Positions 1 to 64,000 of a stretch of DNA of 64,000 nt are shown piece by piece. Position 1 is the first letter of the stretch. Every line of letters starts with the position of its first letter. The translations under genes and the position numbers were made by a program. The stretch is from a virus. The stretch is taken from positions 3,714-67,713 of the IMG/VR virus record IMGVR_UViG_3300031787_000093; one strand, 5' to 3'. The notes beneath the pieces were generated by a model that did not search any database, was not told the origin of the DNA, and saw only the letters and a list, made by a program, of their open reading frames with translations.

Positions 1-1
1 C

Positions 2-163
2 CTTTCGTGGCCGGAAATCATGGAGCAACTTAAATTCGTAGGGATCATAGAAGACTCAAGTCAAGATACTCTCAAAGACTCTGTCTTAGATTTAGTCGAC
101 AGCCCACTTAATTACATTACAACCAAGCAAAAAAACATGCAATTCAAATTATCCAAACTATGA
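2..163 (+). CDS. partial hypothetical protein (5' truncated)
   Basis: Frame +2 is open from the window start to a TGA that overlaps the next ATG (ATGA). Confidence 0.5.
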   Translation, partial: LSWPEIMEQLKFVGIIEDSSQDTLKDSVLDLVDSPLNYITTKQKNMQFKLSKL

Positions 164-408
164 AACTATACACAGAAGAACAGTTAAGAAAAACATGGAA
201 TGAAGGTTTTAGGCAAGGAATGTCAATAGATGATGAAAACTATGAACCAGTTTTTTTTGAACACTATTTAAAATTTTTAATACCAATTGAACTACCAAGT
301 GATGAGGAGATAGAAAATGGATATGAACCAAAAACAATGTATGATTTAGGTTATTTGGATGGTGCAAAATGGATGCGTGATAAAATTTTACAAGGAAGTA
401 ACAAATGA
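160..408 (+). CDS. small hypothetical protein, paralog of 63599-63889
   Basis: Shares MKLYTEEQ, LIPIxLPSDE and GAKWMRDKI blocks with the gene at 63599. Confidence 0.8.
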   Translation: MKLYTEEQLRKTWNEGFRQGMSIDDENYEPVFFEHYLKFLIPIELPSDEEIENGYEPKTMYDLGYLDGAKWMRDKILQGSNK

Positions 409-767
409 CGGACTCAGAACAATTATTATTAACAATTGCGGACATATTACTAGAAGTAAACCTCCCAGAAGAAAAGAAGCAACGCATACGTGATGCTATG
501 TGTGGTGTGTACGCAGGTGCACCTGAACCCCAACCTAAAAGCAAAAGGTTTGAGGTACCGGCAATCTCTGATGTGAAAGCCCACATGGAAAGTTTGCAGG
601 TAATCAATGCTGAACGACACTCAGCTGAGTTCTGGCACTTCTATGAATCCAAAGGATGGATGGTCGGCAAGAACAAAATGAAGAACTGGAAATCAGCAGC
701 CAGTAGATGGTGTATAGAACTACCTCGTGGAGGCAATGAACCTCAAAAGAAAAGGATCATCGTATGA
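405..767 (+). CDS. phage replication-protein C-terminal-like domain protein
   Basis: FWHFYESKGWMVGKNKMKNWKSAASRW motif as in phage replisome-organiser C-termini; translationally coupled to the primase-helicase. Confidence 0.55.
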   Translation: MTDSEQLLLTIADILLEVNLPEEKKQRIRDAMCGVYAGAPEPQPKSKRFEVPAISDVKAHMESLQVINAERHSAEFWHFYESKGWMVGKNKMKNWKSAASRWCIELPRGGNEPQKKRIIV

Positions 768-2488
768 GTTACATTGCAGATTTTCAAAGACTCGGAATTG
801 ATACCAGAGGCAAGTTCTCTGGTATCATTAAGACAGCATGTCCTAGATGTGCTCATCAACGGAAAAAGTCCAACGACCCATGTCTATCAGTTAACTTAGA
901 TGAGGGATTGTATAAGTGTCATCACTGTCAATGGAAGGGAACAGTGGTAGAACAAAAATACAATCGCCCCGAACGAGCTGGAGATGCCTTGGATACTCAA
1001 GTTTATGCGTACTTTACTGACCGAGGGATTGATTACGAAACAGTCAATCAGTTTAGGGTGACTCAAAGCATTGAGAAAATGCCTGATGGTAAGCAACACA
1101 AGACCATTAACTTTAACTATTGGGATGGTGATGTTCTCATCAATGTCAAGTATAAAACGAGAGACAAGCAGTTCAAGATGGTTAGCGGAGCTAAGAAGAT
1201 TCCGTACAACTTGAATGCCATTAAGAACAGCGACACGATTATTATCTGTGAGGGAGAAGAAGAGACTATGTGTTGGGCAGTGGCAGGTTATCCTTTTGCT
1301 GTGAGTTGTCCTGCCGGTGCTGGTACAGGTAACAACAACCTTGAATGGCTTGACAACAGCTATAACTATTTTGAAGGCAAGAGAATATTCTTAGCAACTG
1401 ATGGCGATGCTCCCGGAAAGAAACTCAGAGAAGATTTGTCAAGGCGGTTTGAGCCTGAGAATGTTTTTGTAATTGAGTTTACGGAGTACAAGGATGCCAA
1501 CGATTATCTAAAAGCAAAGGGCAAGCAATCTCTGATTGATTTGTTTGACCAAGCTAAGCCACTTCCGATTCCTGAGATATCTACTGTCGATGATTTCAAA
1601 GCTGAGCTGATGGATATCTATGAGAATGGGTATCCGGTGGGTGATACCATAGGGTATCCTGAATTCGATGAGCTCTTGACTTGGAAGCGTGGTCAGTTCG
1701 TAGTTGTAAGCGGAGTCCCCGGCTCTGGGAAATCTACATTCGTAGATCAAGTTTGTTTGCGACTAGCTTTGAGAAAGCATTGGAAGTTTGCAATGTTCTC
1801 ACCTGAAAACGACAACGTACTTAAAAGTATTCGAATGGTTGAACAGATAACTGGTCAAGCTGTCGCAGGAAACATGCATAGAAAAATGCCAAAAGCTTTA
1901 TATGAACGTGCTCTCATGTATATAAATGACCACTTTTCTTTCTATGATACTGCGAACTTGGATGATTTCAAGATTGATAACCTGTTGCGAATAGCTAAAT
2001 CTTTGATTCGACAAAAGGGAGTAGATGGCATTGTACTCGATCCTTTTAATTATATCGAACACGATAATCAAAATGATATCATGAACGAGAAGATTGGTAG
2101 GATGCTAGTAAAGATGAAGAAGTTTGCGTTAACCCATAAGGTTATGGTTTTACTTGTTGCTCACCCTAAGAAGATGCTCAAGAATAAAAACAGCAACCAG
2201 TATGAGGTGCCAAGACTGTATGACATCAGTGGATCGCATCACTTCTTTAACGTAACCGATAACGGTTTTGTAGTGCACCGTGACTATGATTCTGGACTTG
2301 TAGATGTCTACGTTCAGAAAGTAAAGCACTACTTCATGGGAAAACTGGGGTATGTAACATTTGACTTTGACCCAATAACCGGAAGATACAAAGAACAAAG
2401 TCAAGATTTTGAAAACGAACTACATAATTATGATCAAACCGATATCTTTAATCCGACAACTCAACTCCCTGATTGGCCAGCACTATGA
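764..2488 (+). CDS. primase-helicase (T7 gp4/Twinkle-like)
   Basis: Zn-binding CPRC...CHHC, TOPRIM ICEGEEE and ATDGD, Walker A GVPGSGKST, SF4 motifs VLDP, LVAHP, DISGS. Confidence 0.93.
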   Translation: MSYIADFQRLGIDTRGKFSGIIKTACPRCAHQRKKSNDPCLSVNLDEGLYKCHHCQWKGTVVEQKYNRPERAGDALDTQVYAYFTDRGIDYETVNQFRVTQSIEKMPDGKQHKTINFNYWDGDVLINVKYKTRDKQFKMVSGAKKIPYNLNAIKNSDTIIICEGEEETMCWAVAGYPFAVSCPAGAGTGNNNLEWLDNSYNYFEGKRIFLATDGDAPGKKLREDLSRRFEPENVFVIEFTEYKDANDYLKAKGKQSLIDLFDQAKPLPIPEISTVDDFKAELMDIYENGYPVGDTIGYPEFDELLTWKRGQFVVVSGVPGSGKSTFVDQVCLRLALRKHWKFAMFSPENDNVLKSIRMVEQITGQAVAGNMHRKMPKALYERALMYINDHFSFYDTANLDDFKIDNLLRIAKSLIRQKGVDGIVLDPFNYIEHDNQNDIMNEKIGRMLVKMKKFALTHKVMVLLVAHPKKMLKNKNSNQYEVPRLYDISGSHHFFNVTDNGFVVHRDYDSGLVDVYVQKVKHYFMGKLGYVTFDFDPITGRYKEQSQDFENELHNYDQTDIFNPTTQLPDWPAL

Positions 2489-2720
2489 AATTGACCATGT
2501 GAATTTATCACCCAGTGCTATGCGTGGGATGGTTGCTTTACTCAAACGTACACGCATCTATGAAATTAAATTCTTTGATGATTACATCTTAGTTTACTTG
2601 CATGCTAAGCCAGTAATTATCAAGAGTGTGGGCTGGAGATCCTATGGTGGTAACTATGATCTATTCTACGATGAGAAAACTAACACTATGTACAACGACA
2701 TTATCATAAAATTCAAATGA
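2409..2720 (+). CDS. hypothetical protein (start uncertain)
   Basis: Fills the gap between helicase and polymerase; stop overlaps the polymerase ATG. Confidence 0.55.
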   Translation: MKTNYIIMIKPISLIRQLNSLIGQHYEIDHVNLSPSAMRGMVALLKRTRIYEIKFFDDYILVYLHAKPVIIKSVGWRSYGGNYDLFYDEKTNTMYNDIIIKFK

Positions 2721-4567
2721 ACACCGTTGTTTATGACGTAGAAATTTTTCCAAACTTCTTTAGCTACACCGACATTGATGTTCAAACATTAGAAACAAAT
2801 GTGTTTGTTCTTCATGAAAGTCGAAATGAGTTAGACAAACTTTACGAATACCTAATGGTGCGTAGATATCGAATTGGTTACAACAACGTTCATTTTGATA
2901 GGGTGGTTTGTGATTTAATCACAGATAACTACCGCAAAATGAAAACGTTTCCAATAAACACCAGTCTGATTCACTTATACAATAAAGTGCAGAACATGAT
3001 GCGTGAGGAACAGCGTGAGTATTACCGTGGTGAAACTGAGATTGATTTATTCTTGATGAATCATTTTAACAATAAGAGTAAATTGACATCGTTGAAAGCA
3101 CTACAGTGTAGTATTTTCTGGCCGGTGGTTCAAGACATGCCCTATCATCACAAAACTACAGTGACCAAGGAAATGATTCCTGAGATTCTTGAGTACAATA
3201 TGAATGATGTTTTGAGTACAAAAGCATTCTTTGAACTCTGTAAGGAACAATTGACCTTCCGTAAGGAACTTGGAAAACTGAATAAAAAGTTCATGTTGAA
3301 CATGCCGGACATCAGTATTGGCGAGGAAATTTTTCTTAAAGCAATTCGTAAGGAATTTGGACTGTCCAAGAAGGAACTTCGAGATGCAGTTCAATTTGAT
3401 AAAACCATTGACCTAAACAAATGTATTTTGCCTTATGTCAAATTTCAAAGTGAAGCCTTTCAAGAATTACTTAAGAAAGTAAAATGGACTGTTATCTCCG
3501 ATAAACAAAAGCTATCTTACACAGTCAAATACAAAGGCTTTCAGTATGACTATGGAGTTGGAGGAATCCATGGTTGCATTGAGTCTGGTATTTACACTAG
3601 TGATGAGAAGTCTGTGATAGTTGACTTTGATGTAAAGAGTTACTATCCTAACTTGGCTATTCAGAATGAGCTGCACCCCAAGCACATTCCTCAGAAAGCG
3701 TTTGTTGAAACCTACAAATCTCTTTTTGATAAACGTGTGGAAGCTCAGAAAGCCAAGAACAAAACTGAAGATGCAGGGTTGAAACTTGCTTTGAACGGAG
3801 TGTTTGGTAAAACAGGTGAGGTGACCTCAGCTTTCTACGATCGATATTACTTCTATTCAATTACCTTGAATGGTCAGTTGCTTCTTTCAATGTTGGCTGA
3901 GCAGTATGTGGACAATGTTCCCGGATTAGAAATGCTTCAGATCAATACAGATGGTGTGACTGTCAGAATTCCTAGAGATAAGATTGAGATTGTCAATCGA
4001 ATTAATGAGAAGTGGTCTGAAGAAACTAAATTAATTCTTGAATCTGTGGAATATTCTAAGATGGTGATCCGTGATGTGAACAACTATTTGGCTGTCAGCA
4101 TGGATGGTAAAGTCAAAAAGAAAGGTATCTTTGAAACTGAAAAGCAATTACATAAGGACAATTCATTTTTGATAATTCCAAAAGCTTTAGAAGCTTATTA
4201 TGTAAACGATATTCCAATTGAACAAACGGTAAAAAGTAACAAACACATATATGATTTTTGTGGCAGATATAAAGCGTATAAAGGGTGGTCAGCGGTATTC
4301 AACTACTCGGAAAAAGGTAAAGTTATTCAAGAGAATCACGGCAAAATGCTTCGCTATTTTCCAGTCTCAAAAGGTGGAGGTACATCGCTTAAAGTAAACG
4401 TTGACGGAAGAATTCATAATCTTCTAGCCAACCAGAAAACTATGAAGTTTAATCGCTTCTACGAACTGGAAAACTTTGAAGATTACAATATCAATTATGA
4501 GTTCTTTGTAACTGAATGTCAAAAGATTATTGACACCGTTGAACCTAAACAATTAAAATTATTCTAA
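2717..4567 (+). CDS. DNA polymerase family B (crAss-type)
   Basis: ExoI YDVE, ExoII GYNNVHFD, ExoIII YNMND; polymerase motifs DFDVKSYYPN, KLALNGVFGK, INTDG. Confidence 0.92.
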   Translation: MNTVVYDVEIFPNFFSYTDIDVQTLETNVFVLHESRNELDKLYEYLMVRRYRIGYNNVHFDRVVCDLITDNYRKMKTFPINTSLIHLYNKVQNMMREEQREYYRGETEIDLFLMNHFNNKSKLTSLKALQCSIFWPVVQDMPYHHKTTVTKEMIPEILEYNMNDVLSTKAFFELCKEQLTFRKELGKLNKKFMLNMPDISIGEEIFLKAIRKEFGLSKKELRDAVQFDKTIDLNKCILPYVKFQSEAFQELLKKVKWTVISDKQKLSYTVKYKGFQYDYGVGGIHGCIESGIYTSDEKSVIVDFDVKSYYPNLAIQNELHPKHIPQKAFVETYKSLFDKRVEAQKAKNKTEDAGLKLALNGVFGKTGEVTSAFYDRYYFYSITLNGQLLLSMLAEQYVDNVPGLEMLQINTDGVTVRIPRDKIEIVNRINEKWSEETKLILESVEYSKMVIRDVNNYLAVSMDGKVKKKGIFETEKQLHKDNSFLIIPKALEAYYVNDIPIEQTVKSNKHIYDFCGRYKAYKGWSAVFNYSEKGKVIQENHGKMLRYFPVSKGGGTSLKVNVDGRIHNLLANQKTMKFNRFYELENFEDYNINYEFFVTECQKIIDTVEPKQLKLF

Positions 4568-5064
4568 TGACACTGCATGATTACACCCACGAATTACTGG
4601 ATACAATCGTAAAGATTGCAAATATCGATACACTTGTAAAACACAAGCTGATACGAAAGATTCATAAACTAGATGCATATCGCCAATATAAGAATAAATC
4701 AATTGTACCTAAGAAACCGGAAAAGCCTTACAGACCAGTTGCAAAAATTGTTTTTCATAAGATCCCTGCTTCTATACAACAAGTTATTATTTTAGCATGT
4801 GACAAATATGATATTCAGCTAGAACAATTTTGCAGTAACAGAAGAACTCGAGATACTCTGGAAGCACAGCGATCTGTGATTTACTTTTTACATAGAGATT
4901 CTAAATACACCAGTACAAAAGTAGCAATGTGGTTTATGAAAGACCACAGTACAATTTTGCACGCATGTAAAACTCACGAAGATTACTTAGATACCAACCG
5001 ATTGTATGCTTCAGTGTACAAGAATTTCAGAGAAGAAGCTCTAAAAATTATTTCTCAAGTCTGA
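4567..5064 (+). CDS. DnaA C-terminal (domain IV) HTH-like DNA-binding protein
   Basis: SNRRTRD...QRSVIYFL...KDHSTILHA resembles the DnaA domain IV signature RDHTTVLHA. Confidence 0.75.
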   Translation: MTLHDYTHELLDTIVKIANIDTLVKHKLIRKIHKLDAYRQYKNKSIVPKKPEKPYRPVAKIVFHKIPASIQQVIILACDKYDIQLEQFCSNRRTRDTLEAQRSVIYFLHRDSKYTSTKVAMWFMKDHSTILHACKTHEDYLDTNRLYASVYKNFREEALKIISQV

Positions 5065-6886
5065 CTTCAACCCATACCTTTGTAGCTCTGCCATTTATCA
5101 TTTGAATTACAGGGATCTTCTTGGCCACTAACTCTGGCCCACGATCCCTTTTATTCTTCTCCAGAATTTGTTTGTGCTGAATTTCGCACGAAACCATGGA
5201 GTCCAAGATATCGGTGTTGTCTACTAGGTAGTTCTTTGCCTCTTCAATAATCTCAAGGAAATATATTTCATTCCAGAATTTTCTCAGGTAATCTATAATG
5301 TAAGCATTACCTCTCTCACCAGTTGCATCGCTTTTGTACCATCCATATGTACGGTCTCCTGCGTTGAATGCTTTACCCAACAGAGTTGGTCTATAAGCCA
5401 ATAAATCTTGACGATTGTGTTGCTTGTATTGATCGAGGATTACACCGCCTCGGTTTACTTCGACATTGACCTTTGCTTTACCGTAGTAATCCTGCAATAG
5501 GATTGTATTGTGCATGATAATATCTGGGTCAAGTGCTCTCTCTTTATAGATTGCAACGTAGCGATCAGTTTCTAAATCTTTGATTGACGTGCAATTATCT
5601 GAACCATCGTTCAGTTTACTAGACACAAATGGAATCGGGTCCATTCCTGCTATGTACTTATGGTCAGGGTTAAAACGCTCCAGCATTAGAATCTTTCCGT
5701 TCTTACTTGGACGCACTTCAATCTTACCGTCTAACCCTCTAACTAAATCACATCGTTCAATTGGTGCAGGATTTGCCATCAAGATTCTTTCTCGCTCGGT
5801 GAGTTTACTCATTACGTCCTGAGGAAGCGATCCCTTTGCATTGGAAGTAAATACTTCCTGAATTGTAAGGGGATACTGTTTAATGAATGACTCCAGATAA
5901 CGTTTGTCTTCTAACTTATCTAAGTTGTCTCTGGTCTTCATGATCCACTCAGTCGCAGCTACTTCATCACTGTGACCATTGGGACAGAAGTTTAACACCT
6001 TTCCAGTTTCTCTACCTCGTTCATCTAGTTCTGGTGCTTTCTGAATCCCCATCCAACCGGGTAGAAACACGGTCAGCATCTTGATTACATCAGCGTTCTT
6101 CCATAACTCCGCACCTTTCTTCTGACCTTCAACAGAAGATTCACCTGCACTTCCTCCCATGACAATAGGGGCAACCTTGATAAAACCATCTTTGGTAGAT
6201 GCTTGAGCTGAACGATAAACCTTGTCAGCGTATGGGTGCAAGAAGAACTCATCTAGGAATACATGCATTGCACGGAATGCTTCCAGAGAAGTTGGTTGTT
6301 CAACTGTATCACGTGTAACAATCTTGGAATCTAGACCGCTGATTTCCCCAGTCGCTTTATCCAAACGACCCATGTGCAAGTAACCAGTCTGTCTTGTTGA
6401 GATAATACCCGGACGATAGTAAGCATCAATGCCGTCAAAGACAACACGGAGTTTGTCCTTGTACATTTCTTCTAGACGAGTTTTATCTGCTGAGGTCAAT
6501 AGTGAAGTAGAACCGGGATTTGTAAATGCAATCCAGATTGGAATCACCCCACCAAATGTCAAAGACAAACCTGCTTCTCGACGTTTGGTAACCATCAGAT
6601 CCCAGAAAGTATTTCTTGCTTCTTGATATGATCCGTAGATCAGTTCATCCAAGTCTCTCCATACAGGACGGATACGTAGACCGCTTGCTGTCTTGATCGT
6701 AGCTTGTGTAAGCATGAAGTAGTGAGCAGGAGATAAACCAAATCGACCTTCAATCCAATGGTCACGTTCTTTACCCCACCATAAATTTTTTTCTTTAGGC
6801 GTGGCGTTTTCGGACAGACCGTATTTGCTCCACCATTTGTCATATACAAACTTGGAAGCTTGTGGTTTTGATTTTACTATTTCCAT
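5048..6886 (-). CDS. terL: terminase large subunit
   Basis: Walker A-like KRREAGLS, Walker B VFLDE, RNase H-type nuclease IAGMDP and VEVN; 612 aa. Confidence 0.85.
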   Translation of the reverse strand: MEIVKSKPQASKFVYDKWWSKYGLSENATPKEKNLWWGKERDHWIEGRFGLSPAHYFMLTQATIKTASGLRIRPVWRDLDELIYGSYQEARNTFWDLMVTKRREAGLSLTFGGVIPIWIAFTNPGSTSLLTSADKTRLEEMYKDKLRVVFDGIDAYYRPGIISTRQTGYLHMGRLDKATGEISGLDSKIVTRDTVEQPTSLEAFRAMHVFLDEFFLHPYADKVYRSAQASTKDGFIKVAPIVMGGSAGESSVEGQKKGAELWKNADVIKMLTVFLPGWMGIQKAPELDERGRETGKVLNFCPNGHSDEVAATEWIMKTRDNLDKLEDKRYLESFIKQYPLTIQEVFTSNAKGSLPQDVMSKLTERERILMANPAPIERCDLVRGLDGKIEVRPSKNGKILMLERFNPDHKYIAGMDPIPFVSSKLNDGSDNCTSIKDLETDRYVAIYKERALDPDIIMHNTILLQDYYGKAKVNVEVNRGGVILDQYKQHNRQDLLAYRPTLLGKAFNAGDRTYGWYKSDATGERGNAYIIDYLRKFWNEIYFLEIIEEAKNYLVDNTDILDSMVSCEIQHKQILEKNKRDRGPELVAKKIPVIQMINGRATKVWVEVRLEK

Positions 6887-6888
6887 AC

Positions 6889-7227
6889 TTACTTCTTCTT
6901 GGGAGGTGTCATCCTATCTGCCAAAGGAGTATCATCATCTTCTTCGTCTGCAGTAGCTGTGCTGGTTACAGGATACGCTTCCAACAAGGCGAGCTTTAAA
7001 CTCTTGTTGATTTTATCTCCAGCTTGAAGTAACTGGAATAATGCTTTGAAATAAGGGTCATCTAGGTCGATGGTTTTTGATTTTACACCATCCATTAACT
7101 GCTTAGAAGCAGAAACTAACGTAGCATAAAAGTCTTTTGCAGGGTCAAACATCTGAGCTTGCAGTCTTTCGATAGCTTCGCTTTCAGAAATGTTTTCATC
7201 TTTTAGGAACTTCTTGAGTTTCTCCAT
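6889..7227 (-). CDS. hypothetical protein, possible terminase small subunit
   Basis: 112-aa helical protein directly upstream of terL; positional evidence only. Confidence 0.35.
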   Translation of the reverse strand: MEKLKKFLKDENISESEAIERLQAQMFDPAKDFYATLVSASKQLMDGVKSKTIDLDDPYFKALFQLLQAGDKINKSLKLALLEAYPVTSTATADEEDDDTPLADRMTPPKKK

Positions 7228-7378
7228 GTTTCAAATCTTTTAGGATTCGCTTCTGTTGTTCTATTTCCTTCTGAACCTTATTTGCTTCAATCGGATTATT
7301 TTGACTGGCATAATATTCATGCCAAGAAATTAACTCTTCGAGTTTCTTAAACGCTAACTCAAGTTCCTTTTTGCTCAT
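7196..7378 (-). CDS. small coiled-coil hypothetical protein
   Basis: ORF in the operon, overlapping both neighbours. Confidence 0.55.
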   Translation of the reverse strand: MSKKELELAFKKLEELISWHEYYASQNNPIEANKVQKEIEQQKRILKDLKHGETQEVPKR

Positions 7379-7586
7379 TGTGTTGAATCATTTTTTCGAG
7401 GTACCAGCGTGCTTTTTTCAAATCCTCTAAGCCATTCTTGTATTCGCACCTCCAAATATACTTAATAATATTTGCAGTGCAAACAGCATCTAGTCCATTT
7501 TTATGGACGGTTGCTGCCTCGATAGCATCTATGCATTCAACTTTACCCTGAGTGTAGTGACTCGGGTGATTTACTTTGTCGGTCAT
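7359..7586 (-). CDS. DUF3310 (SaV / T7 gp1.7-like) protein
   Basis: DKVNHPSHYTQGKVECIDAI...KYIWRCEYKNGLEDLKKARWYL; likely start is ATG 7586, coupled to the upstream stop. Confidence 0.85.
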   Translation of the reverse strand: MTDKVNHPSHYTQGKVECIDAIEAATVHKNGLDAVCTANIIKYIWRCEYKNGLEDLKKARWYLEKMIQHNEQKGT

Positions 7587-8026
7587 CTTTTCCTGATCAG
7601 TAGCCCTGCCGTCAAACCCACTACCAAAATAATCCAACATATATTCCATTTTATTTTTTCAATTGTTACAACTTTACCGGGAACTTTTACTTCAAATGGA
7701 ACTGTATCCCTCACTATAATTTCTTTTGGTTTTACCCTGAGGTAAATCTTATCGCCTTTCTTGTAAACAATTACCTCTTTGGTTTCGTAAGTGGTGTCAT
7801 GTTTGAATATAAAAGAGTCTCTGTATTCTGGAACCCGAACTTTAATTTCTTTGATGATAGTATCGTGAACGATAACTGTATCAATCTCTACCAGATGCGG
7901 ATGCTTCTTAACCAAACGCTTGTAGCGTGCTTCAGCAGAACAGCCTGCAAGCATCGCCATTAAAATGAACCCTAAAATTAATGTTAATAAAAGGATTGCG
8001 GACAATCTTAATTTACTCATTTTCAT
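7583..8026 (-). CDS. putative unimolecular spanin (lipoprotein with C-terminal TM helix)
   Basis: Signal peptide ending in lipobox LAGC, beta-rich middle, C-terminal hydrophobic helix followed by RKR. Confidence 0.6.
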   Translation of the reverse strand: MKMSKLRLSAILLLTLILGFILMAMLAGCSAEARYKRLVKKHPHLVEIDTVIVHDTIIKEIKVRVPEYRDSFIFKHDTTYETKEVIVYKKGDKIYLRVKPKEIIVRDTVPFEVKVPGKVVTIEKIKWNICWIILVVGLTAGLLIRKR

Positions 8027-8267
8027 CTACAAATATATCGACAATGTTGTTTTTTCTCAAGTAGTGAAAAGTTGCCATTAGTTGTTCTCTTGTTTGACAG
8101 GTGTCGCAACCGCAGAATGCCCCATACGGTTCAAATAAATTTCCCTCTTCGTCTACAAATGAGTCGCTGTCATCTTGTTCAAGAGATTCAAAGCAGTTGT
8201 CCATGTGAATAGCTACGTGTCGTTGTAATCCTTCAGCTTGTTCCGGTGTTATTGAGATTTCTATCAT
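8013..8267 (-). CDS. acidic hypothetical protein with CGCDTC motif
   Basis: ORF preceded by a TATTTTCG element. Confidence 0.65.
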   Translation of the reverse strand: MIEISITPEQAEGLQRHVAIHMDNCFESLEQDDSDSFVDEEGNLFEPYGAFCGCDTCQTREQLMATFHYLRKNNIVDIFVDENE

Positions 8268-8376
8268 GATCTCGAAAATAGTATTTATTTCTTACGCTTT
8301 TTAACAAGCCACTCTATAATTATCCACAAACCAAATATCCAAAAGAAATAAAAAGCTAGGAATAATAGAGCCTCCA

Positions 8377-8766
8377 CTACTTCCGAAACTTAGCAACCTT
8401 CTTAGCAATACTCTTTGGTTGAGCCACAAACTGTTTTCCTTTTGCGTTACCTTGTGCTTTTGCTTTATTCGTTGCTGCTTTTTCTCCGGGCGATAATGAT
8501 TTCCATGCAGAGTCTGGTAAGTATCTTTTCTTACCTTTTGAAGGAGAGCCATCAGACGTTCTCCATTTTTGATCTGACCACTTTTTAAGAGAGTTGTCTG
8601 AACTCTTGGGGCCTACATAACTGCCCCCTGATTTTTTGTAGCGTTGTGTAGCAATCTGAGCTTTACGAGCCGACCACTCCCCGGGATCACCGCCTTTACT
8701 ACCAGCTTTTACACTGGCAACAATGGCTTTCCATTTCCGGGGATTGGTCTTTTTGGCTGTGCTCAT
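8377..8766 (-). CDS. basic protein, DUF5872-like
   Basis: KGGDPGEWSARKAQ...SLKKWSDQKWRT...RYLP...QFVAQP motif set. Confidence 0.65.
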   Translation of the reverse strand: MSTAKKTNPRKWKAIVASVKAGSKGGDPGEWSARKAQIATQRYKKSGGSYVGPKSSDNSLKKWSDQKWRTSDGSPSKGKKRYLPDSAWKSLSPGEKAATNKAKAQGNAKGKQFVAQPKSIAKKVAKFRK

Positions 8767-9044
8767 TACTTAGTATATTTTCCCATTGGGGATTTTTTGC
8801 TGACAGCTTTGCCAACTACACCTCCAACAGGTTTACGAGTTACATTTGCAACAGCTTTACGAGTTTCTGAAACTTTTTTTATCTTTTCAGGCATTGGTTT
8901 ATCAGCTAGTTTGCCAATTGCTTTGCCAATCACACCGCCAACAGCACGTCTAACCATAGACTTTTCCGTTCCTTTGGGCATGGTTTCTTTCATCTTGCTG
9001 GCTTTAGACATCATCTTATTGCCAACTTTTTTTCCAAGTATCAT
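8766..9044 (-). CDS. small Lys-rich protein
   Basis: ATG at 9044 directly downstream of TATATTTG; internal repeat VGGVIGKA/VGGVVGKA. Confidence 0.65.
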   Translation of the reverse strand: MILGKKVGNKMMSKASKMKETMPKGTEKSMVRRAVGGVIGKAIGKLADKPMPEKIKKVSETRKAVANVTRKPVGGVVGKAVSKKSPMGKYTK

Positions 9045-9056
9045 ATTCAAATATAA

Positions 9057-9641
9057 TTATTTTTTCTTTTTAACAGCTTTAACAGCCTGAGCAACCCCTG
9101 TTGCTGCCATTGCTGCTCCCAACGTGGCTGCGTATGCCTTTTCTGCTACGCCTGCTCTATTTGCTCTTCTCATTTCAAGCGTTTTAGGAGTAAACTTTCC
9201 AGACTTTCTAGCTGCTTTTAGGGTTGCTTTATCTTCAAAGTTTTTTTGAGCAGTCTTTGCAGCTGTTGCCCCTGCGTTTTTTACATTAGCTACACGAGCA
9301 GACTTACGCTTTTGAATTTCGCCAGCCTTTACCTCTTTCATTTTTGACCTAGCACTTAACACGCTAGCTTTTTTTTCATTGCCTCTTGCTGAAACCACCT
9401 CAGATTTTGCAGCTAACTTTTTTGCTCTTGAGCTAACTCTCGAAGTAGCTTTATCAAGTCTATTTGTAATTCTGCCAACTTTCTTTTCAGTTTTCTTTTC
9501 AATACGCTTTGCTGCAGGAGCTTTAAATTTTGTTTTAGATGTTTCTATTGGTTCTGGAGCATACATCTCATTGCTTTTAGTTTCAAGTCCTTTGCCTTTT
9601 AAGTTCTGAAACTTATCTGTTGGTTTTTTTGGTTTTTTCAT
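9057..9641 (-). CDS. Lys/Ala-rich basic protein (histone H1-like composition)
   Basis: 194 aa, strongly K/A/R-rich. Confidence 0.7.
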   Translation of the reverse strand: MKKPKKPTDKFQNLKGKGLETKSNEMYAPEPIETSKTKFKAPAAKRIEKKTEKKVGRITNRLDKATSRVSSRAKKLAAKSEVVSARGNEKKASVLSARSKMKEVKAGEIQKRKSARVANVKNAGATAAKTAQKNFEDKATLKAARKSGKFTPKTLEMRRANRAGVAEKAYAATLGAAMAATGVAQAVKAVKKKK

Positions 9642-9654
9642 ATAACAAATATAA

Positions 9655-9798
9655 TTATTTACCTTGACCTCTGTATGCTTTTTTGTAGTTTTTAGAGGTT
9701 TTGGTTTTGCTTGTTTTTGTTTTAGCGTGAACCCCGGGTCTAGAAACCTTAGGTTTAGCTTTCCATGAACTGGACGTAGTAGTTTTTACCTTAGCCAT
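9655..9798 (-). CDS. 47-aa basic protein ending KKAYRGQGK (not in the ORF track)
   Basis: Hand translation MAKVKTTTSSSWKAKPKVSRPGVHAKTKTSKTKTSKNYKKAYRGQGK; start overlaps the upstream TAA. Confidence 0.75.
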   Translation of the reverse strand: MAKVKTTTSSSWKAKPKVSRPGVHAKTKTSKTKTSKNYKKAYRGQGK

Positions 9799-10022
9799 TA
9801 TTTCATTTTTGGTTTAGGTTTAGGTTTGGGCTTCGCCTTTGACATTCCTGCCTCAGGACCCATGACAATGCTTTGCAACTTACTCATGGATTTTTTTACC
9901 TCACCCATTAGCTTTTTATCACCACGGATAGTTTCTGCTCTTTGAAGAGTACGAACAGCATCTTCAATTTCCCATTGTCTCTCCATCGGAGACTTTCTAG
10001 GAACACTTAATTTCTTAGCCAT
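9798..10022 (-). CDS. small basic protein with KP repeats
   Basis: Coupled ORF in the operon. Confidence 0.7.
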   Translation of the reverse strand: MAKKLSVPRKSPMERQWEIEDAVRTLQRAETIRGDKKLMGEVKKSMSKLQSIVMGPEAGMSKAKPKPKPKPKMK

Positions 10023-10485
10023 TGTTTTTATTTTTACGTTCTTCTTTTTTTGCCTTGCGATAGTTTTTCATTGCTTCTCTTCGAGCTGGGCCTTTTTTCC
10101 AAGAGCCTGCTGCAAATTTCTCTGCTCTTCGCTTGCTCTTAAAACCTATGACTTCGCCTCGTTTCATAGCTTCATTGTAAGCTGTATTACCTTGACCACC
10201 TAAATCTTTCCAAGAACCATCTTTTTCTGGGAAAATAGTGGGGTTAACTTGGTACTTGTATTTTCCAGAGCCTTCTCCCCATTCCATCACATGAGTACTT
10301 TCTCCACCGTCAGCATTTTGACGAGAGGTTTTTCTCATTTCACGAGCAGCCTGTTTACGCTTGGAGATAATCACCCCCTGACTGTCACGTTTTGGAGGAC
10401 GTGAAGATGCTGACTTTGGTCCGTTTTCAGACATCTTCTCTTGAAGATACTTGGAAACTGCGTCTGAGGATTTTTTATCGTACAT
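10015..10485 (-). CDS. basic hypothetical protein
   Basis: ORF in the operon. Confidence 0.7.
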   Translation of the reverse strand: MYDKKSSDAVSKYLQEKMSENGPKSASSRPPKRDSQGVIISKRKQAAREMRKTSRQNADGGESTHVMEWGEGSGKYKYQVNPTIFPEKDGSWKDLGGQGNTAYNEAMKRGEVIGFKSKRRAEKFAAGSWKKGPARREAMKNYRKAKKEERKNKNNG

Positions 10486-10486
10486 G

Positions 10487-10873
10487 TTATTTGCCTTCGT
10501 AAATGGAAATCTGTTCCTGTATTTTAGCAGTGGTTACATCATTCTTCATCATGATGTTACCTTCCCACTTAAACACAAAAGTATTTCCTTTGAACAATGT
10601 AATGCAAGGTAACTTACATCTAACATTTGGGTTGTTTGTTATGTCCTGATAAACATAACTACAGTTGGGTATCTTATCTAAACCTTTTACTGTGTTTTGT
10701 TTATTCCACTCGGCATTCTGCTGTACTAACTTGTATGTTTTTACCTGTGCCTTTGAGTGTTTTTCAGCATGATTACTTTCTTTTTTAAATGGCTGAGAAA
10801 CCAATACTCCAAAACCCCAGCCTGCAACTGCAGCAATAAGTACTTTGCCAGCAATTAAAATTGTAGCTTTCAT
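10487..10873 (-). CDS. membrane-anchored or exported protein, possible thioredoxin-like fold lacking CxxC
   Basis: N-terminal hydrophobic segment; QNAEWN at a WCGPC-like position; LPCITLFKG resembles the cis-Pro strand. Confidence 0.45.
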   Translation of the reverse strand: MKATILIAGKVLIAAVAGWGFGVLVSQPFKKESNHAEKHSKAQVKTYKLVQQNAEWNKQNTVKGLDKIPNCSYVYQDITNNPNVRCKLPCITLFKGNTFVFKWEGNIMMKNDVTTAKIQEQISIYEGK

Positions 10874-11154
10874 TACTTTTGATCGTAAACTCGTTCTTCT
10901 AACTTCTTAACACTTTCTTTGATGTCAGATACATCTTTTTGAGTGTTCAAAATTGCCTCACGAATCAACTCATCTTTCAATTTAAACTCTACTTCTGAAA
11001 CTGGAGGCTTTGGAAGTTGCTTAGCTTCCTCAATATCCTGTTTCAGGGTGTAGTAAACCCCAGCCAATGACATAATTCCACCTACAATTGCTACAAGCAT
11101 TTGTGTGCTGAACTGCCACTTGCTGTTTTCATCTATTTGAAATGGCTTGTTCAT
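10873..11154 (-). CDS. single-TM coiled-coil protein (possibly lysis-associated)
   Basis: TM segment LVAIVGGIMSLAGVYY followed by coiled coil. Confidence 0.55.
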   Translation of the reverse strand: MNKPFQIDENSKWQFSTQMLVAIVGGIMSLAGVYYTLKQDIEEAKQLPKPPVSEVEFKLKDELIREAILNTQKDVSDIKESVKKLEERVYDQK

Positions 11155-11155
11155 T

Positions 11156-11296
11156 TTATTTCTTCTTCATCTTAGCTGCTTTTTCTGCCTTTTCTTTTTT
11201 CTTATAGGCAGCACTGTCTTCTTTTTCGACCTCAATCTTCATACCCTTAGGTACGCTGATAGTTTTGCCGTTGGATTTTTTTATAGTCTTTTTCAT
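11156..11296 (-). CDS. 46-aa Lys-rich protein (not in the ORF track)
   Basis: Hand translation MKKTIKKSNGKTISVPKGMKIEVEKEDSAAYKKKERQKKAAKMKKK; fits the gap exactly. Confidence 0.7.
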   Translation of the reverse strand: MKKTIKKSNGKTISVPKGMKIEVEKEDSAAYKKKEKAEKAAKMKKK

Positions 11297-11297
11297 G

Positions 11298-11609
11298 TTA
11301 TGATCCTTTCTTCCATTTTTTACTTGGAGATGCAGTCTTACTCGGACTCCACTTTACTTTGTCAGCCCAATATGCAGCACTCATTTTTCCCTTGCCTATG
11401 TTCTTAGCATGGCGAGATTTGAATGCTTCACGTTGTCCTACTGTTTGATTTGTTTTAACGCCTTGTTGACCAAAGCGAATGGTCTTCACTTGGTCTCCTT
11501 GCTTAGCCACAACAATGTGACTCTTGGTAGGATGTCCGGGTGTAGCCTTAGGTTTATTATAACCTGAGACCCCTGCCCTACTCAGCCGACTGTCCTTCTT
11601 TACTGCCAT
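11298..11609 (-). CDS. conserved basic phage protein
   Basis: PTKSHIVVAK...KTIRFGQQG...FKSRH...SAAYWA pattern, which I recall from aquatic phage proteins. Confidence 0.7.
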   Translation of the reverse strand: MAVKKDSRLSRAGVSGYNKPKATPGHPTKSHIVVAKQGDQVKTIRFGQQGVKTNQTVGQREAFKSRHAKNIGKGKMSAAYWADKVKWSPSKTASPSKKWKKGS

Positions 11610-11802
11610 ATCGACTTGAGAATTTTTCTGCCACAGAACCTAGTCCATAAGCAATTGTACAGAACTCAACAGCTTCTACAACTCGCTCATTGTCGCTGGT
11701 AAACATAGCGACAACTAAGGAGATAAAGCCAATTGCACCAAGAACTCTTTTATGTGATACTCCCTCAGAGGAAGAAAACATATCTATCATGAACTTTTTC
11801 AT
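11578..11802 (-). CDS. putative holin
   Basis: 74 aa with two hydrophobic segments; SHKRV precedes the first. Confidence 0.45.
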   Translation of the reverse strand: MKKFMIDMFSSSEGVSHKRVLGAIGFISLVVAMFTSDNERVVEAVEFCTIAYGLGSVAEKFSSRYGSKEGQSAE

Positions 11803-12044
11803 TATTGAATAGGGGTTGGTTGAATAACTTCAAACTCTGCTGGCTCACCGAGTACAGCAACCAAAGAATCATCAAAAGGTATATACCAAAACTGAGGACT
11901 ATTTAATTTTGCTAAATAGTAATCAGTCCAATTTTGTGTAACATCTTCAGGCGATTTTGGAATGCCATAGTAAGTATTACACGCTTTACGAGCAGCAACT
12001 GCATCTTTTTCAGATGTGTATTTATATCCACTAATAAATGCCAT
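11802..12044 (-). CDS. hypothetical protein, possibly tail-associated
   Basis: Coupled to the lectin-like tail gene. Confidence 0.6.
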   Translation of the reverse strand: MAFISGYKYTSEKDAVAARKACNTYYGIPKSPEDVTQNWTDYYLAKLNSPQFWYIPFDDSLVAVLGEPAEFEVIQPTPIQ

Positions 12045-12882
12045 AACGAGAATTTATATTGCTATTAATCAATGAAATATTAGATAATTTACTACTTCCG
12101 TAAGTTATAACTTCTGATACTTCACCGCTGAAAAAAGAACCTGTAGCTGGAGTTGGAGCACCAATAGTAAAGGGAAGACTACTTGGACCATAAGGTAATC
12201 CTATTGTTTTAGAATTGGATGCACCATTGATATAAAAATACTGAGTTGACCCTTGTACAATACCAACTAAAAGAAAATGGTTTAGTGATTTATTAACTTG
12301 TATGTCACTAGCTGAGGGAGCGGATTTTAATTCAAACAAAAACTTACCGGGTATTAAACCAAGTGCATATTGAAAACCATTAGCTGTAGCAAAGTCTGCA
12401 CCACCACTAATGTAATTAAAAGTAGAAGTTGCTGTCGAATATGCTACTGCTATCATTGTAATTGGACCATTGTCAATAGGTAATGCTCCTGCTGTTGACA
12501 TGGAATCATTGGTACCATCAAATAATATTGTCGGTTTACTATTTCTAGTTATTACAGAACCACTAGAAACAATCTGTGGTTGATTGGTACCAGTTGTCTG
12601 TGAAAGGTCCTGTGAAAAACCAGATTGGTCATACCACTTTGTTACAAAACCATTGTTAGAGCCTACAAATGAAGTTAACGCAGAAGTATTTAATGCACCT
12701 GAAGCAGTAAAGCCAATATCCTGTTCTGTGTTGTCACTTGACCTACGAACACGAATAGCAGAACCTGTGTAATTATTGTTTAATTTCTGTAATGAATAAG
12801 CAGATGCTGCATCAGGAACTTCATCTAAAAAAAGAGGAGAACCTAAAGCACGGTTAGCAATATTTACACCAAATCTAATCAC
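12031..12882 (-). CDS. LamG/concanavalin-like virion or tail protein
   Basis: AYSLQKL...AIRVRRSSDNTEQDIGF...VTKWYDQSG...FDGTND pattern. Confidence 0.7.
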   Translation of the reverse strand: MIRFGVNIANRALGSPLFLDEVPDAASAYSLQKLNNNYTGSAIRVRRSSDNTEQDIGFTASGALNTSALTSFVGSNNGFVTKWYDQSGFSQDLSQTTGTNQPQIVSSGSVITRNSKPTILFDGTNDSMSTAGALPIDNGPITMIAVAYSTATSTFNYISGGADFATANGFQYALGLIPGKFLFELKSAPSASDIQVNKSLNHFLLVGIVQGSTQYFYINGASNSKTIGLPYGPSSLPFTIGAPTPATGSFFSGEVSEVITYGSSKLSNISLINSNINSRYGIY

Positions 12883-13173
12883 TTACTTAAAGTAAAAATA
12901 TGCAACTACACTACCGCTGGTAAGCGTGATTGATGAAAAATATGATCCGTATGGTGCTGAAATAAGCATCCCGGTCTTCAATGTAACACCACTTAAGCCC
13001 ATGGCTGACGTTACGTCAACACCTGCTGGGTTTAATACCTGTGCAACCACTGCGTCTGCGTTAACAACAAACGCCTGAATGTTATCAACATTGGCACTTG
13101 TGTTACTTATAACTCGACATCCGGTTAATCCACCTTGGAAATCTAATGACCGGGAAAATACTTCTACTGGCAT
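12883..13173 (-). CDS. small beta-rich structural protein
   Basis: C-terminus SSITLTSGSVVAY; located in the tail region. Confidence 0.6.
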   Translation of the reverse strand: MPVEVFSRSLDFQGGLTGCRVISNTSANVDNIQAFVVNADAVVAQVLNPAGVDVTSAMGLSGVTLKTGMLISAPYGSYFSSITLTSGSVVAYFYFK

Positions 13174-13209
13174 GGTTTTAATTTATAACAAATTAAATAT
13201 AAAATCTAT

Positions 13210-13470
13210 TTAAAAACAAGCTAATGCCTGTGCCTTAACCAGTATGGTTAATTGGTCATTGTCTTTGATAAAATTCTTCAAAGTCTCTGAGTCCGAAGGA
13301 TCTAGCTCCAAAGGTTCTCCCTTGTGAAGTTTCTGAGCCCAATGGAAATACTTCAAAGCATCTCCTTTAGAACCGTTAACTAACATTTGAGCAACCAATT
13401 TACCCATGTTTGCGTCTGGTAATTCAACTCCATCCAATCCAAGGATGGGCACATTCATATTTATTTTCAT
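13210..13470 (-). CDS. putative tail-fibre assembly protein
   Basis: Small gene downstream of the tail fibre. Confidence 0.5.
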   Translation of the reverse strand: MKINMNVPILGLDGVELPDANMGKLVAQMLVNGSKGDALKYFHWAQKLHKGEPLELDPSDSETLKNFIKDNDQLTILVKAQALACF

Positions 13471-13757
13471 ATTTTAGTAAAATTTAATTGATTTAAAGCC
13501 CAGTCAATTGGGTAATTATCATCTGTTCCCCACTGAGCGTATTCAGTTTCTGTCATTTCTAAATTTCCTTCTAGTAAAATTGTACCTAACTTTTTTGTTG
13601 GTTGCTCGTCTGATTCAGCTGCAGGAATTACTACCTCTGAATAAATTGACCAATAAAAAGTAGGAGTTGTTCCGGGAAGAGGTAGATTCAAAAGTGTCAA
13701 ATTAAAATACTTTGCTACGCCTCTTGTTGGAACATTTACATCTTGTATCCGTATCAT
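13467..13757 (-). CDS. putative tail-fibre chaperone
   Basis: Likely start ATG 13757, 5 nt after TAACTTTG; YAQWGTDDNY motif. Confidence 0.5.
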   Translation of the reverse strand: MIRIQDVNVPTRGVAKYFNLTLLNLPLPGTTPTFYWSIYSEVVIPAAESDEQPTKKLGTILLEGNLEMTETEYAQWGTDDNYPIDWALNQLNFTKI

Positions 13758-13774
13758 ACTAACAAAGTTATAAA

Positions 13775-16700
13775 TTAAATTAGATTCGCCCAAGCACCGT
13801 TTTCAAATCCTCTAAACTTGTTCGTTGCTGTATTATAATAAATGTCTCCGTTAGCTGAGTTTGCGACACCGGGATCAGCAGCCAAACCTGCTACACGCAA
13901 CACTCCGTTCTGTAAACGTAATGCTACTGAATCAACCCCTGTAAATGCACCAAGAGTAAATGTAGGTTGAATATCCACAGCAACCAATACATCGTTGTTT
14001 GCTGCTGCTACAATGGTATTGTTAAAGTGCACACCACGACCCAATGCTCCACTTGCAGTCATACTTCCAGTCGTGGTTAAAAGACCATCTGCACGCAGAG
14101 TAAGTTTATCGTTATTGTTTGAGTCTCTATGTCTTAAAATAAAACTAGTGCTATTAGAAGTTCTTCCTCTTACACCAAATTCTGTATCACTATTGGGAGG
14201 GGTGTTTGTAGTTACTCCAAAGTTAATAAATATACCTTGACCACGACCAGCAACATCTGTATCCAATAAAATAGGCTTGTATGAAGGCGATGTACCGTTA
14301 CCATAATTGTAACCGCAAAACTGAGTGTAGGTTGTATTGTTATAAGGGAAGATAAATCCTGAGGCCGAACCACCACCTTGACCACAACCAAAGAATGCGT
14401 ATGTACTATTTCTAAAGTCCATAATTGATTCACCTGCTCCGTTTTGCACTTCAAATATTCTCGTTGCAACGAGTGAATCTGTTCCTCTTATAAATAAATT
14501 ACCGCTTACTTGAAGTTTTTGCCCAGAATCCGTAGTCTTATTTATTACTACGTTACCATTTGCAAAGATTCTCATCCGTTCGGTATTGTTAGTACCCATT
14601 ACAAAATTGGTACTTGAAAATGTTCCTAATAAGAATGAACCTGTTCCTGATAAGTTTGCCAATAAGGATGCACTACGAGCAAGTGCAATACCCATTTGAC
14701 TTCCTGTAGCAGCAGAACCAAACACTCGATATACTACGTTGTCTGTTTGGTCGTTTTGTGCTACCCAAGCAGCCGAAGCATTTGTACCACCAGCAGTAAT
14801 ACGAGCGAAGATGTTTGCGTTGGCAGAATCTACAATATGTAATTTTTCTGTGGGTGATGCAATACCAATACCAACCCTATTGTTTGTAGCATCTACAACC
14901 AAGGTGTCTGTGTCTACGGTCAAACCACCAACAGTAATTGAGTTAGTAGTAGTGTTACCAGCTGTAGTTACTTGGTCTAAGGTTGGAGTTGGTCCTCCAC
15001 CACCTGTACCATTGGAAGCAGCAGTAATTCTACCTTGTGCATCTACAGTAATGTCAGCACTTGTATAAGAGCCGGGAACAACTGCTGTATTTGCCAAGTC
15101 TATTGTACCACTAGTGGTTATAGTACCTCCATTTAATCCTGTACCTGCGGTAATAGAAGTAACAGTACCAGACCCCCCAGCTGTGCCATTAGAAGCAGCG
15201 GTAATTCTACCCTTAGAATCTACAGTGATGTTAGCATTTGTATACGATCCGGGGGTAACTGCTGTATTCGCTAAAGTAGCTGTGATTGCAGTAGTACCCG
15301 AACCTGTTACATCACCGCTCAAGGTGATGGTTTGGTTGGCTGTCAAGTAAGATACATTCGATCCCGAAGTTACGAGCCCCTTTGCATTTACGGTAACATT
15401 ATTATACGTACCAGCAGTAACACCGCTATTTGCTAACGTGACAGTGATTGCAGTAGTTCCAGAACCAGTTGCATCGCCACTCAAAGTAATGGTTTGGTTG
15501 CCAGAAATACGAGCATTGACTTGCCCTTGAAGTTTTTCGATTGCAACCTCAAGTGAGTCAGTATTTACAACAGAAGTATTTGATCCTGTTACAAACCCAG
15601 TAATTACCTGTGCATAGAAATCAGTAATCCCATAGCCAGAAATCGTGGTAGGATTTGTACCAGCCGTCACACGACCTTTAGCATCTACTGTCACAGAACG
15701 ATATGTACCTGCTGTAACTCCACTATTAGCGAGAGTAACTGCAATAGATGTTGTTCCGCTACCTGTGGCATCACCAGTTAAACTGATGGTTTGGTTGCCT
15801 GTTAAATACGTATTGGTATCTAAAGCAAATGTACCTGCTGCAGTCATCTTAACAAAAGATGTAGAAACAAAGGTCAAACCTGCCAAAGAAGTCAAGTTGG
15901 TTGCCAATGGCTGACCACCCAAACCTGCCAATGTATAGTTTGGAATATTAAGAGTATTGGAAGTTAAAGTTGCAGCACCGCTTGACCCTGTTGTGGTCAA
16001 AGAAGTAATACGATTTGTATATGCTGTATCCCAGTTTGTCTGAGATGTAGTTGTTGGTAAAGCATAACCCGATGCAAAGGTTACAGCCAGTGTACCTGAG
16101 GTAGTAATCGGAGACCCACTCACAGAGAATCCTGTAGGTACACTCATTGCAACGGAGGTCACCGTTCCACTACCGCCACCGCCACCACCAGTACCATTTG
16201 ACGCAGCTGTTATGCGACCTTTGGAATCAACTGTTATGTTCGCATTTGTATACGACCCAGCAGTTACACCAGTATTGGCAAGAGTAACCGTAATTGCAGT
16301 TGTTCCAGAACCAGTTGCGTCACCACTTAACGTAATTGTTTGGTTAGTGGTTAAAAAGTTTGGTGTCCAGTTTTCCCAATATTGCTGAGTACTATTGTAA
16401 CGCAACAACTGATTATTGGCAGGAGAAGTGATTACGACATCGTGCAATTCATTAATCTCATAACCATTCTTAATAAGAATAACTATTCTACCTAATGTAG
16501 GGTGCGATCTTGCAACATAACCTAAAAATACAGCGTGATCGGGCTCAGAGGGAACTGTTGTAGTCCATCCTCCTGCTGTAGTTGGAGATAACCACAAAGC
16601 ATCACCTGCTGCAAATGCAGATGTATTTAAATCGTGCAATGTTCCTGCACAAGCAACAAATCCATCTGCATTATTGGCAATATCTGCAACAACAAATCCA

Positions 16701-17146
16701 AATGTCTTGGAAGAAGTTGCCTCAGAATTTGCTTGAGCACGAACAGCATTTGGTCTGTTTCCAGTTGCTCCACTAAGGTATACTACAGTGCCCTTAGTCA
16801 TTGTAGTTCCTGTGGAATTTCGTACTATAATTTGAGTGGTTTCGGCTGCATCTACGGTCCCATCATTATCATAATCATATACTGCTTTGAGCATGTCACC
16901 AGCAGTGTAACCTAAGGCACCATTTACATCTGTTGCTGTGAGAATTACAGCTCCTGTTCGACCATTAAATGAAGTAACTGCACTGCTACTTCCGGGAGCA
17001 ACTAGTAGTTTTATATTTTCAGCAATTCTACGAAGGCGTTGCTCTTTTTCCCGGTATAGAATATTTTTTGTAGTGTCATACAGTCGCTTGTTTTCAATAG
17101 CAAGCGACAATATACTGGATGCTATGATTTCAGCTTCCGTAGCCAC
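13775..17146 (-). CDS. tail fibre / receptor-binding protein
   Basis: VTSFNGRTGAV motif, repeated NQTITLSGDATGSGTTAITVTLAN...TVDxKGRITAASNG units, VGIG and ERMRI motifs, C-terminal GDIYYNTATNKFRG. Confidence 0.85.
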   Translation of the reverse strand: MATEAEIIASSILSLAIENKRLYDTTKNILYREKEQRLRRIAENIKLLVAPGSSSAVTSFNGRTGAVILTATDVNGALGYTAGDMLKAVYDYDNDGTVDAAETTQIIVRNSTGTTMTKGTVVYLSGATGNRPNAVRAQANSEATSSKTFGFVVADIANNADGFVACAGTLHDLNTSAFAAGDALWLSPTTAGGWTTTVPSEPDHAVFLGYVARSHPTLGRIVILIKNGYEINELHDVVITSPANNQLLRYNSTQQYWENWTPNFLTTNQTITLSGDATGSGTTAITVTLANTGVTAGSYTNANITVDSKGRITAASNGTGGGGGGSGTVTSVAMSVPTGFSVSGSPITTSGTLAVTFASGYALPTTTSQTNWDTAYTNRITSLTTTGSSGAATLTSNTLNIPNYTLAGLGGQPLATNLTSLAGLTFVSTSFVKMTAAGTFALDTNTYLTGNQTISLTGDATGSGTTSIAVTLANSGVTAGTYRSVTVDAKGRVTAGTNPTTISGYGITDFYAQVITGFVTGSNTSVVNTDSLEVAIEKLQGQVNARISGNQTITLSGDATGSGTTAITVTLANSGVTAGTYNNVTVNAKGLVTSGSNVSYLTANQTITLSGDVTGSGTTAITATLANTAVTPGSYTNANITVDSKGRITAASNGTAGGSGTVTSITAGTGLNGGTITTSGTIDLANTAVVPGSYTSADITVDAQGRITAASNGTGGGGPTPTLDQVTTAGNTTTNSITVGGLTVDTDTLVVDATNNRVGIGIASPTEKLHIVDSANANIFARITAGGTNASAAWVAQNDQTDNVVYRVFGSAATGSQMGIALARSASLLANLSGTGSFLLGTFSSTNFVMGTNNTERMRIFANGNVVINKTTDSGQKLQVSGNLFIRGTDSLVATRIFEVQNGAGESIMDFRNSTYAFFGCGQGGGSASGFIFPYNNTTYTQFCGYNYGNGTSPSYKPILLDTDVAGRGQGIFINFGVTTNTPPNSDTEFGVRGRTSNSTSFILRHRDSNNNDKLTLRADGLLTTTGSMTASGALGRGVHFNNTIVAAANNDVLVAVDIQPTFTLGAFTGVDSVALRLQNGVLRVAGLAADPGVANSANGDIYYNTATNKFRGFENGAWANLI

Positions 17147-17150
17147 AGGA

Positions 17151-17738
17151 TTAAACTATGTCTTTTGATTCAATCAAAGTATAAGTAAATGAGTTTCCGT
17201 GGACCTTTGAAGCTTTCTTACAGATTCTCATAAACTCATCGAAGTCTTTCACACGTTTAAAAACCTGACACCCTTCAGACCACCGCTCCACCCACGTAGA
17301 ATCTAAACCAGCTTTGTGAATATTAATACCATAAACACCTTCCGTAGTTACATCTACATCGTATTCCATGTCACGATCATTATCTCTATAGACTTTTATA
17401 TTAGCTTTTTGTCCTAAAGCTTCGTACTTGCCTTGGTGTAATCTAATCATGTGTGAACCGGGGTACTGTCCGGGAACTACCCTAGCTATACCGCCAATCT
17501 TGTTACCAGTAACCATGGGAGCCTTACCGGGATCAGTGGTAGCATTCCAAATAAAAAACTGCCAAATGCCATTGATCTTGTAAGAAATAGTTAACCAGTC
17601 ATCAAACAAGTTAGTTACTTTATTTCCGGGGGTACTGTTTCTGATACCTATAATATTTACGTTCAAGTCTCCGTTTTCAAAGTACTTGTACCCTTTTGCT
17701 TTTACAGCTTTTTCTACTTGCTCTCTAGTATAGTTCAT
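17151..17738 (-). CDS. putative endolysin, YkuD/L,D-transpeptidase-like fold
   Basis: GINIHKAG...WSEGCQV matches the YkuD HxxN...SxGC catalytic motif. Confidence 0.65.
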   Translation of the reverse strand: MNYTREQVEKAVKAKGYKYFENGDLNVNIIGIRNSTPGNKVTNLFDDWLTISYKINGIWQFFIWNATTDPGKAPMVTGNKIGGIARVVPGQYPGSHMIRLHQGKYEALGQKANIKVYRDNDRDMEYDVDVTTEGVYGINIHKAGLDSTWVERWSEGCQVFKRVKDFDEFMRICKKASKVHGNSFTYTLIESKDIV

Positions 17739-17749
17739 AATATATTATT

Positions 17750-18370
17750 TTAGGTTCCTCCAGCATCTAAATAATCGGGTATTCCATCGCCATCAGTATC
17801 TATCGGATTGCTAGGGTCTGGACCAGCCTCAAGGTTATCAGGTATACCGTCTCCATCTGAATCCCAATCCAAGTAGTTCGGAATGGTATCGCCATCTGCA
17901 TCTCCAACCCCTTCAACAGAGTCAGGAATAGTATCACCATCGGTATCAATGATCGGAGGTTCTATTCCTCCTCCACCTCCTTCTCCACCGCCTTCTTCTG
18001 GGTCAGGGATTACTTCACCGCCACCAGTTCCAACATCAGGGGTTCCATCTCCATCACCGTCAACCAAATACTCTTGACCTGTCACACTCAAAACAAAGTT
18101 ATTGTACTCTGCAGTTGTGACAACTGGATTTACTCCACAAACTCCAGCAGATAAACCTAAAAGTTGATTTACTTCATCTGAAGTTAAATAACCAGCGTGG
18201 TCAATGGCAAAAAGATACTTCAAAGCATCCTTTTGATTTTTAATTTTACCCTCACAAGGAACATCGTACTTAGCAGATTCCTGCAGTGCAAGTTCACTGG
18301 TACCAATAAATTTAGTTAAGAATATTTTAGACTTAACTAACCCTTCGATTTGTAATGCAGTAAGTGCCAT
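17750..18370 (-). CDS. virion protein with Ca-binding DxDGDxxPD (thrombospondin type-3-like) repeats
   Basis: [36 protein letters not shown] after a G/P/E linker; start taken at the TAATG overlap at 18370. Confidence 0.7.
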
Positions 18371-18918
18371 TAGCAACCACAACTTCCAGACAACCCTGTG
18401 TTTCCACAGCCAGCAACCAAATCATTAAACTCCCCCAATAAAGTTTGAGCCAATGTCCATTGCTGCGAATCTTCAGCTAGAACCATTTTGTCGTAGATGA
18501 ATTTCAACTCTTCAAAATTTACATTGTTTTGCAAGGCTAGCTGAGCTAAAGTAGCTTTAGCTGCTTCATATCTCAGGAAGTAAAAAGTCTCAGCTGGAAT
18601 AGCCGTTGGACTAGCTGTAAAAGTAGTAACTACTTCGTACAACCCATCTGGAACTGTTGGTAACTGAGTAAAGATATCAACTTGTCTGTACGCAGCAGTC
18701 CAAAAAGTTGACGTATACAACCCGGTAATGGTGTCAGCAACTGTTTGACCCGGTCTCTTTACCGTACAGGCTATAGCACTAACGGAAGCTCGTGTTGCAT
18801 TACCTCCAGCACCACCCCATCCTTCAGGGTTGGTCGTAGCATTGTAATCGCCAGTCACATCGCTCAATAGCATTGTGTACTGACCGTTTACAACATCAAG
18901 TTTAACATTAAGTGGCAT
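18370..18918 (-). CDS. structural protein (tail hub or fibre-dock-like)
   Basis: [22 protein letters not shown]-like motif, C-terminal CGC as in crAss-like tail proteins. Confidence 0.55.
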
Positions 18919-18949
18919 AGTTCAAAATTAATAATTATTTTTCATAAAA

Positions 18950-21900
18950 TTACTCAAGTGGTACAAGGATTAACCCATCGCCAAGATCAATTGTAGAATT
19001 TTTTGGTTTGGCTTTCTGCTGTTGCTTTTTAATTGCCTCAGCAACAGGTGTCGACTTTTTCTCTTGGTCAAGTGGAACAATATCTAAGTCTGGTCCTAGC
19101 ATTATCGTAGAATCATCTTTTAAAGTTTCTACCTGTTGATTTTTAGCAGTTTGAATGGCTGTTTGAGGATCACCTTGGAACTGTAAAAATAATTTTATCG
19201 CACCCTTAGAATACTTCTTGAATCTCTGTGGGTCTTTAATCATTTCATAGTTTATGTTTAACAAAGGATTAGTTTGTTTTTCAGTTTGAACTAAATTATT
19301 GCCACCATGCTCTTGGTTTCCATAAACTTCTTTTTGGAATTGACCCATAGGAGACAAAGCTTCTCTGGCAATTAACTCTATATACTTTTCACGATCTTCG
19401 TTATACAGTTTTCTACGTTCAAAATCCATGAAAGTGTAGTTAGCGATATTAGTCATTGCATCTGCTACGTGGTATATGTCTTTGAGAATTTTACCTAACT
19501 GCTCATAACCCAGTAAAAGATTTGGATTTTTTAATCCTGCGATTGGCTTTTTCGTAGCTGGGTCATAGTTCATTTCAGAGTTAATTTCAATGTATTTTTT
19601 ATACTCTCCGGTATCAATTAAATACTCTTGAACTAACTGCCTTCGTAACATGGCGTTGTATCTAAGTAAATTGTTGTACTCTTCAGGTGCAAATTTATAC
19701 GCACCAAATGGAGTTTCTATATTTCTAGGAATAGCAGCAGGTAAAGCATCCCACGCATCTCCTTTTTTAACTGCCAAGTATACTAACGCTTCCCAATCTG
19801 GTATATTGTATCCGGCAACAATTCTACTTACCTGTAACACATCAAATGTGTTGTACATCCACTTGCCAAAATTACTACTTCCAACAGGGGTGATTGCTAC
19901 ATCTTTACCGAAGTTATCTACTTTTACAGGAAACTTATCCATTTCAATTTCTACAAATGGTAAGTCTACGTAATGTCCGGGAATAGACTTCCAAGGCCAA
20001 CGTTCAGCAAGTTTTGTACCCAACTTCATCCAAAACAATGTTGCTTGAGGATCTTCTACCTTAATACCAAACATTTTAATTGGAGGTGATTCTCTGAAAT
20101 CATAGTCTACTACATAATCTCTTCTCCATTTATCAATCCAAGATAAAGAGTTAGGTACTAAACCAGAAGCCATGGTTCCAACTATCTCAGCAAAGAATGT
20201 GGGTAATCTATTTTCATCTTCATCTGTAACTGCTTTCGCTACACTTAAAATACCACGAACAAACGTTTGGTCGATAATATATTTTCCTGCGGAATTCATA
20301 TTACCAAACAAGTTTAAACCAAACTCATCGGCTGCTTCTTCCAAAGCTCCACGGTTTACGAATTTGTTCTGTTTGTCTAAAGCTAACTTATTTTCTTTAA
20401 ATTGGAAGTACAAAGCTGCACCAAACAAACCAAGTGATTTATAAGATATAATTAAATCTTTTTCTTTATTCCACAAATTATTTGGTCTTTTTGATTTGTA
20501 TTCAGAATCAACCATGGACATAAATCTGTCTTTCAAAAGAGTAAGGTTAATTGAGTATGGCCTTTCTAAACTATATGAAAAAGATTGACTTTGTTTTTTA
20601 TCTTCTCCCTCATCATCAGGTGCCCCACTTACGCACCCTGCTTTAACTGCTTGTAAAGCTATAAACTGTATTCCTGTTCCAATCAAAGCTCGAGCTAAAA
20701 TACGATCTGCATCTCTTGCATCAGCTCTACGTTGATTAAATGAATCAGCTGCAGACAGTTCTCCCTTTGCAGCTCGCTGCGATCTACGCACTGCTCTTGC
20801 ACCGCCAATGATACCAATTTTAACTAATGCGTATTCAGGTATAAAGAATTCTAATAATTCAACTGCGTAATTACTAGGTATTCTACTAAACGGAATAATA
20901 CTTGTTCCAGCAATACGAGAAATTTTAGCCGGAATAGAAAAACCATCATCGGTCTCACGTGTGATATTTTGTACACGAGCAATTACATCACTAACAGCAT
21001 TATCATTGTTGTAAACATATCGCATAGCTTCTTCTTGAGCTGCGGAATTCTTATAATCAGAGTTTACAATGATGTATGCTTTTCTAATTGCTTCGTATTC
21101 TTTCTTTAATCTATTTCTCTCATCGCTAGATTTTGCTGCGTCAATAGCTTTTTTATATCTTTCATGCTCAGCTGTAAACTTAAACTGTTCTGAAACCGAA
21201 GAAAAATATGCAAAATCTCTAAACACTGCATCAGTTGCCCCCATTACACGGAATACAACGTCAGGTACAAACCCAAAGGTACCTTGCAACAAAGCAATAG
21301 CCTGCTGTTTAGAAGATATTTTACCTTCGTTTGTGATAGCAAAGCCATGTTTTTCTGCTAACTCTTCAGTAGTCATGTCAAGCATGCCAGCTTTGATACG
21401 GTACTGATCTATTTTCAAACCTACAAATTTCTGCAATGACTTGTAGAAATTAAAGCCTTGTACGTAAGCATCTGGAGTTTGATATGCTTGAGTAACAGTT
21501 CCATCTCTTAAGATTTTTGCTGCTTTCTTTAACCCCATTGGTATACCATATCGGTTACCTGCTCCAAAGTCTCTCCAGCCTGTTTTAGTATACTGACTAT
21601 CAGTGATGCCAAGTTTATTTGAAATCAAACTGATGCCACTTCTAACTGGGGATACAAACAAATCAGTTAAATACTTAGTGATGTTAGACAGAGCGTTTAC
21701 TGACATAGATCCCGGAGTCATCAAACCACCCTTGATGAAACTACGGTACATATCAGTCAAAGAGTTGTCTCCTTCATAAGGTGCTCTTGCATCAATGTAG
21801 CGTTTCTGAGCCCCTTGTAGTTGCTCGTACAAGTCTAAGTGGTATTGAAGATTAGTTTTAGATGGATCGATTTTAGATGTGCCATATGGATCTGTTTCCG

Positions 21901-24900
21901 CTAGGTTTCTACTTTCCTTGTACAAATCTTTTAATTTGTCTAACTCGTTTGCAAGATCACGAATTTTAGTTTTAGCTCCCTGTGGGATATTTAAACCTTG
22001 CTTTTCGTTTCTTCTAAACATTGCCTCAGCTCCACTTAAGTAAGTTTCTTTGCTCAACTGTTTAAATAACTGAAGCATTCTACCTATACCAGTACCAGCT
22101 TTTAATATCTTGCTGTATTGTTCGTGAATCATCTTAGGGTCACCTCCGTTTTGTTTAGCTGCAATCAAGTCCATGATTGCCTTAGCTAAGGGAACGTCTC
22201 CATTGTCAACGGTTGTGAACAACGCCTCAAGTATTGGAGGATAATCATTTGGATCAATATTATCAATTGCATCTAGCAATTCTTTTTTATCACGAACCAC
22301 ACGCATTGCCTCTGCCTCATTTTCCATAGCGTCAGCTTCTTCTTTGAATATGCCGCCTCTCTGCTGTTGCTTTTCAATGTTTGCTCTTTGCTTTAGAGAG
22401 AAGTAATCCTGTACATCCTGTGGTTCAAAGCCACTGCGAATCAAAGAAGTATATAACTCATCATCTGTGATTTCTTCAAACTGAGGATTTGCTTTGATGT
22501 CTTTGATAAAGTTTCCAATGTCTTCAATTACATTAGGAGTTTTCTTCATCTGAACCCCTTTCACTTGAGTCTCACCGAGCATAGAGTCATACAACTTACG
22601 CATAGGTTCGCTGACTTTCATCTCAATAGGAGTACCAATAATACCTCCGTAAACTTGCAAGAACCACTTTTTAAAATTAGCAAACAAGTTAGCCAATGAG
22701 GAAGTAGGTGCTTTACCATCTGCAAGATATTTTTCAAAATGTCTAGCAAAAGCTTCAGAAGTTGCTCTAGTCCACTTGTCGTGTCCGACTTCTTTTAAGA
22801 ATGCTTTCTTTTCAGTAGCAGTTAAACTATCTTCCCAAACGTGTGCCAATTCATGCATGGCAGTTGTAATGTTTGGATTTGTTAAGGCAAAGATGATAAA
22901 CTTACCTTGATCAGTTTTGACAGTTGCTCCATGTGCCCCATGCATATCCTGTTGGAACAAAGCCATTCCTCCTGCAACCGCTTCAAATGTTTCGTCAGTG
23001 AGTTCAAGTGTAAAGAATTCATTTCCGGGAACAAAACTTTCACCAGTTGTTTCAAGAGCAACATAATTTAAAAACTCCTCATCCACATCCAACCTTGTCA
23101 ATAGTTTTCCTGTGTTTACAACACTGTTACCTAATGTATCAACATAAGATGGATATTCTGTAGGATCTAATGTAAACTCAAACTCATCCGGTTTTGCCAC
23201 TTCATCAACTCTACCAAACGAAGTTAGATTTAATTTAGTCGTACCTGTAGTAAATCCATAGGCTTTTGCAAGTTTTTTTGCTTTGTTTGGTATGGTTTCA
23301 TTGTAAAGTTTGTTTAACCCACTTGTTTTATCACCTGTTTGATTTCCTGCCACAGCCGCTCCAATTGAAGCCCCATTACTAAAAACTATTTTCTTGACAC
23401 CATAGTCACTGGCTATTTTCAATGCGTGTTTTATTCCAATGCTTACAAACTGCTCAGTTTCAATTATAGGACTGGTCTTTTTAAAAGTGTTTTTTGCATC
23501 TTTTATTGCTTCTTGTTTTAAAAAATAATTATTAAATGATAGATTAAAATCGTTAGCCGTAGGATCTTGATCTTCTAATTGTTTTAACTTTTCTTTCAGT
23601 TCTTCTCGTGTAATGTTTTTGTTTTCTTTGGTTGACTGTACCTGAATAATTCTTTGCTCAAACTCACTTTCTACAGGATACTGCTTCTTAATTTCCGCTA
23701 ATGTTAATGTTCTAAAATTTTGAGCTTTATCTGACTGTATTTCTATGACGTGAAGCATTCTTTCACCATTTTCATTGACTACAATCTCTGTTCTCATGTG
23801 CATTGCAACTTCATTTGGAATTGCACTAAAGTGACTTTCATCAAAATAATTTTTAGCTAAATCATTTCTTTCCTTAACCAACTGTGTTATTTCATTTTGC
23901 AATTTGTCTAAGGTACCATAGTTACCTGCAAAATCTTTTTCTTTAGTCAGCTGTTCTAGCTTTTCTAAAATTTTCTCATCATAAGACTGTAATAGTCTAT
24001 TGCTAGAAAATGGAAATCCAAGTAAGTGTTCTTTATAAGATTGTCCTAAAGGCTGACCAATTGTACTTTTAAACTGTTCAAATCCTTCTACTCGTTCCTG
24101 CCGAATAATTTCATCACTTGCTTCAAAATGTAATTTTAAAAGTGTTTTGATTTCTTCTATATTTTCAGCTGTGATTTGTACACCTTGGTATTTTTTTAAT
24201 TTTTCAAATGTTTCTTTAAACTGAGGATATTTTTCTTTGCCGATATATGATTCATATAAATCTAAAGTTTCATCAGCTATTTGTGTTAAATCAACAAATC
24301 GACTAGTACCATCACTACGTTTAATTACAAAAGAAACCTTTTTTCCAGTAAATGTTGTATCTAGTTTTTTAGCAGTTGTTCTTACAAAATCCCCAATGCT
24401 ATCTGGTCTTTCTATAAAATTATCATTACCTAAGTAAACTACTTCATCCACTGTTCTGGATTGATTTAAACTATCCCTGTCATAAGAAAAAAGCTGTGGA
24501 ATATTTTCAGACCATGTTTTTAAATCTGAAGCAGGTACAGTTGTATCATACTGACTAATGAAATCATCAAAACCTAGCCAATTCAATTCAACTTCTTTTG
24601 CTCCATTTTTAATTAATAGAGACTTTAAACTTTCTACTGTAATTTTTCCTTTACTTTGTGCAAGTACTTTTGAAGTTGCGTAAGCTGCCCCAGAATAAAA
24701 AGACGTACTGAAACTGTCTTCAACTAATTCTTGAATTTTTAAAAACTCAGACAACTGCTGTTGTTCCTCAACAGTCAAAGGAGCAGTTGGCTCTATAAAA
24801 TTAGACGCAACAGATCCTGTGAATTTTTCTGGGTTTGCCTCATAGTCAGCGTAAATTTTATCAAATGTTTCTTGCTTTATCAAACCAGAATCAACAAGTT

Positions 24901-27900
24901 CTTTTTGTAGTTCTGATTTTGTAAAATCCGAAGGTGATTTATATGGATCATATATGCCCCCCATATAATTTTGTATACCCGGAAACATGTCATAAAAAGA
25001 TTCTCGTGCTTCTGCGTCAGTAATATTTTCAAGTTCTGTAACTTCAGTTTTTAAATTTGTTTTGAGTTTTCCAGCCTTAATAAATTTAGGTATCATTTCA
25101 CTTACCCCACTGTCTATAGCCACCGGATCATCAATCATTATACCTTGATCAACCTGCACAAAATCTAAAAACTCTTGTTCACTAGTAAAAACTTGTAATT
25201 CTGATCCATCATCCAAAGTAATTTTAGTATCCGAGTCAAGACTATAAAGAAACTGTATAGCCTCAGCAAATTTTGAACTAGTAAATTCAAATTCTAAATC
25301 ACTAATAAGTGAACTAGGAACTACTTCATTATCGTTTAAAGCCCTTTTGATCTCAGTAATGGACTCAGCTACAAACCTAAATGATTGCAACGCAGTTTCA
25401 AGTGATCGACTACCAATTCCACTTCCATACATTATTTCACTTTCAATAACACCAGCAACAACATCGACTGCGTGATTATCATCACTAAGGTCAAATTGCT
25501 TGAGTATGTCAGCGTAACTTTCAAATATTAACTTCTGTTGTTCTAAAACTAACTCGTAGTTTGTTTTAGCTGTTTCAAGTTGTTTTTGAATTGGCTTTGA
25601 TGCTTTGGCTTTAATGAATTTTAATTCAGTTACATCCGCTACAATTAACTCTTCGTTGTTTAAACCTGCAAGGCTTTTGGAAACAAGAAATGCGTTGTGT
25701 AAACTCTTTGACTTATTTGCATCTCCTTCACCATATGAATTCATATAGTTATTGTAGATACTTTCAAGAGTCTGAGAATCCGAAACGCTTAAATCATAAG
25801 TATTAGAAATCAATTCGACAATTTTCTTTACACCTTTTTCTGTGTTAGCTGAAAACAATACTCTAGATATATCAGTAAACACACTTTTGTAACTAGTAAA
25901 CTGAAATAAGTTTTTGTCAATGTAAAAATCAACAATATCATTTACTAATTTCTCGGTATTCTCATCAATGAGTTTTTTGCCACGGAGTTCTAACAATTTA
26001 GTTCTCACTGCTGTAGGAGTTGCAAAATCTATTGTAGATTCAGGCAACTCTCCTTCAATGTGTTGAACAGCTTGTCTTAAAGCCTGTTGTAATTGAGGTA
26101 AAATATTTTTAGTAAATAACTTATTATAATTTTGCAATAAATTACTCACTGCCTCCGCTTCATACTTCTGTAAATTTATTACAATTTCTCCCGGTTTTTG
26201 TCCTTTTTTAGCGTCACCTCCGCTATCATACATGTAATTTGGTCTAAAGGAAACTGCTGGGAGATTTGCATCAACAACTGTACGAATGCTTACTAGTCCT
26301 AAATCAGGATATAAATTATACAATTCTTTATTTCCAGCAAGAGTAAATAACTTTCTAATGTCAATTACAGAAGTTAATTCTGGAGTATCTGTTCTTTTGC
26401 CAAAAAATTTAAACGTAAATTTTGGCTGAGCTTTTATTTTCTTAAAAGAATTAAAAATACCCTTGTATACTTCATTAGTCGTTTGAACATCAGCTACAAA
26501 TTTTGGATCAAACGCTACAGGAACTCCGGCTTCATTAAGTACTACACCGGTCATGAGTGTAATCTTCTCAAGTGGATAGTTCTTTTCTTTTAACTCCTTT
26601 GCTTTATTGACGTTTGGATAAATCTCTTCTGGGTTTAAATTAGCTGCATTCTGAAACAACGGAACCAAGTTTGGTGACATCTTTAGCCAATCTTGGAATT
26701 GCTGTTCTGTTCTCTTCAGCATTTCAATACGAGTATCCATGAACTCCTGAAGAGTTATGCCCATACGAGTTGCCTTGTTTTCAAATATGCGAAGAGCCAT
26801 ATCAGCAGATCCTGTTCTTTGCTCACGCATTTTCTTCCATCGGAATCTAGTCTTGAATGAAGCTTTTAAGCCCCAGTCATCTTTAAATTTCTTGTTTAAT
26901 TGCTTTCTGTATTTTTCACGAGTAGCATCATTCTCTGCAACAAGTCGTTTGCCTTCAGTATACTTTGCGTAATCAATAAGTTTTTCAGCTTGCTTCTTAG
27001 CTTTATCCTGAACTTGATCTTGGGTTTCGTTTGCTTTGGTTTCTACTCCAATGTTCTGAAGAAAATCCTCAGCGTTCAAATCACCATCCAAAAACATTGC
27101 AGCATCAACTTGTTTGTCTTCTATAAATGCCCCTTGTTTTTGTGTATTAGATAAAACGTTTGCAGTCTTTCTCCGTTTCTCATTTAACTGAGCTACTTCA
27201 GCAGCTTGTTTCTTTAAATCAGCTGCACGATTCTTTGAAGTAGTATTACTCATAGGAGTATTACGTACAAAAGCATTAGTTGTGCTAAAGGTATTTGCCC
27301 CTGTATATTTTACTGCAACAAAATTGTTAAAGTCTTTTCTAAGTTTCTGAAAACTTTCTATTCCTGCTTTATCGTTTCCGAAAATCTCTTTTACTTTATT
27401 GGTACTGTTCTGCATCAAGTTGATTATGAAGTTGTCAATTGCATCTTCTTTAGTCATCTTGCCTTCAGCAACTAGTTTACCGAACACCTGTTCAAACAAA
27501 GTGTTTCTGGCAACCGCCTCTCTAACTTTATCTGTAGTATTATCTTGCTGACGTTGTCTTGTTGTTTGGCCTGTTTGCTCATCAGTCTGAGTATTAAAGA
27601 ATTGATTATCAAAATCTCTAAACAAAGGAGCCATGTAATCTGAAACGTGAGCAAACTTTTTACGAGCCACGTCTGTTATAACTGCAGCTCCATCTTTGAA
27701 GAAAGATACCAAGTTAATCTTCATCTTAACTCCGAAGCCTTTGCTCATTTCAGATACAGCTTCTTTTATTGCATCGTCTTCTGAACTTACTTCGCTAGCG
27801 ATACCAGTAAACAAACCAACTCTCTGCTGAGCACTCTCATTCCAACTAGGCTGGTAACGTGCTCTTGCACTAGCCTCAGCTTGACTCATGCGTTTTTCTT

Positions 27901-30900
27901 TACGCTTGCTAGTTTTATTTTTGCTTTGATATAAAACAGTATTGTCTTGATTCTCTTGACCGTTTTCTATTTTTTCTTGAGAGGCTCTACGAGAATCTAA
28001 GTTTTTAATGGCAATGTTTTCAACTTTTTCTTTTGAAACAATACCGTACTTCTTAGACTGATCTTCTACAAACTGACGAGATTTATCGTTAAGGGGAACA
28101 AATTCATCTGTGGTACTGGTAAGACCCTGTGCTTCTAACTGACCAGTCTCCATGTTGTAGCGATAAACAACCTTGTTGTCTACTACACCGTTTTCACTGC
28201 TAACATAGAATTCTTCTCCCATGTTTCCAGTTCTTCTTTCAACTTGCACTCCTTCGTTTCCGACACCTGAACTTGTAAAGGTGTTGGTGGATGTGTTTTG
28301 ATCTGATTCCACAGGTCCTGTGCTCATTACCATCTGATCCTCAACAGCTGATTTTGTTTCGTTGGTACCATTTTCAACTGCTGTCGCAGTTGCGGTAGCA
28401 AACTCAGGTTCATCAGGTGTATCTCCTTTCGCCCCTCTTGTATTTTTAATAGTGCTATCGAGAATGGTTAAGATTTCGCTGTCAAATTCACTTACATCGT
28501 TTCCATAAGTATTCTGTAAATAATCACTAAACGCTTGACGTGTTTTGAATAAAATACCTAAGTTAGAAAGATTTCCTGCTGAAAATACAATACAGGTAAA
28601 TGCTGTCATCCGTAAATTCAACAACCTTTCATCTTCAGTTTTGCCATATGCGTTTTCAACAGCTTCTCTAATATCAAAGCCATTACTTTTAAATTCAGCC
28701 CATACATTTGCAAAACTTTCCTCAGTAAATGAACCAGCTGCCCCTGATATCGTTCTACCAAAAACAGTCATCAATTTACCAATTAGATTGGCTGGAACAA
28801 ATCTTCCTAAGCCTAAAGTACCTGTAACTTTATCGTAAACTTGATTACCCAGCTCTTCAGCTGCACCCATTGATCCATCTTGACCTACGGCCTCAAATAA
28901 CAAAGCTTGCTTTCCGTAAGTAGTCGCAGCTTTTTCAATCAAGTTGAATGTTGCAATACCTGTTCTACCGTAACGGTTTGCCATATAAGCACGAGCAGTA
29001 AGAGCCGTTTGACTAGTAAACAGTTTAGTCATGCCACCGGTCATGGGTTTCTGCATCAAGCCCATTTGCAGCACAACTCCCATTGTATTTAAAATGCCCT
29101 CACCTAAAGCTTTATCCTCGTAAATTGTTTCAATTGAGTTAACTACTTCAGGATTGACATACTGCCCACTCTGTTGTAAGAAATCAGAAGCTGCTATAAC
29201 TTCTTCTGATGGTGTTAAATATGTGCCTCCAGTAAATGATTCTGTAACATCCTTGGTGAACTTATTTACAAAGTTTGAACCTACACCTTTGCCATCAACC
29301 TTAGTAAGGTCGGTGTTGGTATAAATAATTTGGTTAGCTGCTCTGATCTGTGCCTTTTTTTCTATGATTTTATCTTTTAAATTTCTTTCATAGATAAAGT
29401 TGGCTTTCATTTGATCAGTGAAAACTATATCACCGCCTCCTCCAAAAGATGTAATCATAGATCCAACTTTTGCTAAGTAAGGCATTTCTTTATCTCGAGC
29501 TGCATTGTATCGCTCATCTAATTCTTCTGGGTCATATCCTTCTGGTAAAACAACATTTTTATTGAAACGAGTTGATTTATATTCTTTAAGTTTCTTTTCT
29601 AGTCCATCTAACTGAACATATAAAACATTTCGCTTTTCTTTTAGTATCGCTCTGTCAGTTTTCTTTTCTGCATTTAACGTATTAGAATATACAACCTGAG
29701 CTTGATCTTTATCTTCTCCTTCTAATCGATTACCATCTGAATCGAAAAACTCTTGAGGTGATAAATTATTAAGGCCAAAAAATCCAGCCTGACCTTTTAA
29801 CTGTTCAATCTGAGCACGTAAATCAGTAACTTGTTTTGTCTGTTCAGCTGTTAGTTTGAATTTACCATAGTATTGTTTTTCGGTAGCAGTTTTAGGTTTT
29901 TCAGCTATCGCATAAATCGCATCAATCTGATCATAAAGCTTAGCAATTTTTTGTTCTTCAGCTGATAGTTCTCCTTTTGCTCTTGCTTCAAAATTCAAAT
30001 CAAAACGAGATAACTTGTTACCAAACGCATCAGTCGTATAACCTAAAGATTTGCGTCGAGATTCATATTCTTTTTCACCAAGTGATCTCTCATACGCCAT
30101 CTTATACTTAACAAATACTTCATCAATTTCATCCTCAGATAAACCAGCTTTAGTCAACATGTCCACTAAGCCATCACGGTTTAAATCATTGAACGTTCTA
30201 TCCTTGGCATTAGGAATATCTATGCCAATGTTATTTCCTAAATCGTACTCATACAAAACTCTACCTAAATCTAATTCAGATATATTTGATAAAGCTGTTG
30301 AGTTTTCGTTTTCATCGTATACTGTTCCGCTTTTGCCAATAATTCCGTTCTCAACAAGTGATTCACCTTTAGCTACACGCATTGTACGATACTCTTTCTG
30401 CCTAGCAAGTTCTGCTCCAAAAGTAGTTTCGTTAAGAACAACTGAGTTTAAGATATCGTTTACACTTGTTATACCGATTTCTTTTAATGCTTTGCTGTAT
30501 TTTCGTGAGTATGCGTCTCTGTTAACTGGGTCAATTAAATAATCATAAAAATCTTCTTGAGTTTTAAAAGGCTGACCATATGCATCAACGTTTAATTTAT
30601 TGTTCTGAAGTTTAGTGTAGTTTTGATTTGCCTCGTAACGCTTTTGAGGAATGGCGTATGCTTCAGCAACTGGGTCGGGAGCAAACTGATCAAACTGAGG
30701 TTTGTAACCGGGCTGGTTTGCAGCGACCGTTTGTCTATTAAATACAGGAGAAAAGATTGTAGGCTTTCCGTTTTTAGTGTATTGGTATTTTTCATATTCT
30801 GATAACCCCCCTGATAAAACGTTATCAAAATCTTTGGCATCTCTAATGTAAAAATATTGAGCAAGCTTTCCTCGCTGTTCATTATAAAATACCGATCTCT

Positions 30901-31432
30901 CGTATGGGTCTTGAAGCAGTGATTCTAATTCTTCAGGTGTTTTTACTACAGTGCGTCCAACGACAACTTTGCCAGTTTCATCTTTTGCTGCAAGAAATAA
31001 GTTATCTGAGTCAACTCTCTTGCCCATAATTTTGTCTAATTCATCTTTTCTCTGCTCGGCTTTTTTCAAAGACACGTTTGCTTGCTGAATGGCTCTTTCA
31101 GAAGAAACTTTTAATTGCTGTTTTTGAGCTGGAGTCAACTTCTCAACTCCTGCTTTCGCACCTTCTGTAGCTACTTCCGCACTACCAAAAGTAGGTTTAG
31201 GCTTAGGTGCTGGTACCTGCATTGAGGGCGACAATGAGGGTTTAGGCTTAGGTGCTGGAATATTTCCACCAAGAGATTTTGGGGTTGGCTTTGGTGTACT
31301 TTCAACTGGAGTTACTTCATCAGTTGCCTCATCATATGTAAAACCCAATCCGTTTATTTTTGGCTCAGTGGTAGGTACACTGCTATTGCCTATTCTAGGA
31401 GTAGGTTTTGATTTGTTTTGATCTTCAGCCAT
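18950..31432 (-). CDS. 4160-aa large polyvalent / ejection (cargo) protein
   Basis: Zincin motif HELAH at 22841-22855, EIQSD-motif domain at 23729-23743, LPD23-like ELYNLYPDL segment near 26300; lies in the cargo-gene block. Confidence 0.75.
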   Translation of the reverse strand: MAEDQNKSKPTPRIGNSSVPTTEPKINGLGFTYDEATDEVTPVESTPKPTPKSLGGNIPAPKPKPSLSPSMQVPAPKPKPTFGSAEVATEGAKAGVEKLTPAQKQQLKVSSERAIQQANVSLKKAEQRKDELDKIMGKRVDSDNLFLAAKDETGKVVVGRTVVKTPEELESLLQDPYERSVFYNEQRGKLAQYFYIRDAKDFDNVLSGGLSEYEKYQYTKNGKPTIFSPVFNRQTVAANQPGYKPQFDQFAPDPVAEAYAIPQKRYEANQNYTKLQNNKLNVDAYGQPFKTQEDFYDYLIDPVNRDAYSRKYSKALKEIGITSVNDILNSVVLNETTFGAELARQKEYRTMRVAKGESLVENGIIGKSGTVYDENENSTALSNISELDLGRVLYEYDLGNNIGIDIPNAKDRTFNDLNRDGLVDMLTKAGLSEDEIDEVFVKYKMAYERSLGEKEYESRRKSLGYTTDAFGNKLSRFDLNFEARAKGELSAEEQKIAKLYDQIDAIYAIAEKPKTATEKQYYGKFKLTAEQTKQVTDLRAQIEQLKGQAGFFGLNNLSPQEFFDSDGNRLEGEDKDQAQVVYSNTLNAEKKTDRAILKEKRNVLYVQLDGLEKKLKEYKSTRFNKNVVLPEGYDPEELDERYNAARDKEMPYLAKVGSMITSFGGGGDIVFTDQMKANFIYERNLKDKIIEKKAQIRAANQIIYTNTDLTKVDGKGVGSNFVNKFTKDVTESFTGGTYLTPSEEVIAASDFLQQSGQYVNPEVVNSIETIYEDKALGEGILNTMGVVLQMGLMQKPMTGGMTKLFTSQTALTARAYMANRYGRTGIATFNLIEKAATTYGKQALLFEAVGQDGSMGAAEELGNQVYDKVTGTLGLGRFVPANLIGKLMTVFGRTISGAAGSFTEESFANVWAEFKSNGFDIREAVENAYGKTEDERLLNLRMTAFTCIVFSAGNLSNLGILFKTRQAFSDYLQNTYGNDVSEFDSEILTILDSTIKNTRGAKGDTPDEPEFATATATAVENGTNETKSAVEDQMVMSTGPVESDQNTSTNTFTSSGVGNEGVQVERRTGNMGEEFYVSSENGVVDNKVVYRYNMETGQLEAQGLTSTTDEFVPLNDKSRQFVEDQSKKYGIVSKEKVENIAIKNLDSRRASQEKIENGQENQDNTVLYQSKNKTSKRKEKRMSQAEASARARYQPSWNESAQQRVGLFTGIASEVSSEDDAIKEAVSEMSKGFGVKMKINLVSFFKDGAAVITDVARKKFAHVSDYMAPLFRDFDNQFFNTQTDEQTGQTTRQRQQDNTTDKVREAVARNTLFEQVFGKLVAEGKMTKEDAIDNFIINLMQNSTNKVKEIFGNDKAGIESFQKLRKDFNNFVAVKYTGANTFSTTNAFVRNTPMSNTTSKNRAADLKKQAAEVAQLNEKRRKTANVLSNTQKQGAFIEDKQVDAAMFLDGDLNAEDFLQNIGVETKANETQDQVQDKAKKQAEKLIDYAKYTEGKRLVAENDATREKYRKQLNKKFKDDWGLKASFKTRFRWKKMREQRTGSADMALRIFENKATRMGITLQEFMDTRIEMLKRTEQQFQDWLKMSPNLVPLFQNAANLNPEEIYPNVNKAKELKEKNYPLEKITLMTGVVLNEAGVPVAFDPKFVADVQTTNEVYKGIFNSFKKIKAQPKFTFKFFGKRTDTPELTSVIDIRKLFTLAGNKELYNLYPDLGLVSIRTVVDANLPAVSFRPNYMYDSGGDAKKGQKPGEIVINLQKYEAEAVSNLLQNYNKLFTKNILPQLQQALRQAVQHIEGELPESTIDFATPTAVRTKLLELRGKKLIDENTEKLVNDIVDFYIDKNLFQFTSYKSVFTDISRVLFSANTEKGVKKIVELISNTYDLSVSDSQTLESIYNNYMNSYGEGDANKSKSLHNAFLVSKSLAGLNNEELIVADVTELKFIKAKASKPIQKQLETAKTNYELVLEQQKLIFESYADILKQFDLSDDNHAVDVVAGVIESEIMYGSGIGSRSLETALQSFRFVAESITEIKRALNDNEVVPSSLISDLEFEFTSSKFAEAIQFLYSLDSDTKITLDDGSELQVFTSEQEFLDFVQVDQGIMIDDPVAIDSGVSEMIPKFIKAGKLKTNLKTEVTELENITDAEARESFYDMFPGIQNYMGGIYDPYKSPSDFTKSELQKELVDSGLIKQETFDKIYADYEANPEKFTGSVASNFIEPTAPLTVEEQQQLSEFLKIQELVEDSFSTSFYSGAAYATSKVLAQSKGKITVESLKSLLIKNGAKEVELNWLGFDDFISQYDTTVPASDLKTWSENIPQLFSYDRDSLNQSRTVDEVVYLGNDNFIERPDSIGDFVRTTAKKLDTTFTGKKVSFVIKRSDGTSRFVDLTQIADETLDLYESYIGKEKYPQFKETFEKLKKYQGVQITAENIEEIKTLLKLHFEASDEIIRQERVEGFEQFKSTIGQPLGQSYKEHLLGFPFSSNRLLQSYDEKILEKLEQLTKEKDFAGNYGTLDKLQNEITQLVKERNDLAKNYFDESHFSAIPNEVAMHMRTEIVVNENGERMLHVIEIQSDKAQNFRTLTLAEIKKQYPVESEFEQRIIQVQSTKENKNITREELKEKLKQLEDQDPTANDFNLSFNNYFLKQEAIKDAKNTFKKTSPIIETEQFVSIGIKHALKIASDYGVKKIVFSNGASIGAAVAGNQTGDKTSGLNKLYNETIPNKAKKLAKAYGFTTGTTKLNLTSFGRVDEVAKPDEFEFTLDPTEYPSYVDTLGNSVVNTGKLLTRLDVDEEFLNYVALETTGESFVPGNEFFTLELTDETFEAVAGGMALFQQDMHGAHGATVKTDQGKFIIFALTNPNITTAMHELAHVWEDSLTATEKKAFLKEVGHDKWTRATSEAFARHFEKYLADGKAPTSSLANLFANFKKWFLQVYGGIIGTPIEMKVSEPMRKLYDSMLGETQVKGVQMKKTPNVIEDIGNFIKDIKANPQFEEITDDELYTSLIRSGFEPQDVQDYFSLKQRANIEKQQQRGGIFKEEADAMENEAEAMRVVRDKKELLDAIDNIDPNDYPPILEALFTTVDNGDVPLAKAIMDLIAAKQNGGDPKMIHEQYSKILKAGTGIGRMLQLFKQLSKETYLSGAEAMFRRNEKQGLNIPQGAKTKIRDLANELDKLKDLYKESRNLAETDPYGTSKIDPSKTNLQYHLDLYEQLQGAQKRYIDARAPYEGDNSLTDMYRSFIKGGLMTPGSMSVNALSNITKYLTDLFVSPVRSGISLISNKLGITDSQYTKTGWRDFGAGNRYGIPMGLKKAAKILRDGTVTQAYQTPDAYVQGFNFYKSLQKFVGLKIDQYRIKAGMLDMTTEELAEKHGFAITNEGKISSKQQAIALLQGTFGFVPDVVFRVMGATDAVFRDFAYFSSVSEQFKFTAEHERYKKAIDAAKSSDERNRLKKEYEAIRKAYIIVNSDYKNSAAQEEAMRYVYNNDNAVSDVIARVQNITRETDDGFSIPAKISRIAGTSIIPFSRIPSNYAVELLEFFIPEYALVKIGIIGGARAVRRSQRAAKGELSAADSFNQRRADARDADRILARALIGTGIQFIALQAVKAGCVSGAPDDEGEDKKQSQSFSYSLERPYSINLTLLKDRFMSMVDSEYKSKRPNNLWNKEKDLIISYKSLGLFGAALYFQFKENKLALDKQNKFVNRGALEEAADEFGLNLFGNMNSAGKYIIDQTFVRGILSVAKAVTDEDENRLPTFFAEIVGTMASGLVPNSLSWIDKWRRDYVVDYDFRESPPIKMFGIKVEDPQATLFWMKLGTKLAERWPWKSIPGHYVDLPFVEIEMDKFPVKVDNFGKDVAITPVGSSNFGKWMYNTFDVLQVSRIVAGYNIPDWEALVYLAVKKGDAWDALPAAIPRNIETPFGAYKFAPEEYNNLLRYNAMLRRQLVQEYLIDTGEYKKYIEINSEMNYDPATKKPIAGLKNPNLLLGYEQLGKILKDIYHVADAMTNIANYTFMDFERRKLYNEDREKYIELIAREALSPMGQFQKEVYGNQEHGGNNLVQTEKQTNPLLNINYEMIKDPQRFKKYSKGAIKLFLQFQGDPQTAIQTAKNQQVETLKDDSTIMLGPDLDIVPLDQEKKSTPVAEAIKKQQQKAKPKNSTIDLGDGLILVPLE

Positions 31433-31476
31433 AATACAAATATAATGACTGAAGATAAAACTATTTCATAAGTATT

Positions 31477-33102
31477 TTACTTTTTAGGAGCTGGTTTAGC
31501 AGCAGGTTTAGCAGCAGGTTTAGCAGCAGGTTTAGCAGCAGGAGCAGTTTTGCCTGTTACATCATTTTGGTCTTGTACAGCCTGCATGAAAGTAAAATAT
31601 GCTTCATCCCAATTTGCTTGAGTTTGTTTATCCCAGTTTGATCTACTTGTAATAGCAGATAGCAATCTTGAACCCCTTACAGTTTTCTTTTGGCGAGCGT
31701 CTTTTGGTACTACCCATCTTCCATTTGCGTCAGGTTCAAACAAAGGAATTAAGTAGCCTGTCTTACCAAATTCAGGAATGGATGGACTAGAAAAACTTTG
31801 CGTATTACCGATTGCGAATGGTAACATCATAATTTTTTCACCCCTAGCTTTAAGGGCTGCTACCTGTGCTTCCGTAACTGGCTTAGCATACGGTAAGTTT
31901 GTAGCTTCATCCATTACTATAACTGTAGGAAAAACTGCAATTGTACTAACATAGAAATCTTTTTGAGTTGTAGTTTCAAACTGAGGTTTTCCTGTATTCA
32001 TGTTAACCATAAACCTATTGGTAGGAACTGAAACTACTGCCCCACCGGGTTCTTTGGATACAACTACTGAAGTATCACTTCTCAATCCATTATTAAATCC
32101 AGCATAGTTAGTAGTAAGAGGGCTAATTGAAAAACTAGTAGGAGCTACCTCATCCCCAAAATTTGAAGAAACACTAATGCGTGTAAATACCCTATCGCTG
32201 TTTTCATACTTAGCTGGAATGTTAGGGAGAACATTATCTTTATAAAATCTTTTATAAAGTTCATCAAAATTTACTTGATCTTTATCTAATGCATTTTGGT
32301 CTCCTTGCTGAGCAAGCAAAGCTCTGTATTGTAATTGTGCGGTAGGGTTTTGTGAAAACCAAGTTTTACCTAAATCAAACGCATTATCTTCAACTTTGAT
32401 ATTTGGGTTTGTGGTACGTAAAAATTCAGCTTCAGCTTTATCTTTTGGGATACTGAAATAACGTGATATATTATTTGTTTTATCAGTTGTCTTGGTTTTT
32501 TCATTTATTAATACGCCATGCTCACTAAGCTTTAGTCGTCGACTCATTTCTTTCGCAAAGTCAAACTCATTATGAAATAAAACTGTAGGCAATGCTGCTG
32601 GATTATTTGGATCTATAGAAACATAACCATCTTTGAATATGCTAGGATCTTCAGCTAATTTTTGTCTTATTTCATCTTTGCTTTTAGCATTTTTTATAAT
32701 ATTATAAGTTTTTGTAATACTGGGAGTTATAAAATAATCATTCACTCTTGTTTCAGCATCTTCATAGTTTTTCTGAATATCAAAAAGTGCATTTGAACTA
32801 TTTCTACGAAACGATCTATTTTTACCCAACTTTATTTCTGCATTATAAGCCTCACTTATAACATTTGGATTTTTACTATTTTCGTTGGTCAATAATGTTT
32901 GTATTGTCTCTGCAGTTTCTTGAGCTTCTTCTTCAAGAAAAGCGTTGTGAAATTTATTCTGGTCAGTAGTTATTCTACTGCGTATAGCAGCAAGCTCTTT
33001 AGACTTTCTATCTAACCCTGCTTCATCTACAGTGTTAACTTTCAACTTTGGAAATTTTCCAGTTGCTCCTATAGCTGCTCCTAATGAAAATGCTGATGAC
33101 AT
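31477..33102 (-). CDS. putative ejection/cargo protein
   Basis: Between the pilot-like pair and the giant protein; C-terminal PAAK x4. Confidence 0.6.
   Translation of the reverse strand: MSSAFSLGAAIGATGKFPKLKVNTVDEAGLDRKSKELAAIRSRITTDQNKFHNAFLEEEAQETAETIQTLLTNENSKNPNVISEAYNAEIKLGKNRSFRRNSSNALFDIQKNYEDAETRVNDYFITPSITKTYNIIKNAKSKDEIRQKLAEDPSIFKDGYVSIDPNNPAALPTVLFHNEFDFAKEMSRRLKLSEHGVLINEKTKTTDKTNNISRYFSIPKDKAEAEFLRTTNPNIKVEDNAFDLGKTWFSQNPTAQLQYRALLAQQGDQNALDKDQVNFDELYKRFYKDNVLPNIPAKYENSDRVFTRISVSSNFGDEVAPTSFSISPLTTNYAGFNNGLRSDTSVVVSKEPGGAVVSVPTNRFMVNMNTGKPQFETTTQKDFYVSTIAVFPTVIVMDEATNLPYAKPVTEAQVAALKARGEKIMMLPFAIGNTQSFSSPSIPEFGKTGYLIPLFEPDANGRWVVPKDARQKKTVRGSRLLSAITSRSNWDKQTQANWDEAYFTFMQAVQDQNDVTGKTAPAAKPAAKPAAKPAAKPAPKK
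31493..31540. repeat. 12-bp tandem repeat x4 (GGTTTAGCAGCA), encoding PAAK
   Basis: Four exact copies. Confidence 0.9.
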
Positions 33103-33104
33103 AA

Positions 33105-33743
33105 TTATGCTTCTTTTGAAGATGAAGAATCTTTTGTTTGCATGTTTGCAAGAGACTCCGCAATGTTTGTACTACCACGAGCGATGGCTGCACCGGCAGC
33201 TTGCTCTGCGTCTATTCTATAATCTCTGGCAGCTTTGATATCTTTCTGAAGAATCAAACTCATTGCTGCATTCATACGTTCTTTTCCACTCATTCCAGCT
33301 TGCCTTGCAGCAAAATCAGCTTGAGCTACTTGCATTGTTCCACCTGTTCTATTTAACGCTGCTGTACGACCAAATGCTGCAGAAGCTTGAGGTGAACCTT
33401 GAGCTATTGCATTTAGCTGCTGAGCCATTCGTATATCGTTTTGGGTTTGCATTATGCCTCGTTGTTCGCTTCCGACCCCCATGCGTATGTTGCGATCATA
33501 TAATGTAGCCATTTCTGCATACGGACCTTTGGTTGCTAAATATCCCGGAAAAGGCAAACGATTAGCTCTTCTCAACTGAGACATTCCAACTGCCATCTGC
33601 AATACACCCATTCCTGCAGAACCATAGCCTGCAACATAGTTTACATCAGAACTGCTACTAGAACCACTGCTAGAACTACTAGTAGATGTTCCACTAGGAA
33701 AACCCGGACTACCTTGAGGTTTTGCTGCTTCTTCGACTGCCAT
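33105..33743 (-). CDS. putative DNA pilot/ejection protein, paralog B
   Basis: Ala/Gly/Gln-rich with a hydrophobic N-terminal helix; similar to 33746-34378. Confidence 0.6.
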   Translation of the reverse strand: MAVEEAAKPQGSPGFPSGTSTSSSSSGSSSSSDVNYVAGYGSAGMGVLQMAVGMSQLRRANRLPFPGYLATKGPYAEMATLYDRNIRMGVGSEQRGIMQTQNDIRMAQQLNAIAQGSPQASAAFGRTAALNRTGGTMQVAQADFAARQAGMSGKERMNAAMSLILQKDIKAARDYRIDAEQAAGAAIARGSTNIAESLANMQTKDSSSSKEA

Positions 33744-33745
33744 TT

Positions 33746-34378
33746 TTATTGTGATAAATATTCAATTCCTTGTACTAAATTCTCAGAGCCTCTGGCAATT
33801 GCCTGACCAGCTGCTTGTTGAGCCATCATTTTATATGCTCTCTGAGCACCTACTTGGCGTTGCTGAATCTCGCTGATTTCACCAGCACTTCGAGCCATAC
33901 CTGACAACGCATTTTGTTTTACTGATTCGTTCATTCTACCTAAACTTGCTTCTGTAGAAAGTCTATCTAAAGCTCCCATACGAGAAGCTGCCTGTCCTGC
34001 AAACTGCGGAGTTGTTTCTGATAAATTTCTAAGAGTCTTTGCTGTTTGAGAAGCTGTTTCTTTTCTGATACCCCCAAGCTCATCTTCACCCAAACCTTGT
34101 TGATATTGCTTACGATACATTTCCATGTTTTCGTTAGCGTACTGCATGCCAGAAGTATAATCAGGAAAAGGAAGTTTTTTTGCTTTTCGTAACTGATTTA
34201 ACCCGACTATCATTTGAATTGCACCTCCAATTACACCAGCGGATCGACCGACCATTTTTAAGGTGTCTAATGAATTTCCGCCACCGCCACTACCACCACT
34301 ACCACCACTACCACCACTACTTCCTCCCGAAGATCCTGCAACTTGTGCGAGTAACTGCATTTCAGCTCCTGTCAACAT
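33746..34378 (-). CDS. putative DNA pilot/ejection protein, paralog A
   Basis: GAIQMIVGLNQLRKAKKLPFPDY and AAGQAIARGSEN have matching blocks in the neighbouring gene. Confidence 0.6.
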   Translation of the reverse strand: MLTGAEMQLLAQVAGSSGGSSGGSGGSGGSGGGGNSLDTLKMVGRSAGVIGGAIQMIVGLNQLRKAKKLPFPDYTSGMQYANENMEMYRKQYQQGLGEDELGGIRKETASQTAKTLRNLSETTPQFAGQAASRMGALDRLSTEASLGRMNESVKQNALSGMARSAGEISEIQQRQVGAQRAYKMMAQQAAGQAIARGSENLVQGIEYLSQ

Positions 34379-34397
34379 AATACAAATTTAGTTTTTT

Positions 34398-37300
34398 TTA
34401 CCTATTATACAACCTAGGATTTGCCCTGTACTTAACCACGTAATTTATTAACTTTTGAAATAAATTAGGTGCGAAACGCATCTTAACTTTTAGATACCTG
34501 CCCCATAGTCTTGAGGTATCTCCAGAGTTTACTCCTGTGCCAGTGGAATCATTTTTAACAGGAGCATAATAGAAGTCTTCTAACTCTTCAAACTCAGCAC
34601 TGGTTAAAAATGAAATGTGATCACGTGTAGCAAAATCAAGTCTATCAGGAGTTGTATCACTTACCACCTGAACTGCTTCAAATGTTTTGCTCAAGTTAGG
34701 ATCAATATTAACTACGCCTTCAATGTGACCATTGTACTGAGTATCGTAGAAAGTATTATAGTTTCCTGTATTATGAACATATATTTTATTCTGCTCATTT
34801 GGCTTTGTGGTATATACAGTGTTGCCACGTGTAGCCATAATGTTTGGCCACATACTATGGAAACAAATAAACCCATTCTTTACTTCGTCATAAACAAGAG
34901 TAAATATCTTATAGTACTGTGGGTGAGTGTCTGGAGTCAACTTATCCCAGTTATTTGACCAACTAGGTCCAAAATAAGGAACCGTGTTAGCAGTATCAGT
35001 TGCAGTATTTTTCTTACGGTAAATAAAAGGTACACCTGATATATGTCTATCAGCTGTATCATCTTCAAGGTAGTAATTAAAGTTAGTTACATCTCCTTGA
35101 TGACTAACTACTACCAGTGTATTCTGAGGATATTGTACATAGGTACTATAAGTGGTATCTGTAAATTTCTGAAACTCTTGAATAGTTGGATCTACAGCTT
35201 TGAACGTAAACATAGCCTCGTAGAATCTTTGATTATAACCAGCTGTAACACCTTGTCCAGAAATAACTCTCAACGCATCTGTATGCCAAGCTGTGTTATT
35301 TATCAAGAATGACATCAACCCTTTATCTGAAAGAACTCTCGTTCCATCTCCGCCAAATCGAACTATCTTTTTAGTTTCTGAGTTGTACCAGTATAAATTC
35401 TCATCACCGCTGAAAGTCTTACCTTTTGTAACAGCAGTTTTATTTGTGGCTCCGAAGCTACTTAACTGCTGTCCTTTGTTTGTCAGAACTCCACCGGAAC
35501 CAAGAACAATCTCTGTTCCTTGGTCAGTCATCAACATCTGAGAATCGCCAACATAGTGGCGAGTGAATGAATTAGGTTGTAAACTATATAAGTTACCGTT
35601 AACAGATTCTAGTTCAACAATTTCTCCTTGGTTCATGTCTAAGTCAACTACATCAATCGGTTTGAAAACTCTGTAGTTATCTTTTTCTGAACCTGTACTT
35701 TTAACTTGAGACCAACGAATTGAAGCTGGTCGTTTACCATCCCAAGTAGAATCGGGATCATATCCATTTTCAGTAAACACGTTGTCTATTATGTTATACT
35801 GAGAGTCGTAGTTATTTTGATTGTCTACCTCTGGCCATTGTTCTAGCCAATACAACAATCCTGTTCCCCATGTACCCTGTTCAAGTTGTACATAAGTTAC
35901 AACGATAGAACCTAAAGTAGTTACACCTGAGAACGTCGGAGACCAATCTCTGATGTAAGCATTACCTGCTCGCTTGTACCCACTTTCAGCCAAACCTGTA
36001 ACAGTAGTTTCCATGTACTGCGGATAAATATATCCCGGACCAGCGTGTTCCAAGTTGTGTTCCAATGTGTAGAACATTTGTGTATTGGATCTGTTCTGAG
36101 AGTAGAATGAATATCCTAAACCAAACCCATAATGCAATTCGTTGTATGTACTCATCCGTGTCTTCAAGTGACTCTTTTGAGTGAAGACATCTCCTCCATA
36201 TACAGCTATGTTATTCTGAACCCCACGCTCGTTTCCAGTCAAAATAACTATATGATTTGTGGTTTCATAAACGGTTTGCTTTTTATCACTAGGATACTTT
36301 GCAGTGTTTCCTCTGTCTCTAAATATCTGACAATAAACTAAACCTTCTTTATCGTAGGTACCTGACCCTGTTGCAAACAAACCTGTTTCTCCCGGAAAAG
36401 CAGAACGTATGTTAGTTGCTAACTTGAAAACTGTACATGCTTTTTGGTTACTGTAGAAAGGGTTTACGTTAGCGTAACTACGTCCTTCTGGTGGAACACT
36501 TATTCCATTTTTAACTTTATCAAAGACATCCCAAGCTCTGTTTTCACCAGTTCTAAAGTTTCTAGCATCTGTAATATTTACAGCAGTGTATGCACGCAAG
36601 GTGTTATCAAAATAACCAGTATATTCCTGATAAACTGATTCATAGTCTCCTGTACTAAAGCCCTGTAAAGTATATTCATCATAAGGTACAGGAACACTCA
36701 GAACCATTAGCTTGTCACCTGCAGCAAACGTATACTCACCCTGATTAAAATAAAAATCAGGAGAATGAAAGTAACCATAGCTTGCTGCATCGGTAGCCCC
36801 AAGCTGAATGTCATTCTGGTAAGGGTTTACTCTGAAGTTTGTACTGTGATCTCTTCGGCAATAATTCGCAGGATAAGTAGAAAACGTAAACGCAGGTGTT
36901 CTTACAACATCTTTGTGGTAGGGTATCAAGTGCCTTGCTCCGATACTATTGTGATCTTCTACACCGCCAATTAAAATACCAGTAGCCAAAACCTCGGGAA
37001 TCCTATCTGCTCTAACAATACGGTAACCTTTAATCAGTCGATACAACGGTTGCCCATTGATCTGATAGTTCAAGTCTATATTTCCAAAACTAGGGTATAC
37101 GATATAAGTTAAAGTAGAATCTAAGTTTGTAAAATTTGTTGTAGTTATATTGTTTGCACTTCTTCTGTTTGGAGTAGTGCAATTGGTAGCAGTTGTGTCA
37201 AAACGAATATCGTCTATCCAATACGGTGAAGACCACTTGCCTGTTTCCTTCCATTGAACCTGAATACCAAAACGATATGTGTCGTTCATCATGTATCCAG

Positions 37301-39116
37301 TATAACTTAAAACATTCTGAGGATCTTGAAACTCTCCAAATTCGTAGTTTGGAAATGTCTTGTTGCAATCGTTTTTACCAAAACGGTTACTCCTACCAAC
37401 AGATGCGATTGTTCGTTGTTCAAGCGTGTGTGTAATTGACTGAGCCCAAAGTGTAAGGTCCTCGTCTACTAGCTCGTCAATGTTTGCCAAAAACAAACGA
37501 TTTGAATTTATACGTAAACTCTTGACTCTAGTTACCTTGGCAGTCAAAGCCAACAATTCGGGTATTGACAATGGAAAGTTATCTTGTCCATTATTGGTAT
37601 GAGAGACATCGAGAGAAGTTTCATTTCCCAAGCGATACCGTTGTACCATTTGAGCAGTAAATGTTTCTCCCTCGTACTCAAGAGCAACTAACTCAAAGTA
37701 TGCAAATTCACCGGGAGGAATATTATTAATTCTCAGGTTGATTGCTTTATTTGTAAGTGTACCCGGCTCATCGCCTTTGATCTGAGATGGTATAATCGTT
37801 GGTGCTTTATAAACGTTAAGCGGCCCTGTTGGGTACAAGTAATCTGTTCCAACAAAATCATCAGTTACAAAACGACCAGTGTAGCGTTTGTTGCCACACT
37901 TAAGAGAACCACCACCTTCTACAGTAGAAATATATTGTATAGTAGCTGAAGGGGTATCAACAAACAGCGTGGTTTCTTTATCAACTTTTGAAATGTCAAT
38001 TGTTCCACCGTTTGATGTCAGAACCCCATCTTGAATATAAGGGTATGGAACACTCAGTGCTCTTGGTTTATTTACACCATCAGTCCAATAGATATTTACA
38101 TCTTGTGTACGTTTTTCTACTTGGGCTTGAATCTGATAATCAACATTAAAGTTAAGTTGCTTGGATCTAAGTAATCTGGTGTACGTGTAAGAATCAGTAG
38201 CGTTGTTGTACTGAACAACACCAATTTCACACAAACTTCTATATGGTGTATTAAAAGTAGAAGCCAAAAAATTACCAGTAGTAGAAAATACAATAGTATC
38301 ATTACCAACACTCTCCATGCCAATTATTTTAAACTTAGCAGGAGAAGTAATAAAGTTTACATACTCAGAAGTTTGAACTAAATAATCAACTACATTACCG
38401 CTTTCTTGTATTTCAAAGTCACCAAATGTAGGATGAGTAACATCAAAATAAGCCGTTGAAGCACTAGTGTAAGTAACTGCAGAATAAGCAAACGTAGCAC
38501 TAAGCGTTGTTAACATTGTCTGAACCTGAGACACCAGTGAAGTAAGCGGAGCCAAGTATATTGTTTGAGTTCCAGAACCAACGCTTGTAAGATTCACTAA
38601 ACTAGTCAGTGCAGCATTTGTGTGAAGCTCAATCAAAACAGATGTAACAACTTTCACGAAGTAAGCTTGACCGTTGACAAGCGGTGCAGCTGGAGTTCCG
38701 AATGGATTGTAATAAGTTACTATATTACCATTAGAAAGACCGTGAGGAGAAGCAAAAACTAAACGATCATTTACAATGTCAACACTACCTATAATCAAGC
38801 TGGTCGCAGCAAAACTTCCAGCAAATGACTGAGTACCAACAATAGCACCAGTGCCGTTAATCACAGTGATACTTCCATCAAAACTTGGGTTAGTGGCATC
38901 GAGAAACAACCTCCAAGTTGCTACAGATGTAGTTGGGTCAGGTATGGTTACTTTTAATGAGTTGCCTGATACAGGAGTAACACCGGTCATATTAAAACCA
39001 GTATCGTCTCTGTGTCTAATATTTTGGGCATCTATATAATTACCACCAGATACTAACTGCAAGTCAGTATCCTTGTCCATAAAACCGTTTTGAAGTAATC
39101 TTACAATCTGCGACAT
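34398..39116 (-). CDS. tail muzzle/stabilisation protein (crAss-type, P22 gp10-like)
   Basis: N-terminal GFMDKDTD...NYIDAQNIR; TGYMMNDTYRFGI, YGGDVF and RLWGRYLKV motifs; 1572 aa. Confidence 0.8.
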   Translation of the reverse strand: MSQIVRLLQNGFMDKDTDLQLVSGGNYIDAQNIRHRDDTGFNMTGVTPVSGNSLKVTIPDPTTSVATWRLFLDATNPSFDGSITVINGTGAIVGTQSFAGSFAATSLIIGSVDIVNDRLVFASPHGLSNGNIVTYYNPFGTPAAPLVNGQAYFVKVVTSVLIELHTNAALTSLVNLTSVGSGTQTIYLAPLTSLVSQVQTMLTTLSATFAYSAVTYTSASTAYFDVTHPTFGDFEIQESGNVVDYLVQTSEYVNFITSPAKFKIIGMESVGNDTIVFSTTGNFLASTFNTPYRSLCEIGVVQYNNATDSYTYTRLLRSKQLNFNVDYQIQAQVEKRTQDVNIYWTDGVNKPRALSVPYPYIQDGVLTSNGGTIDISKVDKETTLFVDTPSATIQYISTVEGGGSLKCGNKRYTGRFVTDDFVGTDYLYPTGPLNVYKAPTIIPSQIKGDEPGTLTNKAINLRINNIPPGEFAYFELVALEYEGETFTAQMVQRYRLGNETSLDVSHTNNGQDNFPLSIPELLALTAKVTRVKSLRINSNRLFLANIDELVDEDLTLWAQSITHTLEQRTIASVGRSNRFGKNDCNKTFPNYEFGEFQDPQNVLSYTGYMMNDTYRFGIQVQWKETGKWSSPYWIDDIRFDTTATNCTTPNRRSANNITTTNFTNLDSTLTYIVYPSFGNIDLNYQINGQPLYRLIKGYRIVRADRIPEVLATGILIGGVEDHNSIGARHLIPYHKDVVRTPAFTFSTYPANYCRRDHSTNFRVNPYQNDIQLGATDAASYGYFHSPDFYFNQGEYTFAAGDKLMVLSVPVPYDEYTLQGFSTGDYESVYQEYTGYFDNTLRAYTAVNITDARNFRTGENRAWDVFDKVKNGISVPPEGRSYANVNPFYSNQKACTVFKLATNIRSAFPGETGLFATGSGTYDKEGLVYCQIFRDRGNTAKYPSDKKQTVYETTNHIVILTGNERGVQNNIAVYGGDVFTQKSHLKTRMSTYNELHYGFGLGYSFYSQNRSNTQMFYTLEHNLEHAGPGYIYPQYMETTVTGLAESGYKRAGNAYIRDWSPTFSGVTTLGSIVVTYVQLEQGTWGTGLLYWLEQWPEVDNQNNYDSQYNIIDNVFTENGYDPDSTWDGKRPASIRWSQVKSTGSEKDNYRVFKPIDVVDLDMNQGEIVELESVNGNLYSLQPNSFTRHYVGDSQMLMTDQGTEIVLGSGGVLTNKGQQLSSFGATNKTAVTKGKTFSGDENLYWYNSETKKIVRFGGDGTRVLSDKGLMSFLINNTAWHTDALRVISGQGVTAGYNQRFYEAMFTFKAVDPTIQEFQKFTDTTYSTYVQYPQNTLVVVSHQGDVTNFNYYLEDDTADRHISGVPFIYRKKNTATDTANTVPYFGPSWSNNWDKLTPDTHPQYYKIFTLVYDEVKNGFICFHSMWPNIMATRGNTVYTTKPNEQNKIYVHNTGNYNTFYDTQYNGHIEGVVNIDPNLSKTFEAVQVVSDTTPDRLDFATRDHISFLTSAEFEELEDFYYAPVKNDSTGTGVNSGDTSRLWGRYLKVKMRFAPNLFQKLINYVVKYRANPRLYNR

Positions 39117-39118
39117 AA

Positions 39119-39610
39119 TTACATGTTAGCTCCTCGCTGAAGTTGGTATTCACGCTTGTAATTATCCATTACAGGTGCGTAACGCTCGAAATGTCTACGA
39201 GAGTACTTCCAGCCAATATAAGCAACTAGCATTCTCTCCCACTCATCTTTTAAATATACGTTACCAGCCTGATCAACTGGGAATCCTTTATACTCAATTA
39301 CAAACTTAGAACCATTTGGAATTTCTAAAGCTGAGTTAAAAATAACATGCTCGTTTTGAATTTCGTAATCGTAATGCTCACAATATTGTGCACCTTCACA
39401 AGTACGAACTACATTTATCTTTACCCACCCTTCAGGTAATGGAAGTCTCGAGTCTATAACTTCATCAGTTACTGAGTAATAACGTAGGTTACTACCGGAA
39501 CGGAATGTCTTAAGTACTTGGTTTATAAGTACCTTGAACCACAAAGCGTTTTCAGAATAACTAACTTGTAATTCTTCACAAGCAGCAGCTATAACGTCTT
39601 CGATTTTCAT
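39119..39610 (-). CDS. tail ring protein (crAss-like)
   Basis: IEYKGFPVD motif; sits directly before the muzzle gene. Confidence 0.6.
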   Translation of the reverse strand: MKIEDVIAAACEELQVSYSENALWFKVLINQVLKTFRSGSNLRYYSVTDEVIDSRLPLPEGWVKINVVRTCEGAQYCEHYDYEIQNEHVIFNSALEIPNGSKFVIEYKGFPVDQAGNVYLKDEWERMLVAYIGWKYSRRHFERYAPVMDNYKREYQLQRGANM

Positions 39611-39614
39611 TCAA

Positions 39615-40271
39615 TTAATTTGGTTTGTTTGGAACAGTATCCAAAGAATCTGAAATTACATCCGCTGTACGAACCATTTGTCTCATCAATTCGTTAGTTA
39701 CAGCATTTACAATATCGTTTTCTAACGCAGCGTCAATAGGATATTGGTCTACATCTTTACGATAGTTAGGTACTTCAGTTGGATCATTAAAAAAAGCTTT
39801 AATTAAAAGCTTCGTTTGCTTTGGGTTTTTATATAATAAAATATAAAACTTACCATCATAATCGGCTTGATAATCCCACACTATTCCTTTTTCTTTCTGG
39901 AAAAGAGAGTGCATAGATAAAGCTGTATAGTTTGAACGAATACGAATAAACGGTTTCTGTTGATTAATGTGTCCAACATATACAAAACCGTCATGTCTAT
40001 CATCAAGCCTAATAACAGTAGGGCAAGGGAATCTAACAACGTCACAGTCTGGGTCTACTAAACTTTCTAAAATTTCTACACTGTATGCTTGTACACAGGC
40101 TTCGTTGATTCTGTCAAACATCGGCTGTCTACTACTTGCAGACAAAATTGATGCTCTGGCAGTGTGAATTTTTGATTCAATGTACAGTGAATCAAAACGC
40201 ATTTCATCTGTGGTATTACCTCCGTTTACGTTGGAAGTAATACGATGTACAATTTCATTAAGTGTACTCAT
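39615..40271 (-). CDS. tail ring protein (crAss-like)
   Basis: TLNEIV N-terminus, FNDPTEV, QYPID; position. Confidence 0.65.
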   Translation of the reverse strand: MSTLNEIVHRITSNVNGGNTTDEMRFDSLYIESKIHTARASILSASSRQPMFDRINEACVQAYSVEILESLVDPDCDVVRFPCPTVIRLDDRHDGFVYVGHINQQKPFIRIRSNYTALSMHSLFQKEKGIVWDYQADYDGKFYILLYKNPKQTKLLIKAFFNDPTEVPNYRKDVDQYPIDAALENDIVNAVTNELMRQMVRTADVISDSLDTVPNKPN

Positions 40272-40274
40272 ACA

Positions 40275-41099
40275 TTAAGGGTTTAACGCAATATCCTGAG
40301 CAGCATTCTGGCGTTGTTCCATATCTCGAACTTGTCCAGCGTAAGTCATGACGCACTCGTCAGCTAAACGATACAGAAACTTTTCAGTGTATGCTGTGAT
40401 CTGCGTAGATCCAGTAGATACAAAAATGTGTCCGTTTGTTGTTGTTGGTTGAGCAAAGTAATCAATTACGATTGCATCAGGTTGTGGAAACAAATACAAT
40501 GCTTTGTTATTGTTTGCTCCTACGATGCGGTTTTGCAATTGATACTTTGGGTGAAATACAGTGGGGGCATGATAAACATCACGCTTTCTATCTGAAAAAT
40601 ATGGGGTTGCTTCAAATGTTCTAACCAAATACACTGCTGCACTTGGGTCAATAGTTGAAGCACTGCTAACAGTAAAATTCAATTTGGTAGTAGCCGTAAC
40701 TGTTCCAGTAACAGATAATACTTTAATCTGATCCCCAACTCTCACAGTGTGACCACTGGATGAAAAGACGGTTGTGTACGGACCCGAGCCAGTAGTCACA
40801 CGTGCAAGAGCACCTAGAAGGGTATTATAAGTACAGGCTACACGAAACAAATGCATGTATGTCCTGTCTAAGCCACTCAGATCGAAATACGGATTCGATA
40901 CTGATTTAACTTCATCTTTAATTAAAAGGCTCCAGAGTTCATCGTATTCTTTTTGTGAATCCAAATCCCTGTAAACCCTTTCACACAATCGATAAATGGT
41001 ATCTTCAATAATACGATCAGCTTTAGTGGTATCAATGTACGCACTGTAAGCCTTATCGATTTTTTGCTGAAGAAGTGTATAGAATTGTGCTCCGGTCAT
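40275..41099 (-). CDS. tail ring/tubular (portal-adaptor) protein
   Basis: MTGAQF...IDK N-terminus and IDYFAQP; position. Confidence 0.6.
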   Translation of the reverse strand: MTGAQFYTLLQQKIDKAYSAYIDTTKADRIIEDTIYRLCERVYRDLDSQKEYDELWSLLIKDEVKSVSNPYFDLSGLDRTYMHLFRVACTYNTLLGALARVTTGSGPYTTVFSSSGHTVRVGDQIKVLSVTGTVTATTKLNFTVSSASTIDPSAAVYLVRTFEATPYFSDRKRDVYHAPTVFHPKYQLQNRIVGANNNKALYLFPQPDAIVIDYFAQPTTTNGHIFVSTGSTQITAYTEKFLYRLADECVMTYAGQVRDMEQRQNAAQDIALNP

Positions 41100-41127
41100 T
41101 TAACACAAATATACAAAAGATTTATTT

Positions 41128-41727
41128 TTAATCGAATATATCTTTTTGCTTCTTAAGACTATCTACTTTTTCTTTGAAGTATTCTATCATTTCAACCATT
41201 TCTTCAGGTAAAAATTTATGGACTATCTTAGATTTTTGAACTATTAAATCTGCAATCCCCTGCCCATATTTTTTATCGATTCGTTTACCAAACTCGTATT
41301 GCATGCCACTCATGCCAACGTTACACGCATAACACTGGGGAGCACAATTCAATGGATCAAATCTGGTTGACATGAAACGCCTAGATTGAAAGTGACCATT
41401 CTGAATAGCTTTGTAATGATGAACTCCATCGCAGGTAAAACACTTCACCATGCCTTGTTTGTTCGCACCTTCTAATCTAATAAACAATGAGAATATAGCG
41501 TCTAGTTTTTTAGTCAGTTGCGAAATACTCATGCGTTTTTTCTCACGCTTGACAGCTCTGCGTTCTTTTGCTTTTGCTTCAGTTGCTTTCTTAACACAAG
41601 TGGAACAAAGCTTCTTAGCTTTATTTGCATGTGGTCGTTTTCTATTGCAGCCGGAGCAAATAGTTTCCTTTACAGGTTTCTCTGAAACCCCCTTCACTGG
41701 AATTTTCTTTTCTTTTTTCTGGATCAT
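41128..41727 (-). CDS. ninG: NinG/Rap-like HNH-type nuclease
   Basis: LDAIFSLFIR...CFTC...GHFQSRRFMSTRFDPLNCAPQCYACN, plus an extra N-terminal CSGC...CSTC. Confidence 0.85.
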   Translation of the reverse strand: MIQKKEKKIPVKGVSEKPVKETICSGCNRKRPHANKAKKLCSTCVKKATEAKAKERRAVKREKKRMSISQLTKKLDAIFSLFIRLEGANKQGMVKCFTCDGVHHYKAIQNGHFQSRRFMSTRFDPLNCAPQCYACNVGMSGMQYEFGKRIDKKYGQGIADLIVQKSKIVHKFLPEEMVEMIEYFKEKVDSLKKQKDIFD

Positions 41728-41743
41728 AAATTTACTTTAAACT

Positions 41744-41764
41744 AAAAACCCCTCTGATGAGGGG
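41744..41764 (-). terminator. intrinsic terminator
   Basis: CCCCTC-N4-GAGGGG hairpin with a U5 tract on the minus strand. Confidence 0.65.
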
Positions 41765-41796
41765 CTCTTAGCTCTAATCATGAAAACCAATTAATA

Positions 41797-42660
41797 TTAC
41801 ACAGTCAGTGAGTCTACAATGGCTGTCTTTTTCTCTCTAGATTTCTTAACCTCCTTGATTTTTTCTGCAACGACTTCAGTTACATCGTTTTTAGTCATGT
41901 CATCAAGTTTTTCGCTTGGCTCAGAAATATACTTATCTACTTCAACTTTAATAAAGCCGTAGAAGAAATCTTTATCGCTCTGGCACATGTCGATTACATC
42001 ACGCTCGTTAGTTCCGAGAGTTCTGCCTCCGACACGGTAGTATCCATTTTCAAGTTTGATAACTCCAAGTGTGATTGCTTTTTGAGCATACACTTTTACT
42101 TTGCGATCGGTATCAGCAGACTCATAAAAATGTTCAAATACGTTTTTACGAGTTATAGCATCACCGGTCAAATTGGGGCCAATCAAACGACTGATCAATT
42201 CTTTGTGAGTCAAACCTCTTGCATCGATTCCCAATGCAAAAGCTAGATCACTCTTTTCTGCGAACGACAAATCTAAACACTTAATTGCAATGTCCAAGTT
42301 TTCAATCATGCTGCCAACCTCGTTGTCAACAATCTTGTGCTGAAGGACACAATTAAATAACGCATTAATGAAGTTAGGGTTTTCGTGGCCCTCAACTTTA
42401 ACTAATGGGTGATTCATGTAAAAATCAACTACTGCCAATTCATAAGCATTTGTATCATCATACTCTAAAGTGTAAGTGGACGCATCGTTAAGCAATACAT
42501 CAAATTGCTTAAACGAACCATCTTGCTCGAAGTCTGAGATAACACGCTTACCGTTTTCTACACAGTAAAGATGTTTACGAGAAACTTTGTCATAATAACT
42601 CCCTTGAAGAGTATAGGTTCCCTTAGGAGTTCGTGCCGATAAAAGTAGTTTGCGGATCAT
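41797..42660 (-). CDS. conserved capsid-module protein (crAss-like)
   Basis: Two genes downstream of MCP; NHPLV and KAITLGVI...RTLG motifs. Confidence 0.55.
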   Translation of the reverse strand: MIRKLLLSARTPKGTYTLQGSYYDKVSRKHLYCVENGKRVISDFEQDGSFKQFDVLLNDASTYTLEYDDTNAYELAVVDFYMNHPLVKVEGHENPNFINALFNCVLQHKIVDNEVGSMIENLDIAIKCLDLSFAEKSDLAFALGIDARGLTHKELISRLIGPNLTGDAITRKNVFEHFYESADTDRKVKVYAQKAITLGVIKLENGYYRVGGRTLGTNERDVIDMCQSDKDFFYGFIKVEVDKYISEPSEKLDDMTKNDVTEVVAEKIKEVKKSREKKTAIVDSLTV

Positions 42661-42698
42661 AAATATTTTAACGAAGATAGTTATTTTCTATTAAAAAC

Positions 42699-42727
42699 AA
42701 AAAAGGGGGAGCTGACTCCCCCTTTTT
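42699..42727 (-). terminator. intrinsic (bidirectional) terminator after the capsid genes
   Basis: A6-GGGGGAG-CTGA-CTCCCCC-T5. Confidence 0.85.
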
Positions 42728-42739
42728 AAATACTCTAGA

Positions 42740-43483
42740 TTACAAGTTGTAAGCAGGAGTAGAGAACGGAGCATCACGGAAGGTAGTACCTAACGCAGTG
42801 ATCAACGTTGTTTGAGTAGTTCTAATCCAAATAGTCTGCTCAAGGAATTCTTGACCGGGGTTAACGTGTCCAGAAACATTACCTTGTTTAACCTTGAATA
42901 CAAACTTAGTGTAAGTAGCACCAGCTATTGCACTTGACAAACCACGTAGTTGCAATTCAGCAGCCAAACCGTAAGGCTTAGCAAACGCTGTACCTGCTCC
43001 AAAACTTACAGCACCAGCACCAGAGTTGATGATGTTAATGTTCTGAGGAACAGTTGTGTTTGAAGTAACGGTTACTACCGCAGCAGCAGCTGAAGCAGTT
43101 ACACCAAAGTAAGCACCAATGGCGTTGATTACGTTAGCCAAACCAGTTGCAACGTCAGAAGCAACCGCAGTAGCAGCTGTAAACTGAGCATCAAATGATA
43201 CTAGAACAGGACCGAAGAAACCCCAGTCAGACTCTTTGAACACTTGAATGGTCAATTTATAAATTGTACCAATTACAGGAGTACCTGTAACAGTAACTGG
43301 GATAGAACGTTGAGTACCGGCAGCACCGGGAACAACTTCCATACCAAAGATACCAGCTACATCCATAGGAATAATCCTAGTCGCATCTAAGTTGTTGATG
43401 TCTACACCAACACGTACAAAGTGCAGTCTACCGTTATCCACGGCAAGAGTAGCTGCATCATTAATTAAAGCTTGAACTTGCAT
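42740..43483 (-). CDS. auxiliary capsid protein (putative)
   Basis: Ala/Val/Thr-rich, immediately after MCP and followed by a strong terminator, as in crAss-like phages. Confidence 0.6.
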   Translation of the reverse strand: MQVQALINDAATLAVDNGRLHFVRVGVDINNLDATRIIPMDVAGIFGMEVVPGAAGTQRSIPVTVTGTPVIGTIYKLTIQVFKESDWGFFGPVLVSFDAQFTAATAVASDVATGLANVINAIGAYFGVTASAAAAVVTVTSNTTVPQNINIINSGAGAVSFGAGTAFAKPYGLAAELQLRGLSSAIAGATYTKFVFKVKQGNVSGHVNPGQEFLEQTIWIRTTQTTLITALGTTFRDAPFSTPAYNL

Positions 43484-43495
43484 TTTCGTAAAAAA

Positions 43496-44857
43496 TTAAG
43501 CGATTAATTCAATCAGTCCGCAACGCTCAGCAGCAACATACAGACCGCAATCAGAAAGAATGTGGAAGTCCACACCATCAACATCGCTTGAAGACAAAGA
43601 ACCACTCAAACCATTAGCAAGAGCTTGCTTGATGGTAGAAGGATTAGAATCTTGCAAACCGATCATACCGGGTACGTAAGCAGCCAACATCTCATCATTG
43701 TTGAAGTGATACTTCTGCAAAGGAGAAATTGAACCGCTACCATCAGCAGCAGGGATTGGAGTTAAATCCAACACATACATGCTGTGAGACATACGAGGCT
43801 TACCAGTAACACCAGACAAATCGCCTTTGAATGCATCGTCATCCAACAATGCCCAACGAACGAAGTCAATCTTGATACCAGCATAGCTGTAAGTCATTAC
43901 GTTCAAACCTTCAACTGAAACCCCACCCAAAGTATTTTGGTTACCAGCATACTGGATATAAGGAGACAACAAGGTTTGCAAACGAGCCATCATAGCAGTA
44001 CCCATCATCGCAACTAAGTTACGACCGTTCTCGGCACTCTTACGAACCAAAGTTTCCAAGAAATCATTCAATTGAGTCTGAGTGATTTCAGTGGTCAAAG
44101 GCAAGTAAACTCCACCGTTGTTGATGATAGACCAACGAAGACCGGCAGTGGTGAAAGATTCACCTTGAGGACCGTTTACAACAGCACGCTCAGAGAACGC
44201 ATATTTGAACTCCAAGCTCTTAGAGAACTTACGAAGAGTCAAATCGTCATATGAACGATACCAGAAATCACCTTGCCACTTCACGAAAGAAGCAGAACGA
44301 TCACGACGTGCTTGGCTAGAGCTTTCACGAGTGATAGCAGTGTAGGTGAAATCAGTCTGAGGAACAAAGTTCAACGGAGATTTACCATTGCTATAACGGT
44401 TTGCACTAGAGTCAAACAACGACTTACAGATGCTACCTGCTAAGAAGTGATTAGCGATAACCAAAGTGGTATTCACACGCTTTACGATAATCTGGTTACT
44501 ACCAGAAGAAGGCTTGTCAATTACGATAGCCTGAACCATATTAGCGTCAGCAACGATGTCTCCAACACGGAAGTTAGAAGCATCATCTAAATTTACCAAC
44601 AAAGCTTCACCTACAGCATACCCAGTTGGGGTAGTAGAAGCAGCAGAAATACGAGAATAAACAGAAAGATTTCCAAGTGCACTGATTTCTACTTTCGGCT
44701 GAGGAGTCGAAATAGAAGAAGACAATTTAGAAGTCAACTGAGTCAAAACATTGTACCCATAATCTTGGGCGTAAACCATTGCCATTTTATTGGGCAAGCT
44801 CAACCCCCTAAGGAGGAGCGACTGGTTCAAATCGAGGTTAGTAACTGGACTTGCCAT
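43496..44857 (-). CDS. major capsid protein
   Basis: 453 aa; order portal-scaffold-MCP; FTTAGLRWSI and AAYVPGM resemble crAss-like MCP motifs. Confidence 0.8.
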   Translation of the reverse strand: MASPVTNLDLNQSLLLRGLSLPNKMAMVYAQDYGYNVLTQLTSKLSSSISTPQPKVEISALGNLSVYSRISAASTTPTGYAVGEALLVNLDDASNFRVGDIVADANMVQAIVIDKPSSGSNQIIVKRVNTTLVIANHFLAGSICKSLFDSSANRYSNGKSPLNFVPQTDFTYTAITRESSSQARRDRSASFVKWQGDFWYRSYDDLTLRKFSKSLEFKYAFSERAVVNGPQGESFTTAGLRWSIINNGGVYLPLTTEITQTQLNDFLETLVRKSAENGRNLVAMMGTAMMARLQTLLSPYIQYAGNQNTLGGVSVEGLNVMTYSYAGIKIDFVRWALLDDDAFKGDLSGVTGKPRMSHSMYVLDLTPIPAADGSGSISPLQKYHFNNDEMLAAYVPGMIGLQDSNPSTIKQALANGLSGSLSSSDVDGVDFHILSDCGLYVAAERCGLIELIA

Positions 44858-44870
44858 TTTATTTTTTTAT

Positions 44871-45887
44871 TTATCTTTTTTTGGCGTTTAGGTAAGCGTT
44901 GAACGCATCGTCAGCTCCGGTTGTTTTCATTCCGGCATTAGCATTAGTTGGTCCACCACCACTAGACGGATTTGTTGTCGCCATCAACATTTCTTTCCGA
45001 CCAGCATTCTTGGCTGCAGTTACGTTAGCACGGACGATATCCTTTCCATACAAACGCCACAATGCAAAGTCAGCCATCAACTCTGCATCTATTGATCCAT
45101 CAGGTCGATTTAAAGAGATTTCTTTCTTCAAGAAATTTGAGATTTTGGTCGACATTTCGTCCGTCACCTTAAATCCGTACATTTCTTTTCCTGAAATTTC
45201 TTTTGCGATCTGATCGATCTCGCTCTCGAAACGTTGTACAGTCTGTTGAATTTTGTCATTCTTAGTATTAGATACCTGAGTAAGTTGTTTCAACTTCGAC
45301 TCGGACTGTTGTAAGAATGTGTTTCTGTATTCCTGTACTAGTTTCTTACGCTGGAATAATGACATCTGGTTGAACTCTTCAACAGCAGATGCGTAGTCAT
45401 CCCCATCAAATCCTTCCAATTGTTTAAGACCCATTTCAATAATGGTTACGTCATCCATGGAAGCATAATCGGGAACATTCATTTCACTGATAAAATCTTT
45501 CAATGTCTTTCCAGACTTCTTGAATTCTTTTAACAGTTTAATATCTTCATCCTCATCTACAACAGGAGCCGGATCTTTAGGTGGATCATTTGGCTTTGGT
45601 GTAGGAGGATCAACATTTTCAGTTTTTTCGTACCAAGGAACATCATCAGGGTCAACCGGGGGATCTGCTGCTGGATCAGCAGGTGGCTGATTTTGAGCGG
45701 ACTGTGTTACCGCATCAGTAATTTGATCGTTTACAGCTGTAGGAAAAGCTCCGACAGGAGGTTGGGGATCAGCTGGCGACTGAGGATCGGCAGGTGGTTG
45801 AGGATCAGCTGTACCAGTTGCAGCAGGATTTTGTTGCTGCTGTTGCTGTTGTTGCTGCTTGATTTGTTGTTCGATAGTATCGTACAT
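44871..45887 (-). CDS. scaffold-like protein upstream of MCP
   Basis: Poly-Q and P/D-rich disordered N-terminus, helical C-terminus; position. Confidence 0.6.
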   Translation of the reverse strand: MYDTIEQQIKQQQQQQQQQNPAATGTADPQPPADPQSPADPQPPVGAFPTAVNDQITDAVTQSAQNQPPADPAADPPVDPDDVPWYEKTENVDPPTPKPNDPPKDPAPVVDEDEDIKLLKEFKKSGKTLKDFISEMNVPDYASMDDVTIIEMGLKQLEGFDGDDYASAVEEFNQMSLFQRKKLVQEYRNTFLQQSESKLKQLTQVSNTKNDKIQQTVQRFESEIDQIAKEISGKEMYGFKVTDEMSTKISNFLKKEISLNRPDGSIDAELMADFALWRLYGKDIVRANVTAAKNAGRKEMLMATTNPSSGGGPTNANAGMKTTGADDAFNAYLNAKKR

Positions 45888-45943
45888 ATGTTACAAAATT
45901 ATATAAAATTTTTAATTTCCAAGTGTGTTCACAAAAATATACA

Positions 45944-48178
45944 TTATTCCATTGGCATTGCACCGGGCTCTGGAGCAGCTTCTGCAGCAGATCCTCCTTC
46001 AGGAGTTGCTTCTGTAGCAGCTTCTACAGGTGCTTCTTGAGTTGAAGGTGGAGGACCGTTCTTAGCCATGTCTCCAACGAACTTCAACTCTGAACGATAA
46101 TTGTTTCCTTCTTGAGCCATTGCAGCTTGTTGCTGTTGCATTGCCATCTGAGCTTCCATCTGAGCAGCTTGCATAATACGTGCTTGTTCTTCTGCTTGCT
46201 TTCTTTCCTGATCTTTCTTTTGCATGGAGTAATCCAACTCCTTCAAAATCTCAGTATAAGTCTTAGCAGTTTCGATACGCAAGTAGTCACGCATATCAAT
46301 CATTTGATTCTGCATGGCAGCCTGTGCAATAGCAAGTAATCTTTCTTTAGCAGTTTCGTCAACGATATCTTTTACTTTGATGTAAACGCCAAAATCTTCA
46401 AACTTGAAGTCTTCTGTAATTTCCATAAACTCAATGCCACGATCGTCCAATAGACCAAGAGTGTCAGATTCCATAGCCAATAAAGAAACTTTGTATTGGT
46501 TCAACGCATACTGTAAGTCACGTTCAATAAACTGGATGAACCCTTGATACAAATATGAAGTACCTAAGTTTGATTGTGCAATAGAACCTGCCTGAGTCTT
46601 AGCCCCAAGATATCCTTGTTGCTGACCCATGGCAATTTTTGGAACGTTTACAATCTCTTCCATGATTCGCTCTTCTTCTCTACGAAGAGTAATCATCATT
46701 TGAACGTTGGGGTCCAGAGTCATATCAATAACTTCAACTACTTTATTGTAATCTGCATTATTGAAATCTTCTCCGGTCATGTTTCCATCTGTGATATGAA
46801 TCCCCATTCTTTCAAAATCATTTAAGATTTCTTGAGAAGTAGCTGAGCCAAGTTTATGTTTATTCAAGATGAACACCTTACCCTTAGCACGGTCAGTCAT
46901 CTTGGTAATTTCGTAAGTAAGATAGTCAATTCTATCTTGGTGTTTGTGAAGACGAGAAGCAATAGAACGAGTCTCACCCATTACCATGTTTGGTAAAAAC
47001 ACTGAAATTGGTAACTGCACTTCACGTGGGTCATCGGATCTACGAACAATGTTTGTTGTCTCACCGTAGTCAACGACATACTTATTGGCAATCAATGTTC
47101 CCTTGTAGATAGTCTTTATCCAATACTTAGAATTTTGACGAGTTCTCATTTTTGAGAAATGCTCGTTTCCGTATTGGTCTTTTACTTGCTCGTATCGAAG
47201 TTCTTTGTAACCAACCCAATACCCTGTAACGCAGGCCATTTTTGGAACACCTGAGTAGTTATACCACCAACGTAGTTTGTTACTGGTAATGTATTCTTCA
47301 CCAAGCATCTTATCCAAAGTCTGGGTGTTTACTGTTTTGATTTCATCAACTTCCGCTGGAGTCAAAGACTCTAAAAATTCAGGACGTGCAAGTATTTCAC
47401 CGGGAGTAAGCCAGTCAATCTTACCACAGTAGTGAGCCCTAGTGTTGAAGTCATCATCTACTGAGTTATCCCAAATCAAGTTATAAGGAAGAATGATTTC
47501 TTTATACTGTCTTCCATTCTTAATGGAGTTTTCAATACCGCAAACACCGCCTAGTAAAAGATACAAAAATCCTTGTTTGTATTTTTCTATGAATCGATTG
47601 CGATACAGAATATCATTAGCCAAACGTTGAGCAATTACTTCTGCGTACTCTTTGTAGTCGTACAACATAAAACGCTCAAGGTCAGCAGGATTTTCAAACT
47701 GTTCAACACCAGTTGGATTAAACTCTACGCCATCTGCACTCATGCGTTCAAAAATGTCCTGATACTTTAACTTGAGCATTCCGAGTTGTAGCATCATATT
47801 CTTTTTAGAAGCTAGGGCTTCAGATGTACCCTTTACAGAAGGTTCGATGTTTTCAATCATCTTGATTGCATTACCAATCATGAAATCAATCATCGAAGTT
47901 AACTTCTGTCCATTAATCCAGACAGTTGGAAGATCGCAGTTGTTTTCGTCTTTGGTTTTGTAGTAGTAATCTTTGTTTTCTTGTTTGCCAAGATAGTATG
48001 TGAACATGCGAAGCATCTCATCTACTGGCTTTTCGTAAGTTGCAGTGTTCTGATACCCCAACATATTCTGCTGCGTGTTGTATTTTTCTGCAACATACCG
48101 CAGCGAATTCATATACCATTCCTTATCTTTTTGATTTTCAGGTATAAATTGATTTGGTTGGTCTCTTAATGCAATCAT
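45944..48178 (-). CDS. portal protein
   Basis: QPNQFIPENQKDKEW N-terminus as in crAss-like portals; Q-rich C-terminal coil; likely start ATG 48178. Confidence 0.85.
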   Translation of the reverse strand: MIALRDQPNQFIPENQKDKEWYMNSLRYVAEKYNTQQNMLGYQNTATYEKPVDEMLRMFTYYLGKQENKDYYYKTKDENNCDLPTVWINGQKLTSMIDFMIGNAIKMIENIEPSVKGTSEALASKKNMMLQLGMLKLKYQDIFERMSADGVEFNPTGVEQFENPADLERFMLYDYKEYAEVIAQRLANDILYRNRFIEKYKQGFLYLLLGGVCGIENSIKNGRQYKEIILPYNLIWDNSVDDDFNTRAHYCGKIDWLTPGEILARPEFLESLTPAEVDEIKTVNTQTLDKMLGEEYITSNKLRWWYNYSGVPKMACVTGYWVGYKELRYEQVKDQYGNEHFSKMRTRQNSKYWIKTIYKGTLIANKYVVDYGETTNIVRRSDDPREVQLPISVFLPNMVMGETRSIASRLHKHQDRIDYLTYEITKMTDRAKGKVFILNKHKLGSATSQEILNDFERMGIHITDGNMTGEDFNNADYNKVVEVIDMTLDPNVQMMITLRREEERIMEEIVNVPKIAMGQQQGYLGAKTQAGSIAQSNLGTSYLYQGFIQFIERDLQYALNQYKVSLLAMESDTLGLLDDRGIEFMEITEDFKFEDFGVYIKVKDIVDETAKERLLAIAQAAMQNQMIDMRDYLRIETAKTYTEILKELDYSMQKKDQERKQAEEQARIMQAAQMEAQMAMQQQQAAMAQEGNNYRSELKFVGDMAKNGPPPSTQEAPVEAATEATPEGGSAAEAAPEPGAMPME

Positions 48179-48249
48179 TTCCTTGCGAAATTTACACAAA
48201 TATAGATAAACTAAAATAAGATTTCGCTTATTTTAGAATACAGTGTATA

Positions 48250-48518
48250 AAGTAAAATATGATTTGCTTGGAACTGGACCAACGAGTGAGTTATCCCAAA
48301 AAAGGGTTCTCACCGTGGAAGACTTGCTCGTATACTGTCCTCAACGACCGATGTGAAACATGCAAGTCCATCGGTTTGGAATCAACTGTCAGGGGTTGCA
48401 TCCCCTGTCCGGTCCTGCGACTCATTCCTTAGTGCCATCGCTGTGCTGTGCCGGAATCCCATGGTAGCACACTAACCTAAAACGCCACCGTCTTTTCACC
48501 GACCGTTTTAGGGGGTTA
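48250..48518 (-). ncRNA. candidate structured non-coding RNA or long leader
   Basis: GC-enriched intergenic block with at least five inverted repeats; TAGATTTG -7 element at 48519-48526 directly upstream. Confidence 0.45.
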
Positions 48519-48543
48519 CAAATCTAAACTAGTTTTTCAAATA

Positions 48544-48969
48544 TCAAAATGTACTCAGCATATTTTTTGATACCAAGTATTCCACATCGTGGAAAAGTAG
48601 ATCCCATGGACTTATGTTTAAGCCAAATCCAAAATCAATAGCATAGGCTAAAATATTATCAGCACGATAGAACTCCGGAGTCAACAAATCTTTGTTCTTG
48701 TAAATTCCTTCAATGCCTCCAGCCTTGCGTACAAGCTCCGATGCAAAGTCATTGAGAGACATGTTGCGTCTCTTCAAAATATAATTAACGTTCTTGGTTA
48801 ATGTTTTTGCCAAGGTGAATACCTTAGATGCTTTCTGATCGTAGTAGTAGCCACGAAGTAAATCTTCAATCTTTTTATCTTCTATAAGTTTTGCACTTCC
48901 CTCACGTTTGATGTTGATAATTTCCTCTTCGATTTCATCGATTGTCATTTGGCGTTTTAATATTTTCAT
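48544..48969 (-). CDS. hypothetical protein, possible HTH regulator
   Basis: KNVNYILKRRNMSLNDFASEL resembles the start of an XRE HTH; divergent from SSB. Confidence 0.5.
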   Translation of the reverse strand: MKILKRQMTIDEIEEEIINIKREGSAKLIEDKKIEDLLRGYYYDQKASKVFTLAKTLTKNVNYILKRRNMSLNDFASELVRKAGGIEGIYKNKDLLTPEFYRADNILAYAIDFGFGLNISPWDLLFHDVEYLVSKNMLSTF

Positions 48970-48970
48970 A

Positions 48971-49007
48971 TATCTTTGTTTACTTCGTTTCTACGGATAC
49001 AAAAATA
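48971..49007. promoter_or_regulatory. divergent pair of Bacteroidota-type -7 promoter elements
   Basis: TATCTTTG on + (48971-48978) and TATTTTTG on - (49000-49007). Confidence 0.55.
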
Positions 49008-49029
49008 GGAAACCTAAAATTAAATATAT

Positions 49030-49716
49030 ATGGCACTAGGAAACAACTCGTCTGCGATCTACGTAGACTTGCGTAACGGCAAAGTAATGCGTTACAGCAA
49101 AACAAATGAACCCGGAACTTTTCCGGTTGTAAGTTCAAAAGGTGAAACTCGTTACTACTACATGTACGACTTCATCGAAGGTCACGTTACAAACTTCAGT
49201 ACAAGAGAAGAAGAAGTGGCCGGTAAAACCAGATTGAAATTTCAAGTACACCTTACAGATCAAGGAGAAAGCTACATCTTGAAAATGGATGTTGATTCAT
49301 CTTACTTTAGAATGTTCTGTTGCGTACTTCCAAACATTAACTGGAATTACCCTGTGCGTTTTATTCCTCGTATGAAGGAAGAAAACAACGTTAAGAAATC
49401 TTCATTGATTGTAGTCAACAATGGAAATCCTTTGAAGTTTGCTTTTACCAAAGACAATCCAAACGGAAAGCCTGAAGTTACTTTCACCAAAAACAAGAAA
49501 GGTGAAATCGTAGACATCGATCGTGAAGAGGAACAAAAGTTTTTCTTTGACTTGATCGCCAAAGCAAAGTCTCAATTAGTGCACCCAGCTGTTGCACAAG
49601 ACGCACCAACATCAGCTCACCCAACTGTAGACCGCATGGCACACAATGTGAAACCAGCTGAAAGCTTTGATGCAGACGTAAACCCATTTGAAGAAGACGA
49701 CGATCTACCTTTTTAA
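49030..49716 (+). CDS. ssb: single-stranded DNA-binding protein
   Basis: Acidic C-terminal tail EEDDDLPF; next to YqaJ. Confidence 0.7.
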   Translation: MALGNNSSAIYVDLRNGKVMRYSKTNEPGTFPVVSSKGETRYYYMYDFIEGHVTNFSTREEEVAGKTRLKFQVHLTDQGESYILKMDVDSSYFRMFCCVLPNINWNYPVRFIPRMKEENNVKKSSLIVVNNGNPLKFAFTKDNPNGKPEVTFTKNKKGEIVDIDREEEQKFFFDLIAKAKSQLVHPAVAQDAPTSAHPTVDRMAHNVKPAESFDADVNPFEEDDDLPF

Positions 49717-49719
49717 TTT

Positions 49720-50064
49720 ATGGGAAAAATAGCTAACCCTGCGTTAGCTCAAGCCATTGCTGATGGTATTGTAAAACCAGCCAGCAAACTCAAACCAAAC
49801 CGTAAACCCAAAGAGCAACCCGAAGTCACTTCTAACAACGAGGTGGCTTCATTGCCGGGAGGTGAAGCTTTGCAACGAGTAGAAAAGAAAACGCTTGAGC
49901 ATATCCAACATCATTATGATAAGGACGCAAAGATCCAAAAGCAGTCATGCATGAAAGCAGCTGCATCCGTGTACAATCCTCCTTTTGGCGAAGACGTAGA
50001 CGTTATCGCCAGTAAGGTTATTCAAATCGCAGAAAAACTCTACCAATGGGTGAACTCAAATTAA
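49720..50064 (+). CDS. hypothetical protein
   Basis: IQKQSCMKAA...AEKLYQWV motif; in the recombination operon. Confidence 0.65.
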   Translation: MGKIANPALAQAIADGIVKPASKLKPNRKPKEQPEVTSNNEVASLPGGEALQRVEKKTLEHIQHHYDKDAKIQKQSCMKAAASVYNPPFGEDVDVIASKVIQIAEKLYQWVNSN

Positions 50065-51050
50065 TTAACATAGACAAGGAGACCAACTACGAAGAGTGGC
50101 TTTCCTTTAGACAAACTGGCCTAGGGGCTTCAGATGTCGGAACGCTAATGGGATTAAACCCCTACAAATCAAAAATCGAATTATTCTACCAGAAGCTGGG
50201 TCTAATTCCAATCAAGCAGGATGAGAACATTCCGATGTTCTACGGAAACCGACTTGAGGAGTTTGTAGCCAACATGTGGGAGTATTACGATGGTGAGGAC
50301 CCCGAGTCTGTAATCAGAAACTACGCTGCTGGTACCAAGGTCAGACTGTGTAAACCAATCAATGGTTATATCACCAACAGTGATTACCCTCACTTGTTTC
50401 TTTCTCCTGACCGAGTGATTGTCGACAAAGAAACCGACAAGATGGTATATGGTGGAAAGCTGATTAGCAAAAACTTCAAGGGCGTACTTGAGGTGAAGAC
50501 CATCAATGGATTTGCATCTAAGCAGTGGGAAGGTGGTATTCCTCCGTCCTACGTAACTCAGCTGCAGACTTACCTGTTTGGTTTGGAAGTAGAGTATGGT
50601 GAGATTGTTTTCTTGGAAGATGGTCGAAAGCTCTGGACAATTCCCATGGAGTTGAACTTGAACTTGAAAGACAAGATTGTTTCTGAGATGAACGAGTTCA
50701 TGGACAGAATTGATGCAGCCAAAGCTGATATTGAGAATGTTCAGTTGTACGAACCCGAGCCCGATGGTACCGAAGCCTTTGAAAAATTTTTAAACACCAA
50801 GTACGCTGACAGCGAATCCAAAACGTTGCAGGGTAGCGATGAGATGTTCGAGATTGCTGTTCGTCACAAAGCACTGGCAAGTGAAATCAAAGAGATGGAG
50901 GGCCAGCACAGAGAATGTTCTAACCTTCTGAAGAACTACATGAAAGAACACGAAGCTATTGACTTTGGTGAAGAGAAAGGTAAGATCAGCTGGAGAACCG
51001 ATAACAGGGGTATCAGATCCCTACGCAACAACATTAAGTTCGGAAAGTAA
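50046..51050 (+). CDS. YqaJ-like viral recombinase exonuclease
   Basis: WLSFRQTGLGASD, GNRLE, SPDR, LEVKT, YVTQLQTY. Confidence 0.9.
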   Translation: MGELKLINIDKETNYEEWLSFRQTGLGASDVGTLMGLNPYKSKIELFYQKLGLIPIKQDENIPMFYGNRLEEFVANMWEYYDGEDPESVIRNYAAGTKVRLCKPINGYITNSDYPHLFLSPDRVIVDKETDKMVYGGKLISKNFKGVLEVKTINGFASKQWEGGIPPSYVTQLQTYLFGLEVEYGEIVFLEDGRKLWTIPMELNLNLKDKIVSEMNEFMDRIDAAKADIENVQLYEPEPDGTEAFEKFLNTKYADSESKTLQGSDEMFEIAVRHKALASEIKEMEGQHRECSNLLKNYMKEHEAIDFGEEKGKISWRTDNRGIRSLRNNIKFGK

Positions 51051-51319
51051 TGGCACCCAAATACAAAGATGTTCCACCAGTGATAAGACGAGTCTTGTCT
51101 ATGCGTGATGAAATCGGCTATCATCTCACCAGAGAGAATAGAACCGTTCAAGAAGAGTTCATCCTCATCTTGAAGAAAGAGTCAAAATTACCAAAGCGTC
51201 TTCGTGACTACATTGTAGAATACTTTGATCAAATTGAAAATGAAAAAATTAGTGAGCAAGGGGAGAATATTGTTGATGTTCGCCCTGATATTCCTGATGA
51301 GCTACATCCCGGAGAATAA
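51050..51319 (+). CDS. hypothetical protein
   Basis: TAATG-coupled to YqaJ. Confidence 0.65.
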   Translation: MAPKYKDVPPVIRRVLSMRDEIGYHLTRENRTVQEEFILILKKESKLPKRLRDYIVEYFDQIENEKISEQGENIVDVRPDIPDELHPGE

Positions 51320-51524
51320 CCGGGAAGCTTTCGGTGATTACACATGCAATGGCGGTGGGTTAGTAGAAACCAAGAACAACCATTCCTACTGGTCTGGCTG
51401 TAGTTACCATGACAAACCATCCAATCACTGGGGGTTCAGGCATTGGATATGGATGCTTGCTGGCCTTACCTTCGCTGTATGGAACGTAATCGAAGTAATC
51501 GAAGATTCACAACAAAAAAATTAA
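51240..51524 (+). CDS. two-TM membrane protein
   Basis: Two hydrophobic segments around a Cys/His-containing loop. Confidence 0.6.
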   Translation: MKKLVSKGRILLMFALIFLMSYIPENNREAFGDYTCNGGGLVETKNNHSYWSGCSYHDKPSNHWGFRHWIWMLAGLTFAVWNVIEVIEDSQQKN

Positions 51525-51527
51525 GCC

Positions 51528-52091
51528 ATGAAAAATAAATTTTCACCGCACCGAATGAACACCTACCATAGAGAACTGGTTCAAAAGATCAGTACCTATT
51601 TCTCTAGTCAGATAAGTAAGTCTCCTTGGAGAACTGATTACATTGTACTGCGAACCTCCCAGCAGGCAACGAATGACTACAACGATACCATTTTCATCCC
51701 CAATTTCAACGATGAAGATGATTTCGACTTCTATTCAGCTTACAAGTGCAATGCATTTGCGAGTGATTCTGCTAAAATTATCACTGGATGTTACCAGTAC
51801 AGGTTAGCTAAACGTTTTGGTTGTATCTATGGACAGCAAATAGAACCTATTTACTACTACGATACGATCAATATGAACGTGAAGGATGATTACGAGGATA
51901 AACATCTCATTGGAATCAATTTATTGGCCCATCCACTGCATGTAATGATCCCATTGTATACCCCAATCTCAAATGTATCCAAAGGATCTATCATACTACA
52001 CCCAAGTGCACACCAATTACTGAAGAACAACTTCAATGAACAACCTCCAGCATTCAAACTTTTCGTAATTGACATCAATTTACTGCTCTAA
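51528..52091 (+). CDS. hypothetical protein
   Basis: 187-aa ORF. Confidence 0.65.
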   Translation: MKNKFSPHRMNTYHRELVQKISTYFSSQISKSPWRTDYIVLRTSQQATNDYNDTIFIPNFNDEDDFDFYSAYKCNAFASDSAKIITGCYQYRLAKRFGCIYGQQIEPIYYYDTINMNVKDDYEDKHLIGINLLAHPLHVMIPLYTPISNVSKGSIILHPSAHQLLKNNFNEQPPAFKLFVIDINLLL

Positions 52092-52176
52092 ATGCGTTTT
52101 GTTTAACTTTTGAAAGTCTCAACCCGGGAAATCGGGAGACAAAAGTTCAACAAACTGACAGTATCCTGACAAAAGT

Positions 52177-52209
52177 ACCCCCCTGTAGTAACATATAGGG
52201 GGGGTTTTT
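52177..52209 (+). terminator. intrinsic terminator ending the middle operon
   Basis: C-run/G-run hairpin followed by T5. Confidence 0.7.
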
Positions 52210-52784
52210 ATGATCCCCCCGGGGTAAAATACTGTTTGTGTGAGTGGTGGAGGTTTACGCTACAAAAATCTACAGCAAACCGCCCAAAAAAACACCCCCC
52301 GACTTCATGCACACACCCATACGCAAAACCGCACGCAAAGCCTTGTGCATGGTTTCGCACGCAAAATAAAAACGGAACTGACCTTCGGTCAAGCCGGGCT
52401 TTATCTAGTTGTAACAAACAAATGTTTGTGTCGGCTAGGGCTGATTTGGCTGGCTATAAAGGATTTAAACCTTCGGTTTACTTGGCTCTATAGAAAAGTT
52501 TGGCTGCTTCTCTGTCAATCAAACACTCTGTGTTTGGCTTTAAAGGTCACCGAAATTCAGTGCCAAGAAATTTTAACCGAAGGTTACCCTTACTATTTAA
52601 CAGAGATTCAAACTCTTTAGAGTTTGGTAGGAGGTTAAAGGAAGTTGGTTGAAGCCTCGCATGCACACGCATATGTGCGGTTTGGCTCGCAGTTCTCAGT
52701 GCGAAACAGCACATTGGCTTGGATGGGCTTGTTTGTGCCTCTATGCTTATACGCTATGCAAGACTTAACGAAGTTAAAGTGATT

Positions 52785-52825
52785 TGTGGATAACTTATCT
52801 TACCTATGGTAAAGGATGTGAATAA
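52785..52825 (-). promoter_or_regulatory. two DnaA boxes
   Basis: TGTGGATAA (52785-52793) and TGTGAATAA (52817-52825), both matching TTWTNCACA on the minus strand. Confidence 0.55.
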
Positions 52826-52860
52826 GTGGTTCGGAGTCCCAACCCTCCAAACCGACTAAT

Positions 52861-52941
52861 TACTTTGGGTTTTTATAGTGTTACTACTAACCCTTGTAAA
52901 GGGTGTAGTTAGTAGTAACACTTATATAAAAACACAAAGTA
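52861..52941. repeat. long intergenic inverted repeat H1
   Basis: Core arms GTGTTACTACTAAC / GTTAGTAGTAACAC, extending imperfectly to TACTTTG / CAAAGTA. Confidence 0.85.
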
Positions 52942-52946
52942 AAATT

Positions 52947-53882
52947 ATGAAAAACACCAAAAACACCACAGCAATGCAAAGCATTTCAAGTCAGATTACC
53001 GAAACAATGAAACAGAGTTTCATTGAATCAAGGAAAGTTTACACTAAGGATGAAATCCTTAGCCATCTCAAAGACTTTTCTTCTAGAAAAGTTAAAAAGG
53101 CTTGGTTAACCAAGAGAATAAACGACAGAGTCGTTTACCTTAACTTCTTGAAGTTAGCATCAACCGAAGGTTGGAAGCACTTTTATGGTCAGCCAATTCA
53201 TCAGAAGTTCGTAGAACTTCAGATGTCAACTCTTCAATCTATGATTGAAGTTAGGTTGAAACTTAGCCCTGAATCAGAGCGTGAGTCTCTTCTAGAGACT
53301 TTCCTGCATGGATTAACAAATCCTCAACCAAAGGTTGCTTCTAAGGTTGCTCCGAAGCCCCAACCGAAGGTTGTTGAGGCAAAAGTTCAACCGAAGGTTG
53401 TCAAGGCTAAATCTCAACCGAAGGTTGTTGAACAACCAAAGGTTGTAAAGGCTAAACCCCAACCAAAGGTTGCTGACAATCAATCTTCGATTGATACCGA
53501 AATCTTAACCAAGATTGTAAACAATCTTTCAGAGCAGGCTTCACAGTTAACGAAGTTAACTGAACTTTGTCTTGCCAATAGCAAGGCTATTGCAGAACTT
53601 CAAAACCAACCGAAGGTTGTTGAACAACCAAAGGTTGTTGAGAAAGCCAAAAAACAACCAAAGGTTGTAACTACTCAACCAAAGGTTGAGGCAGTAAAAG
53701 TTGTCACTCCAAGTCAACCAAAGGTTGCCAAGAAACAACCAAAGGTTGAAAGCAGCCAAATCAGTCTCTTGGAGGCGTTCATGAAGACTTTGTCTCCTAA
53801 GCGTGAAAAGAAATCTACGATTTCTCACAAAGATGCTTTTGAACTTGGCTCTTGGAAAAAGCACATCATGGAGGTTAAATAA
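52947..53882 (+). CDS. first early protein, with QPKV repeats
   Basis: ATG 52947 just after H1; 12 QPKV units each encoded by CAACCRAAGGTTG; terminator follows. Confidence 0.7.
   Translation: MKNTKNTTAMQSISSQITETMKQSFIESRKVYTKDEILSHLKDFSSRKVKKAWLTKRINDRVVYLNFLKLASTEGWKHFYGQPIHQKFVELQMSTLQSMIEVRLKLSPESERESLLETFLHGLTNPQPKVASKVAPKPQPKVVEAKVQPKVVKAKSQPKVVEQPKVVKAKPQPKVADNQSSIDTEILTKIVNNLSEQASQLTKLTELCLANSKAIAELQNQPKVVEQPKVVEKAKKQPKVVTTQPKVEAVKVVTPSQPKVAKKQPKVESSQISLLEAFMKTLSPKREKKSTISHKDAFELGSWKKHIMEVK
53161..53748. repeat. array of 13 palindromes CAACC-RAA-GGTTG
   Basis: Copies at 53161, 53325, 53361, 53388, 53415, 53433, 53460, 53607, 53625, 53655, 53676, 53715, 53736. Confidence 0.9.
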
Positions 53883-53895
53883 CCTCCATGTTTTT
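53867..53895 (+). terminator. intrinsic terminator
   Basis: CATGGAGGTTA / TAACCTCCATG followed by T5. Confidence 0.75.
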
Positions 53896-53940
53896 ACAAA
53901 AAATTAACTAATCAAAGAAAAAATCTAATCAAAAAAGACT

Positions 53941-54288
53941 ATGTTATTCTCAAAGTACAGCACACTTTTCACAACGGCTTTCGTAGAATTTAACCAAAGG
54001 TTAATTAATGCTAGAAGTAACTTCATGGATTATGAAATCCTCACTGATGAAGAAATCTTTAGAGATTTCGTCATGGATATCTTTGCTCTTCGCAAAATCT
54101 ATGGTAAAATCTATGAAGAAGACATGCATACTGAAATCCTACAACCAAAGGTTGAAATCATCTACGATTTGCTACAAAACAACATCGAAGATGTTAGAAA
54201 CGGCTCTTCATTAGTCGTTAGACTAATTGAAGAAATGTTCTACTATTGCAAGTCAATCACCGAAACAATTGAAAGCCCTCTTAATTGA
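53941..54288 (+). CDS. early hypothetical protein
   Basis: ORF preceded by TAATCAAAGAAAAA. Confidence 0.65.
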   Translation: MLFSKYSTLFTTAFVEFNQRLINARSNFMDYEILTDEEIFRDFVMDIFALRKIYGKIYEEDMHTEILQPKVEIIYDLLQNNIEDVRNGSSLVVRLIEEMFYYCKSITETIESPLN

Positions 54289-54297
54289 GGGCTTTTT
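54272..54297 (+). terminator. intrinsic terminator
   Basis: AAAGCCCTC-N6-GAGGGCTTTTT. Confidence 0.75.
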
Positions 54298-54335
54298 ATC
54301 TAACCATTAAATCACTCAAAGAAAAAATAAATCTA

Positions 54336-54623
54336 ATGAAAAACACCGAAATTCCACTCTACTATGTAGAAACCTACATTCACGGCACTGAAACAGAAGT
54401 CTTAGACTTTGTCTTAGAATTAAATATCTTGGCAAAAGGAGAGTACTTTCAGTACGAACTAACCGATCCTGTTCCATCGTTAGATGGAGAGGAAATTGAC
54501 CCTAATCAACCTGTTTATTTAGTGCATGGAATAGTCACAGAAAAAGATATCAAAGACTTGAATTTGCACTTAGACTTTCTAATCAGCGAACATCCAATAT
54601 CTAATCTAATCAAAGAAAAATAA
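54336..54623 (+). CDS. acidic early hypothetical protein
   Basis: ATG follows TCAAAGAAAAAATAAATCTA. Confidence 0.65.
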   Translation: MKNTEIPLYYVETYIHGTETEVLDFVLELNILAKGEYFQYELTDPVPSLDGEEIDPNQPVYLVHGIVTEKDIKDLNLHLDFLISEHPISNLIKEK

Positions 54624-54628
54624 ATCTA

Positions 54629-54853
54629 ATGAAAAATATGTCTGCAAAGTATGTTTACCTCGTTTTCCAAGTAATGCCGTTTGACGATTACCACCATGAG
54701 TTTGAAGGTGCCTTCACTAGTGAAGAGTTGGCAGAAAATTACAAGCGTTATCTAATTGATTTAGAAACAAAAAAGCACCCCGATTATGACTATCCTTTTT
54801 GGCAAGACTTTTATGTTTCCAAAGTTATGCTTAACCGAACCGAATCTTATTAA
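54629..54853 (+). CDS. early hypothetical protein
   Basis: VYLV...EGAFTSEELAE motif. Confidence 0.7.
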   Translation: MKNMSAKYVYLVFQVMPFDDYHHEFEGAFTSEELAENYKRYLIDLETKKHPDYDYPFWQDFYVSKVMLNRTESY

Positions 54854-54866
54854 TCAAAGAAAAATC

Positions 54867-55037
54867 ATGAATAATATCAAAGACAAAGACTTTTTAGCAA
54901 GTTTAATTTTCGCAATCCTCTTTTTTGGCTGTGCCATTTTCTGTGCTTATCTAAAAGATATTGCATCGTTAGCAGTTTCATCAACACTTAGTGTTTCTTT
55001 CCTAATCGTATCACTAGAACAATCAAAGAATAAGTAA
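54867..55037 (+). CDS. small two-TM early protein
   Basis: Hydrophobic; start follows the conserved upstream motif. Confidence 0.6.
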   Translation: MNNIKDKDFLASLIFAILFFGCAIFCAYLKDIASLAVSSTLSVSFLIVSLEQSKNK

Positions 55038-55048
55038 AAATAAATCTA

Positions 55049-55333
55049 ATGAAAAACAAACCAACACCACAAAAGTACTACAGCCTTATGGCTGAAATGA
55101 AAGCCACAGTTTATGCAACTATGGTAAATGAACACAATCAAAAGATTGAATTCCTAGAACATCCAATCCATGGTGACTGCTTCCCTATCATCGTAGCATT
55201 TCCAGAGGAAAAAGTAGCATTTTCTTCTCATTTCTATGATTTAGATGACATGATGAATGCAGAGCATTCAGACTATCGTCCTTTCCTTGTTGATGGTAAA
55301 TTGTTAATGGGTTTTGAAGTACAAGCAATCTAA
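55049..55333 (+). CDS. early hypothetical protein
   Basis: ORF with the conserved upstream motif. Confidence 0.7.
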   Translation: MKNKPTPQKYYSLMAEMKATVYATMVNEHNQKIEFLEHPIHGDCFPIIVAFPEEKVAFSSHFYDLDDMMNAEHSDYRPFLVDGKLLMGFEVQAI

Positions 55334-55336
55334 GTT

Positions 55337-55600
55337 ATGAGTATACAAGCACAAGTTGACAACATGATGAGAAACTTTGAAAGAATCGATCGTCCACAAC
55401 CAAAGGTTGAATTTATTCCTCAATTAGAAGACTATTGTCTTATGATTGACGGCAAATCCGACGGCTATGTTTATCATTATACGACTATAGTCGATATGAT
55501 AAATGACGGCTTCAGTTGGAATTCTAATGAAAAGTTCAAGAAGATGACTCGCATGACTGCCGAAGAGTTGCAATACTTCCTTGACAACCGAAAATTCTAA
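55337..55600 (+). CDS. early hypothetical protein
   Basis: ORF; carries one CAACCAAAGGTTG at 55397. Confidence 0.65.
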   Translation: MSIQAQVDNMMRNFERIDRPQPKVEFIPQLEDYCLMIDGKSDGYVYHYTTIVDMINDGFSWNSNEKFKKMTRMTAEELQYFLDNRKF

Positions 55601-55608
55601 TGCTCTTT

Positions 55609-55673
55609 ACTCTCTCTTCTTTTGTATATACCCTGAGTTCTTACGAAGGGTTATACAAAAGATTAGAGAGAGT
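55609..55673. repeat. long intergenic inverted repeat H2
   Basis: ACTCTCTCT-TCTTTTGTATA-TACCCT ... AGGGT-TATACAAAAGA-TT-AGAGAGAGT. Confidence 0.85.
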
Positions 55674-55733
55674 TAATAAGACTCCGAAACCCCAAAACAA
55701 ACCACAAAACAATCACATAATCACAGAAAAATC

Positions 55734-56036
55734 ATGACTAAAAAAGTAAAAACCTCCAACCAAATCCTAGTTGATGGAATCAAAAATTTGCATCCAATGT
55801 TTCAAGGCTATTTAATCGATAGATTAGAGAAAGACATCAAAGAATTAAGTGAGCAGTTGCCCGAATGGGCAGCAAGCCAAGAGGCAAAAAACTCCATGTT
55901 TCACCCTAACTTCTTTGTTCAGTACATTAATTCTATGAATCAAATCTTTGATGAGATGGACATCTCAGCAAACAAACGACTCTACAACGGCAACAAAGAG
56001 TTTACTCCAAGACCAAAATTATCTTATTTTGAATAA
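55734..56036 (+). CDS. early hypothetical protein
   Basis: ORF. Confidence 0.7.
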   Translation: MTKKVKTSNQILVDGIKNLHPMFQGYLIDRLEKDIKELSEQLPEWAASQEAKNSMFHPNFFVQYINSMNQIFDEMDISANKRLYNGNKEFTPRPKLSYFE

Positions 56037-56049
56037 TCAAAGAAAAACT

Positions 56050-56292
56050 ATGATAGTATTTATTGAAACCAAGTTTACACTTGAAATCCAACCTTGTCAC
56101 TACATTACTTCCGATTTTGTAGGCATTACAACAAAATTGTATGCAATCAGTCTCAAAGACCAAAGATCAAAGAAAGAACTGGCTCATCGACTTGTTCACC
56201 AAGATGAAATCTTGAATCATGTTGAAGAAATGCTACCAACTCATTACAACCAAATCAAAAATCAAATCAAATCAGAATTTAATCTAATCTAA
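56050..56292 (+). CDS. early hypothetical protein
   Basis: ATG follows TAATCAAAGAAAAACT. Confidence 0.65.
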   Translation: MIVFIETKFTLEIQPCHYITSDFVGITTKLYAISLKDQRSKKELAHRLVHQDEILNHVEEMLPTHYNQIKNQIKSEFNLI

Positions 56293-56294
56293 TC

Positions 56295-56858
56295 ATGAAA
56301 GACCAATCAATTACCTACGGTAACATCACTGTTGACATCATTTATGATGACAGCCCAGAAAATCCAAGAATGGATACCAACTTAACTCAGTTTGTTATGT
56401 TCCATAAACTTTTCAAACTGCCAAATGAAACAGGTATTTCAAACTACAATGAGTTTTTTAATTCTTGGAGTGAAATGCAACTTGACTTGCAGTCAAAATT
56501 CAAGCATGTGATTTCGGTTTATATGCTTCATCATGGAGATATATATTTTTCTTTGAGTGACTTCATGGACAAATGGGATTCGGGTCAAGTTGGATTCATT
56601 GTATCCAATGATGAATCAATAGAAGACTTCCGAAAAGTTGCTCAATCAGAACTTAATACCTATGGTTATTATGCTAGAGGTGAATGCTATGGTTTCACAG
56701 TCAATGAATCAGAGATAGAAGATACTGAGTCCGTTTGGAGTTTCTACGGCTCTGACCATCATGAAAGTGGACTCATAGAGTCATTGTATAGTGTTCTTAA
56801 GCATAGTTTTGCTCAGAACCCCAAAGCCATTGAAGAAATCGTAAAACAATTAAATTAA
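56295..56858 (+). CDS. conserved early hypothetical protein
   Basis: SPENPR...WDSGQVGFI...GECYGF pattern, which I recall from phage and plasmid proteins. Confidence 0.7.
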   Translation: MKDQSITYGNITVDIIYDDSPENPRMDTNLTQFVMFHKLFKLPNETGISNYNEFFNSWSEMQLDLQSKFKHVISVYMLHHGDIYFSLSDFMDKWDSGQVGFIVSNDESIEDFRKVAQSELNTYGYYARGECYGFTVNESEIEDTESVWSFYGSDHHESGLIESLYSVLKHSFAQNPKAIEEIVKQLN

Positions 56859-56865
56859 TCTAATC

Positions 56866-57189
56866 ATGAGAATAATCACAGAAAAATCAGTCAAAGCATT
56901 CATGAATGCTGAACGATTCAAAGAATCAAACACCGAAGTTGAAGTACTGCCAAATGTTACAATCTTACGATTGTTTGGAAATGCAATTGCTTATCGTTAC
57001 AACGACCCTCTCAGAACTTTGTCAGTAACAACCGCAGGTTGGAACACTGCAACAACTAGAGAACGATTGAACGGCTTACCTTTTGTAAAAGTATCAACAA
57101 GAAAAGGTCAACTATATATCAATGACTATCCATGGGACGGCTCATTGGTAGATGTTTTACCTTACGAAACTTATTCAACTAAAAAATAA
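56866..57189 (+). CDS. early hypothetical protein
   Basis: LFGNAIA...GWNTATTRERLN motif. Confidence 0.7.
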   Translation: MRIITEKSVKAFMNAERFKESNTEVEVLPNVTILRLFGNAIAYRYNDPLRTLSVTTAGWNTATTRERLNGLPFVKVSTRKGQLYINDYPWDGSLVDVLPYETYSTKK

Positions 57190-57216
57190 TCAAAGAAAAA
57201 ATAAATCACAGAAATT

Positions 57217-57576
57217 ATGGGACGCTATTATTCAGGAGACATTCAAGGTAAATTTTGGTTCGGTTTACAATCATCAGATTGTGCTGACCGTTTTGGTAAA
57301 ATGGGAGTTACTCCAAATTACTTGGAGTACTATTATGAACTTGATGATTTACCTCAAGTTGAAGCAGAAATCAAAGCTATCGAAGATAGTTTAGGTAAAC
57401 TCAAAGAAAAAATAGATAAATTCTTTGAGGTCAACAACGGCTACACTGAAGAAAGATTGGCTCAAAATGGTATATCAAGAGAATCTTTGTCTGAGTACGC
57501 TGACTTGCTCTTGGGTTATCAGATTCGAGATGCAATCATGGAAAACGGAAGTTGTCAATTTACCGCTGATTTCTAA
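57217..57576 (+). CDS. early hypothetical protein
   Basis: MGRYYSGDIQGKFWFGLQSS N-terminus. Confidence 0.75.
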   Translation: MGRYYSGDIQGKFWFGLQSSDCADRFGKMGVTPNYLEYYYELDDLPQVEAEIKAIEDSLGKLKEKIDKFFEVNNGYTEERLAQNGISRESLSEYADLLLGYQIRDAIMENGSCQFTADF

Positions 57577-57592
57577 CCAAAAACCAACCAAC

Positions 57593-57656
57593 TTAATATA
57601 TCCCTTTTATGTATACCCTGATTTTATGAAGGGTATACATAAAAGGGATATGTTAA
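57593..57656. repeat. long intergenic inverted repeat H3
   Basis: Perfect 22-bp stem ATATCCCTTTTATGTATACCCT with a 10-nt loop; extends to 27 bp with one G-T pair. Confidence 0.9.
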
Positions 57657-57697
57657 AACAATCAAAAATCAACCAACAAAACAACCAACAAAACATC

Positions 57698-58441
57698 ATG
57701 CAAAATCAAGTTGCTTACACCATTCCAAAATCTATTTTGTCTGACGGCAAATCAAACTCAAAGACAAAGAAAAACGTCCGTGTTACCAAGATTTTATATC
57801 TTGCTCCCGAACAACAAAACGAACTTGGCGTTAATCTTTGTCCTTTTTCATCCGAAGGATGTCGCAAGTCTTGTCTATTTACTGCCGGCATGGGTGTCTA
57901 TGCTAATGTAAAAGCCGCAAGACTTAACCGAACTCACTACTATCTACAAGATAGGTTTAGTTTCTTGCTTCAGACTGCTGACGAAATTGTTCGTACTGCA
58001 AAACATCTCAAGAAATTAAATGAGCCTTTGGCTATCCGTCTCAATGGCACTTCGGATATCAAGTTAGTTGAGCAGTTAGTTACTGCTTACGGAGACCACA
58101 TCCCTCAAAACGTAGTTTTCTACGACTACACAAAGATTCCGAAAAAAGCAGGTAACTACACTCTTAAGAGTGGTCATCGTTATCAAGTTGCATTCAGTTT
58201 ATCGGAAGATAATTGGGAAAACTTTGAATGGCTTGTTGGTAACAAGTTAGCCGTTGGTGCTGCTGTTTTCGCTGTCAAGAAAGATCAACCTTTGCCAGAG
58301 TTTTACAAAGGTATGCAAGTAGTTGACGGTGACTCTCGAGACGATTTGATGCTTGATGTACCTTTAGGTACAATCTTGGGTCTCAGAGCAAAAGGCAAAG
58401 CCTTAAAAGATACATCAGGTTTCGTAATACACAACTTTTAA
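57698..58441 (+). CDS. Gp88-like protein with three-Cys motif (possible Fe-S)
   Basis: LYLAP...NLCPFSSEGCRKSCL...RLNGTSD...FYDYTK; likely start ATG 57698, downstream of H3. Confidence 0.65.
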   Translation: MQNQVAYTIPKSILSDGKSNSKTKKNVRVTKILYLAPEQQNELGVNLCPFSSEGCRKSCLFTAGMGVYANVKAARLNRTHYYLQDRFSFLLQTADEIVRTAKHLKKLNEPLAIRLNGTSDIKLVEQLVTAYGDHIPQNVVFYDYTKIPKKAGNYTLKSGHRYQVAFSLSEDNWENFEWLVGNKLAVGAAVFAVKKDQPLPEFYKGMQVVDGDSRDDLMLDVPLGTILGLRAKGKALKDTSGFVIHNF

Positions 58442-58453
58442 TCATAGAAAAAT

Positions 58454-58648
58454 ATGTTACTTCAAAAAGAATTAAGCGAAGAAACTCTAGAGAATGCTAG
58501 AGCATGGTTTGAATCACTCGGCTTTTCAACCGACATCTCCTATGGTACTTTGTACCTTGAACTTAACTGCTGTTCAGTAGAACTATCTCAATCGGAGATT
58601 GAATGCAGAGCAGAACAATGGATTAACTCACTCAATAGACAAGACTAA
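58454..58648 (+). CDS. early hypothetical protein
   Basis: ORF with the conserved upstream motif. Confidence 0.6.
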   Translation: MLLQKELSEETLENARAWFESLGFSTDISYGTLYLELNCCSVELSQSEIECRAEQWINSLNRQD

Positions 58649-58652
58649 AATC

Positions 58653-58955
58653 ATGATAACCAAAACAAAAGCACTCGAAATCATTGACTCAGGCAAGTTC
58701 TTTTCTTGCAAGTTTGTAAAACAAAACGGAGAGGTTAGAACTCTCCGTGGAAGAACTGGTGTACGAAAGTACATAGATAAAAACGGCAACTGCCAAACCA
58801 TCAAAGGAGTTGGCATGAAGTACAAGCCAAAAGACATGGGCTATCGTGTAGTATTGGATCTTGACAAGAGAGAATACCGCATGATAAACACCATCACAAT
58901 CGTAGAATTTAACAAACAACCAATCGGAAACTTTAACCTATCAAAATCAATCTAA
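58653..58955 (+). CDS. SH3/WYL-like beta-barrel protein (DUF2693-like)
   Basis: FVKQNGEVRTL...VLDLDKREYRMIN. Confidence 0.5.
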   Translation: MITKTKALEIIDSGKFFSCKFVKQNGEVRTLRGRTGVRKYIDKNGNCQTIKGVGMKYKPKDMGYRVVLDLDKREYRMINTITIVEFNKQPIGNFNLSKSI

Positions 58956-58958
58956 GAC

Positions 58959-59210
58959 ATGAAAGCACCTACAGGACACTACCGCAAACTAATCAGCAAT
59001 CCTCACATCAGAATTGCCTTTACTCACACCCCAATTTATGGCTGTACCAAAGTTAATAGTGATTCAGTCATAGAAGAACTTAAACAAAGTAACGATGAGT
59101 ATGCTCAGTATTACATCGATGGTCTCGAAAGTGGTAACATGGTTACCATTGTAGAACAATCAGTCGAACGCTACTATCGCAACAACGGAGAACTTTTCTT
59201 TACAACTTAA
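58959..59210 (+). CDS. early hypothetical protein
   Basis: ORF. Confidence 0.6.
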   Translation: MKAPTGHYRKLISNPHIRIAFTHTPIYGCTKVNSDSVIEELKQSNDEYAQYYIDGLESGNMVTIVEQSVERYYRNNGELFFTT

Positions 59211-59213
59211 TCT

Positions 59214-59546
59214 ATGGTAAAAGTATATTTTCAATCAGAGATTGGTAGTCACTCAGAGTTAGTGGCTACCTTTAGAAACGAGGAACTTTACATGGCGGCT
59301 TTGCCCTCATTAGAAAAGATGGCTGCAGAACAACGCTGCTTTGTTACTGAGGAGATGTCTAAACATCATATCGACGAAGCAGTTGCATCGGAAGCCCAAG
59401 CCGTAGGCTTTAATTGTCTTCATTGGTCAATCTTAGATTTTGACAAAGACGAAAAAGCCATGAACAAATTCTTTTTAGCCAACGACAACATCATTATTCA
59501 ATTCATCAACGACTTAATCGAACAACAAAATCATGAAACTATATAG
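59214..59546 (+). CDS. early hypothetical protein
   Basis: ORF. Confidence 0.65.
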   Translation: MVKVYFQSEIGSHSELVATFRNEELYMAALPSLEKMAAEQRCFVTEEMSKHHIDEAVASEAQAVGFNCLHWSILDFDKDEKAMNKFFLANDNIIIQFINDLIEQQNHETI

Positions 59547-60108
59547 ATTCAACGAACAAATCAACCATCAGGTTGGTATTATTTTCTCTAGACTTTTTTA
59601 TAGTCTTAATACAAAACTCAAAGAAGCAGGTTTAAAAGACCATGAAATCGAATCCTTTACTATCTTCGATAGAGTTCGAGAAGATATTGAAACAGAATTA
59701 GTAAAACTAAGTCTTACTACTCCGTACTACAAGGATGCTTTCAGTCACAACGACTCGTTACAATTCGATCCTACGGAAATCAACATAGTCAGAGATAAAA
59801 TCTATGACAAGTATAAGTTCATGTGTAGCCATACAACAGAGTTCTTTGCAAGGCAGTGTTCCTTTACAGGAGAGTTGATGAATGAAGGTTGGTTTACTGC
59901 AAATGACCTTTATATCTCAACTGAAGAAGAATTAATCTCATGGCTAAGACGAGAGGTTCAAGAGCCAGAGATTGACAACGAGCTAACTGATGACGAACTC
60001 AGAGAAAAATACTATGAGAATGGTATATTCTATTACACTGAGTGGAATCATTGTACTGATATTATGTTTGCTAAATTTGAGGGAAACGCCTACCGAATCA
60101 ACGACTAA
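59533..60108 (+). CDS. early hypothetical protein
   Basis: ARQCSFTGELMNEGW...YYTEW motif. Confidence 0.7.
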   Translation: MKLYRFNEQINHQVGIIFSRLFYSLNTKLKEAGLKDHEIESFTIFDRVREDIETELVKLSLTTPYYKDAFSHNDSLQFDPTEINIVRDKIYDKYKFMCSHTTEFFARQCSFTGELMNEGWFTANDLYISTEEELISWLRREVQEPEIDNELTDDELREKYYENGIFYYTEWNHCTDIMFAKFEGNAYRIND

Positions 60109-60119
60109 AATCAACTACA

Positions 60120-60186
60120 TTATCTATGTCATCTTTGAGTACACCCCATTTTATATGGGGGGTATACTCAAAGAGACAATAGATAA
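60120..60186. repeat. long intergenic inverted repeat H4
   Basis: TTATCTAT-GTC-TCTTTGAGTA-CACCCC ... GGGGTA-TACTCAAAGA-GAC-ATAGATAA with single-base bulges. Confidence 0.85.
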
Positions 60187-60200
60187 AACCAACAAAAATC

Positions 60201-60425
60201 ATGGACAAAATTCAACAACTCGAACACCGACTTGCTATGGTCTTGGACGATATCAAGGTCATCAGACAACACATCTACAAACAAGACATCGCAGAATCTT
60301 TTGAAAAGCCTACACCTATGGCTGATGAATGTTGGACTCATTTCAACAACATCGAGATTGCTTGCGACTTAAACTCTGAAGAGAGTTTATCTTGGACATT
60401 GTTTAACCAATCAAAGAATAAATAA
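60201..60425 (+). CDS. early hypothetical protein
   Basis: ORF directly after H4. Confidence 0.65.
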   Translation: MDKIQQLEHRLAMVLDDIKVIRQHIYKQDIAESFEKPTPMADECWTHFNNIEIACDLNSEESLSWTLFNQSKNK

Positions 60426-60427
60426 TC

Positions 60428-60760
60428 ATGACTCAATTCGATTTAGAATCACTCGACCGCCACTACTTTTGGGTTGAACGCCCCAAAGCAGTTATTCAAG
60501 AACTATCAGACAACTTTGACAAAGTAGAAGATGTCACCTACCTTAACGATGAGGTACCTTCGGTACTAATCAATGGACTAGTTAAAATGTACTTGCCCAA
60601 TTCAATTCGTCAGCATGAGATGGAGACCAACCAGTACGCTGTTCTCATAGATGAACAGGATGGATTCGCTGATGCTGATATCTATCTATTCGATAGATTT
60701 GACCATGCAATAGATAAAATCACAGAACTTTTAGAAACCTTAGAACATGAGACTAACTAA
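60428..60760 (+). CDS. acidic early hypothetical protein
   Basis: ORF. Confidence 0.65.
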   Translation: MTQFDLESLDRHYFWVERPKAVIQELSDNFDKVEDVTYLNDEVPSVLINGLVKMYLPNSIRQHEMETNQYAVLIDEQDGFADADIYLFDRFDHAIDKITELLETLEHETN

Positions 60761-61169
60761 TTTATCCGCACTTCTTAATGACGGCAACGTCTATCAATCT
60801 GAGACCGAAGCAAAACTTCGTTTTAAGTATCTGCTTCAGCAGTTAACTACCATCTATGATTTACTTGAAGAAGCAGGTGGTTCTGAAGAGCAGTATGCTC
60901 TTGGAGATGTCATGAATTTATTCAGCAATCTTATTACTGGTAGTAAAAATTTACCTAATTTAGACTCTATGAAAATAGACTATGAACAATACTTATTCAG
61001 CCAACTTTGGGCTGAGAAAGATGACAGCTTTGCTGAGTTGCCATATGACGAACAATGGGATTTGATCCCCGACAAGTGGAGAGAATTCGAGAAGAGTGCT
61101 TTCAACGTGGATACAATGCCATTGTACGACTGCATCTTAGCGTTTTTTGACTCAGAAGAACTTCTATGA
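60747..61169 (+). CDS. acidic early hypothetical protein
   Basis: ORF. Confidence 0.65.
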   Translation: MRLTNLSALLNDGNVYQSETEAKLRFKYLLQQLTTIYDLLEEAGGSEEQYALGDVMNLFSNLITGSKNLPNLDSMKIDYEQYLFSQLWAEKDDSFAELPYDEQWDLIPDKWREFEKSAFNVDTMPLYDCILAFFDSEELL

Positions 61170-61543
61170 AAAGATATAAAATATACCGCAATCTTCACAA
61201 GAACTGCTTCAGTGTACTGAAGTACATACCTGAGAAGAAAGGCTATCGGTTACATGAACATTTAACTGATGCATATCTTTATGACGTTGAAGCCAAAGTA
61301 TCTGAGGCTGGTCGTAAAAAGGTTGTCAAAGAAAAACAAAAGAATGTGCACGCATTTTTACTTTGCTCAAAATACACAAAAATGGATTGCCGAATTTATG
61401 GTCATACTTATTTTCCTGAAATCTATTACAACCCATACAAGTATGAAACATTTGTTGTGAATTTTGAACCTTTCGTCTCAGGTAAAAAGGTTATGCTAAC
61501 CTTGTCCGCTAATACACCGAAAGCATTCCTAATGGAAAAATAA
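61166..61543 (+). CDS. conserved phage hypothetical protein
   Basis: YRNLHK...VSEAGR...KNVHAF...YNPY motif set. Confidence 0.7.
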   Translation: MKRYKIYRNLHKNCFSVLKYIPEKKGYRLHEHLTDAYLYDVEAKVSEAGRKKVVKEKQKNVHAFLLCSKYTKMDCRIYGHTYFPEIYYNPYKYETFVVNFEPFVSGKKVMLTLSANTPKAFLMEK

Positions 61544-61620
61544 ATTTGGAAATTACACAAACATCACTTTACTTCGCAAAACCAATTAACAATTATTACA
61601 CAATCTAATCAAAGAAAAAC

Positions 61621-62574
61621 ATGAAAAACTCTAATCAAATCAACACGAATTCAACAATGGACTTAAACATCGACAACTTCGAGAGAACAATGAATCTGCT
61701 CGAGAGAACTGGTCTCAACTGGGAGGTCAAGAAAGAAAAGTTATTTCACGGAACAGGTTCCGAGACTCCTTTCTATGGTATTTTTAAATACCCTACTGAA
61801 GAGTACACTGTTCCAACTCAGTGCTTTGGTACTGTCAAAGAACGCTATCGTGTGTTTCAAAACTGGGAACTAGCCGACACAATTGTTCGTGCTACCGATG
61901 GTATCGGTATTGTTACTGACCGAGGTGGTGAACTAAATGGTGGTGCCAAGGTTTACCTTCAGGCTCAGTTACCTGATGAATACGTTGGTAAGTCCGGGGT
62001 TAACCGATGGGTGACCGTACTTAATTCTCATGATGGTTCATCATCGATCTCCTTTGGTTCTACCAACACTGTGGTTATCTGCCAAAACACTTTCCATCGT
62101 GCTTACAAAGAGTCTGAGAGATTCCGTCATACTGAAAGTGCAAAGGCTAGGATTGAGTTTGCTATCGAGCAATTTCAAAACACCATCAACGAAGACAAAC
62201 TTATGTTTGACAAGTTCAAACGTATGTCTGAACTGAGACCCGACGAGAACGTAGTTCAGGCTGTCATCAACAAACTTTTCAAAGTTGATGTTGCCAATAC
62301 AACCAGAGATGAAATCTCAACTCGTAGAGCCAACCAAATACATCAGTTTGCTCAAGCCTACAACATCGAACGTGACCTAGAGGGTGACACAGTTTGGGGC
62401 TTGTTCAATGCCGTGACTCGATACACCAACCACATGTCTGCTCCTGCAGAAGCTTCAAAGAAGCAAGCTTATCTAATGACTGGTGGTGGTCACGATATGA
62501 ACAATGTCGCTTATGATACAATCATAAAGTGGCTGGATGAAAGAACTGCTAAGACCGTGATGTCGATTGGTTAA
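61621..62574 (+). CDS. DUF932 family phage/plasmid protein
   Basis: GLNWEV, RYRVFQN, LNSHDGS, VVICQNT, TVWGLFNAVTRY. Confidence 0.85.
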   Translation: MKNSNQINTNSTMDLNIDNFERTMNLLERTGLNWEVKKEKLFHGTGSETPFYGIFKYPTEEYTVPTQCFGTVKERYRVFQNWELADTIVRATDGIGIVTDRGGELNGGAKVYLQAQLPDEYVGKSGVNRWVTVLNSHDGSSSISFGSTNTVVICQNTFHRAYKESERFRHTESAKARIEFAIEQFQNTINEDKLMFDKFKRMSELRPDENVVQAVINKLFKVDVANTTRDEISTRRANQIHQFAQAYNIERDLEGDTVWGLFNAVTRYTNHMSAPAEASKKQAYLMTGGGHDMNNVAYDTIIKWLDERTAKTVMSIG

Positions 62575-62584
62575 TTCATGATTT

Positions 62585-62610
62585 CCCCCCTCCTTCGGGA
62601 GGGGGTTTTT
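62585..62610 (+). terminator. intrinsic terminator
   Basis: CCCCCTCC-TTCG-GGAGGGGG-T5 with a UUCG tetraloop. Confidence 0.9.
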
Positions 62611-62634
62611 AAACTACTTATTTAAACAAATGCA

Positions 62635-62850
62635 ATGGCTAGAAAAATACAAAAGCAAGTTTCTCTTGAGAAAACTTTTAAACAAATGGATGACATGGAA
62701 CGGAAGATTTTCCTTACCTATGTTTCAGAACATCTCCTACATTACGATTCTCACTTTAGAGAAATGGTTGAAATACTCACAAAGTGGGAAGACAACAACC
62801 CCATTCCTTCTCGTTTGGAATACACCATTCAAGAAACAATTACTTCTTAA
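62635..62850 (+). CDS. hypothetical protein
   Basis: ORF. Confidence 0.6.
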   Translation: MARKIQKQVSLEKTFKQMDDMERKIFLTYVSEHLLHYDSHFREMVEILTKWEDNNPIPSRLEYTIQETITS

Positions 62851-62852
62851 GT

Positions 62853-62987
62853 ATGACTACACTGAAGTTCATATTAGACTATTTGTTTGTTTGGTTTCTG
62901 CTGGGCGTAGTGTTACTCTACGCTTGGCTATCCCTCGGACTGACCTACACCCTAATAAAAGTATTAATATCTAAAAATGAAAAGTAA
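62853..62987 (+). CDS. small membrane protein
   Basis: Hydrophobic 44-aa ORF between coupled genes. Confidence 0.5.
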   Translation: MTTLKFILDYLFVWFLLGVVLLYAWLSLGLTYTLIKVLISKNEK

Positions 62988-63612
62988 AAACAGCATCCTC
63001 GTTATTCATCCTACGGACAACACTACTGACTTTTTAAAAGTCGTTTATCAAAACTTAGACTGCACAGTCGTAAATCATAATACCTCTGACTATATGTTAC
63101 GAGAGGCTATTCAAATGCATGATACTATTATCATGCTTGGTCATGGATTCCATGGAGGTTTATTCGGTCATGGCAAAGTTGTAATTAACAGCACTCACGT
63201 TGATATTCTAAAGAATAAAAAGTTAGTGGGCATTTGGTGTTTTGCCAACTTCTTCTTTGAGAGACATGGCTTGCTTGGTATTTACTCAGACATGATTATT
63301 TCTGAGATGGATGAAGCCATGGCATTTGGTGTAGATTGTACCTATGATGAAATCAATCAGTCCAATTTGCAATTTGCATTGGCTGTTCGTGATTCAATTC
63401 AAGAGGATTCTCCCATAGAAACTTTCAAACAGATGTACCGCAGTAATGAGAACCCAGTTATTCGCTGGAACCAAGATAACTTTTACTATGCTTATGAAAC
63501 ATATCAATTAGAAGAATTAGAAAATAATGAGCAACATATCATGGACTACAATGCAATGGAGGAGCAATGGGAAATGGATAACTATAACGAAATAACAAAT
63601 GAGCAACAATAA
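62977..63612 (+). CDS. hypothetical protein, possible clan CD (caspase/gingipain-fold) peptidase
   Basis: IIMLGHG ... LVGIWC, a His-Gly plus Cys arrangement. Confidence 0.4.
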   Translation: MKSKNSILVIHPTDNTTDFLKVVYQNLDCTVVNHNTSDYMLREAIQMHDTIIMLGHGFHGGLFGHGKVVINSTHVDILKNKKLVGIWCFANFFFERHGLLGIYSDMIISEMDEAMAFGVDCTYDEINQSNLQFALAVRDSIQEDSPIETFKQMYRSNENPVIRWNQDNFYYAYETYQLEELENNEQHIMDYNAMEEQWEMDNYNEITNEQQ

Positions 63613-63904
63613 ACAAAATATGAAACTATACACAGAAGAACAGATGCACACAGTAATGTTGTTAGCATTAGGCAAGTATCAAATCCACAGCAACAGAAAG
63701 GTATTAAAAGAGAATCAAGATTTAATTGATTCATTAATCCCCATTCAACTACCAAGTGACGAGGATATACGAGAAGAGAGATTATTACAATTTCCTGATT
63801 CTGAATATGCTAACAGGGCAAATGATAGACTTGCCTTTTATTGTGGCGCAAAATGGATGAGAGATAAAATACAAGGAGGTAACAAATGAGCAACAATAAA
63901 CAAA
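63593..63904 (+). repeat. 25-bp direct repeats TAACAAATGAGCAACAATAAACAAA flanking one gene
   Basis: Exact copies at 63593-63617 and 63880-63904. Confidence 0.9.
63599..63889 (+). CDS. small hypothetical protein, paralog of 160-408
   Basis: MKLYTEEQ, IPIQLPSDE and GAKWMRDKI blocks. Confidence 0.8.
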   Translation: MSNNKQNMKLYTEEQMHTVMLLALGKYQIHSNRKVLKENQDLIDSLIPIQLPSDEDIREERLLQFPDSEYANRANDRLAFYCGAKWMRDKIQGGNK

Positions 63905-64000
63905 GTAGTTTGGACAAAGAATTTGTACTCTACCAAGAAGCATTAGCACTAAAAGAACTTGGGTTTGATGAGCCTTGTTTTGGGTATTGGTATACCGAGC
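63886..64000 (+). CDS. partial hypothetical protein (ALALKELGFDEPCFG type)
   Basis: MSNNKQSSLDKEFVLYQEALALKELGFDEPCFGYWY..., runs off the window end. Confidence 0.7.
   Translation, partial: MSNNKQSSLDKEFVLYQEALALKELGFDEPCFGYWYTE

Follow-up and report, generated by a model that had tools for sequence, protein, structure and literature searches.

Densely packed small DNA hairpins in and before a repeat-coding viral gene, possibly an origin-type element

Our analysis of a 64-kb window (the whole stretch of freshwater phage DNA studied here) shows that short hairpins crowd 52.38-53.89 kb. They form a field of self-complementary DNA with stems of 5-9 bp and loops mostly of 3 nt, in which one 13-mer is iterated in two linker-coding stretches of the ORF at 52947-53882. 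That selection keeps these hairpins pairable is very probable. The best overall explanation, to which we give a probability of about 0.4, is that the paired hairpin field would form an origin-type cis element within its own gene. On this reading the gene is dual-coded: a hairpin core of CC-RAA-GG with three covarying outer pairs yields, when translated, the peptide repeat x-P-K-(V/A)-x.

Codon use and arm pairing in the repeat units

The motif CAACC-RAA-GGTTG (CAACCRAAGGTTG) was found in 15 exact copies against a chance expectation of 0.01, a count that none of 100 shuffles reached. Read on the + strand, the loop is RAA in every copy. The ORF holds 13 of them, between 53161 and 53748, and the other two are at 54142 and 55397. 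The shorter form AACC-N3-GGTT (AACCNNNGGTT) occurs at 20 sites against 0.90 expected (top shuffle, 4), of which 19 fall within 52468-57040 and the remaining one at 9745; the 3.7 kb of contig beyond the window added none. Enrichment of the AACC/GGTT arms is limited to the 3-nt spacer, with no sites at spacers of 0-2 nt and 1-3 at each of 4-9 nt, and this is the commonest of all 256 palindromes of the 4-N3-4 form (runner-up, 11 copies). The array described in the initial annotation is therefore real, and 52.4-57.1 kb holds nearly all sites of the shorter form; the copies reported at 52379, 52466, 52574, 52765, 53544, 53990 and 57029 were likewise recovered. One of its statements required correction: the copies at 54142 and 55397, said to lie in unrelated genes, also read QPKV in frame. 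Its placing of the array at the start of the early region, and near the end that enters the cell first, is not supported here; the + strand block starts some 4 kb before the array, near 48.3-49.0 kb.

Twelve of the 13 copies in the ORF read QPKV in frame and one, at 53161, reads STEGW. Synonymous permutation of this gene gave a mean of 2.8 and a maximum of 8 copies of the 13-mer in 1000 runs, compared to the 13 observed. The 12 in-frame units use CAA, AAG and GTT without exception, with CCA in eight and CCG in four. Across 85 QPKV units in 10 homologous genes, AAG, GTT and a following G were found in 85/85 and CAA in 84/85, while the Pro codon was CCA in 48, CCG in 36, CCT in 1 and CCC in 0. 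By comparison, genome-wide usage is 36 % for AAG, 45 % for GTT, 62 % for CAA and 41 % for CCT, and the QPKV of late gene 43496-44857 is written with other codons (CAG CCG AAA GTA).

A CC-N-AA-GG core is carried by 94 of 117 PK units, and 85 of these 94 pair at all five positions, with the arm types CAA..GTTG (77), AAA..GTTT (3), AAG..GCTT (3), GAA..GTTC (1) and CAG..GCTG (1). Of the 94, all but one (93) have a Watson-Crick third pair (p = 0.0008, permutation of 12 distinct arm types). In the distant clade the synonymous choice tracks the next residue (AAA..GTT-T, AAG..GCT-T, CAG..GCT-G), and a 5-bp stem is kept each time. Taken together, codon fixity across homologues, arm covariation and the synonymous permutation indicate that the constraint on the QPKV arrays acts at the nucleic-acid level, and they support the earlier proposal that the protein repeat is largely a by-product, or read-out, of DNA structure; in the 10 homologous genes, 84/85 QPKV units share the same codons. 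The covariation demonstrates selection on base pairing, and the outer stem needs no fixed sequence. Two roles had been put forward for the motif. A hairpin signal fits and is favoured over the binding of a dimeric protein to one fixed sequence, which does not fit, because the arm letters covary with complementarity retained.

Hairpins across the gene and its upstream region

Perfect short hairpins form a broader class, of which the 13-mer is only the iterated form (Table 1). This class fills the whole gene and the non-coding region before it and was missed in the first description.

Table 1. Features of the hairpin field and its surroundings (window coordinates)
Feature	Position	Strand	Basis or remark
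Terminator-like hairpin and T run, closing upstream gene 51528-52091	52178-52212	+	Sequence
Conserved non-coding region before gene 52947-53882	52092-52946		82 % identical to relative L001
Nine perfect hairpins in this region	52379, 52414, 52466, 52520, 52574, 52609, 52765, 52800, 52890		Sequence
DnaA-box-like 9-mer pair, 32 bp apart	52785-52825	-	52785-52793 perfect; 52817-52825 one mismatch
Long composite hairpin in which ACCCTT-GTA-AAGGGT is flanked by arms I1 and I2	52860-52942		Immediately 5' of start codon
ORF, 311 aa	52947-53882	+	Predicted: helical N-terminal domain, two disordered PK-repeat linkers, central long helix, short C-terminal part
Eight N-terminal coding hairpins, differing sequences	53005-53304		One 5 bp, seven 7-9 bp; 3-nt loops
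Array 1, with six CAACC-RAA-GGTTG units read in frame as QPKV	53325-53472	+	Exact motif and codon reading
Central segment, 7-8 bp hairpins at 53479, 53544, 53576	53479-53596		Encodes predicted long helix
Array 2, with six CAACC-RAA-GGTTG units read in frame as QPKV	53607-53748	+	Exact motif and codon reading
Terminator-like 10-bp hairpin spanning stop codon, then T run	53867-53890	+	Sequence
A-rich 40-mer	53899-53938		85 % A+T; genome 99th percentile 80 %
Out-of-frame TTAACC-AAA-GGTTAA (NQRL) in gene 53941-54288	53990-54004	+	Sequence
In-frame QPKV copy in gene 53941-54288	54142-54154	+	Exact 13-mer
In-frame QPKV copy in gene 55337-55600	55397-55409	+	Exact 13-mer; retained in L001 homologue
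CAACC-GCA-GGTTG (TAGW) in gene 56866-57189	57029-57041	+	Sequence

Perfect short hairpins take up 52 % of the bases of the gene, compared to 7-10 % in control regions; the 53-kb bin contains 23 of them, and no other 1-kb bin has more than 7 (range 0-7). The repeat-free N-terminal part alone contains nine with stems of at least 6 bp, against 0.9 expected from synonymous resampling, and its third codon positions are invariant at 19/29 sites in stems versus 4/25 outside (p = 0.0003). The out-of-frame copy at 53161 belongs to the eight N-terminal hairpins. In relatives, the hairpin at 53232 changes from AATC/GATT to AAGC/GCTT or TATC/GATA, that at 53284 shows two double changes, and compensation in this part includes paired amino-acid changes within a conserved domain. 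Relatives bear different hairpins at corresponding places of the central segment, and every full-length relative has a hairpin of 8-11 bp at the same gene end. The nine upstream hairpins (54 pairs) are paired in 92.3 % of cells across relatives. Compensation is seen in 19 pairs, where shuffles average 9.0 and none of 500 reached 19; slid controls gave 1-4. The stem of the composite hairpin also stays paired despite altered letters, for example in L002 (15/15 pairs) and L006 (14/15).

Homologues of the ORF comprised 41 with at least 70 % identity in the N-terminal part and three distant ones. Relatives carry 11-24 hairpins per gene and 6-13 repeat units. In the distant clade, where the N-terminal domain is only 35-37 % identical, the high hairpin density is again limited to this gene (13 per kb, versus 1-2 per kb farther upstream). 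The same scan found no comparable element in phi14:2 or crAss001, with maxima of 8 and 7 hairpins per kb versus 23 here.

Candidate roles of the hairpins

Perfect stems are enriched about 14-fold and stems containing one G-T only 1.1-fold; across relatives, the upstream hairpins show G-U in 5 of 431 cells and 35 doubly changed cells. Loops of the GNA/TNC type occur in 27/71 hairpins versus 8/71 elsewhere, and a 5' pyrimidine in the closing pair in 64/71 versus 32/71; both loops and closing pairs prove to be of the types that stabilise DNA mini-hairpins, for which standard DNA parameters alone give computed stabilities of -2.9 to -7.2 kcal/mol. The covarying arms, the scarcity of G-T, the GNA/TNC loops and the closing pairs with a 5' pyrimidine point to mini-hairpins or cruciforms of DNA, and they argue against sense-RNA folding and a fixed dimeric-protein site.

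In our reading the hairpins would work as DNA structures, either extruded as cruciforms or folded while a strand is transiently single. Together they would make up a cis element of origin type that lies inside its own organiser-like gene and cooperates with the upstream box pair and the downstream A-rich stretch. Origin function itself we propose only tentatively. The 9-mers at 52785-52793 and 52817-52825, which we take to be DnaA-like, are found as a pair within one mismatch at 10 of 11 close-relative loci (L007 retains one). The phage encodes a protein carrying the C-terminal HTH of DnaA as well as a helicase-primase of the DnaB/Toprim type, just upstream lie a YqaJ exonuclease and an ORF whose product ends in an acidic ...DDDLPF tail, and both arrays coincide with predicted disordered linkers; the conserved pair, the replication/recombination genes nearby and this placement speak for an origin. 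Against it, the ORF product matched no initiator family, known fold or DNA-binding fold, the genome as a whole has no excess of DnaA-like boxes (17 found, 20 expected) and the pair is absent from both distant-clade loci. Moreover, the lambda ori iterons, a perfect inverted repeat in only one of four, are protein sites that tolerate asymmetry, whereas here pairing itself is retained. Other early genes are also enriched in hairpins, 3-4 times, and therefore an origin alone leaves part of the pattern unexplained. GC skew is confounded by gene orientation.

Early control resembling that of N4 or T5 is unlikely. The extruded hairpins would then serve a polymerase, either injected or early, as promoters, loading sites or pause sites, or, with the DnaA-like boxes, would be an injection-stop or entry signal. 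Their geometry equals that of N4 virion-RNAP promoters in short stems, 3-nt loops, sheared G:A and free but paired stem letters (PMC4496689), the T5 injection-stop region is described as combining dense repeats and palindromes with DnaA boxes (10.1101/866236), and the phi14:2 virion RNAP transcribes single-stranded DNA, its early transcripts having no common upstream sequence motif (10.1101/2020.03.07.982082). The virion-gene block here does include an orphan protein of 4160 aa, but it lacks similarity to phi14:2 gp66, and neither a DFDxD motif (six frames) nor an RNA polymerase family (Pfam on the examined ORFs) was found. About 25 hairpins 20-40 nt apart in one ORF, with loops in both orientations, also differ from a few promoters set at a constant distance from transcription starts, and in phi14:2 and crAss001 the scan found no such element.

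We consider it just as doubtful that the structure serves RNA, as hairpins in a monocistronic mRNA or leader that affect stability or translation or bind a protein. Terminator-like hairpins bound the unit and the sense RNA folds with z = -8.1, yet the antisense strand folds better (z = -12.0), and G-U pairs, scarce as described above, are not favoured. Loop orientation is balanced outside the arrays (GNA 16, TNC 11) and flips among relatives at 52466; within them 84/85 QPKV units have a purine in the third position of the Pro codon, an asymmetry that optimises the + strand hairpin alone, and a sense-RNA or strand-specific role therefore keeps some probability. Rfam returned nothing beyond two rows at chance level. 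In favour of an RNA role, early non-coding regions of phi14:2 are reported as highly transcribed (10.1101/2020.03.07.982082).

An iteron or operator array, in which CAACC-N3-GGTTG would be the sequence-specific site of a dimeric DNA-binding protein as at lambda ori, is improbable. The recurrence of one 13-mer, the top rank of AACC-N3-GGTT, the copies out of frame and in non-coding DNA and the two clusters within one ORF, as in lambda gene O, are consistent with it; however, variant units alter both arms jointly (AAACC/GGTTT, AAGCC/GGCTT, CAGCC/GGCTG, GAACC/GGTTC), which a base-specific reader would not need, adjacent hairpins have unrelated stems preserved through compensation, lambda iterons are mostly imperfect palindromes, and the product has no detected DNA-binding fold. 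Homogenisation of arms through template switching could mimic compensation. An absence of function, with repeat expansion and template-switch correction between quasi-palindrome arms, could account for the variable unit number, a 27-nt deletion in array 1 of one public contig, perfect stems and missing G-T intermediates, but is similarly improbable given hairpin density confined to the same gene across divergent clades, hairpins at matching places with different letters, loop and closing-pair biases that track hairpin stability, and paired amino-acid changes in a conserved domain.

Comparison with known systems

GNA-triloop DNA mini-hairpins closed by C-G are a known type of special stability, and the core of each array unit here is likewise C-RAA-G on a C-G stack, with GAA in 36 of 85 units; unlike them, 48 of 85 units carry AAA, which is not known as a special-stability loop. 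Lambda ori in gene O and SPP1 oriL, which is located within gene 38 (PMC6316719), resemble the present layout as repeat clusters in an ORF near replication/recombination genes. The lambda iterons differ as protein sites, complementarity being conserved and covarying here, SPP1 uses direct repeats where we find hairpins that are dense across the rest of the gene too, and the protein here, unlike in the lambda O and SPP1 gene 38 layout, has no initiator family match.

The T5 injection-stop region, described as complex, with repeats, inverted repeats, palindromes and DnaA boxes (10.1101/866236), recalls our hairpin-rich leader with its two DnaA-like boxes, but it is untranslated, lies in a terminal repeat and holds eight boxes, whereas the main array here is coding. 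The likeness to phi14:2 is one of layout: each is a crAss-like phage whose early block, running rightward, contains long intergenic stretches, in phi14:2 highly transcribed ones (10.1101/2020.03.07.982082). By the same scan phi14:2 has no hairpin-dense window. N4 differs in having three promoters upstream of early genes and a recognisable virion RNAP, compared to about 25 hairpins in one ORF, nine in the leader, loops both ways and no RNAP found here. Its virion RNAP promoters are, like the elements described here, short DNA hairpins with 3-nt purine-rich loops, in which pairing counts and letters at non-contacted stem positions are free, and the N4 hairpins extrude from supercoiled DNA (PMC4496689).

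Genomic setting and distribution of the motif

The 67,713-bp viral contig containing the window carries crAss-like virion genes, namely those for a muzzle protein (Pfam, E 1.7e-54), ring protein 2, a crAss capsid and a portal, and its structural genes occupy the minus strand at 5-48 kb. A plus-strand block runs from ~48.3 kb, across the contig end, to 5 kb, and encodes an acidic-tailed ORF (...DDDLPF), a YqaJ exonuclease, a helicase-primase of the Toprim/DnaB type (764-2488), a protein bearing the DnaA C-terminal helix-turn-helix (HTH), a DNA polymerase (PHROG) and many small ORFs. In the crAss-like phage phi14:2 the virion RNA polymerase (RNAP) transcribes the entire rightward block, all of which is early (10.1101/2020.03.07.982082). 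Judging from the crAss-like virion genes, a freshwater Bacteroidota may be the host. Searches of 50,697 deposited phage records, at both DNA and protein level, returned nothing for the region, for the portal or for the QPKV ORF, and the metagenome runs holding at least half of the stretch's sampled words were labelled freshwater or 'fungus'. The large terminase subunit was not recognised by Pfam in 53 ORFs plus further ORF sets, or by PHROGs in a subset of ORFs; a 612-aa ORF located where the structural block ends had no family match, and one ORF matched lambda NinG (E 1.8e-11). A ~117-nt stretch starting with ATG is present near both contig ends (within the initial ~200 bases of the contig and its final ~120), with different sequence preceding each copy and no clean circular overlap; the copies resemble the starts of paralogous genes, or a repeat at which assembly halted.

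Features discussed in the text, in window coordinates
Feature	Position	Strand	Remark
DnaA-HTH protein	4567-5064	+	165 aa; PF08299, E 4e-11
612-aa ORF	5048-6886	-	
4160-aa ORF	18950-31432	-	in virion-gene block
Acidic-tailed ORF	49030-49716	+	228 aa; ends ...EEDDDLPF; no family match
AATC-N3-GATT sites (examples)	51497, 53236, 53482, 53812		
Leader of QPKV gene	52092-52946		non-coding
Leader hairpin with changing loop	52466		
Main AACCNNNGGTT cluster	52468-57040		19 of 20 sites
DnaA-like boxes	52785, 52817		130 and 165 bp upstream of QPKV gene
QPKV gene	52947-53882	+	311 aa
Hairpins in N-terminal part	53232, 53284		
Array 1	53325-53472	+	six in-frame QPKV units
Array 2	53607-53748	+	six in-frame QPKV units
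A+T-rich 40-mer	53899-53938		85% A+T
Motif copies in two other ORFs	54142, 55397	+	
Next-gene hairpin	54181-54195		
Downstream hairpins, partly conserved	56482, 57940, 58588		
Downstream hairpins, decaying	56200, 58232		
Contig-end ~117-nt stretch	~63880-64000		

The initial annotation had described a palindromic motif crowded at the start of the early region and had proposed that it was selected at the DNA level. Both its enrichment and its clustering were borne out, with 15 exact CAACCRAAGGTTG copies against 0.01 expected and 20 AACCNNNGGTT sites against 0.9 expected, all but one of the latter in a single cluster and none in the rest of the contig outside the window. Only a 3-nt spacer was enriched among the lengths tried. 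Within the QPKV gene, which holds two clusters of six QPKV units, the motif is read as QPKV in 12 copies and as STEGW in one, and permutation of synonymous codons gave a mean of 2.8 copies (maximum 8 in 1000) compared to the 13 observed, in agreement with that proposal. Two further copies, previously assigned to unrelated genes, do lie in two other ORFs, yet both also read QPKV there. The second commonest 4-N3-4 palindrome was AATC-N3-GATT, with 11 sites against 2.0 expected, three of them within the QPKV gene.

Perfect inverted repeats with a stem of at least 5 bp and a 3-nt loop numbered 181 against ~62 expected, and the 52-56 kb bin contained 48, whereas each bin up to 52 kb had 3-13. With a stem of at least 7 bp, 20 were located in the 20.7-kb early block versus 3 in the other 47 kb, and the 53-kb bin alone contained 23 hairpins (stem at least 6 bp, loop 2-5) compared to 0-7 in any other bin. 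Hairpins accounted for 52% of bases in the QPKV gene, 18% in the leader and 20% at 54-58 kb, compared to 7-10% in controls. The N-terminal domain, which is free of QPKV, harboured 9 hairpins against 0.9 by synonymous resampling (maximum 5 in 500). Every relative carried 11-24 hairpins in this gene, and in the central segment these occupied matching places with different letters. By the same scan, hairpin density peaked at 8 per kb in phi14:2 and 7 per kb in crAss001, another crAss-like phage. Among the papers listed by literature searches, none described such a hairpin-dense gene.

Conservation and covariation among relatives

The QPKV protein had 41 homologues at ≥70% identity in its N-terminal part and three further homologues at 36-39% identity, and DNA of relatives was obtained for loci L001-L015 and L018-L020, while a search yielded no locus for the distant homologue P0042. 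QPKV codons were examined in 10 genes (the window, L002, L004-L010 and L012), leaving aside the fragmentary L013-L015 as well as L001, L003 and L011, which are copies or nearly so; within this set L005 closely resembles the window, as L008 does L009. The 10 genes contained 85 QPKV units, 84 of them as CAACC-N-AAGGTTG. AAG, GTT and a following G were each present in 85/85 units and CAA in 84/85, genome-wide codon usage being 36% for AAG, 45% for GTT, 62% for CAA and 41% for CCT. The proline codon was CCA in 48 units, CCG in 36, CCT in one and CCC in none, and AAA was frequent in the remaining PK dipeptides of these genes. Site clustering was retained in two nearly complete relatives, with 10/11 and 11/15 sites within 2-3 kb. 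Assemblies break within the arrays, as expected for repeats, and array 1 is 27 nt shorter in one contig of run X2.

In the distant clade the units take the forms KPKVS (AAACC-AAA-GGTTT), KPKAS (AAGCC-AAA-GGCTT), QPKAV (CAGCC-AAA-GGCTG) and QPKVA (CAACC-AAA-GGTTG), so that the synonym used for the preceding codon (AAA or AAG, CAA or CAG) depends on whether the next residue is Val (GTT) or Ala (GCT). Over 10 genes there were 117 PK units, of which 94 had the CC-N-AA-GG core; among these, all five pairs were formed in 85 and the third stem pair was Watson-Crick in 93. Five of the 12 distinct arm types were fully paired, compared to 9% under permutation (p = 0.0008). In the array units it is pairing that is conserved, not the letters.

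Compensated changes were also seen away from the arrays. In the coding N-terminal part, hairpin 53232 changes from AATC/GATT to AAGC/GCTT in L010 and L014, replacing Ser with Ala together with Ile with Leu, and to TATC/GATA in L012; hairpin 53284 has undergone two different double changes among relatives. Invariant third positions were found at 19/29 sites in stems versus 4/25 outside (Fisher p = 0.0003), based upon codons with an amino acid identical in all rows and upon 8 of 11 aligned rows (L005, L012 and L014 dropped). For the nine leader hairpins, tested in 8 of the 11 loci having a leader, 92.3% of cells were paired compared to 83.4% in shuffles, and compensated pairs numbered 19 against 9.0, a value reached by 0/500 shuffles. 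The leader covariation score was 0.257 against 0.102 (slid controls 0.02-0.06). Leader loops vary freely, that of hairpin 52466 flipping from TTC to GGA, GTA or GAA. In the next gene, a hairpin reading AACATC-GAA-GATGTT corresponds in L012 to GACACT-GAA-AGTGTC, several changes being compensated, and further downstream three hairpins are partly conserved and two decay.

Judged by its sequence evolution, the QPKV ORF is a real gene, as it is kept open in all relatives with in-frame length changes, and its synonymous sites outside stems vary freely. AlphaFold predicted five helices for the N-terminal domain folded alone (pLDDT 81), disorder in both PK arrays (pLDDT ~33) and a long helix in the centre. 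The product matched no Pfam or PHROG family and had no profile match to the phi14:2 Rep_Org protein g022. Fold searches against PDB and BFVD, with the full-length protein and with the N-terminal domain alone, gave nothing at E ≤0.001; the best VIA Z was 7.8, which is generic for helical proteins, and a search of the ESM Atlas returned only leads below 0.9.

Possible readings: origin-type element, RNA element or operator

We infer that the hairpin region is a putative origin-type element. Replication and recombination genes flank the hairpin unit, both DnaA-like boxes upstream of the QPKV gene are present within one mismatch in 10/11 close loci (0/2 distant loci), and an A+T-rich 40-mer, which is at the same time just the intergenic spacer that comes next, follows ~150 bp after the last unit. 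Repeat clusters lie in linker-coding DNA in the QPKV gene, as they do in lambda gene O and in SPP1 gene 38 (PMC6316719). The repeats of such origins are, however, protein-recognition sequences that need not be self-complementary, whereas the QPKV arms covary to stay paired; of the four iterons in lambda only one forms a perfect inverted repeat, and most are imperfect palindromes. An origin would also leave unexplained the weaker hairpin excess over other early genes, and the DnaA-like boxes were not enriched genome-wide. A scan for sigma-70-like promoters remained at chance level. The 165-aa DnaA-HTH protein is a candidate reader of the two boxes. The tail of the 228-aa acidic-tailed ORF is shared by its homologue in L001; acidic tails of the ...DDDLPF kind occur in single-strand-binding proteins.

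A structured RNA element is the less probable reading: G-U pairs were not favoured, the sense strand was not favoured and no described family matched. Perfect stems were enriched ~14-fold in the early block, compared to 1.1-fold for stems with one G-T and 2.3-fold for stems with one A-C, and a wobble test on the plus strand found no G-T excess. Early-block stems of at least 7 bp with one mismatch comprised 12 A-C versus 3 G-T, a difference that is not significant given base composition, and among 431 leader cells 5 were G-U, with 35 cells doubly changed. Both strands folded far better than shuffles (sense z = -8.1, antisense z = -12.0). An Rfam scan of 51500-57500 returned two rows only, far below gathering scores (E 0.49 and 0.57), and a tRNA scan found none.

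Selection acting on DNA hairpins is, in our assessment, the better reading, with a probability of roughly 60%. Stable DNA triloop hairpins are characterized by GNA or TNC loops and by closing pairs with a 5' pyrimidine. Among hairpins with a 3-nt loop outside the AACC family, such loops were present in 27/71 at 52-64 kb versus 8/71 at 5-48 kb, and a 5' pyrimidine at the closing pair in 64/71 versus 32/71. In 84/85 array units the loop begins with a purine, an asymmetry that points to the plus strand. With selection on DNA pairing, the QPKV gene is a particularly clear case of dual coding, in which a conserved protein repeat, and even the paired amino acid replacements in the folded domain, follow from the requirement that DNA stems stay paired. 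Annotators should be aware that PK repeats of low complexity may be shadows cast by nucleic acid structure.

An operator or iteron for a dimeric protein, which the initial annotation had raised, should display constant half-site letters, with any changes uncoordinated between the halves; here, the five fully paired arm types change coordinately. The idea that hairpins generally mark the regions that crAss virion RNAP transcribes was dismissed, as the phi14:2 early block displayed only a ~2-fold excess (33 in 41 kb versus 24 in 59 kb) and crAss001 none in the same comparison.

A possible initiation platform and its relation to N4 and T5

A bolder and rather unlikely extension of DNA-level selection is that the hairpin field forms an initiation platform coded by structure and not by sequence, an N4-like strategy that would have arisen independently in a freshwater crAss-like lineage. 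Extruded DNA mini-hairpins would be recognised by a phage enzyme; candidates would be the helicase-primase and a polymerase activity that the orphan 4160-aa protein of the virion block might conceal. Sequence searches of this ORF against Pfam, PHROG and PDB gave no match, it lacks a DFDxD motif, and similarity to gp66, the phi14:2 virion RNAP, was absent as well; none of the ORFs scanned matched an RNAP family, and DFDxD was absent from every large ORF. With a protein-coding gene written over such a platform, hairpin thermodynamics would dictate the x-P-K-(V/A)-x peptide. If the field is an origin or a polymerase-loading site, it would provide a recognisable cis signal for uncultured freshwater phages without annotated origin, promoters or polymerase.

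The closest known counterparts differ in part. As described in PMC4496689, N4 promoter hairpins have a stem of 5-7 bp and a 3-nt loop, with pairing required and letters partly free, a geometry equalled here; N4, however, has few sites, in one orientation on the template strand, upstream of early transcription units, whereas ~25 are present here in one ORF, with GNA and TNC loops both common. The injection-stop region of T5 is untranslated, is situated in a terminal repeat close to the entering end, and has many palindromes and ordered DnaA boxes; here the leader carries nine hairpins and two boxes, but the main array is coding.

Follow-up and report, generated by a model that had tools for sequence, protein, structure and literature searches.

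Long conserved hairpins between small-gene groups of an uncultured crAss-related phage and their possible role as RNA punctuation

The window analyzed was a stretch of 64,000 nt from the 67.7-kb (67,713 bp) genome of an uncultured, crAss-related phage. Its + strand includes an ORFan-rich block of tightly packed gene groups, the members of which overlap or sit at most 12 nt apart. Four long hairpins, H1 to H4, were confined to the gaps between these groups and occupied the only sizeable ones. Four to seven genes lay between successive hairpins and the distance from hairpin to next ATG varied from 4 to 57 nt. Four intergenic inverted repeats spaced every 2-2.7 kb had been predicted from the letters of the window. 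Arm mapping, folds and shuffles found them at the predicted sites, with start-to-start distances of 2.7, 2.0, and 2.5 kb, and all were intergenic given the real start codons (ATG 52947, 55734, 57698, and 60201). Their coordinates are given in Table 1.

Table 1. Hairpins, terminators and promoter boxes of the block (window coordinates).
Feature	Position	Strand	Structure	Setting
TATCTTTG box	48971-48978	+	Bacteroidota-type -7 box	51 nt upstream of first + strand gene
H0	52098-52154	+	distinct conserved hairpin, TTTGTTTAACTTTTG...CAAAAGTTCAACAAA	directly 3' of gene 51528-52091
U-tract terminator	52178-52203	+	terminator scan	closes first + strand operon
Conserved non-coding stretch	52204-52859	+	several small conserved hairpins	terminator to H1
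H1	52860-52942	+	83 nt, about 34-35 pairs; nested arms 52860-52877/52925-52942 and 52877-52891/52908-52922; one 3-nt and one 4-nt bulge, both in 3' arm; apex ACCCT-TGTA-AAGGGT	3' end 4 nt upstream of ATG 52947
U-tract terminator	53867-53890	+	terminator scan; contrast class	after block's first gene
Hairpin then TTTTTAT	54272-54295	+	contrast class	after second gene
H2	55606-55676	+	71 nt; arms 55606-55633/55649-55676; stem base ACTCTCTCT/AGAGAGAGT; TT bulge in 3' arm, 1-nt bulge in 5' arm; apex ACCCT-GAGTTCTTACGA-AGGGT	begins 5 nt past stop 55600; 57 nt from its end to ATG 55734
H3	57593-57656	+	64 nt; arms 57593-57619/57630-57656 (27 nt, 96%); 27 pairs, perfect except for a single T.G pair; loop GATTTTATGA	begins 16 nt past stop 57576; 41 nt from its end to ATG 57698
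H4	60120-60186	+	67 nt; arms 60120-60147/60159-60186; 1-nt bulge in 5' arm; asymmetric internal loop beneath apex CCCC-ATTTTATAT-GGGG	begins 11 nt past stop 60108; 14 nt from its end to ATG 60201
TAAATTTG box	61541-61548	+		gap ahead of DUF932 gene 61621
U-tract terminator	62586-62605	+	terminator scan; contrast class	after DUF932 gene

No other single hairpin of the genome is as strong as H1 to H4. They were among the most stable windows of all 67,713 bp in a 90-nt sliding fold and made up four of the five retained matches in a palindrome scan. RNA folds of H1, H2, H3, and H4 gave -37.6, -35.3, -39.6, and -33.5 kcal/mol (z of -7.67, -7.45, -10.28, and -7.61, respectively), and none of 200 shuffles was equally stable for any of the four. 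DNA folds were similar on both strands at -20 to -28 kcal/mol. The stems have 23-34 pairs, at least two helical turns, and the loops 4-14 nt. C/G pairs clamp an unpaired centre that is rich in A and T. As predicted, an apex is common to H2-H4 and a looser core is present in H1: the H3 apex is GTATACCCT...AGGGTATAC, variants of it occur in H2 and H4, and H1 has ACCCT..AGGGT. Bulges are present in three of the four, H3 being the one without, again as predicted.

No T-run follows any of H1-H4, while four U-tract terminators lie in the same block. Of the three contrast terminators originally named, those at 53867 and 62585 were returned by the terminator scan as + strand U-tract terminators. At 54272 the scan listed the - strand only; the + strand does have GGGCTTTTTAT past the stem. 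The gene groups past U-tract terminators, at 53941 and 54336, have neither hairpin nor box, so read-through is needed there in any case. H0 heads the conserved non-coding stretch preceding H1 and has counterparts in G001, G003, L228, L234, and L238. The part from 52204 to 52859 may be a leader or a non-coding RNA.

Host-type TAnnTTTG boxes were found 3-5 nt upstream of many late ATGs. Only two + strand boxes lay in inter-group gaps, namely 48971 at the head of the block and 61541. Conservation across G000-G003 was seen for the first, and no other host-type promoter upstream of the hairpins is conserved. Moving downstream from H4, the second is the first such box met at a boundary of gene groups. 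Six boxes were present inside 52.1-61.5 kb, all within genes, and across the 9.4 kb holding the hairpins no boundary between gene groups had a conserved host-type box. This scarcity of gap boxes fits long read-through transcripts. The interval from the terminator at 52178 to H1 yielded no promoter. If one serves the hairpin block, its place must be 52204-52859 or further upstream.

The hairpins were kept in relatives, with three to five in each of three whole related genomes and others in several metagenome contigs. Orthologues of H1 were found in L003, L005, L228, L231, and G003. Scans of four whole genomes at greater distance and of 58 partial loci found no long hairpins, and relatives sharing the genome plan do without them. 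Extra genes of relatives sit downstream of a hairpin (after H2 in L005, after H4 in L003 and L004), so that the hairpin remains with the upstream gene. The H1-to-ATG distance is 4 nt in the window, L003, and L005, and the G003-type hairpin extends to the ATG. The apex is alike within a genome and differs between the group of the window (CCCT-GA..TT..GA-AGGG) and G003, the most distant member of the hairpin-bearing set, where all hairpins have the loop GAAC(G/A)TAGTGA. In 17 of 17 hairpins read by eye, the 5' arm is rich in pyrimidines and the 3' arm in purines and A. Both flanks are A/C-rich and nearly G-free and should therefore stay unpaired.

The middle of the stem varies freely and always in both arms, 1-nt indels included, while the stem base, asymmetric bulges and apical loop are conserved. 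Across seven H2 loci, with five distinct sequences among them, neither the TT bulge (3' arm) nor the 1-nt bulge (5' arm) varied, while the 10-12-nt middle stem was swapped in both arms and indels were parallel in the two arms. Bulges on the 3' side are also present in H1 and in H3 of L005. Among four H3 sequences, 6 of 27 pairs had changed on both sides, a number matched by none of 500 shuffles, and 85.7% of cells paired compared to 41-58% with slid partners. In an environmental variant of H3, both members of one pair had changed, 57613 A>G and 57636 T>C. H3 of L228 has the identical 1-nt deletion in both arms and H3 of L227 is chimeric between two lineages. These last two cases and the parallel indels of H2 suggest that the near-perfect Watson-Crick pairing of both strands may have come from arm-to-arm templated correction during DNA replication. 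A template-switch mechanism for quasipalindromes is described in the available text of PMC7202029. Selection would then preserve bulges, base and apex while template switching keeps the arms paired.

G.U pairs were scarce in the 17 hairpins, at 8/460 (1.7%) on the + strand and 4/451 on the - strand, and the mean stability gap between strands was about 1.3 kcal/mol. Ten T7 RNase III sites, at positions that we take to be those of Dunn and Studier (1983), were folded likewise and had 41/216 (19%) compared to 13/190, with the + strand about 7.6 kcal/mol more stable. The hairpins thus have no RNA-strand signature, which counts against a role in RNA.

Judged from sequence, the hairpins probably serve overall to cleave or delimit the messages of small-gene groups. 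More specifically, they are tentatively read as directional RNA punctuation similar to T7 RNase III sites, a possible reading held at less than even confidence. One long + strand message would span the ORFan-rich block and the hairpins would mark its segments. Each would fold in the RNA right behind the last stop of a packed gene group and shield the 3' end of the upstream segment. It may also be cleaved by an endonuclease that is double-strand-specific or hairpin-guided, the candidates being host RNase III or an enzyme reading the conserved base, bulges and apex. The cut would fall in the 3' arm, no higher than its conserved bulge, and the upstream piece would keep the hairpin. An unstructured leader for the next genes would be freed, made up of the 3' arm, rich in purines and A, and the A/C-rich spacer. 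At H1 the cut would unmask a start codon otherwise 4 nt from a stem of about 34 pairs. Of the three roles first proposed for the repeats, RNase III processing was the best fit to position and anatomy (stems of about 25-35 bp, 3'-arm bulges, starts 5-16 nt past a stop, H1 4 nt before an ATG), a cruciform promoter was a less likely but still viable candidate, and attC-like sites were disfavored. In addition to the strand symmetry, three observations count against RNA punctuation. Host RNase III has no need of a lineage-specific apex, the supposed long transcript lacks a promoter between 52178 and H1, and relatives with the same genome plan lack the hairpins.

The main rival is a start signal in DNA, which is considered unlikely. 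The palindrome would extrude from supercoiled or entering DNA, a phage factor or polymerase would read its loop and bulges, and transcription would start at or just past the 3' stem base in an N4-like manner. Pairing that is Watson-Crick on both strands, equal DNA folds and the clamped AT-rich centre all favor this. An apex alike within a genome and different in G003 is what is expected of a trans factor co-evolving with its sites. The hairpin-bearing 9.4 kb also lacks the conserved boundary box while late genes have one before the ATG, and a start at the end of H1 would leave the message almost without a leader, as in the late genes. In the available part of bioRxiv 10.1101/2020.03.07.982082 no common upstream motif was found for the early transcripts of the phage described there, and the available text of PMC13492108 has the N4 vRNAP requiring a supercoil-extruded hairpin. 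However, no virion or phage RNA polymerase was detectable by motif, profile and hhalign searches. Apart from calcium-binding-like repeats, no DxDxD or T7-type motif was present in the 4160-aa virion-module protein or in ORFs of at least 150 aa. This giant protein had no Pfam, PHROG, or PDB sequence match, its family aligned to the phi14:2 polymerase with an hhalign probability of 0.3%, and Atlas leads pointed weakly to polyvalent-protein domains. The family has members at 38-57% identity, yet the four distant whole genomes scanned, which may or may not encode it, are without long hairpins. The stems are four to six times longer than the N4 stem, and read-through into the groups at 53941 and 54336 would be required anyway.

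A selfish or recombinogenic palindrome is quite improbable. It would have reached four or five leaders in the clade ancestor, been kept perfect by template switching and acted at most as a gene-shuffling hot spot in the manner of attC, MITE, or PeSL elements, the last being promoter-early stem-loop cassettes of the T4-type phages RB49 and phi1 (PMC2839356, available text). Only one small clade has the family, base and apex motifs are common to its copies (H2 resembles H5 of L003 and b and c of L007), and the hairpins are embedded in otherwise ordinary A/C-rich leaders. Some gene-content changes adjoin hairpins: in L005 a gene has moved to just after H2, and L003 and L004 have inserts of about 330 and 550 nt immediately past H4. 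Homology breaks at 60102, variant breakpoints lie at 55717/55718 and 60105, and the chimeric H3 of L227 also fits. A serine recombinase is encoded at 2250-2939 of the genome, but it was found in 6 of 11 records, including the hairpin-free relatives G004 and G010. Template switching should erase bulges, and these persist in every lineage examined. All copies have a single orientation, inverted loops were never seen, and target-site duplications were not seen by eye. Strain differences mostly broke elsewhere than at the hairpins: about 3 of 15 listed strain joints (of 17) were within 65 nt of a hairpin and most were at ordinary, hairpin-free gene borders. No tyrosine integrase match was found among the proteins scanned, a subset of the ORFs.

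A plain terminator or insulator role is disfavored and quite improbable. Polymerase would be stopped or attenuated without any cleavage, either by the long stem itself or by the stem together with a factor (Rho, for example) that acts on the flanks, which are rich in C and poor in G. The position directly behind stop codons, the very stable stems and the C/A-rich, G-poor flanks suit this, and stem-loops of PeSL type without a described U-tract are a precedent as strong terminators in the available text of PMC2839356. Against it, ordinary U-tract terminators are present in the same block and a second kind needs a reason. An efficient stop would leave downstream groups without a visible promoter, and the conserved loop, the bulges and the placement of H1 before a first gene instead of after one are left unexplained.

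AttC-like sites are disfavored by the lack of a tyrosine integrase match, the four to seven genes between hairpins and breakpoints mostly at gene borders. Integron attC sites are similar in being imperfect palindromes with a variable paired centre and extrahelical bases. They differ in that no IntI-type recombinase match was found among the proteins scanned, the hairpin ends misfit the attC core GTTRRRY, several genes instead of one cassette separate the sites, and the sites are fixed in place among relatives. PeSL, as far as the available description goes, are also repeated intergenic stem-loops between a stop and the next start in a plastic, ORFan-rich region, with some gene gains and losses adjoining them. 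They have a sigma70-type promoter joined to the stem-loop and number about 50 per genome, compared to three to five hairpins without a host-type box here, where no mini-circles or clear breakpoint excess were shown.

The N4 promoters P1-P3, in the part of their description that was available, are likewise a small number of DNA hairpins, spaced at intervals of a few kb and preceding small-gene groups, recognized (putatively here) by shape and a few loop bases, with host-type boxes absent nearby. No virion RNA polymerase was detectable here and no -11G-type position was definable. N4 early promoter hairpins have a stem of 5-7 bp and a 3-nt loop, compared to 23-34 pairs and 4-14 nt. In T7, a promoter-bearing leader precedes gene 0.3, and hairpins lie in the gaps before genes 0.3, 0.5, 1, 1.1, and 1.3. 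The present hairpins were compared with T7 RNase III sites by sequence and fold, cleavage here being putative. They are longer and near-perfectly Watson-Crick on both strands (G.U 1.7% compared to 19%), the apex differs between the group of the window and G003, and no promoters were seen in the leader. Like R0.3, R0.5, R1, R1.1, and R1.3, they are U-tract-free intergenic hairpins segmenting a block of small genes several kb long, with sequence shared among copies and asymmetric 3'-side bulges, and the one at the head follows a non-coding leader and immediately precedes the first gene.

The four inverted repeats (H1-H4) were found where the original prediction had placed them, with z values of -7.5 to -10.3 and none of 200 shuffles as stable. 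They ranked with the most stable of the genome's 90-nt windows and made up four of the five hits retained in a palindrome scan of the whole genome. The two DNA strands of each hairpin folded alike. Stems were of 23-34 pairs and loops of 4-14 nt. Asymmetric bulges were kept in H1, H2, H4 and their orthologues, while H3 of the window had none. The absence of a T-run, also part of the prediction, held for all four, and the plus strand 3' of each stem was A-rich. None of H1-H4 was listed by a terminator scan, and ordinary U-tract terminators were present in the same region. A stop codon lay 5, 16 and 11 nt before the start of H2, H3 and H4, and the next ATG lay 57, 41 and 14 nt beyond their ends, respectively. 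H1 ended 4 nt before the ATG at 52947. Between hairpins there were 4-7 genes which overlapped or lay no more than 12 nt apart, so the hairpins sit in the breaks between translationally packed gene groups. Coordinates are listed in the table.

Coordinates of the hairpins and associated features (window positions unless the source record is named)
Feature	Position	Strand	Remark
H1	52860-52942	+	
H2	55606-55676	+	
H3	57593-57656	+	
H4	60120-60186	+	
Conserved non-coding stretch	52091-52947		before H1
H0, a different conserved hairpin	52098-52154		opens the non-coding stretch
U-tract terminator	52178-52203		in the non-coding stretch; looks usable on the minus strand too
Other U-tract terminators	53867, 54272, 62586		
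Conserved TAnnTTTG box	48971	+	head of plus strand block; counterparts in G001-G003
Second plus strand box	61541	+	before DUF932 gene
Boxes near H4	60063, 60072		inside gene upstream of H4
TAnnTTTG boxes of late genes	8037, 9055, 9653, 13770, 18930, 31444, 34390, 41113, 45901, 48204	-	
Repeat protein gene	52947-53882		first gene after H1
(A)TCAAAGAAAAA leader motif	53905-53918, 54307-54320, 57190-57203, 61601-61613		
4160-aa ORF	18950-31432	-	
NinG/Rap-like gene	41128-41727	-	inside structural gene block
Serine recombinase gene	2250-2939 of source record		upstream of window
100-nt hairpin	2016-2115 of source record		inside a 109-aa ORF just upstream of the serine recombinase
Genes missing or replaced in related strains	54311-55336, 55717-56043, 56283-56855, 58933-59244		environmental contigs
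Gene order swapped	54616-54859 and 54854-55035		one environmental contig

The source record is 67,713 bp in length and 99% complete, and no terminal repeats were found in it. It encoded a crAss-type muzzle protein (PF25731, E 1.7e-54), a tail ring protein, portal, primase-helicase and DNA polymerase; the capsid match to crAss was weak. Structural genes occupied the minus strand from approximately 5 to 48 kb. A plus strand block begins at 49 kb, extends to the record end and resumes at the record start, with the hairpins in its ORFan-rich middle. Seven of 24 small block proteins scanned matched PHROG families, all of unknown function, and none of the 24 had a known function. The label 'early' for the hairpin-bearing genes is an assumption. 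Ten minus strand structural genes carried the Bacteroidota-type -7 promoter box TAnnTTTG only 3-5 nt 5' of the ATG. This spacing points to a Bacteroidota host and to leaderless or near-leaderless late messages. The structural gene block also encoded a NinG/Rap-like protein of a structure-specific nuclease family (PF05766, E 2.6e-11), which would bear on the hairpins should cruciform extrusion of the palindromes occur. Whole small genes were missing or replaced in environmental contigs of related strains and one contig had a swapped gene order, a typical cassette-like turnover of small genes.

On the plus strand a conserved box was located at the head of the block and a second before the DUF932 gene. 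Six boxes were found between 52.1 and 61.5 kb, all within genes, which is a chance number (approximately 5 expected by our own arithmetic). There were no conserved boxes at gene group boundaries in this interval and no TAnnTTTG box in or beside H1-H3. The two boxes upstream of H4 were not conserved in the relatives L003 or L005. In hairpin-free relatives the corresponding interval contained 0-1 boxes, too small a number for the claim that hairpins substitute for promoters. Given how few promoter boxes there are, we infer one polycistronic transcript running across the hairpins.

The non-coding stretch before H1 is approximately 850 nt long and was alignable in four genomes. It contained several small conserved hairpins with compensatory changes, such as ACAAACA-AAT-GTTTGT (the window's own genome and G003) versus CCAACA-TTT-GTTGG (G001 and G002). 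No promoter was found in it. The stretch may be a non-coding RNA, recalling the abundant early non-coding transcripts that the available text on phage phi14:2 describes. The gene that follows H1 specifies a 311-aa protein, possibly one that coats nucleic acid, with approximately 17 copies of the lysine-rich repeat QPKV(V/A). The codons of this repeat, CAACCNAAGGTTGTT, are palindromic and account for the many short inverted repeats at 53325-53748 in repeat and terminator scans. A leader motif, (A)TCAAAGAAAAA, was found 3-20 nt 5' of plus strand gene starts, also in relatives and a variant contig. It could serve translation initiation or act as some other signal.

Conservation in relatives, a point that the original prediction asked to be checked, was confirmed. 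Protein-guided searches of near-complete relatives identified five hairpins in G001, four in G002 and three in G003, the most distant hairpin-bearing genome. The same hairpins were present in metagenome contigs L227-L240. A palindrome scan gave no other long hairpins of this kind elsewhere in these genomes. No long hairpins were found in 58 more distant loci (678 kb; GP88 protein at most 58% identity) or in four more distant whole genomes (G004, G005, G007 and G010), so the family is private to one small clade. Megablast of 52000-61000 and tblastn of the portal protein gave no matches in the phage collection. Hairpins in the first 30 kb of phi14:2 were few and unrelated, and formed no repeated family. 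Rfam returned only sub-threshold microRNA-precursor look-alikes of the generic long-hairpin kind. The pattern ACCCTGAN{5,10}GAAGGGT, scanned against viral contigs, was too loose and matched at least 120 stretches; nearly all of the loci fetched and folded were chance matches, with long stems only in L046, L063 and L109. In these unrelated viral contigs the ACCCTGA...GAAGGGT apex sits on long hairpins (L046 at approximately 4001, L109 at approximately 301 and L063 at approximately 22), and the L046 hairpin is followed by an A/C-rich leader and then ATG. They may be distant family members or the result of convergence.

The hairpins were clearly divided into constrained and free parts. In H2, across seven loci (five distinct sequences), the base ACTCTCTCT/AGAGAGAGT, a TT bulge in the 3' arm, a 1-nt bulge in the 5' arm and the apex ACCCT-GAGTTCTTACGA-AGGGT were invariant. 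The 10-12 nt middle stem was replaced in sequence across loci, every time in both arms and including changes of length. H3 behaved similarly: both arms carried TTTTATGTATAC in the window and TTTTAGTATAC in L228, while L227 had one of each. Across four H3 sequences both sides had changed in 6 of 27 pairs, matched by 0 of 500 shuffles, and 85.7% of cells were paired versus 41-58% with the partners slid. In a variant strain, 57613 A>G was accompanied by T>C at its partner 57636 (four runs, contigs only, probably one strain). MAFFT aligned all 17 hairpins out of structural register, and RNAalifold pairs numbered only four. The base motif went with position, H2 resembling hairpin b of G003 and the further hairpin H5 of L003 resembling hairpin c of G003. 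The apex went with the genome: GAAC(G/A)TAGTGA in all three G003-type hairpins, and CCCT-GA..GA-AGGG or CCCC..GGGG in those of the window's type. Inverted loops were never found, so the elements are directional. An invertible loop was dropped as an idea on the same grounds, the 10-nt spacer also being too short. The loop ATG as an alternative start was dropped too, being in frame solely in H3 of the window. The family is real, conserved, non-random, directional and private to its clade.

The scarcity of G.U pairs bears on whether RNA or DNA is under constraint. The 17 hairpins had 8 G.U among 460 pairs on the plus strand and 4 among 451 on the minus strand, with stability differing by approximately 1.3 kcal/mol. 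Ten T7 RNase III sites were folded in the same way for calibration, at coordinates which we take to be those of Dunn and Studier (1983) applied to the T7 record. They had 41 of 216 G.U in sense and 13 of 190 in antisense, and the sense strand was approximately 7.6 kcal/mol more stable. RNA-strand-only pairing as a criterion is here a property of the T7 sites as measured, not a textbook definition. Taken alone, scarce G.U and equal folding of the strands argue for a DNA-level constraint. Independent mutation followed by selection would hardly give parallel insertions and deletions in the two arms; these look like templated copying from arm to arm, which the available text of PMC7202029 describes as quasipalindrome template switching. 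Copying of this kind would maintain perfect pairing in any long palindrome, regardless of function, which greatly weakens the G.U test. Copying should also erase bulges, yet they persist, which puts bulges, base and apex under selection.

The reading that fits best, although held tentatively and at somewhat less than even chances, is that the hairpins are RNA punctuation. It fits the hairpins' location after stop codons, their bulges on the 3' side, 3' arms rich in purines and in A, flanks without structure, and the position of H1 directly at a start codon. The hairpin would cap the upstream message, and a cut on its 3' side would free the leader of the next gene group, as in the T7 early transcript. 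For the RNase III processing originally proposed, placement and bulges fit; the RNA-strand signature of the T7 sites was not seen, and cleavage is putative.

The cruciform promoter also originally proposed, a DNA-hairpin start signal read by its structure, is unlikely but draws on other features: both strands pair perfectly, the window's group and G003 have different apices, and promoter boxes are missing. No enzyme for it was detected, and relatives manage without hairpins. An unrecognised transcription activity would have to be virion-borne, for example hidden in the 4160-aa protein, or a product of the first operon. This protein occupies the cargo position within the virion module, and its family of 27 metagenomic proteins (38-80% identity) carries no annotation. 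Motif scans gave no DxDxD or T7-like polymerase motif in it and no convincing polymerase motif in other ORFs of at least 150 aa. It had no Pfam, PHROG or PDB sequence match, a profile against PDB was also negative, and hhalign gave no profile similarity to the phi14:2 polymerase. An HExxH motif is located near residue 2860, and Atlas leads pointed weakly to polyvalent-protein domains (LPD38, LPD22). A very divergent polymerase is possible. For phi14:2 the available text (bioRxiv 10.1101/2020.03.07.982082) describes a virion polymerase with a DFDxD motif that transcribes early genes and prefers single-stranded DNA, and gives no common motif upstream of early transcripts.

Selfish or recombinogenic palindromes are improbable. 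Their spread within a single clade and some gene rearrangements next to hairpins speak for them; the conserved bulges and orientation and the many breakpoints located elsewhere speak against them. Gene content changes, a check set by the original prediction, abutted H2 and H4 in some cases, with most of the many breakpoints at other gene borders. A 229-aa serine recombinase (Resolvase domain and partial Recombinase domain) lies approximately 6.7 kb downstream of H4 if the record ends are joined. It was found in 6 of 11 related records, hairpin-free relatives included; a tie between it and the hairpins was rejected on this ground, which also counts against recombinogenic palindromes. The genome carrying it is apparently of lytic type, and a 100-nt hairpin (-42 kcal/mol) lies just upstream of the gene. 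A terminator or insulator without U-tract is the least probable of these readings, as it leaves the conserved loops, the bulges and H1 unexplained. The proposed attC-like sites failed on the integrase, of which none came up among the proteins scanned, and on core sequence and cassette size.

Relatives of crAssphage are abundant, and the control of their first genes is poorly understood; phi14:2 is the one studied case. The signals of this clade are few and sharply defined. Natural variation shows directly which parts have to be kept (base, bulges and apical loop) and which part need only pair (middle stem), and this makes a clean experiment possible for RNA processing and DNA-hairpin recognition alike. 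The set would also illustrate, in nature, how copying between arms keeps long palindromes perfect at the same time as selection retains particular imperfections, and it cautions that compensatory changes or missing G.U pairs are not simple evidence for RNA or DNA function. Were the DNA-hairpin start signal true, it would be an N4-like solution of independent origin in a small freshwater and wastewater crAss-related clade. The apex difference would then be a specificity determinant, and the hairpins the first sequence-defined candidate promoters for 'motif-less' crAss-type transcription.

Compared to known systems, an intrinsic terminator has a G+C-rich stem followed by a U-tract, and the latter is missing at H1-H4. 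Integron attC sites have an IntI tyrosine recombinase nearby and single promoterless cassettes between them, whereas here only a serine recombinase came up among the proteins scanned, and groups of 4-7 genes lie between the hairpins. The PeSL cassette joins a host sigma-type early promoter to its stem-loop, an arrangement that H1-H4 do not share; PeSL gene gains, losses and swaps are bounded by the elements; here some changes abut H2 or H4 and most lie at other gene borders. The N4 promoter hairpin has a 5-7 bp stem and a 3-nt loop, unlike the 23-34 pairs and 4-14 nt loops here. It is read by a virion-packaged RNA polymerase, and none was detected among the large ORFs here. The available text of PMC13492108 names a specific loop purine, -11G, in this promoter. 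Extrusion of an N4-type hairpin depends on supercoiling, and its transcripts begin just beyond the stem; the good DNA folding of both strands would permit such extrusion here. T7 RNase III sites lie between cistrons of a polycistronic transcript and have no U-tract; H1-H4 lie between gene groups and have no T-run, within a putative polycistronic transcript. Their approximately two helical turns broken by a bulge or internal loop are also found, in stems of 23-34 pairs. In a T7-type site the internal loop or bulge directs a single cut. The RNA-strand-only pairing of T7 sites is not shared by these hairpins. The hairpin family does not form a new category and sits among the known punctuation signals of phages.
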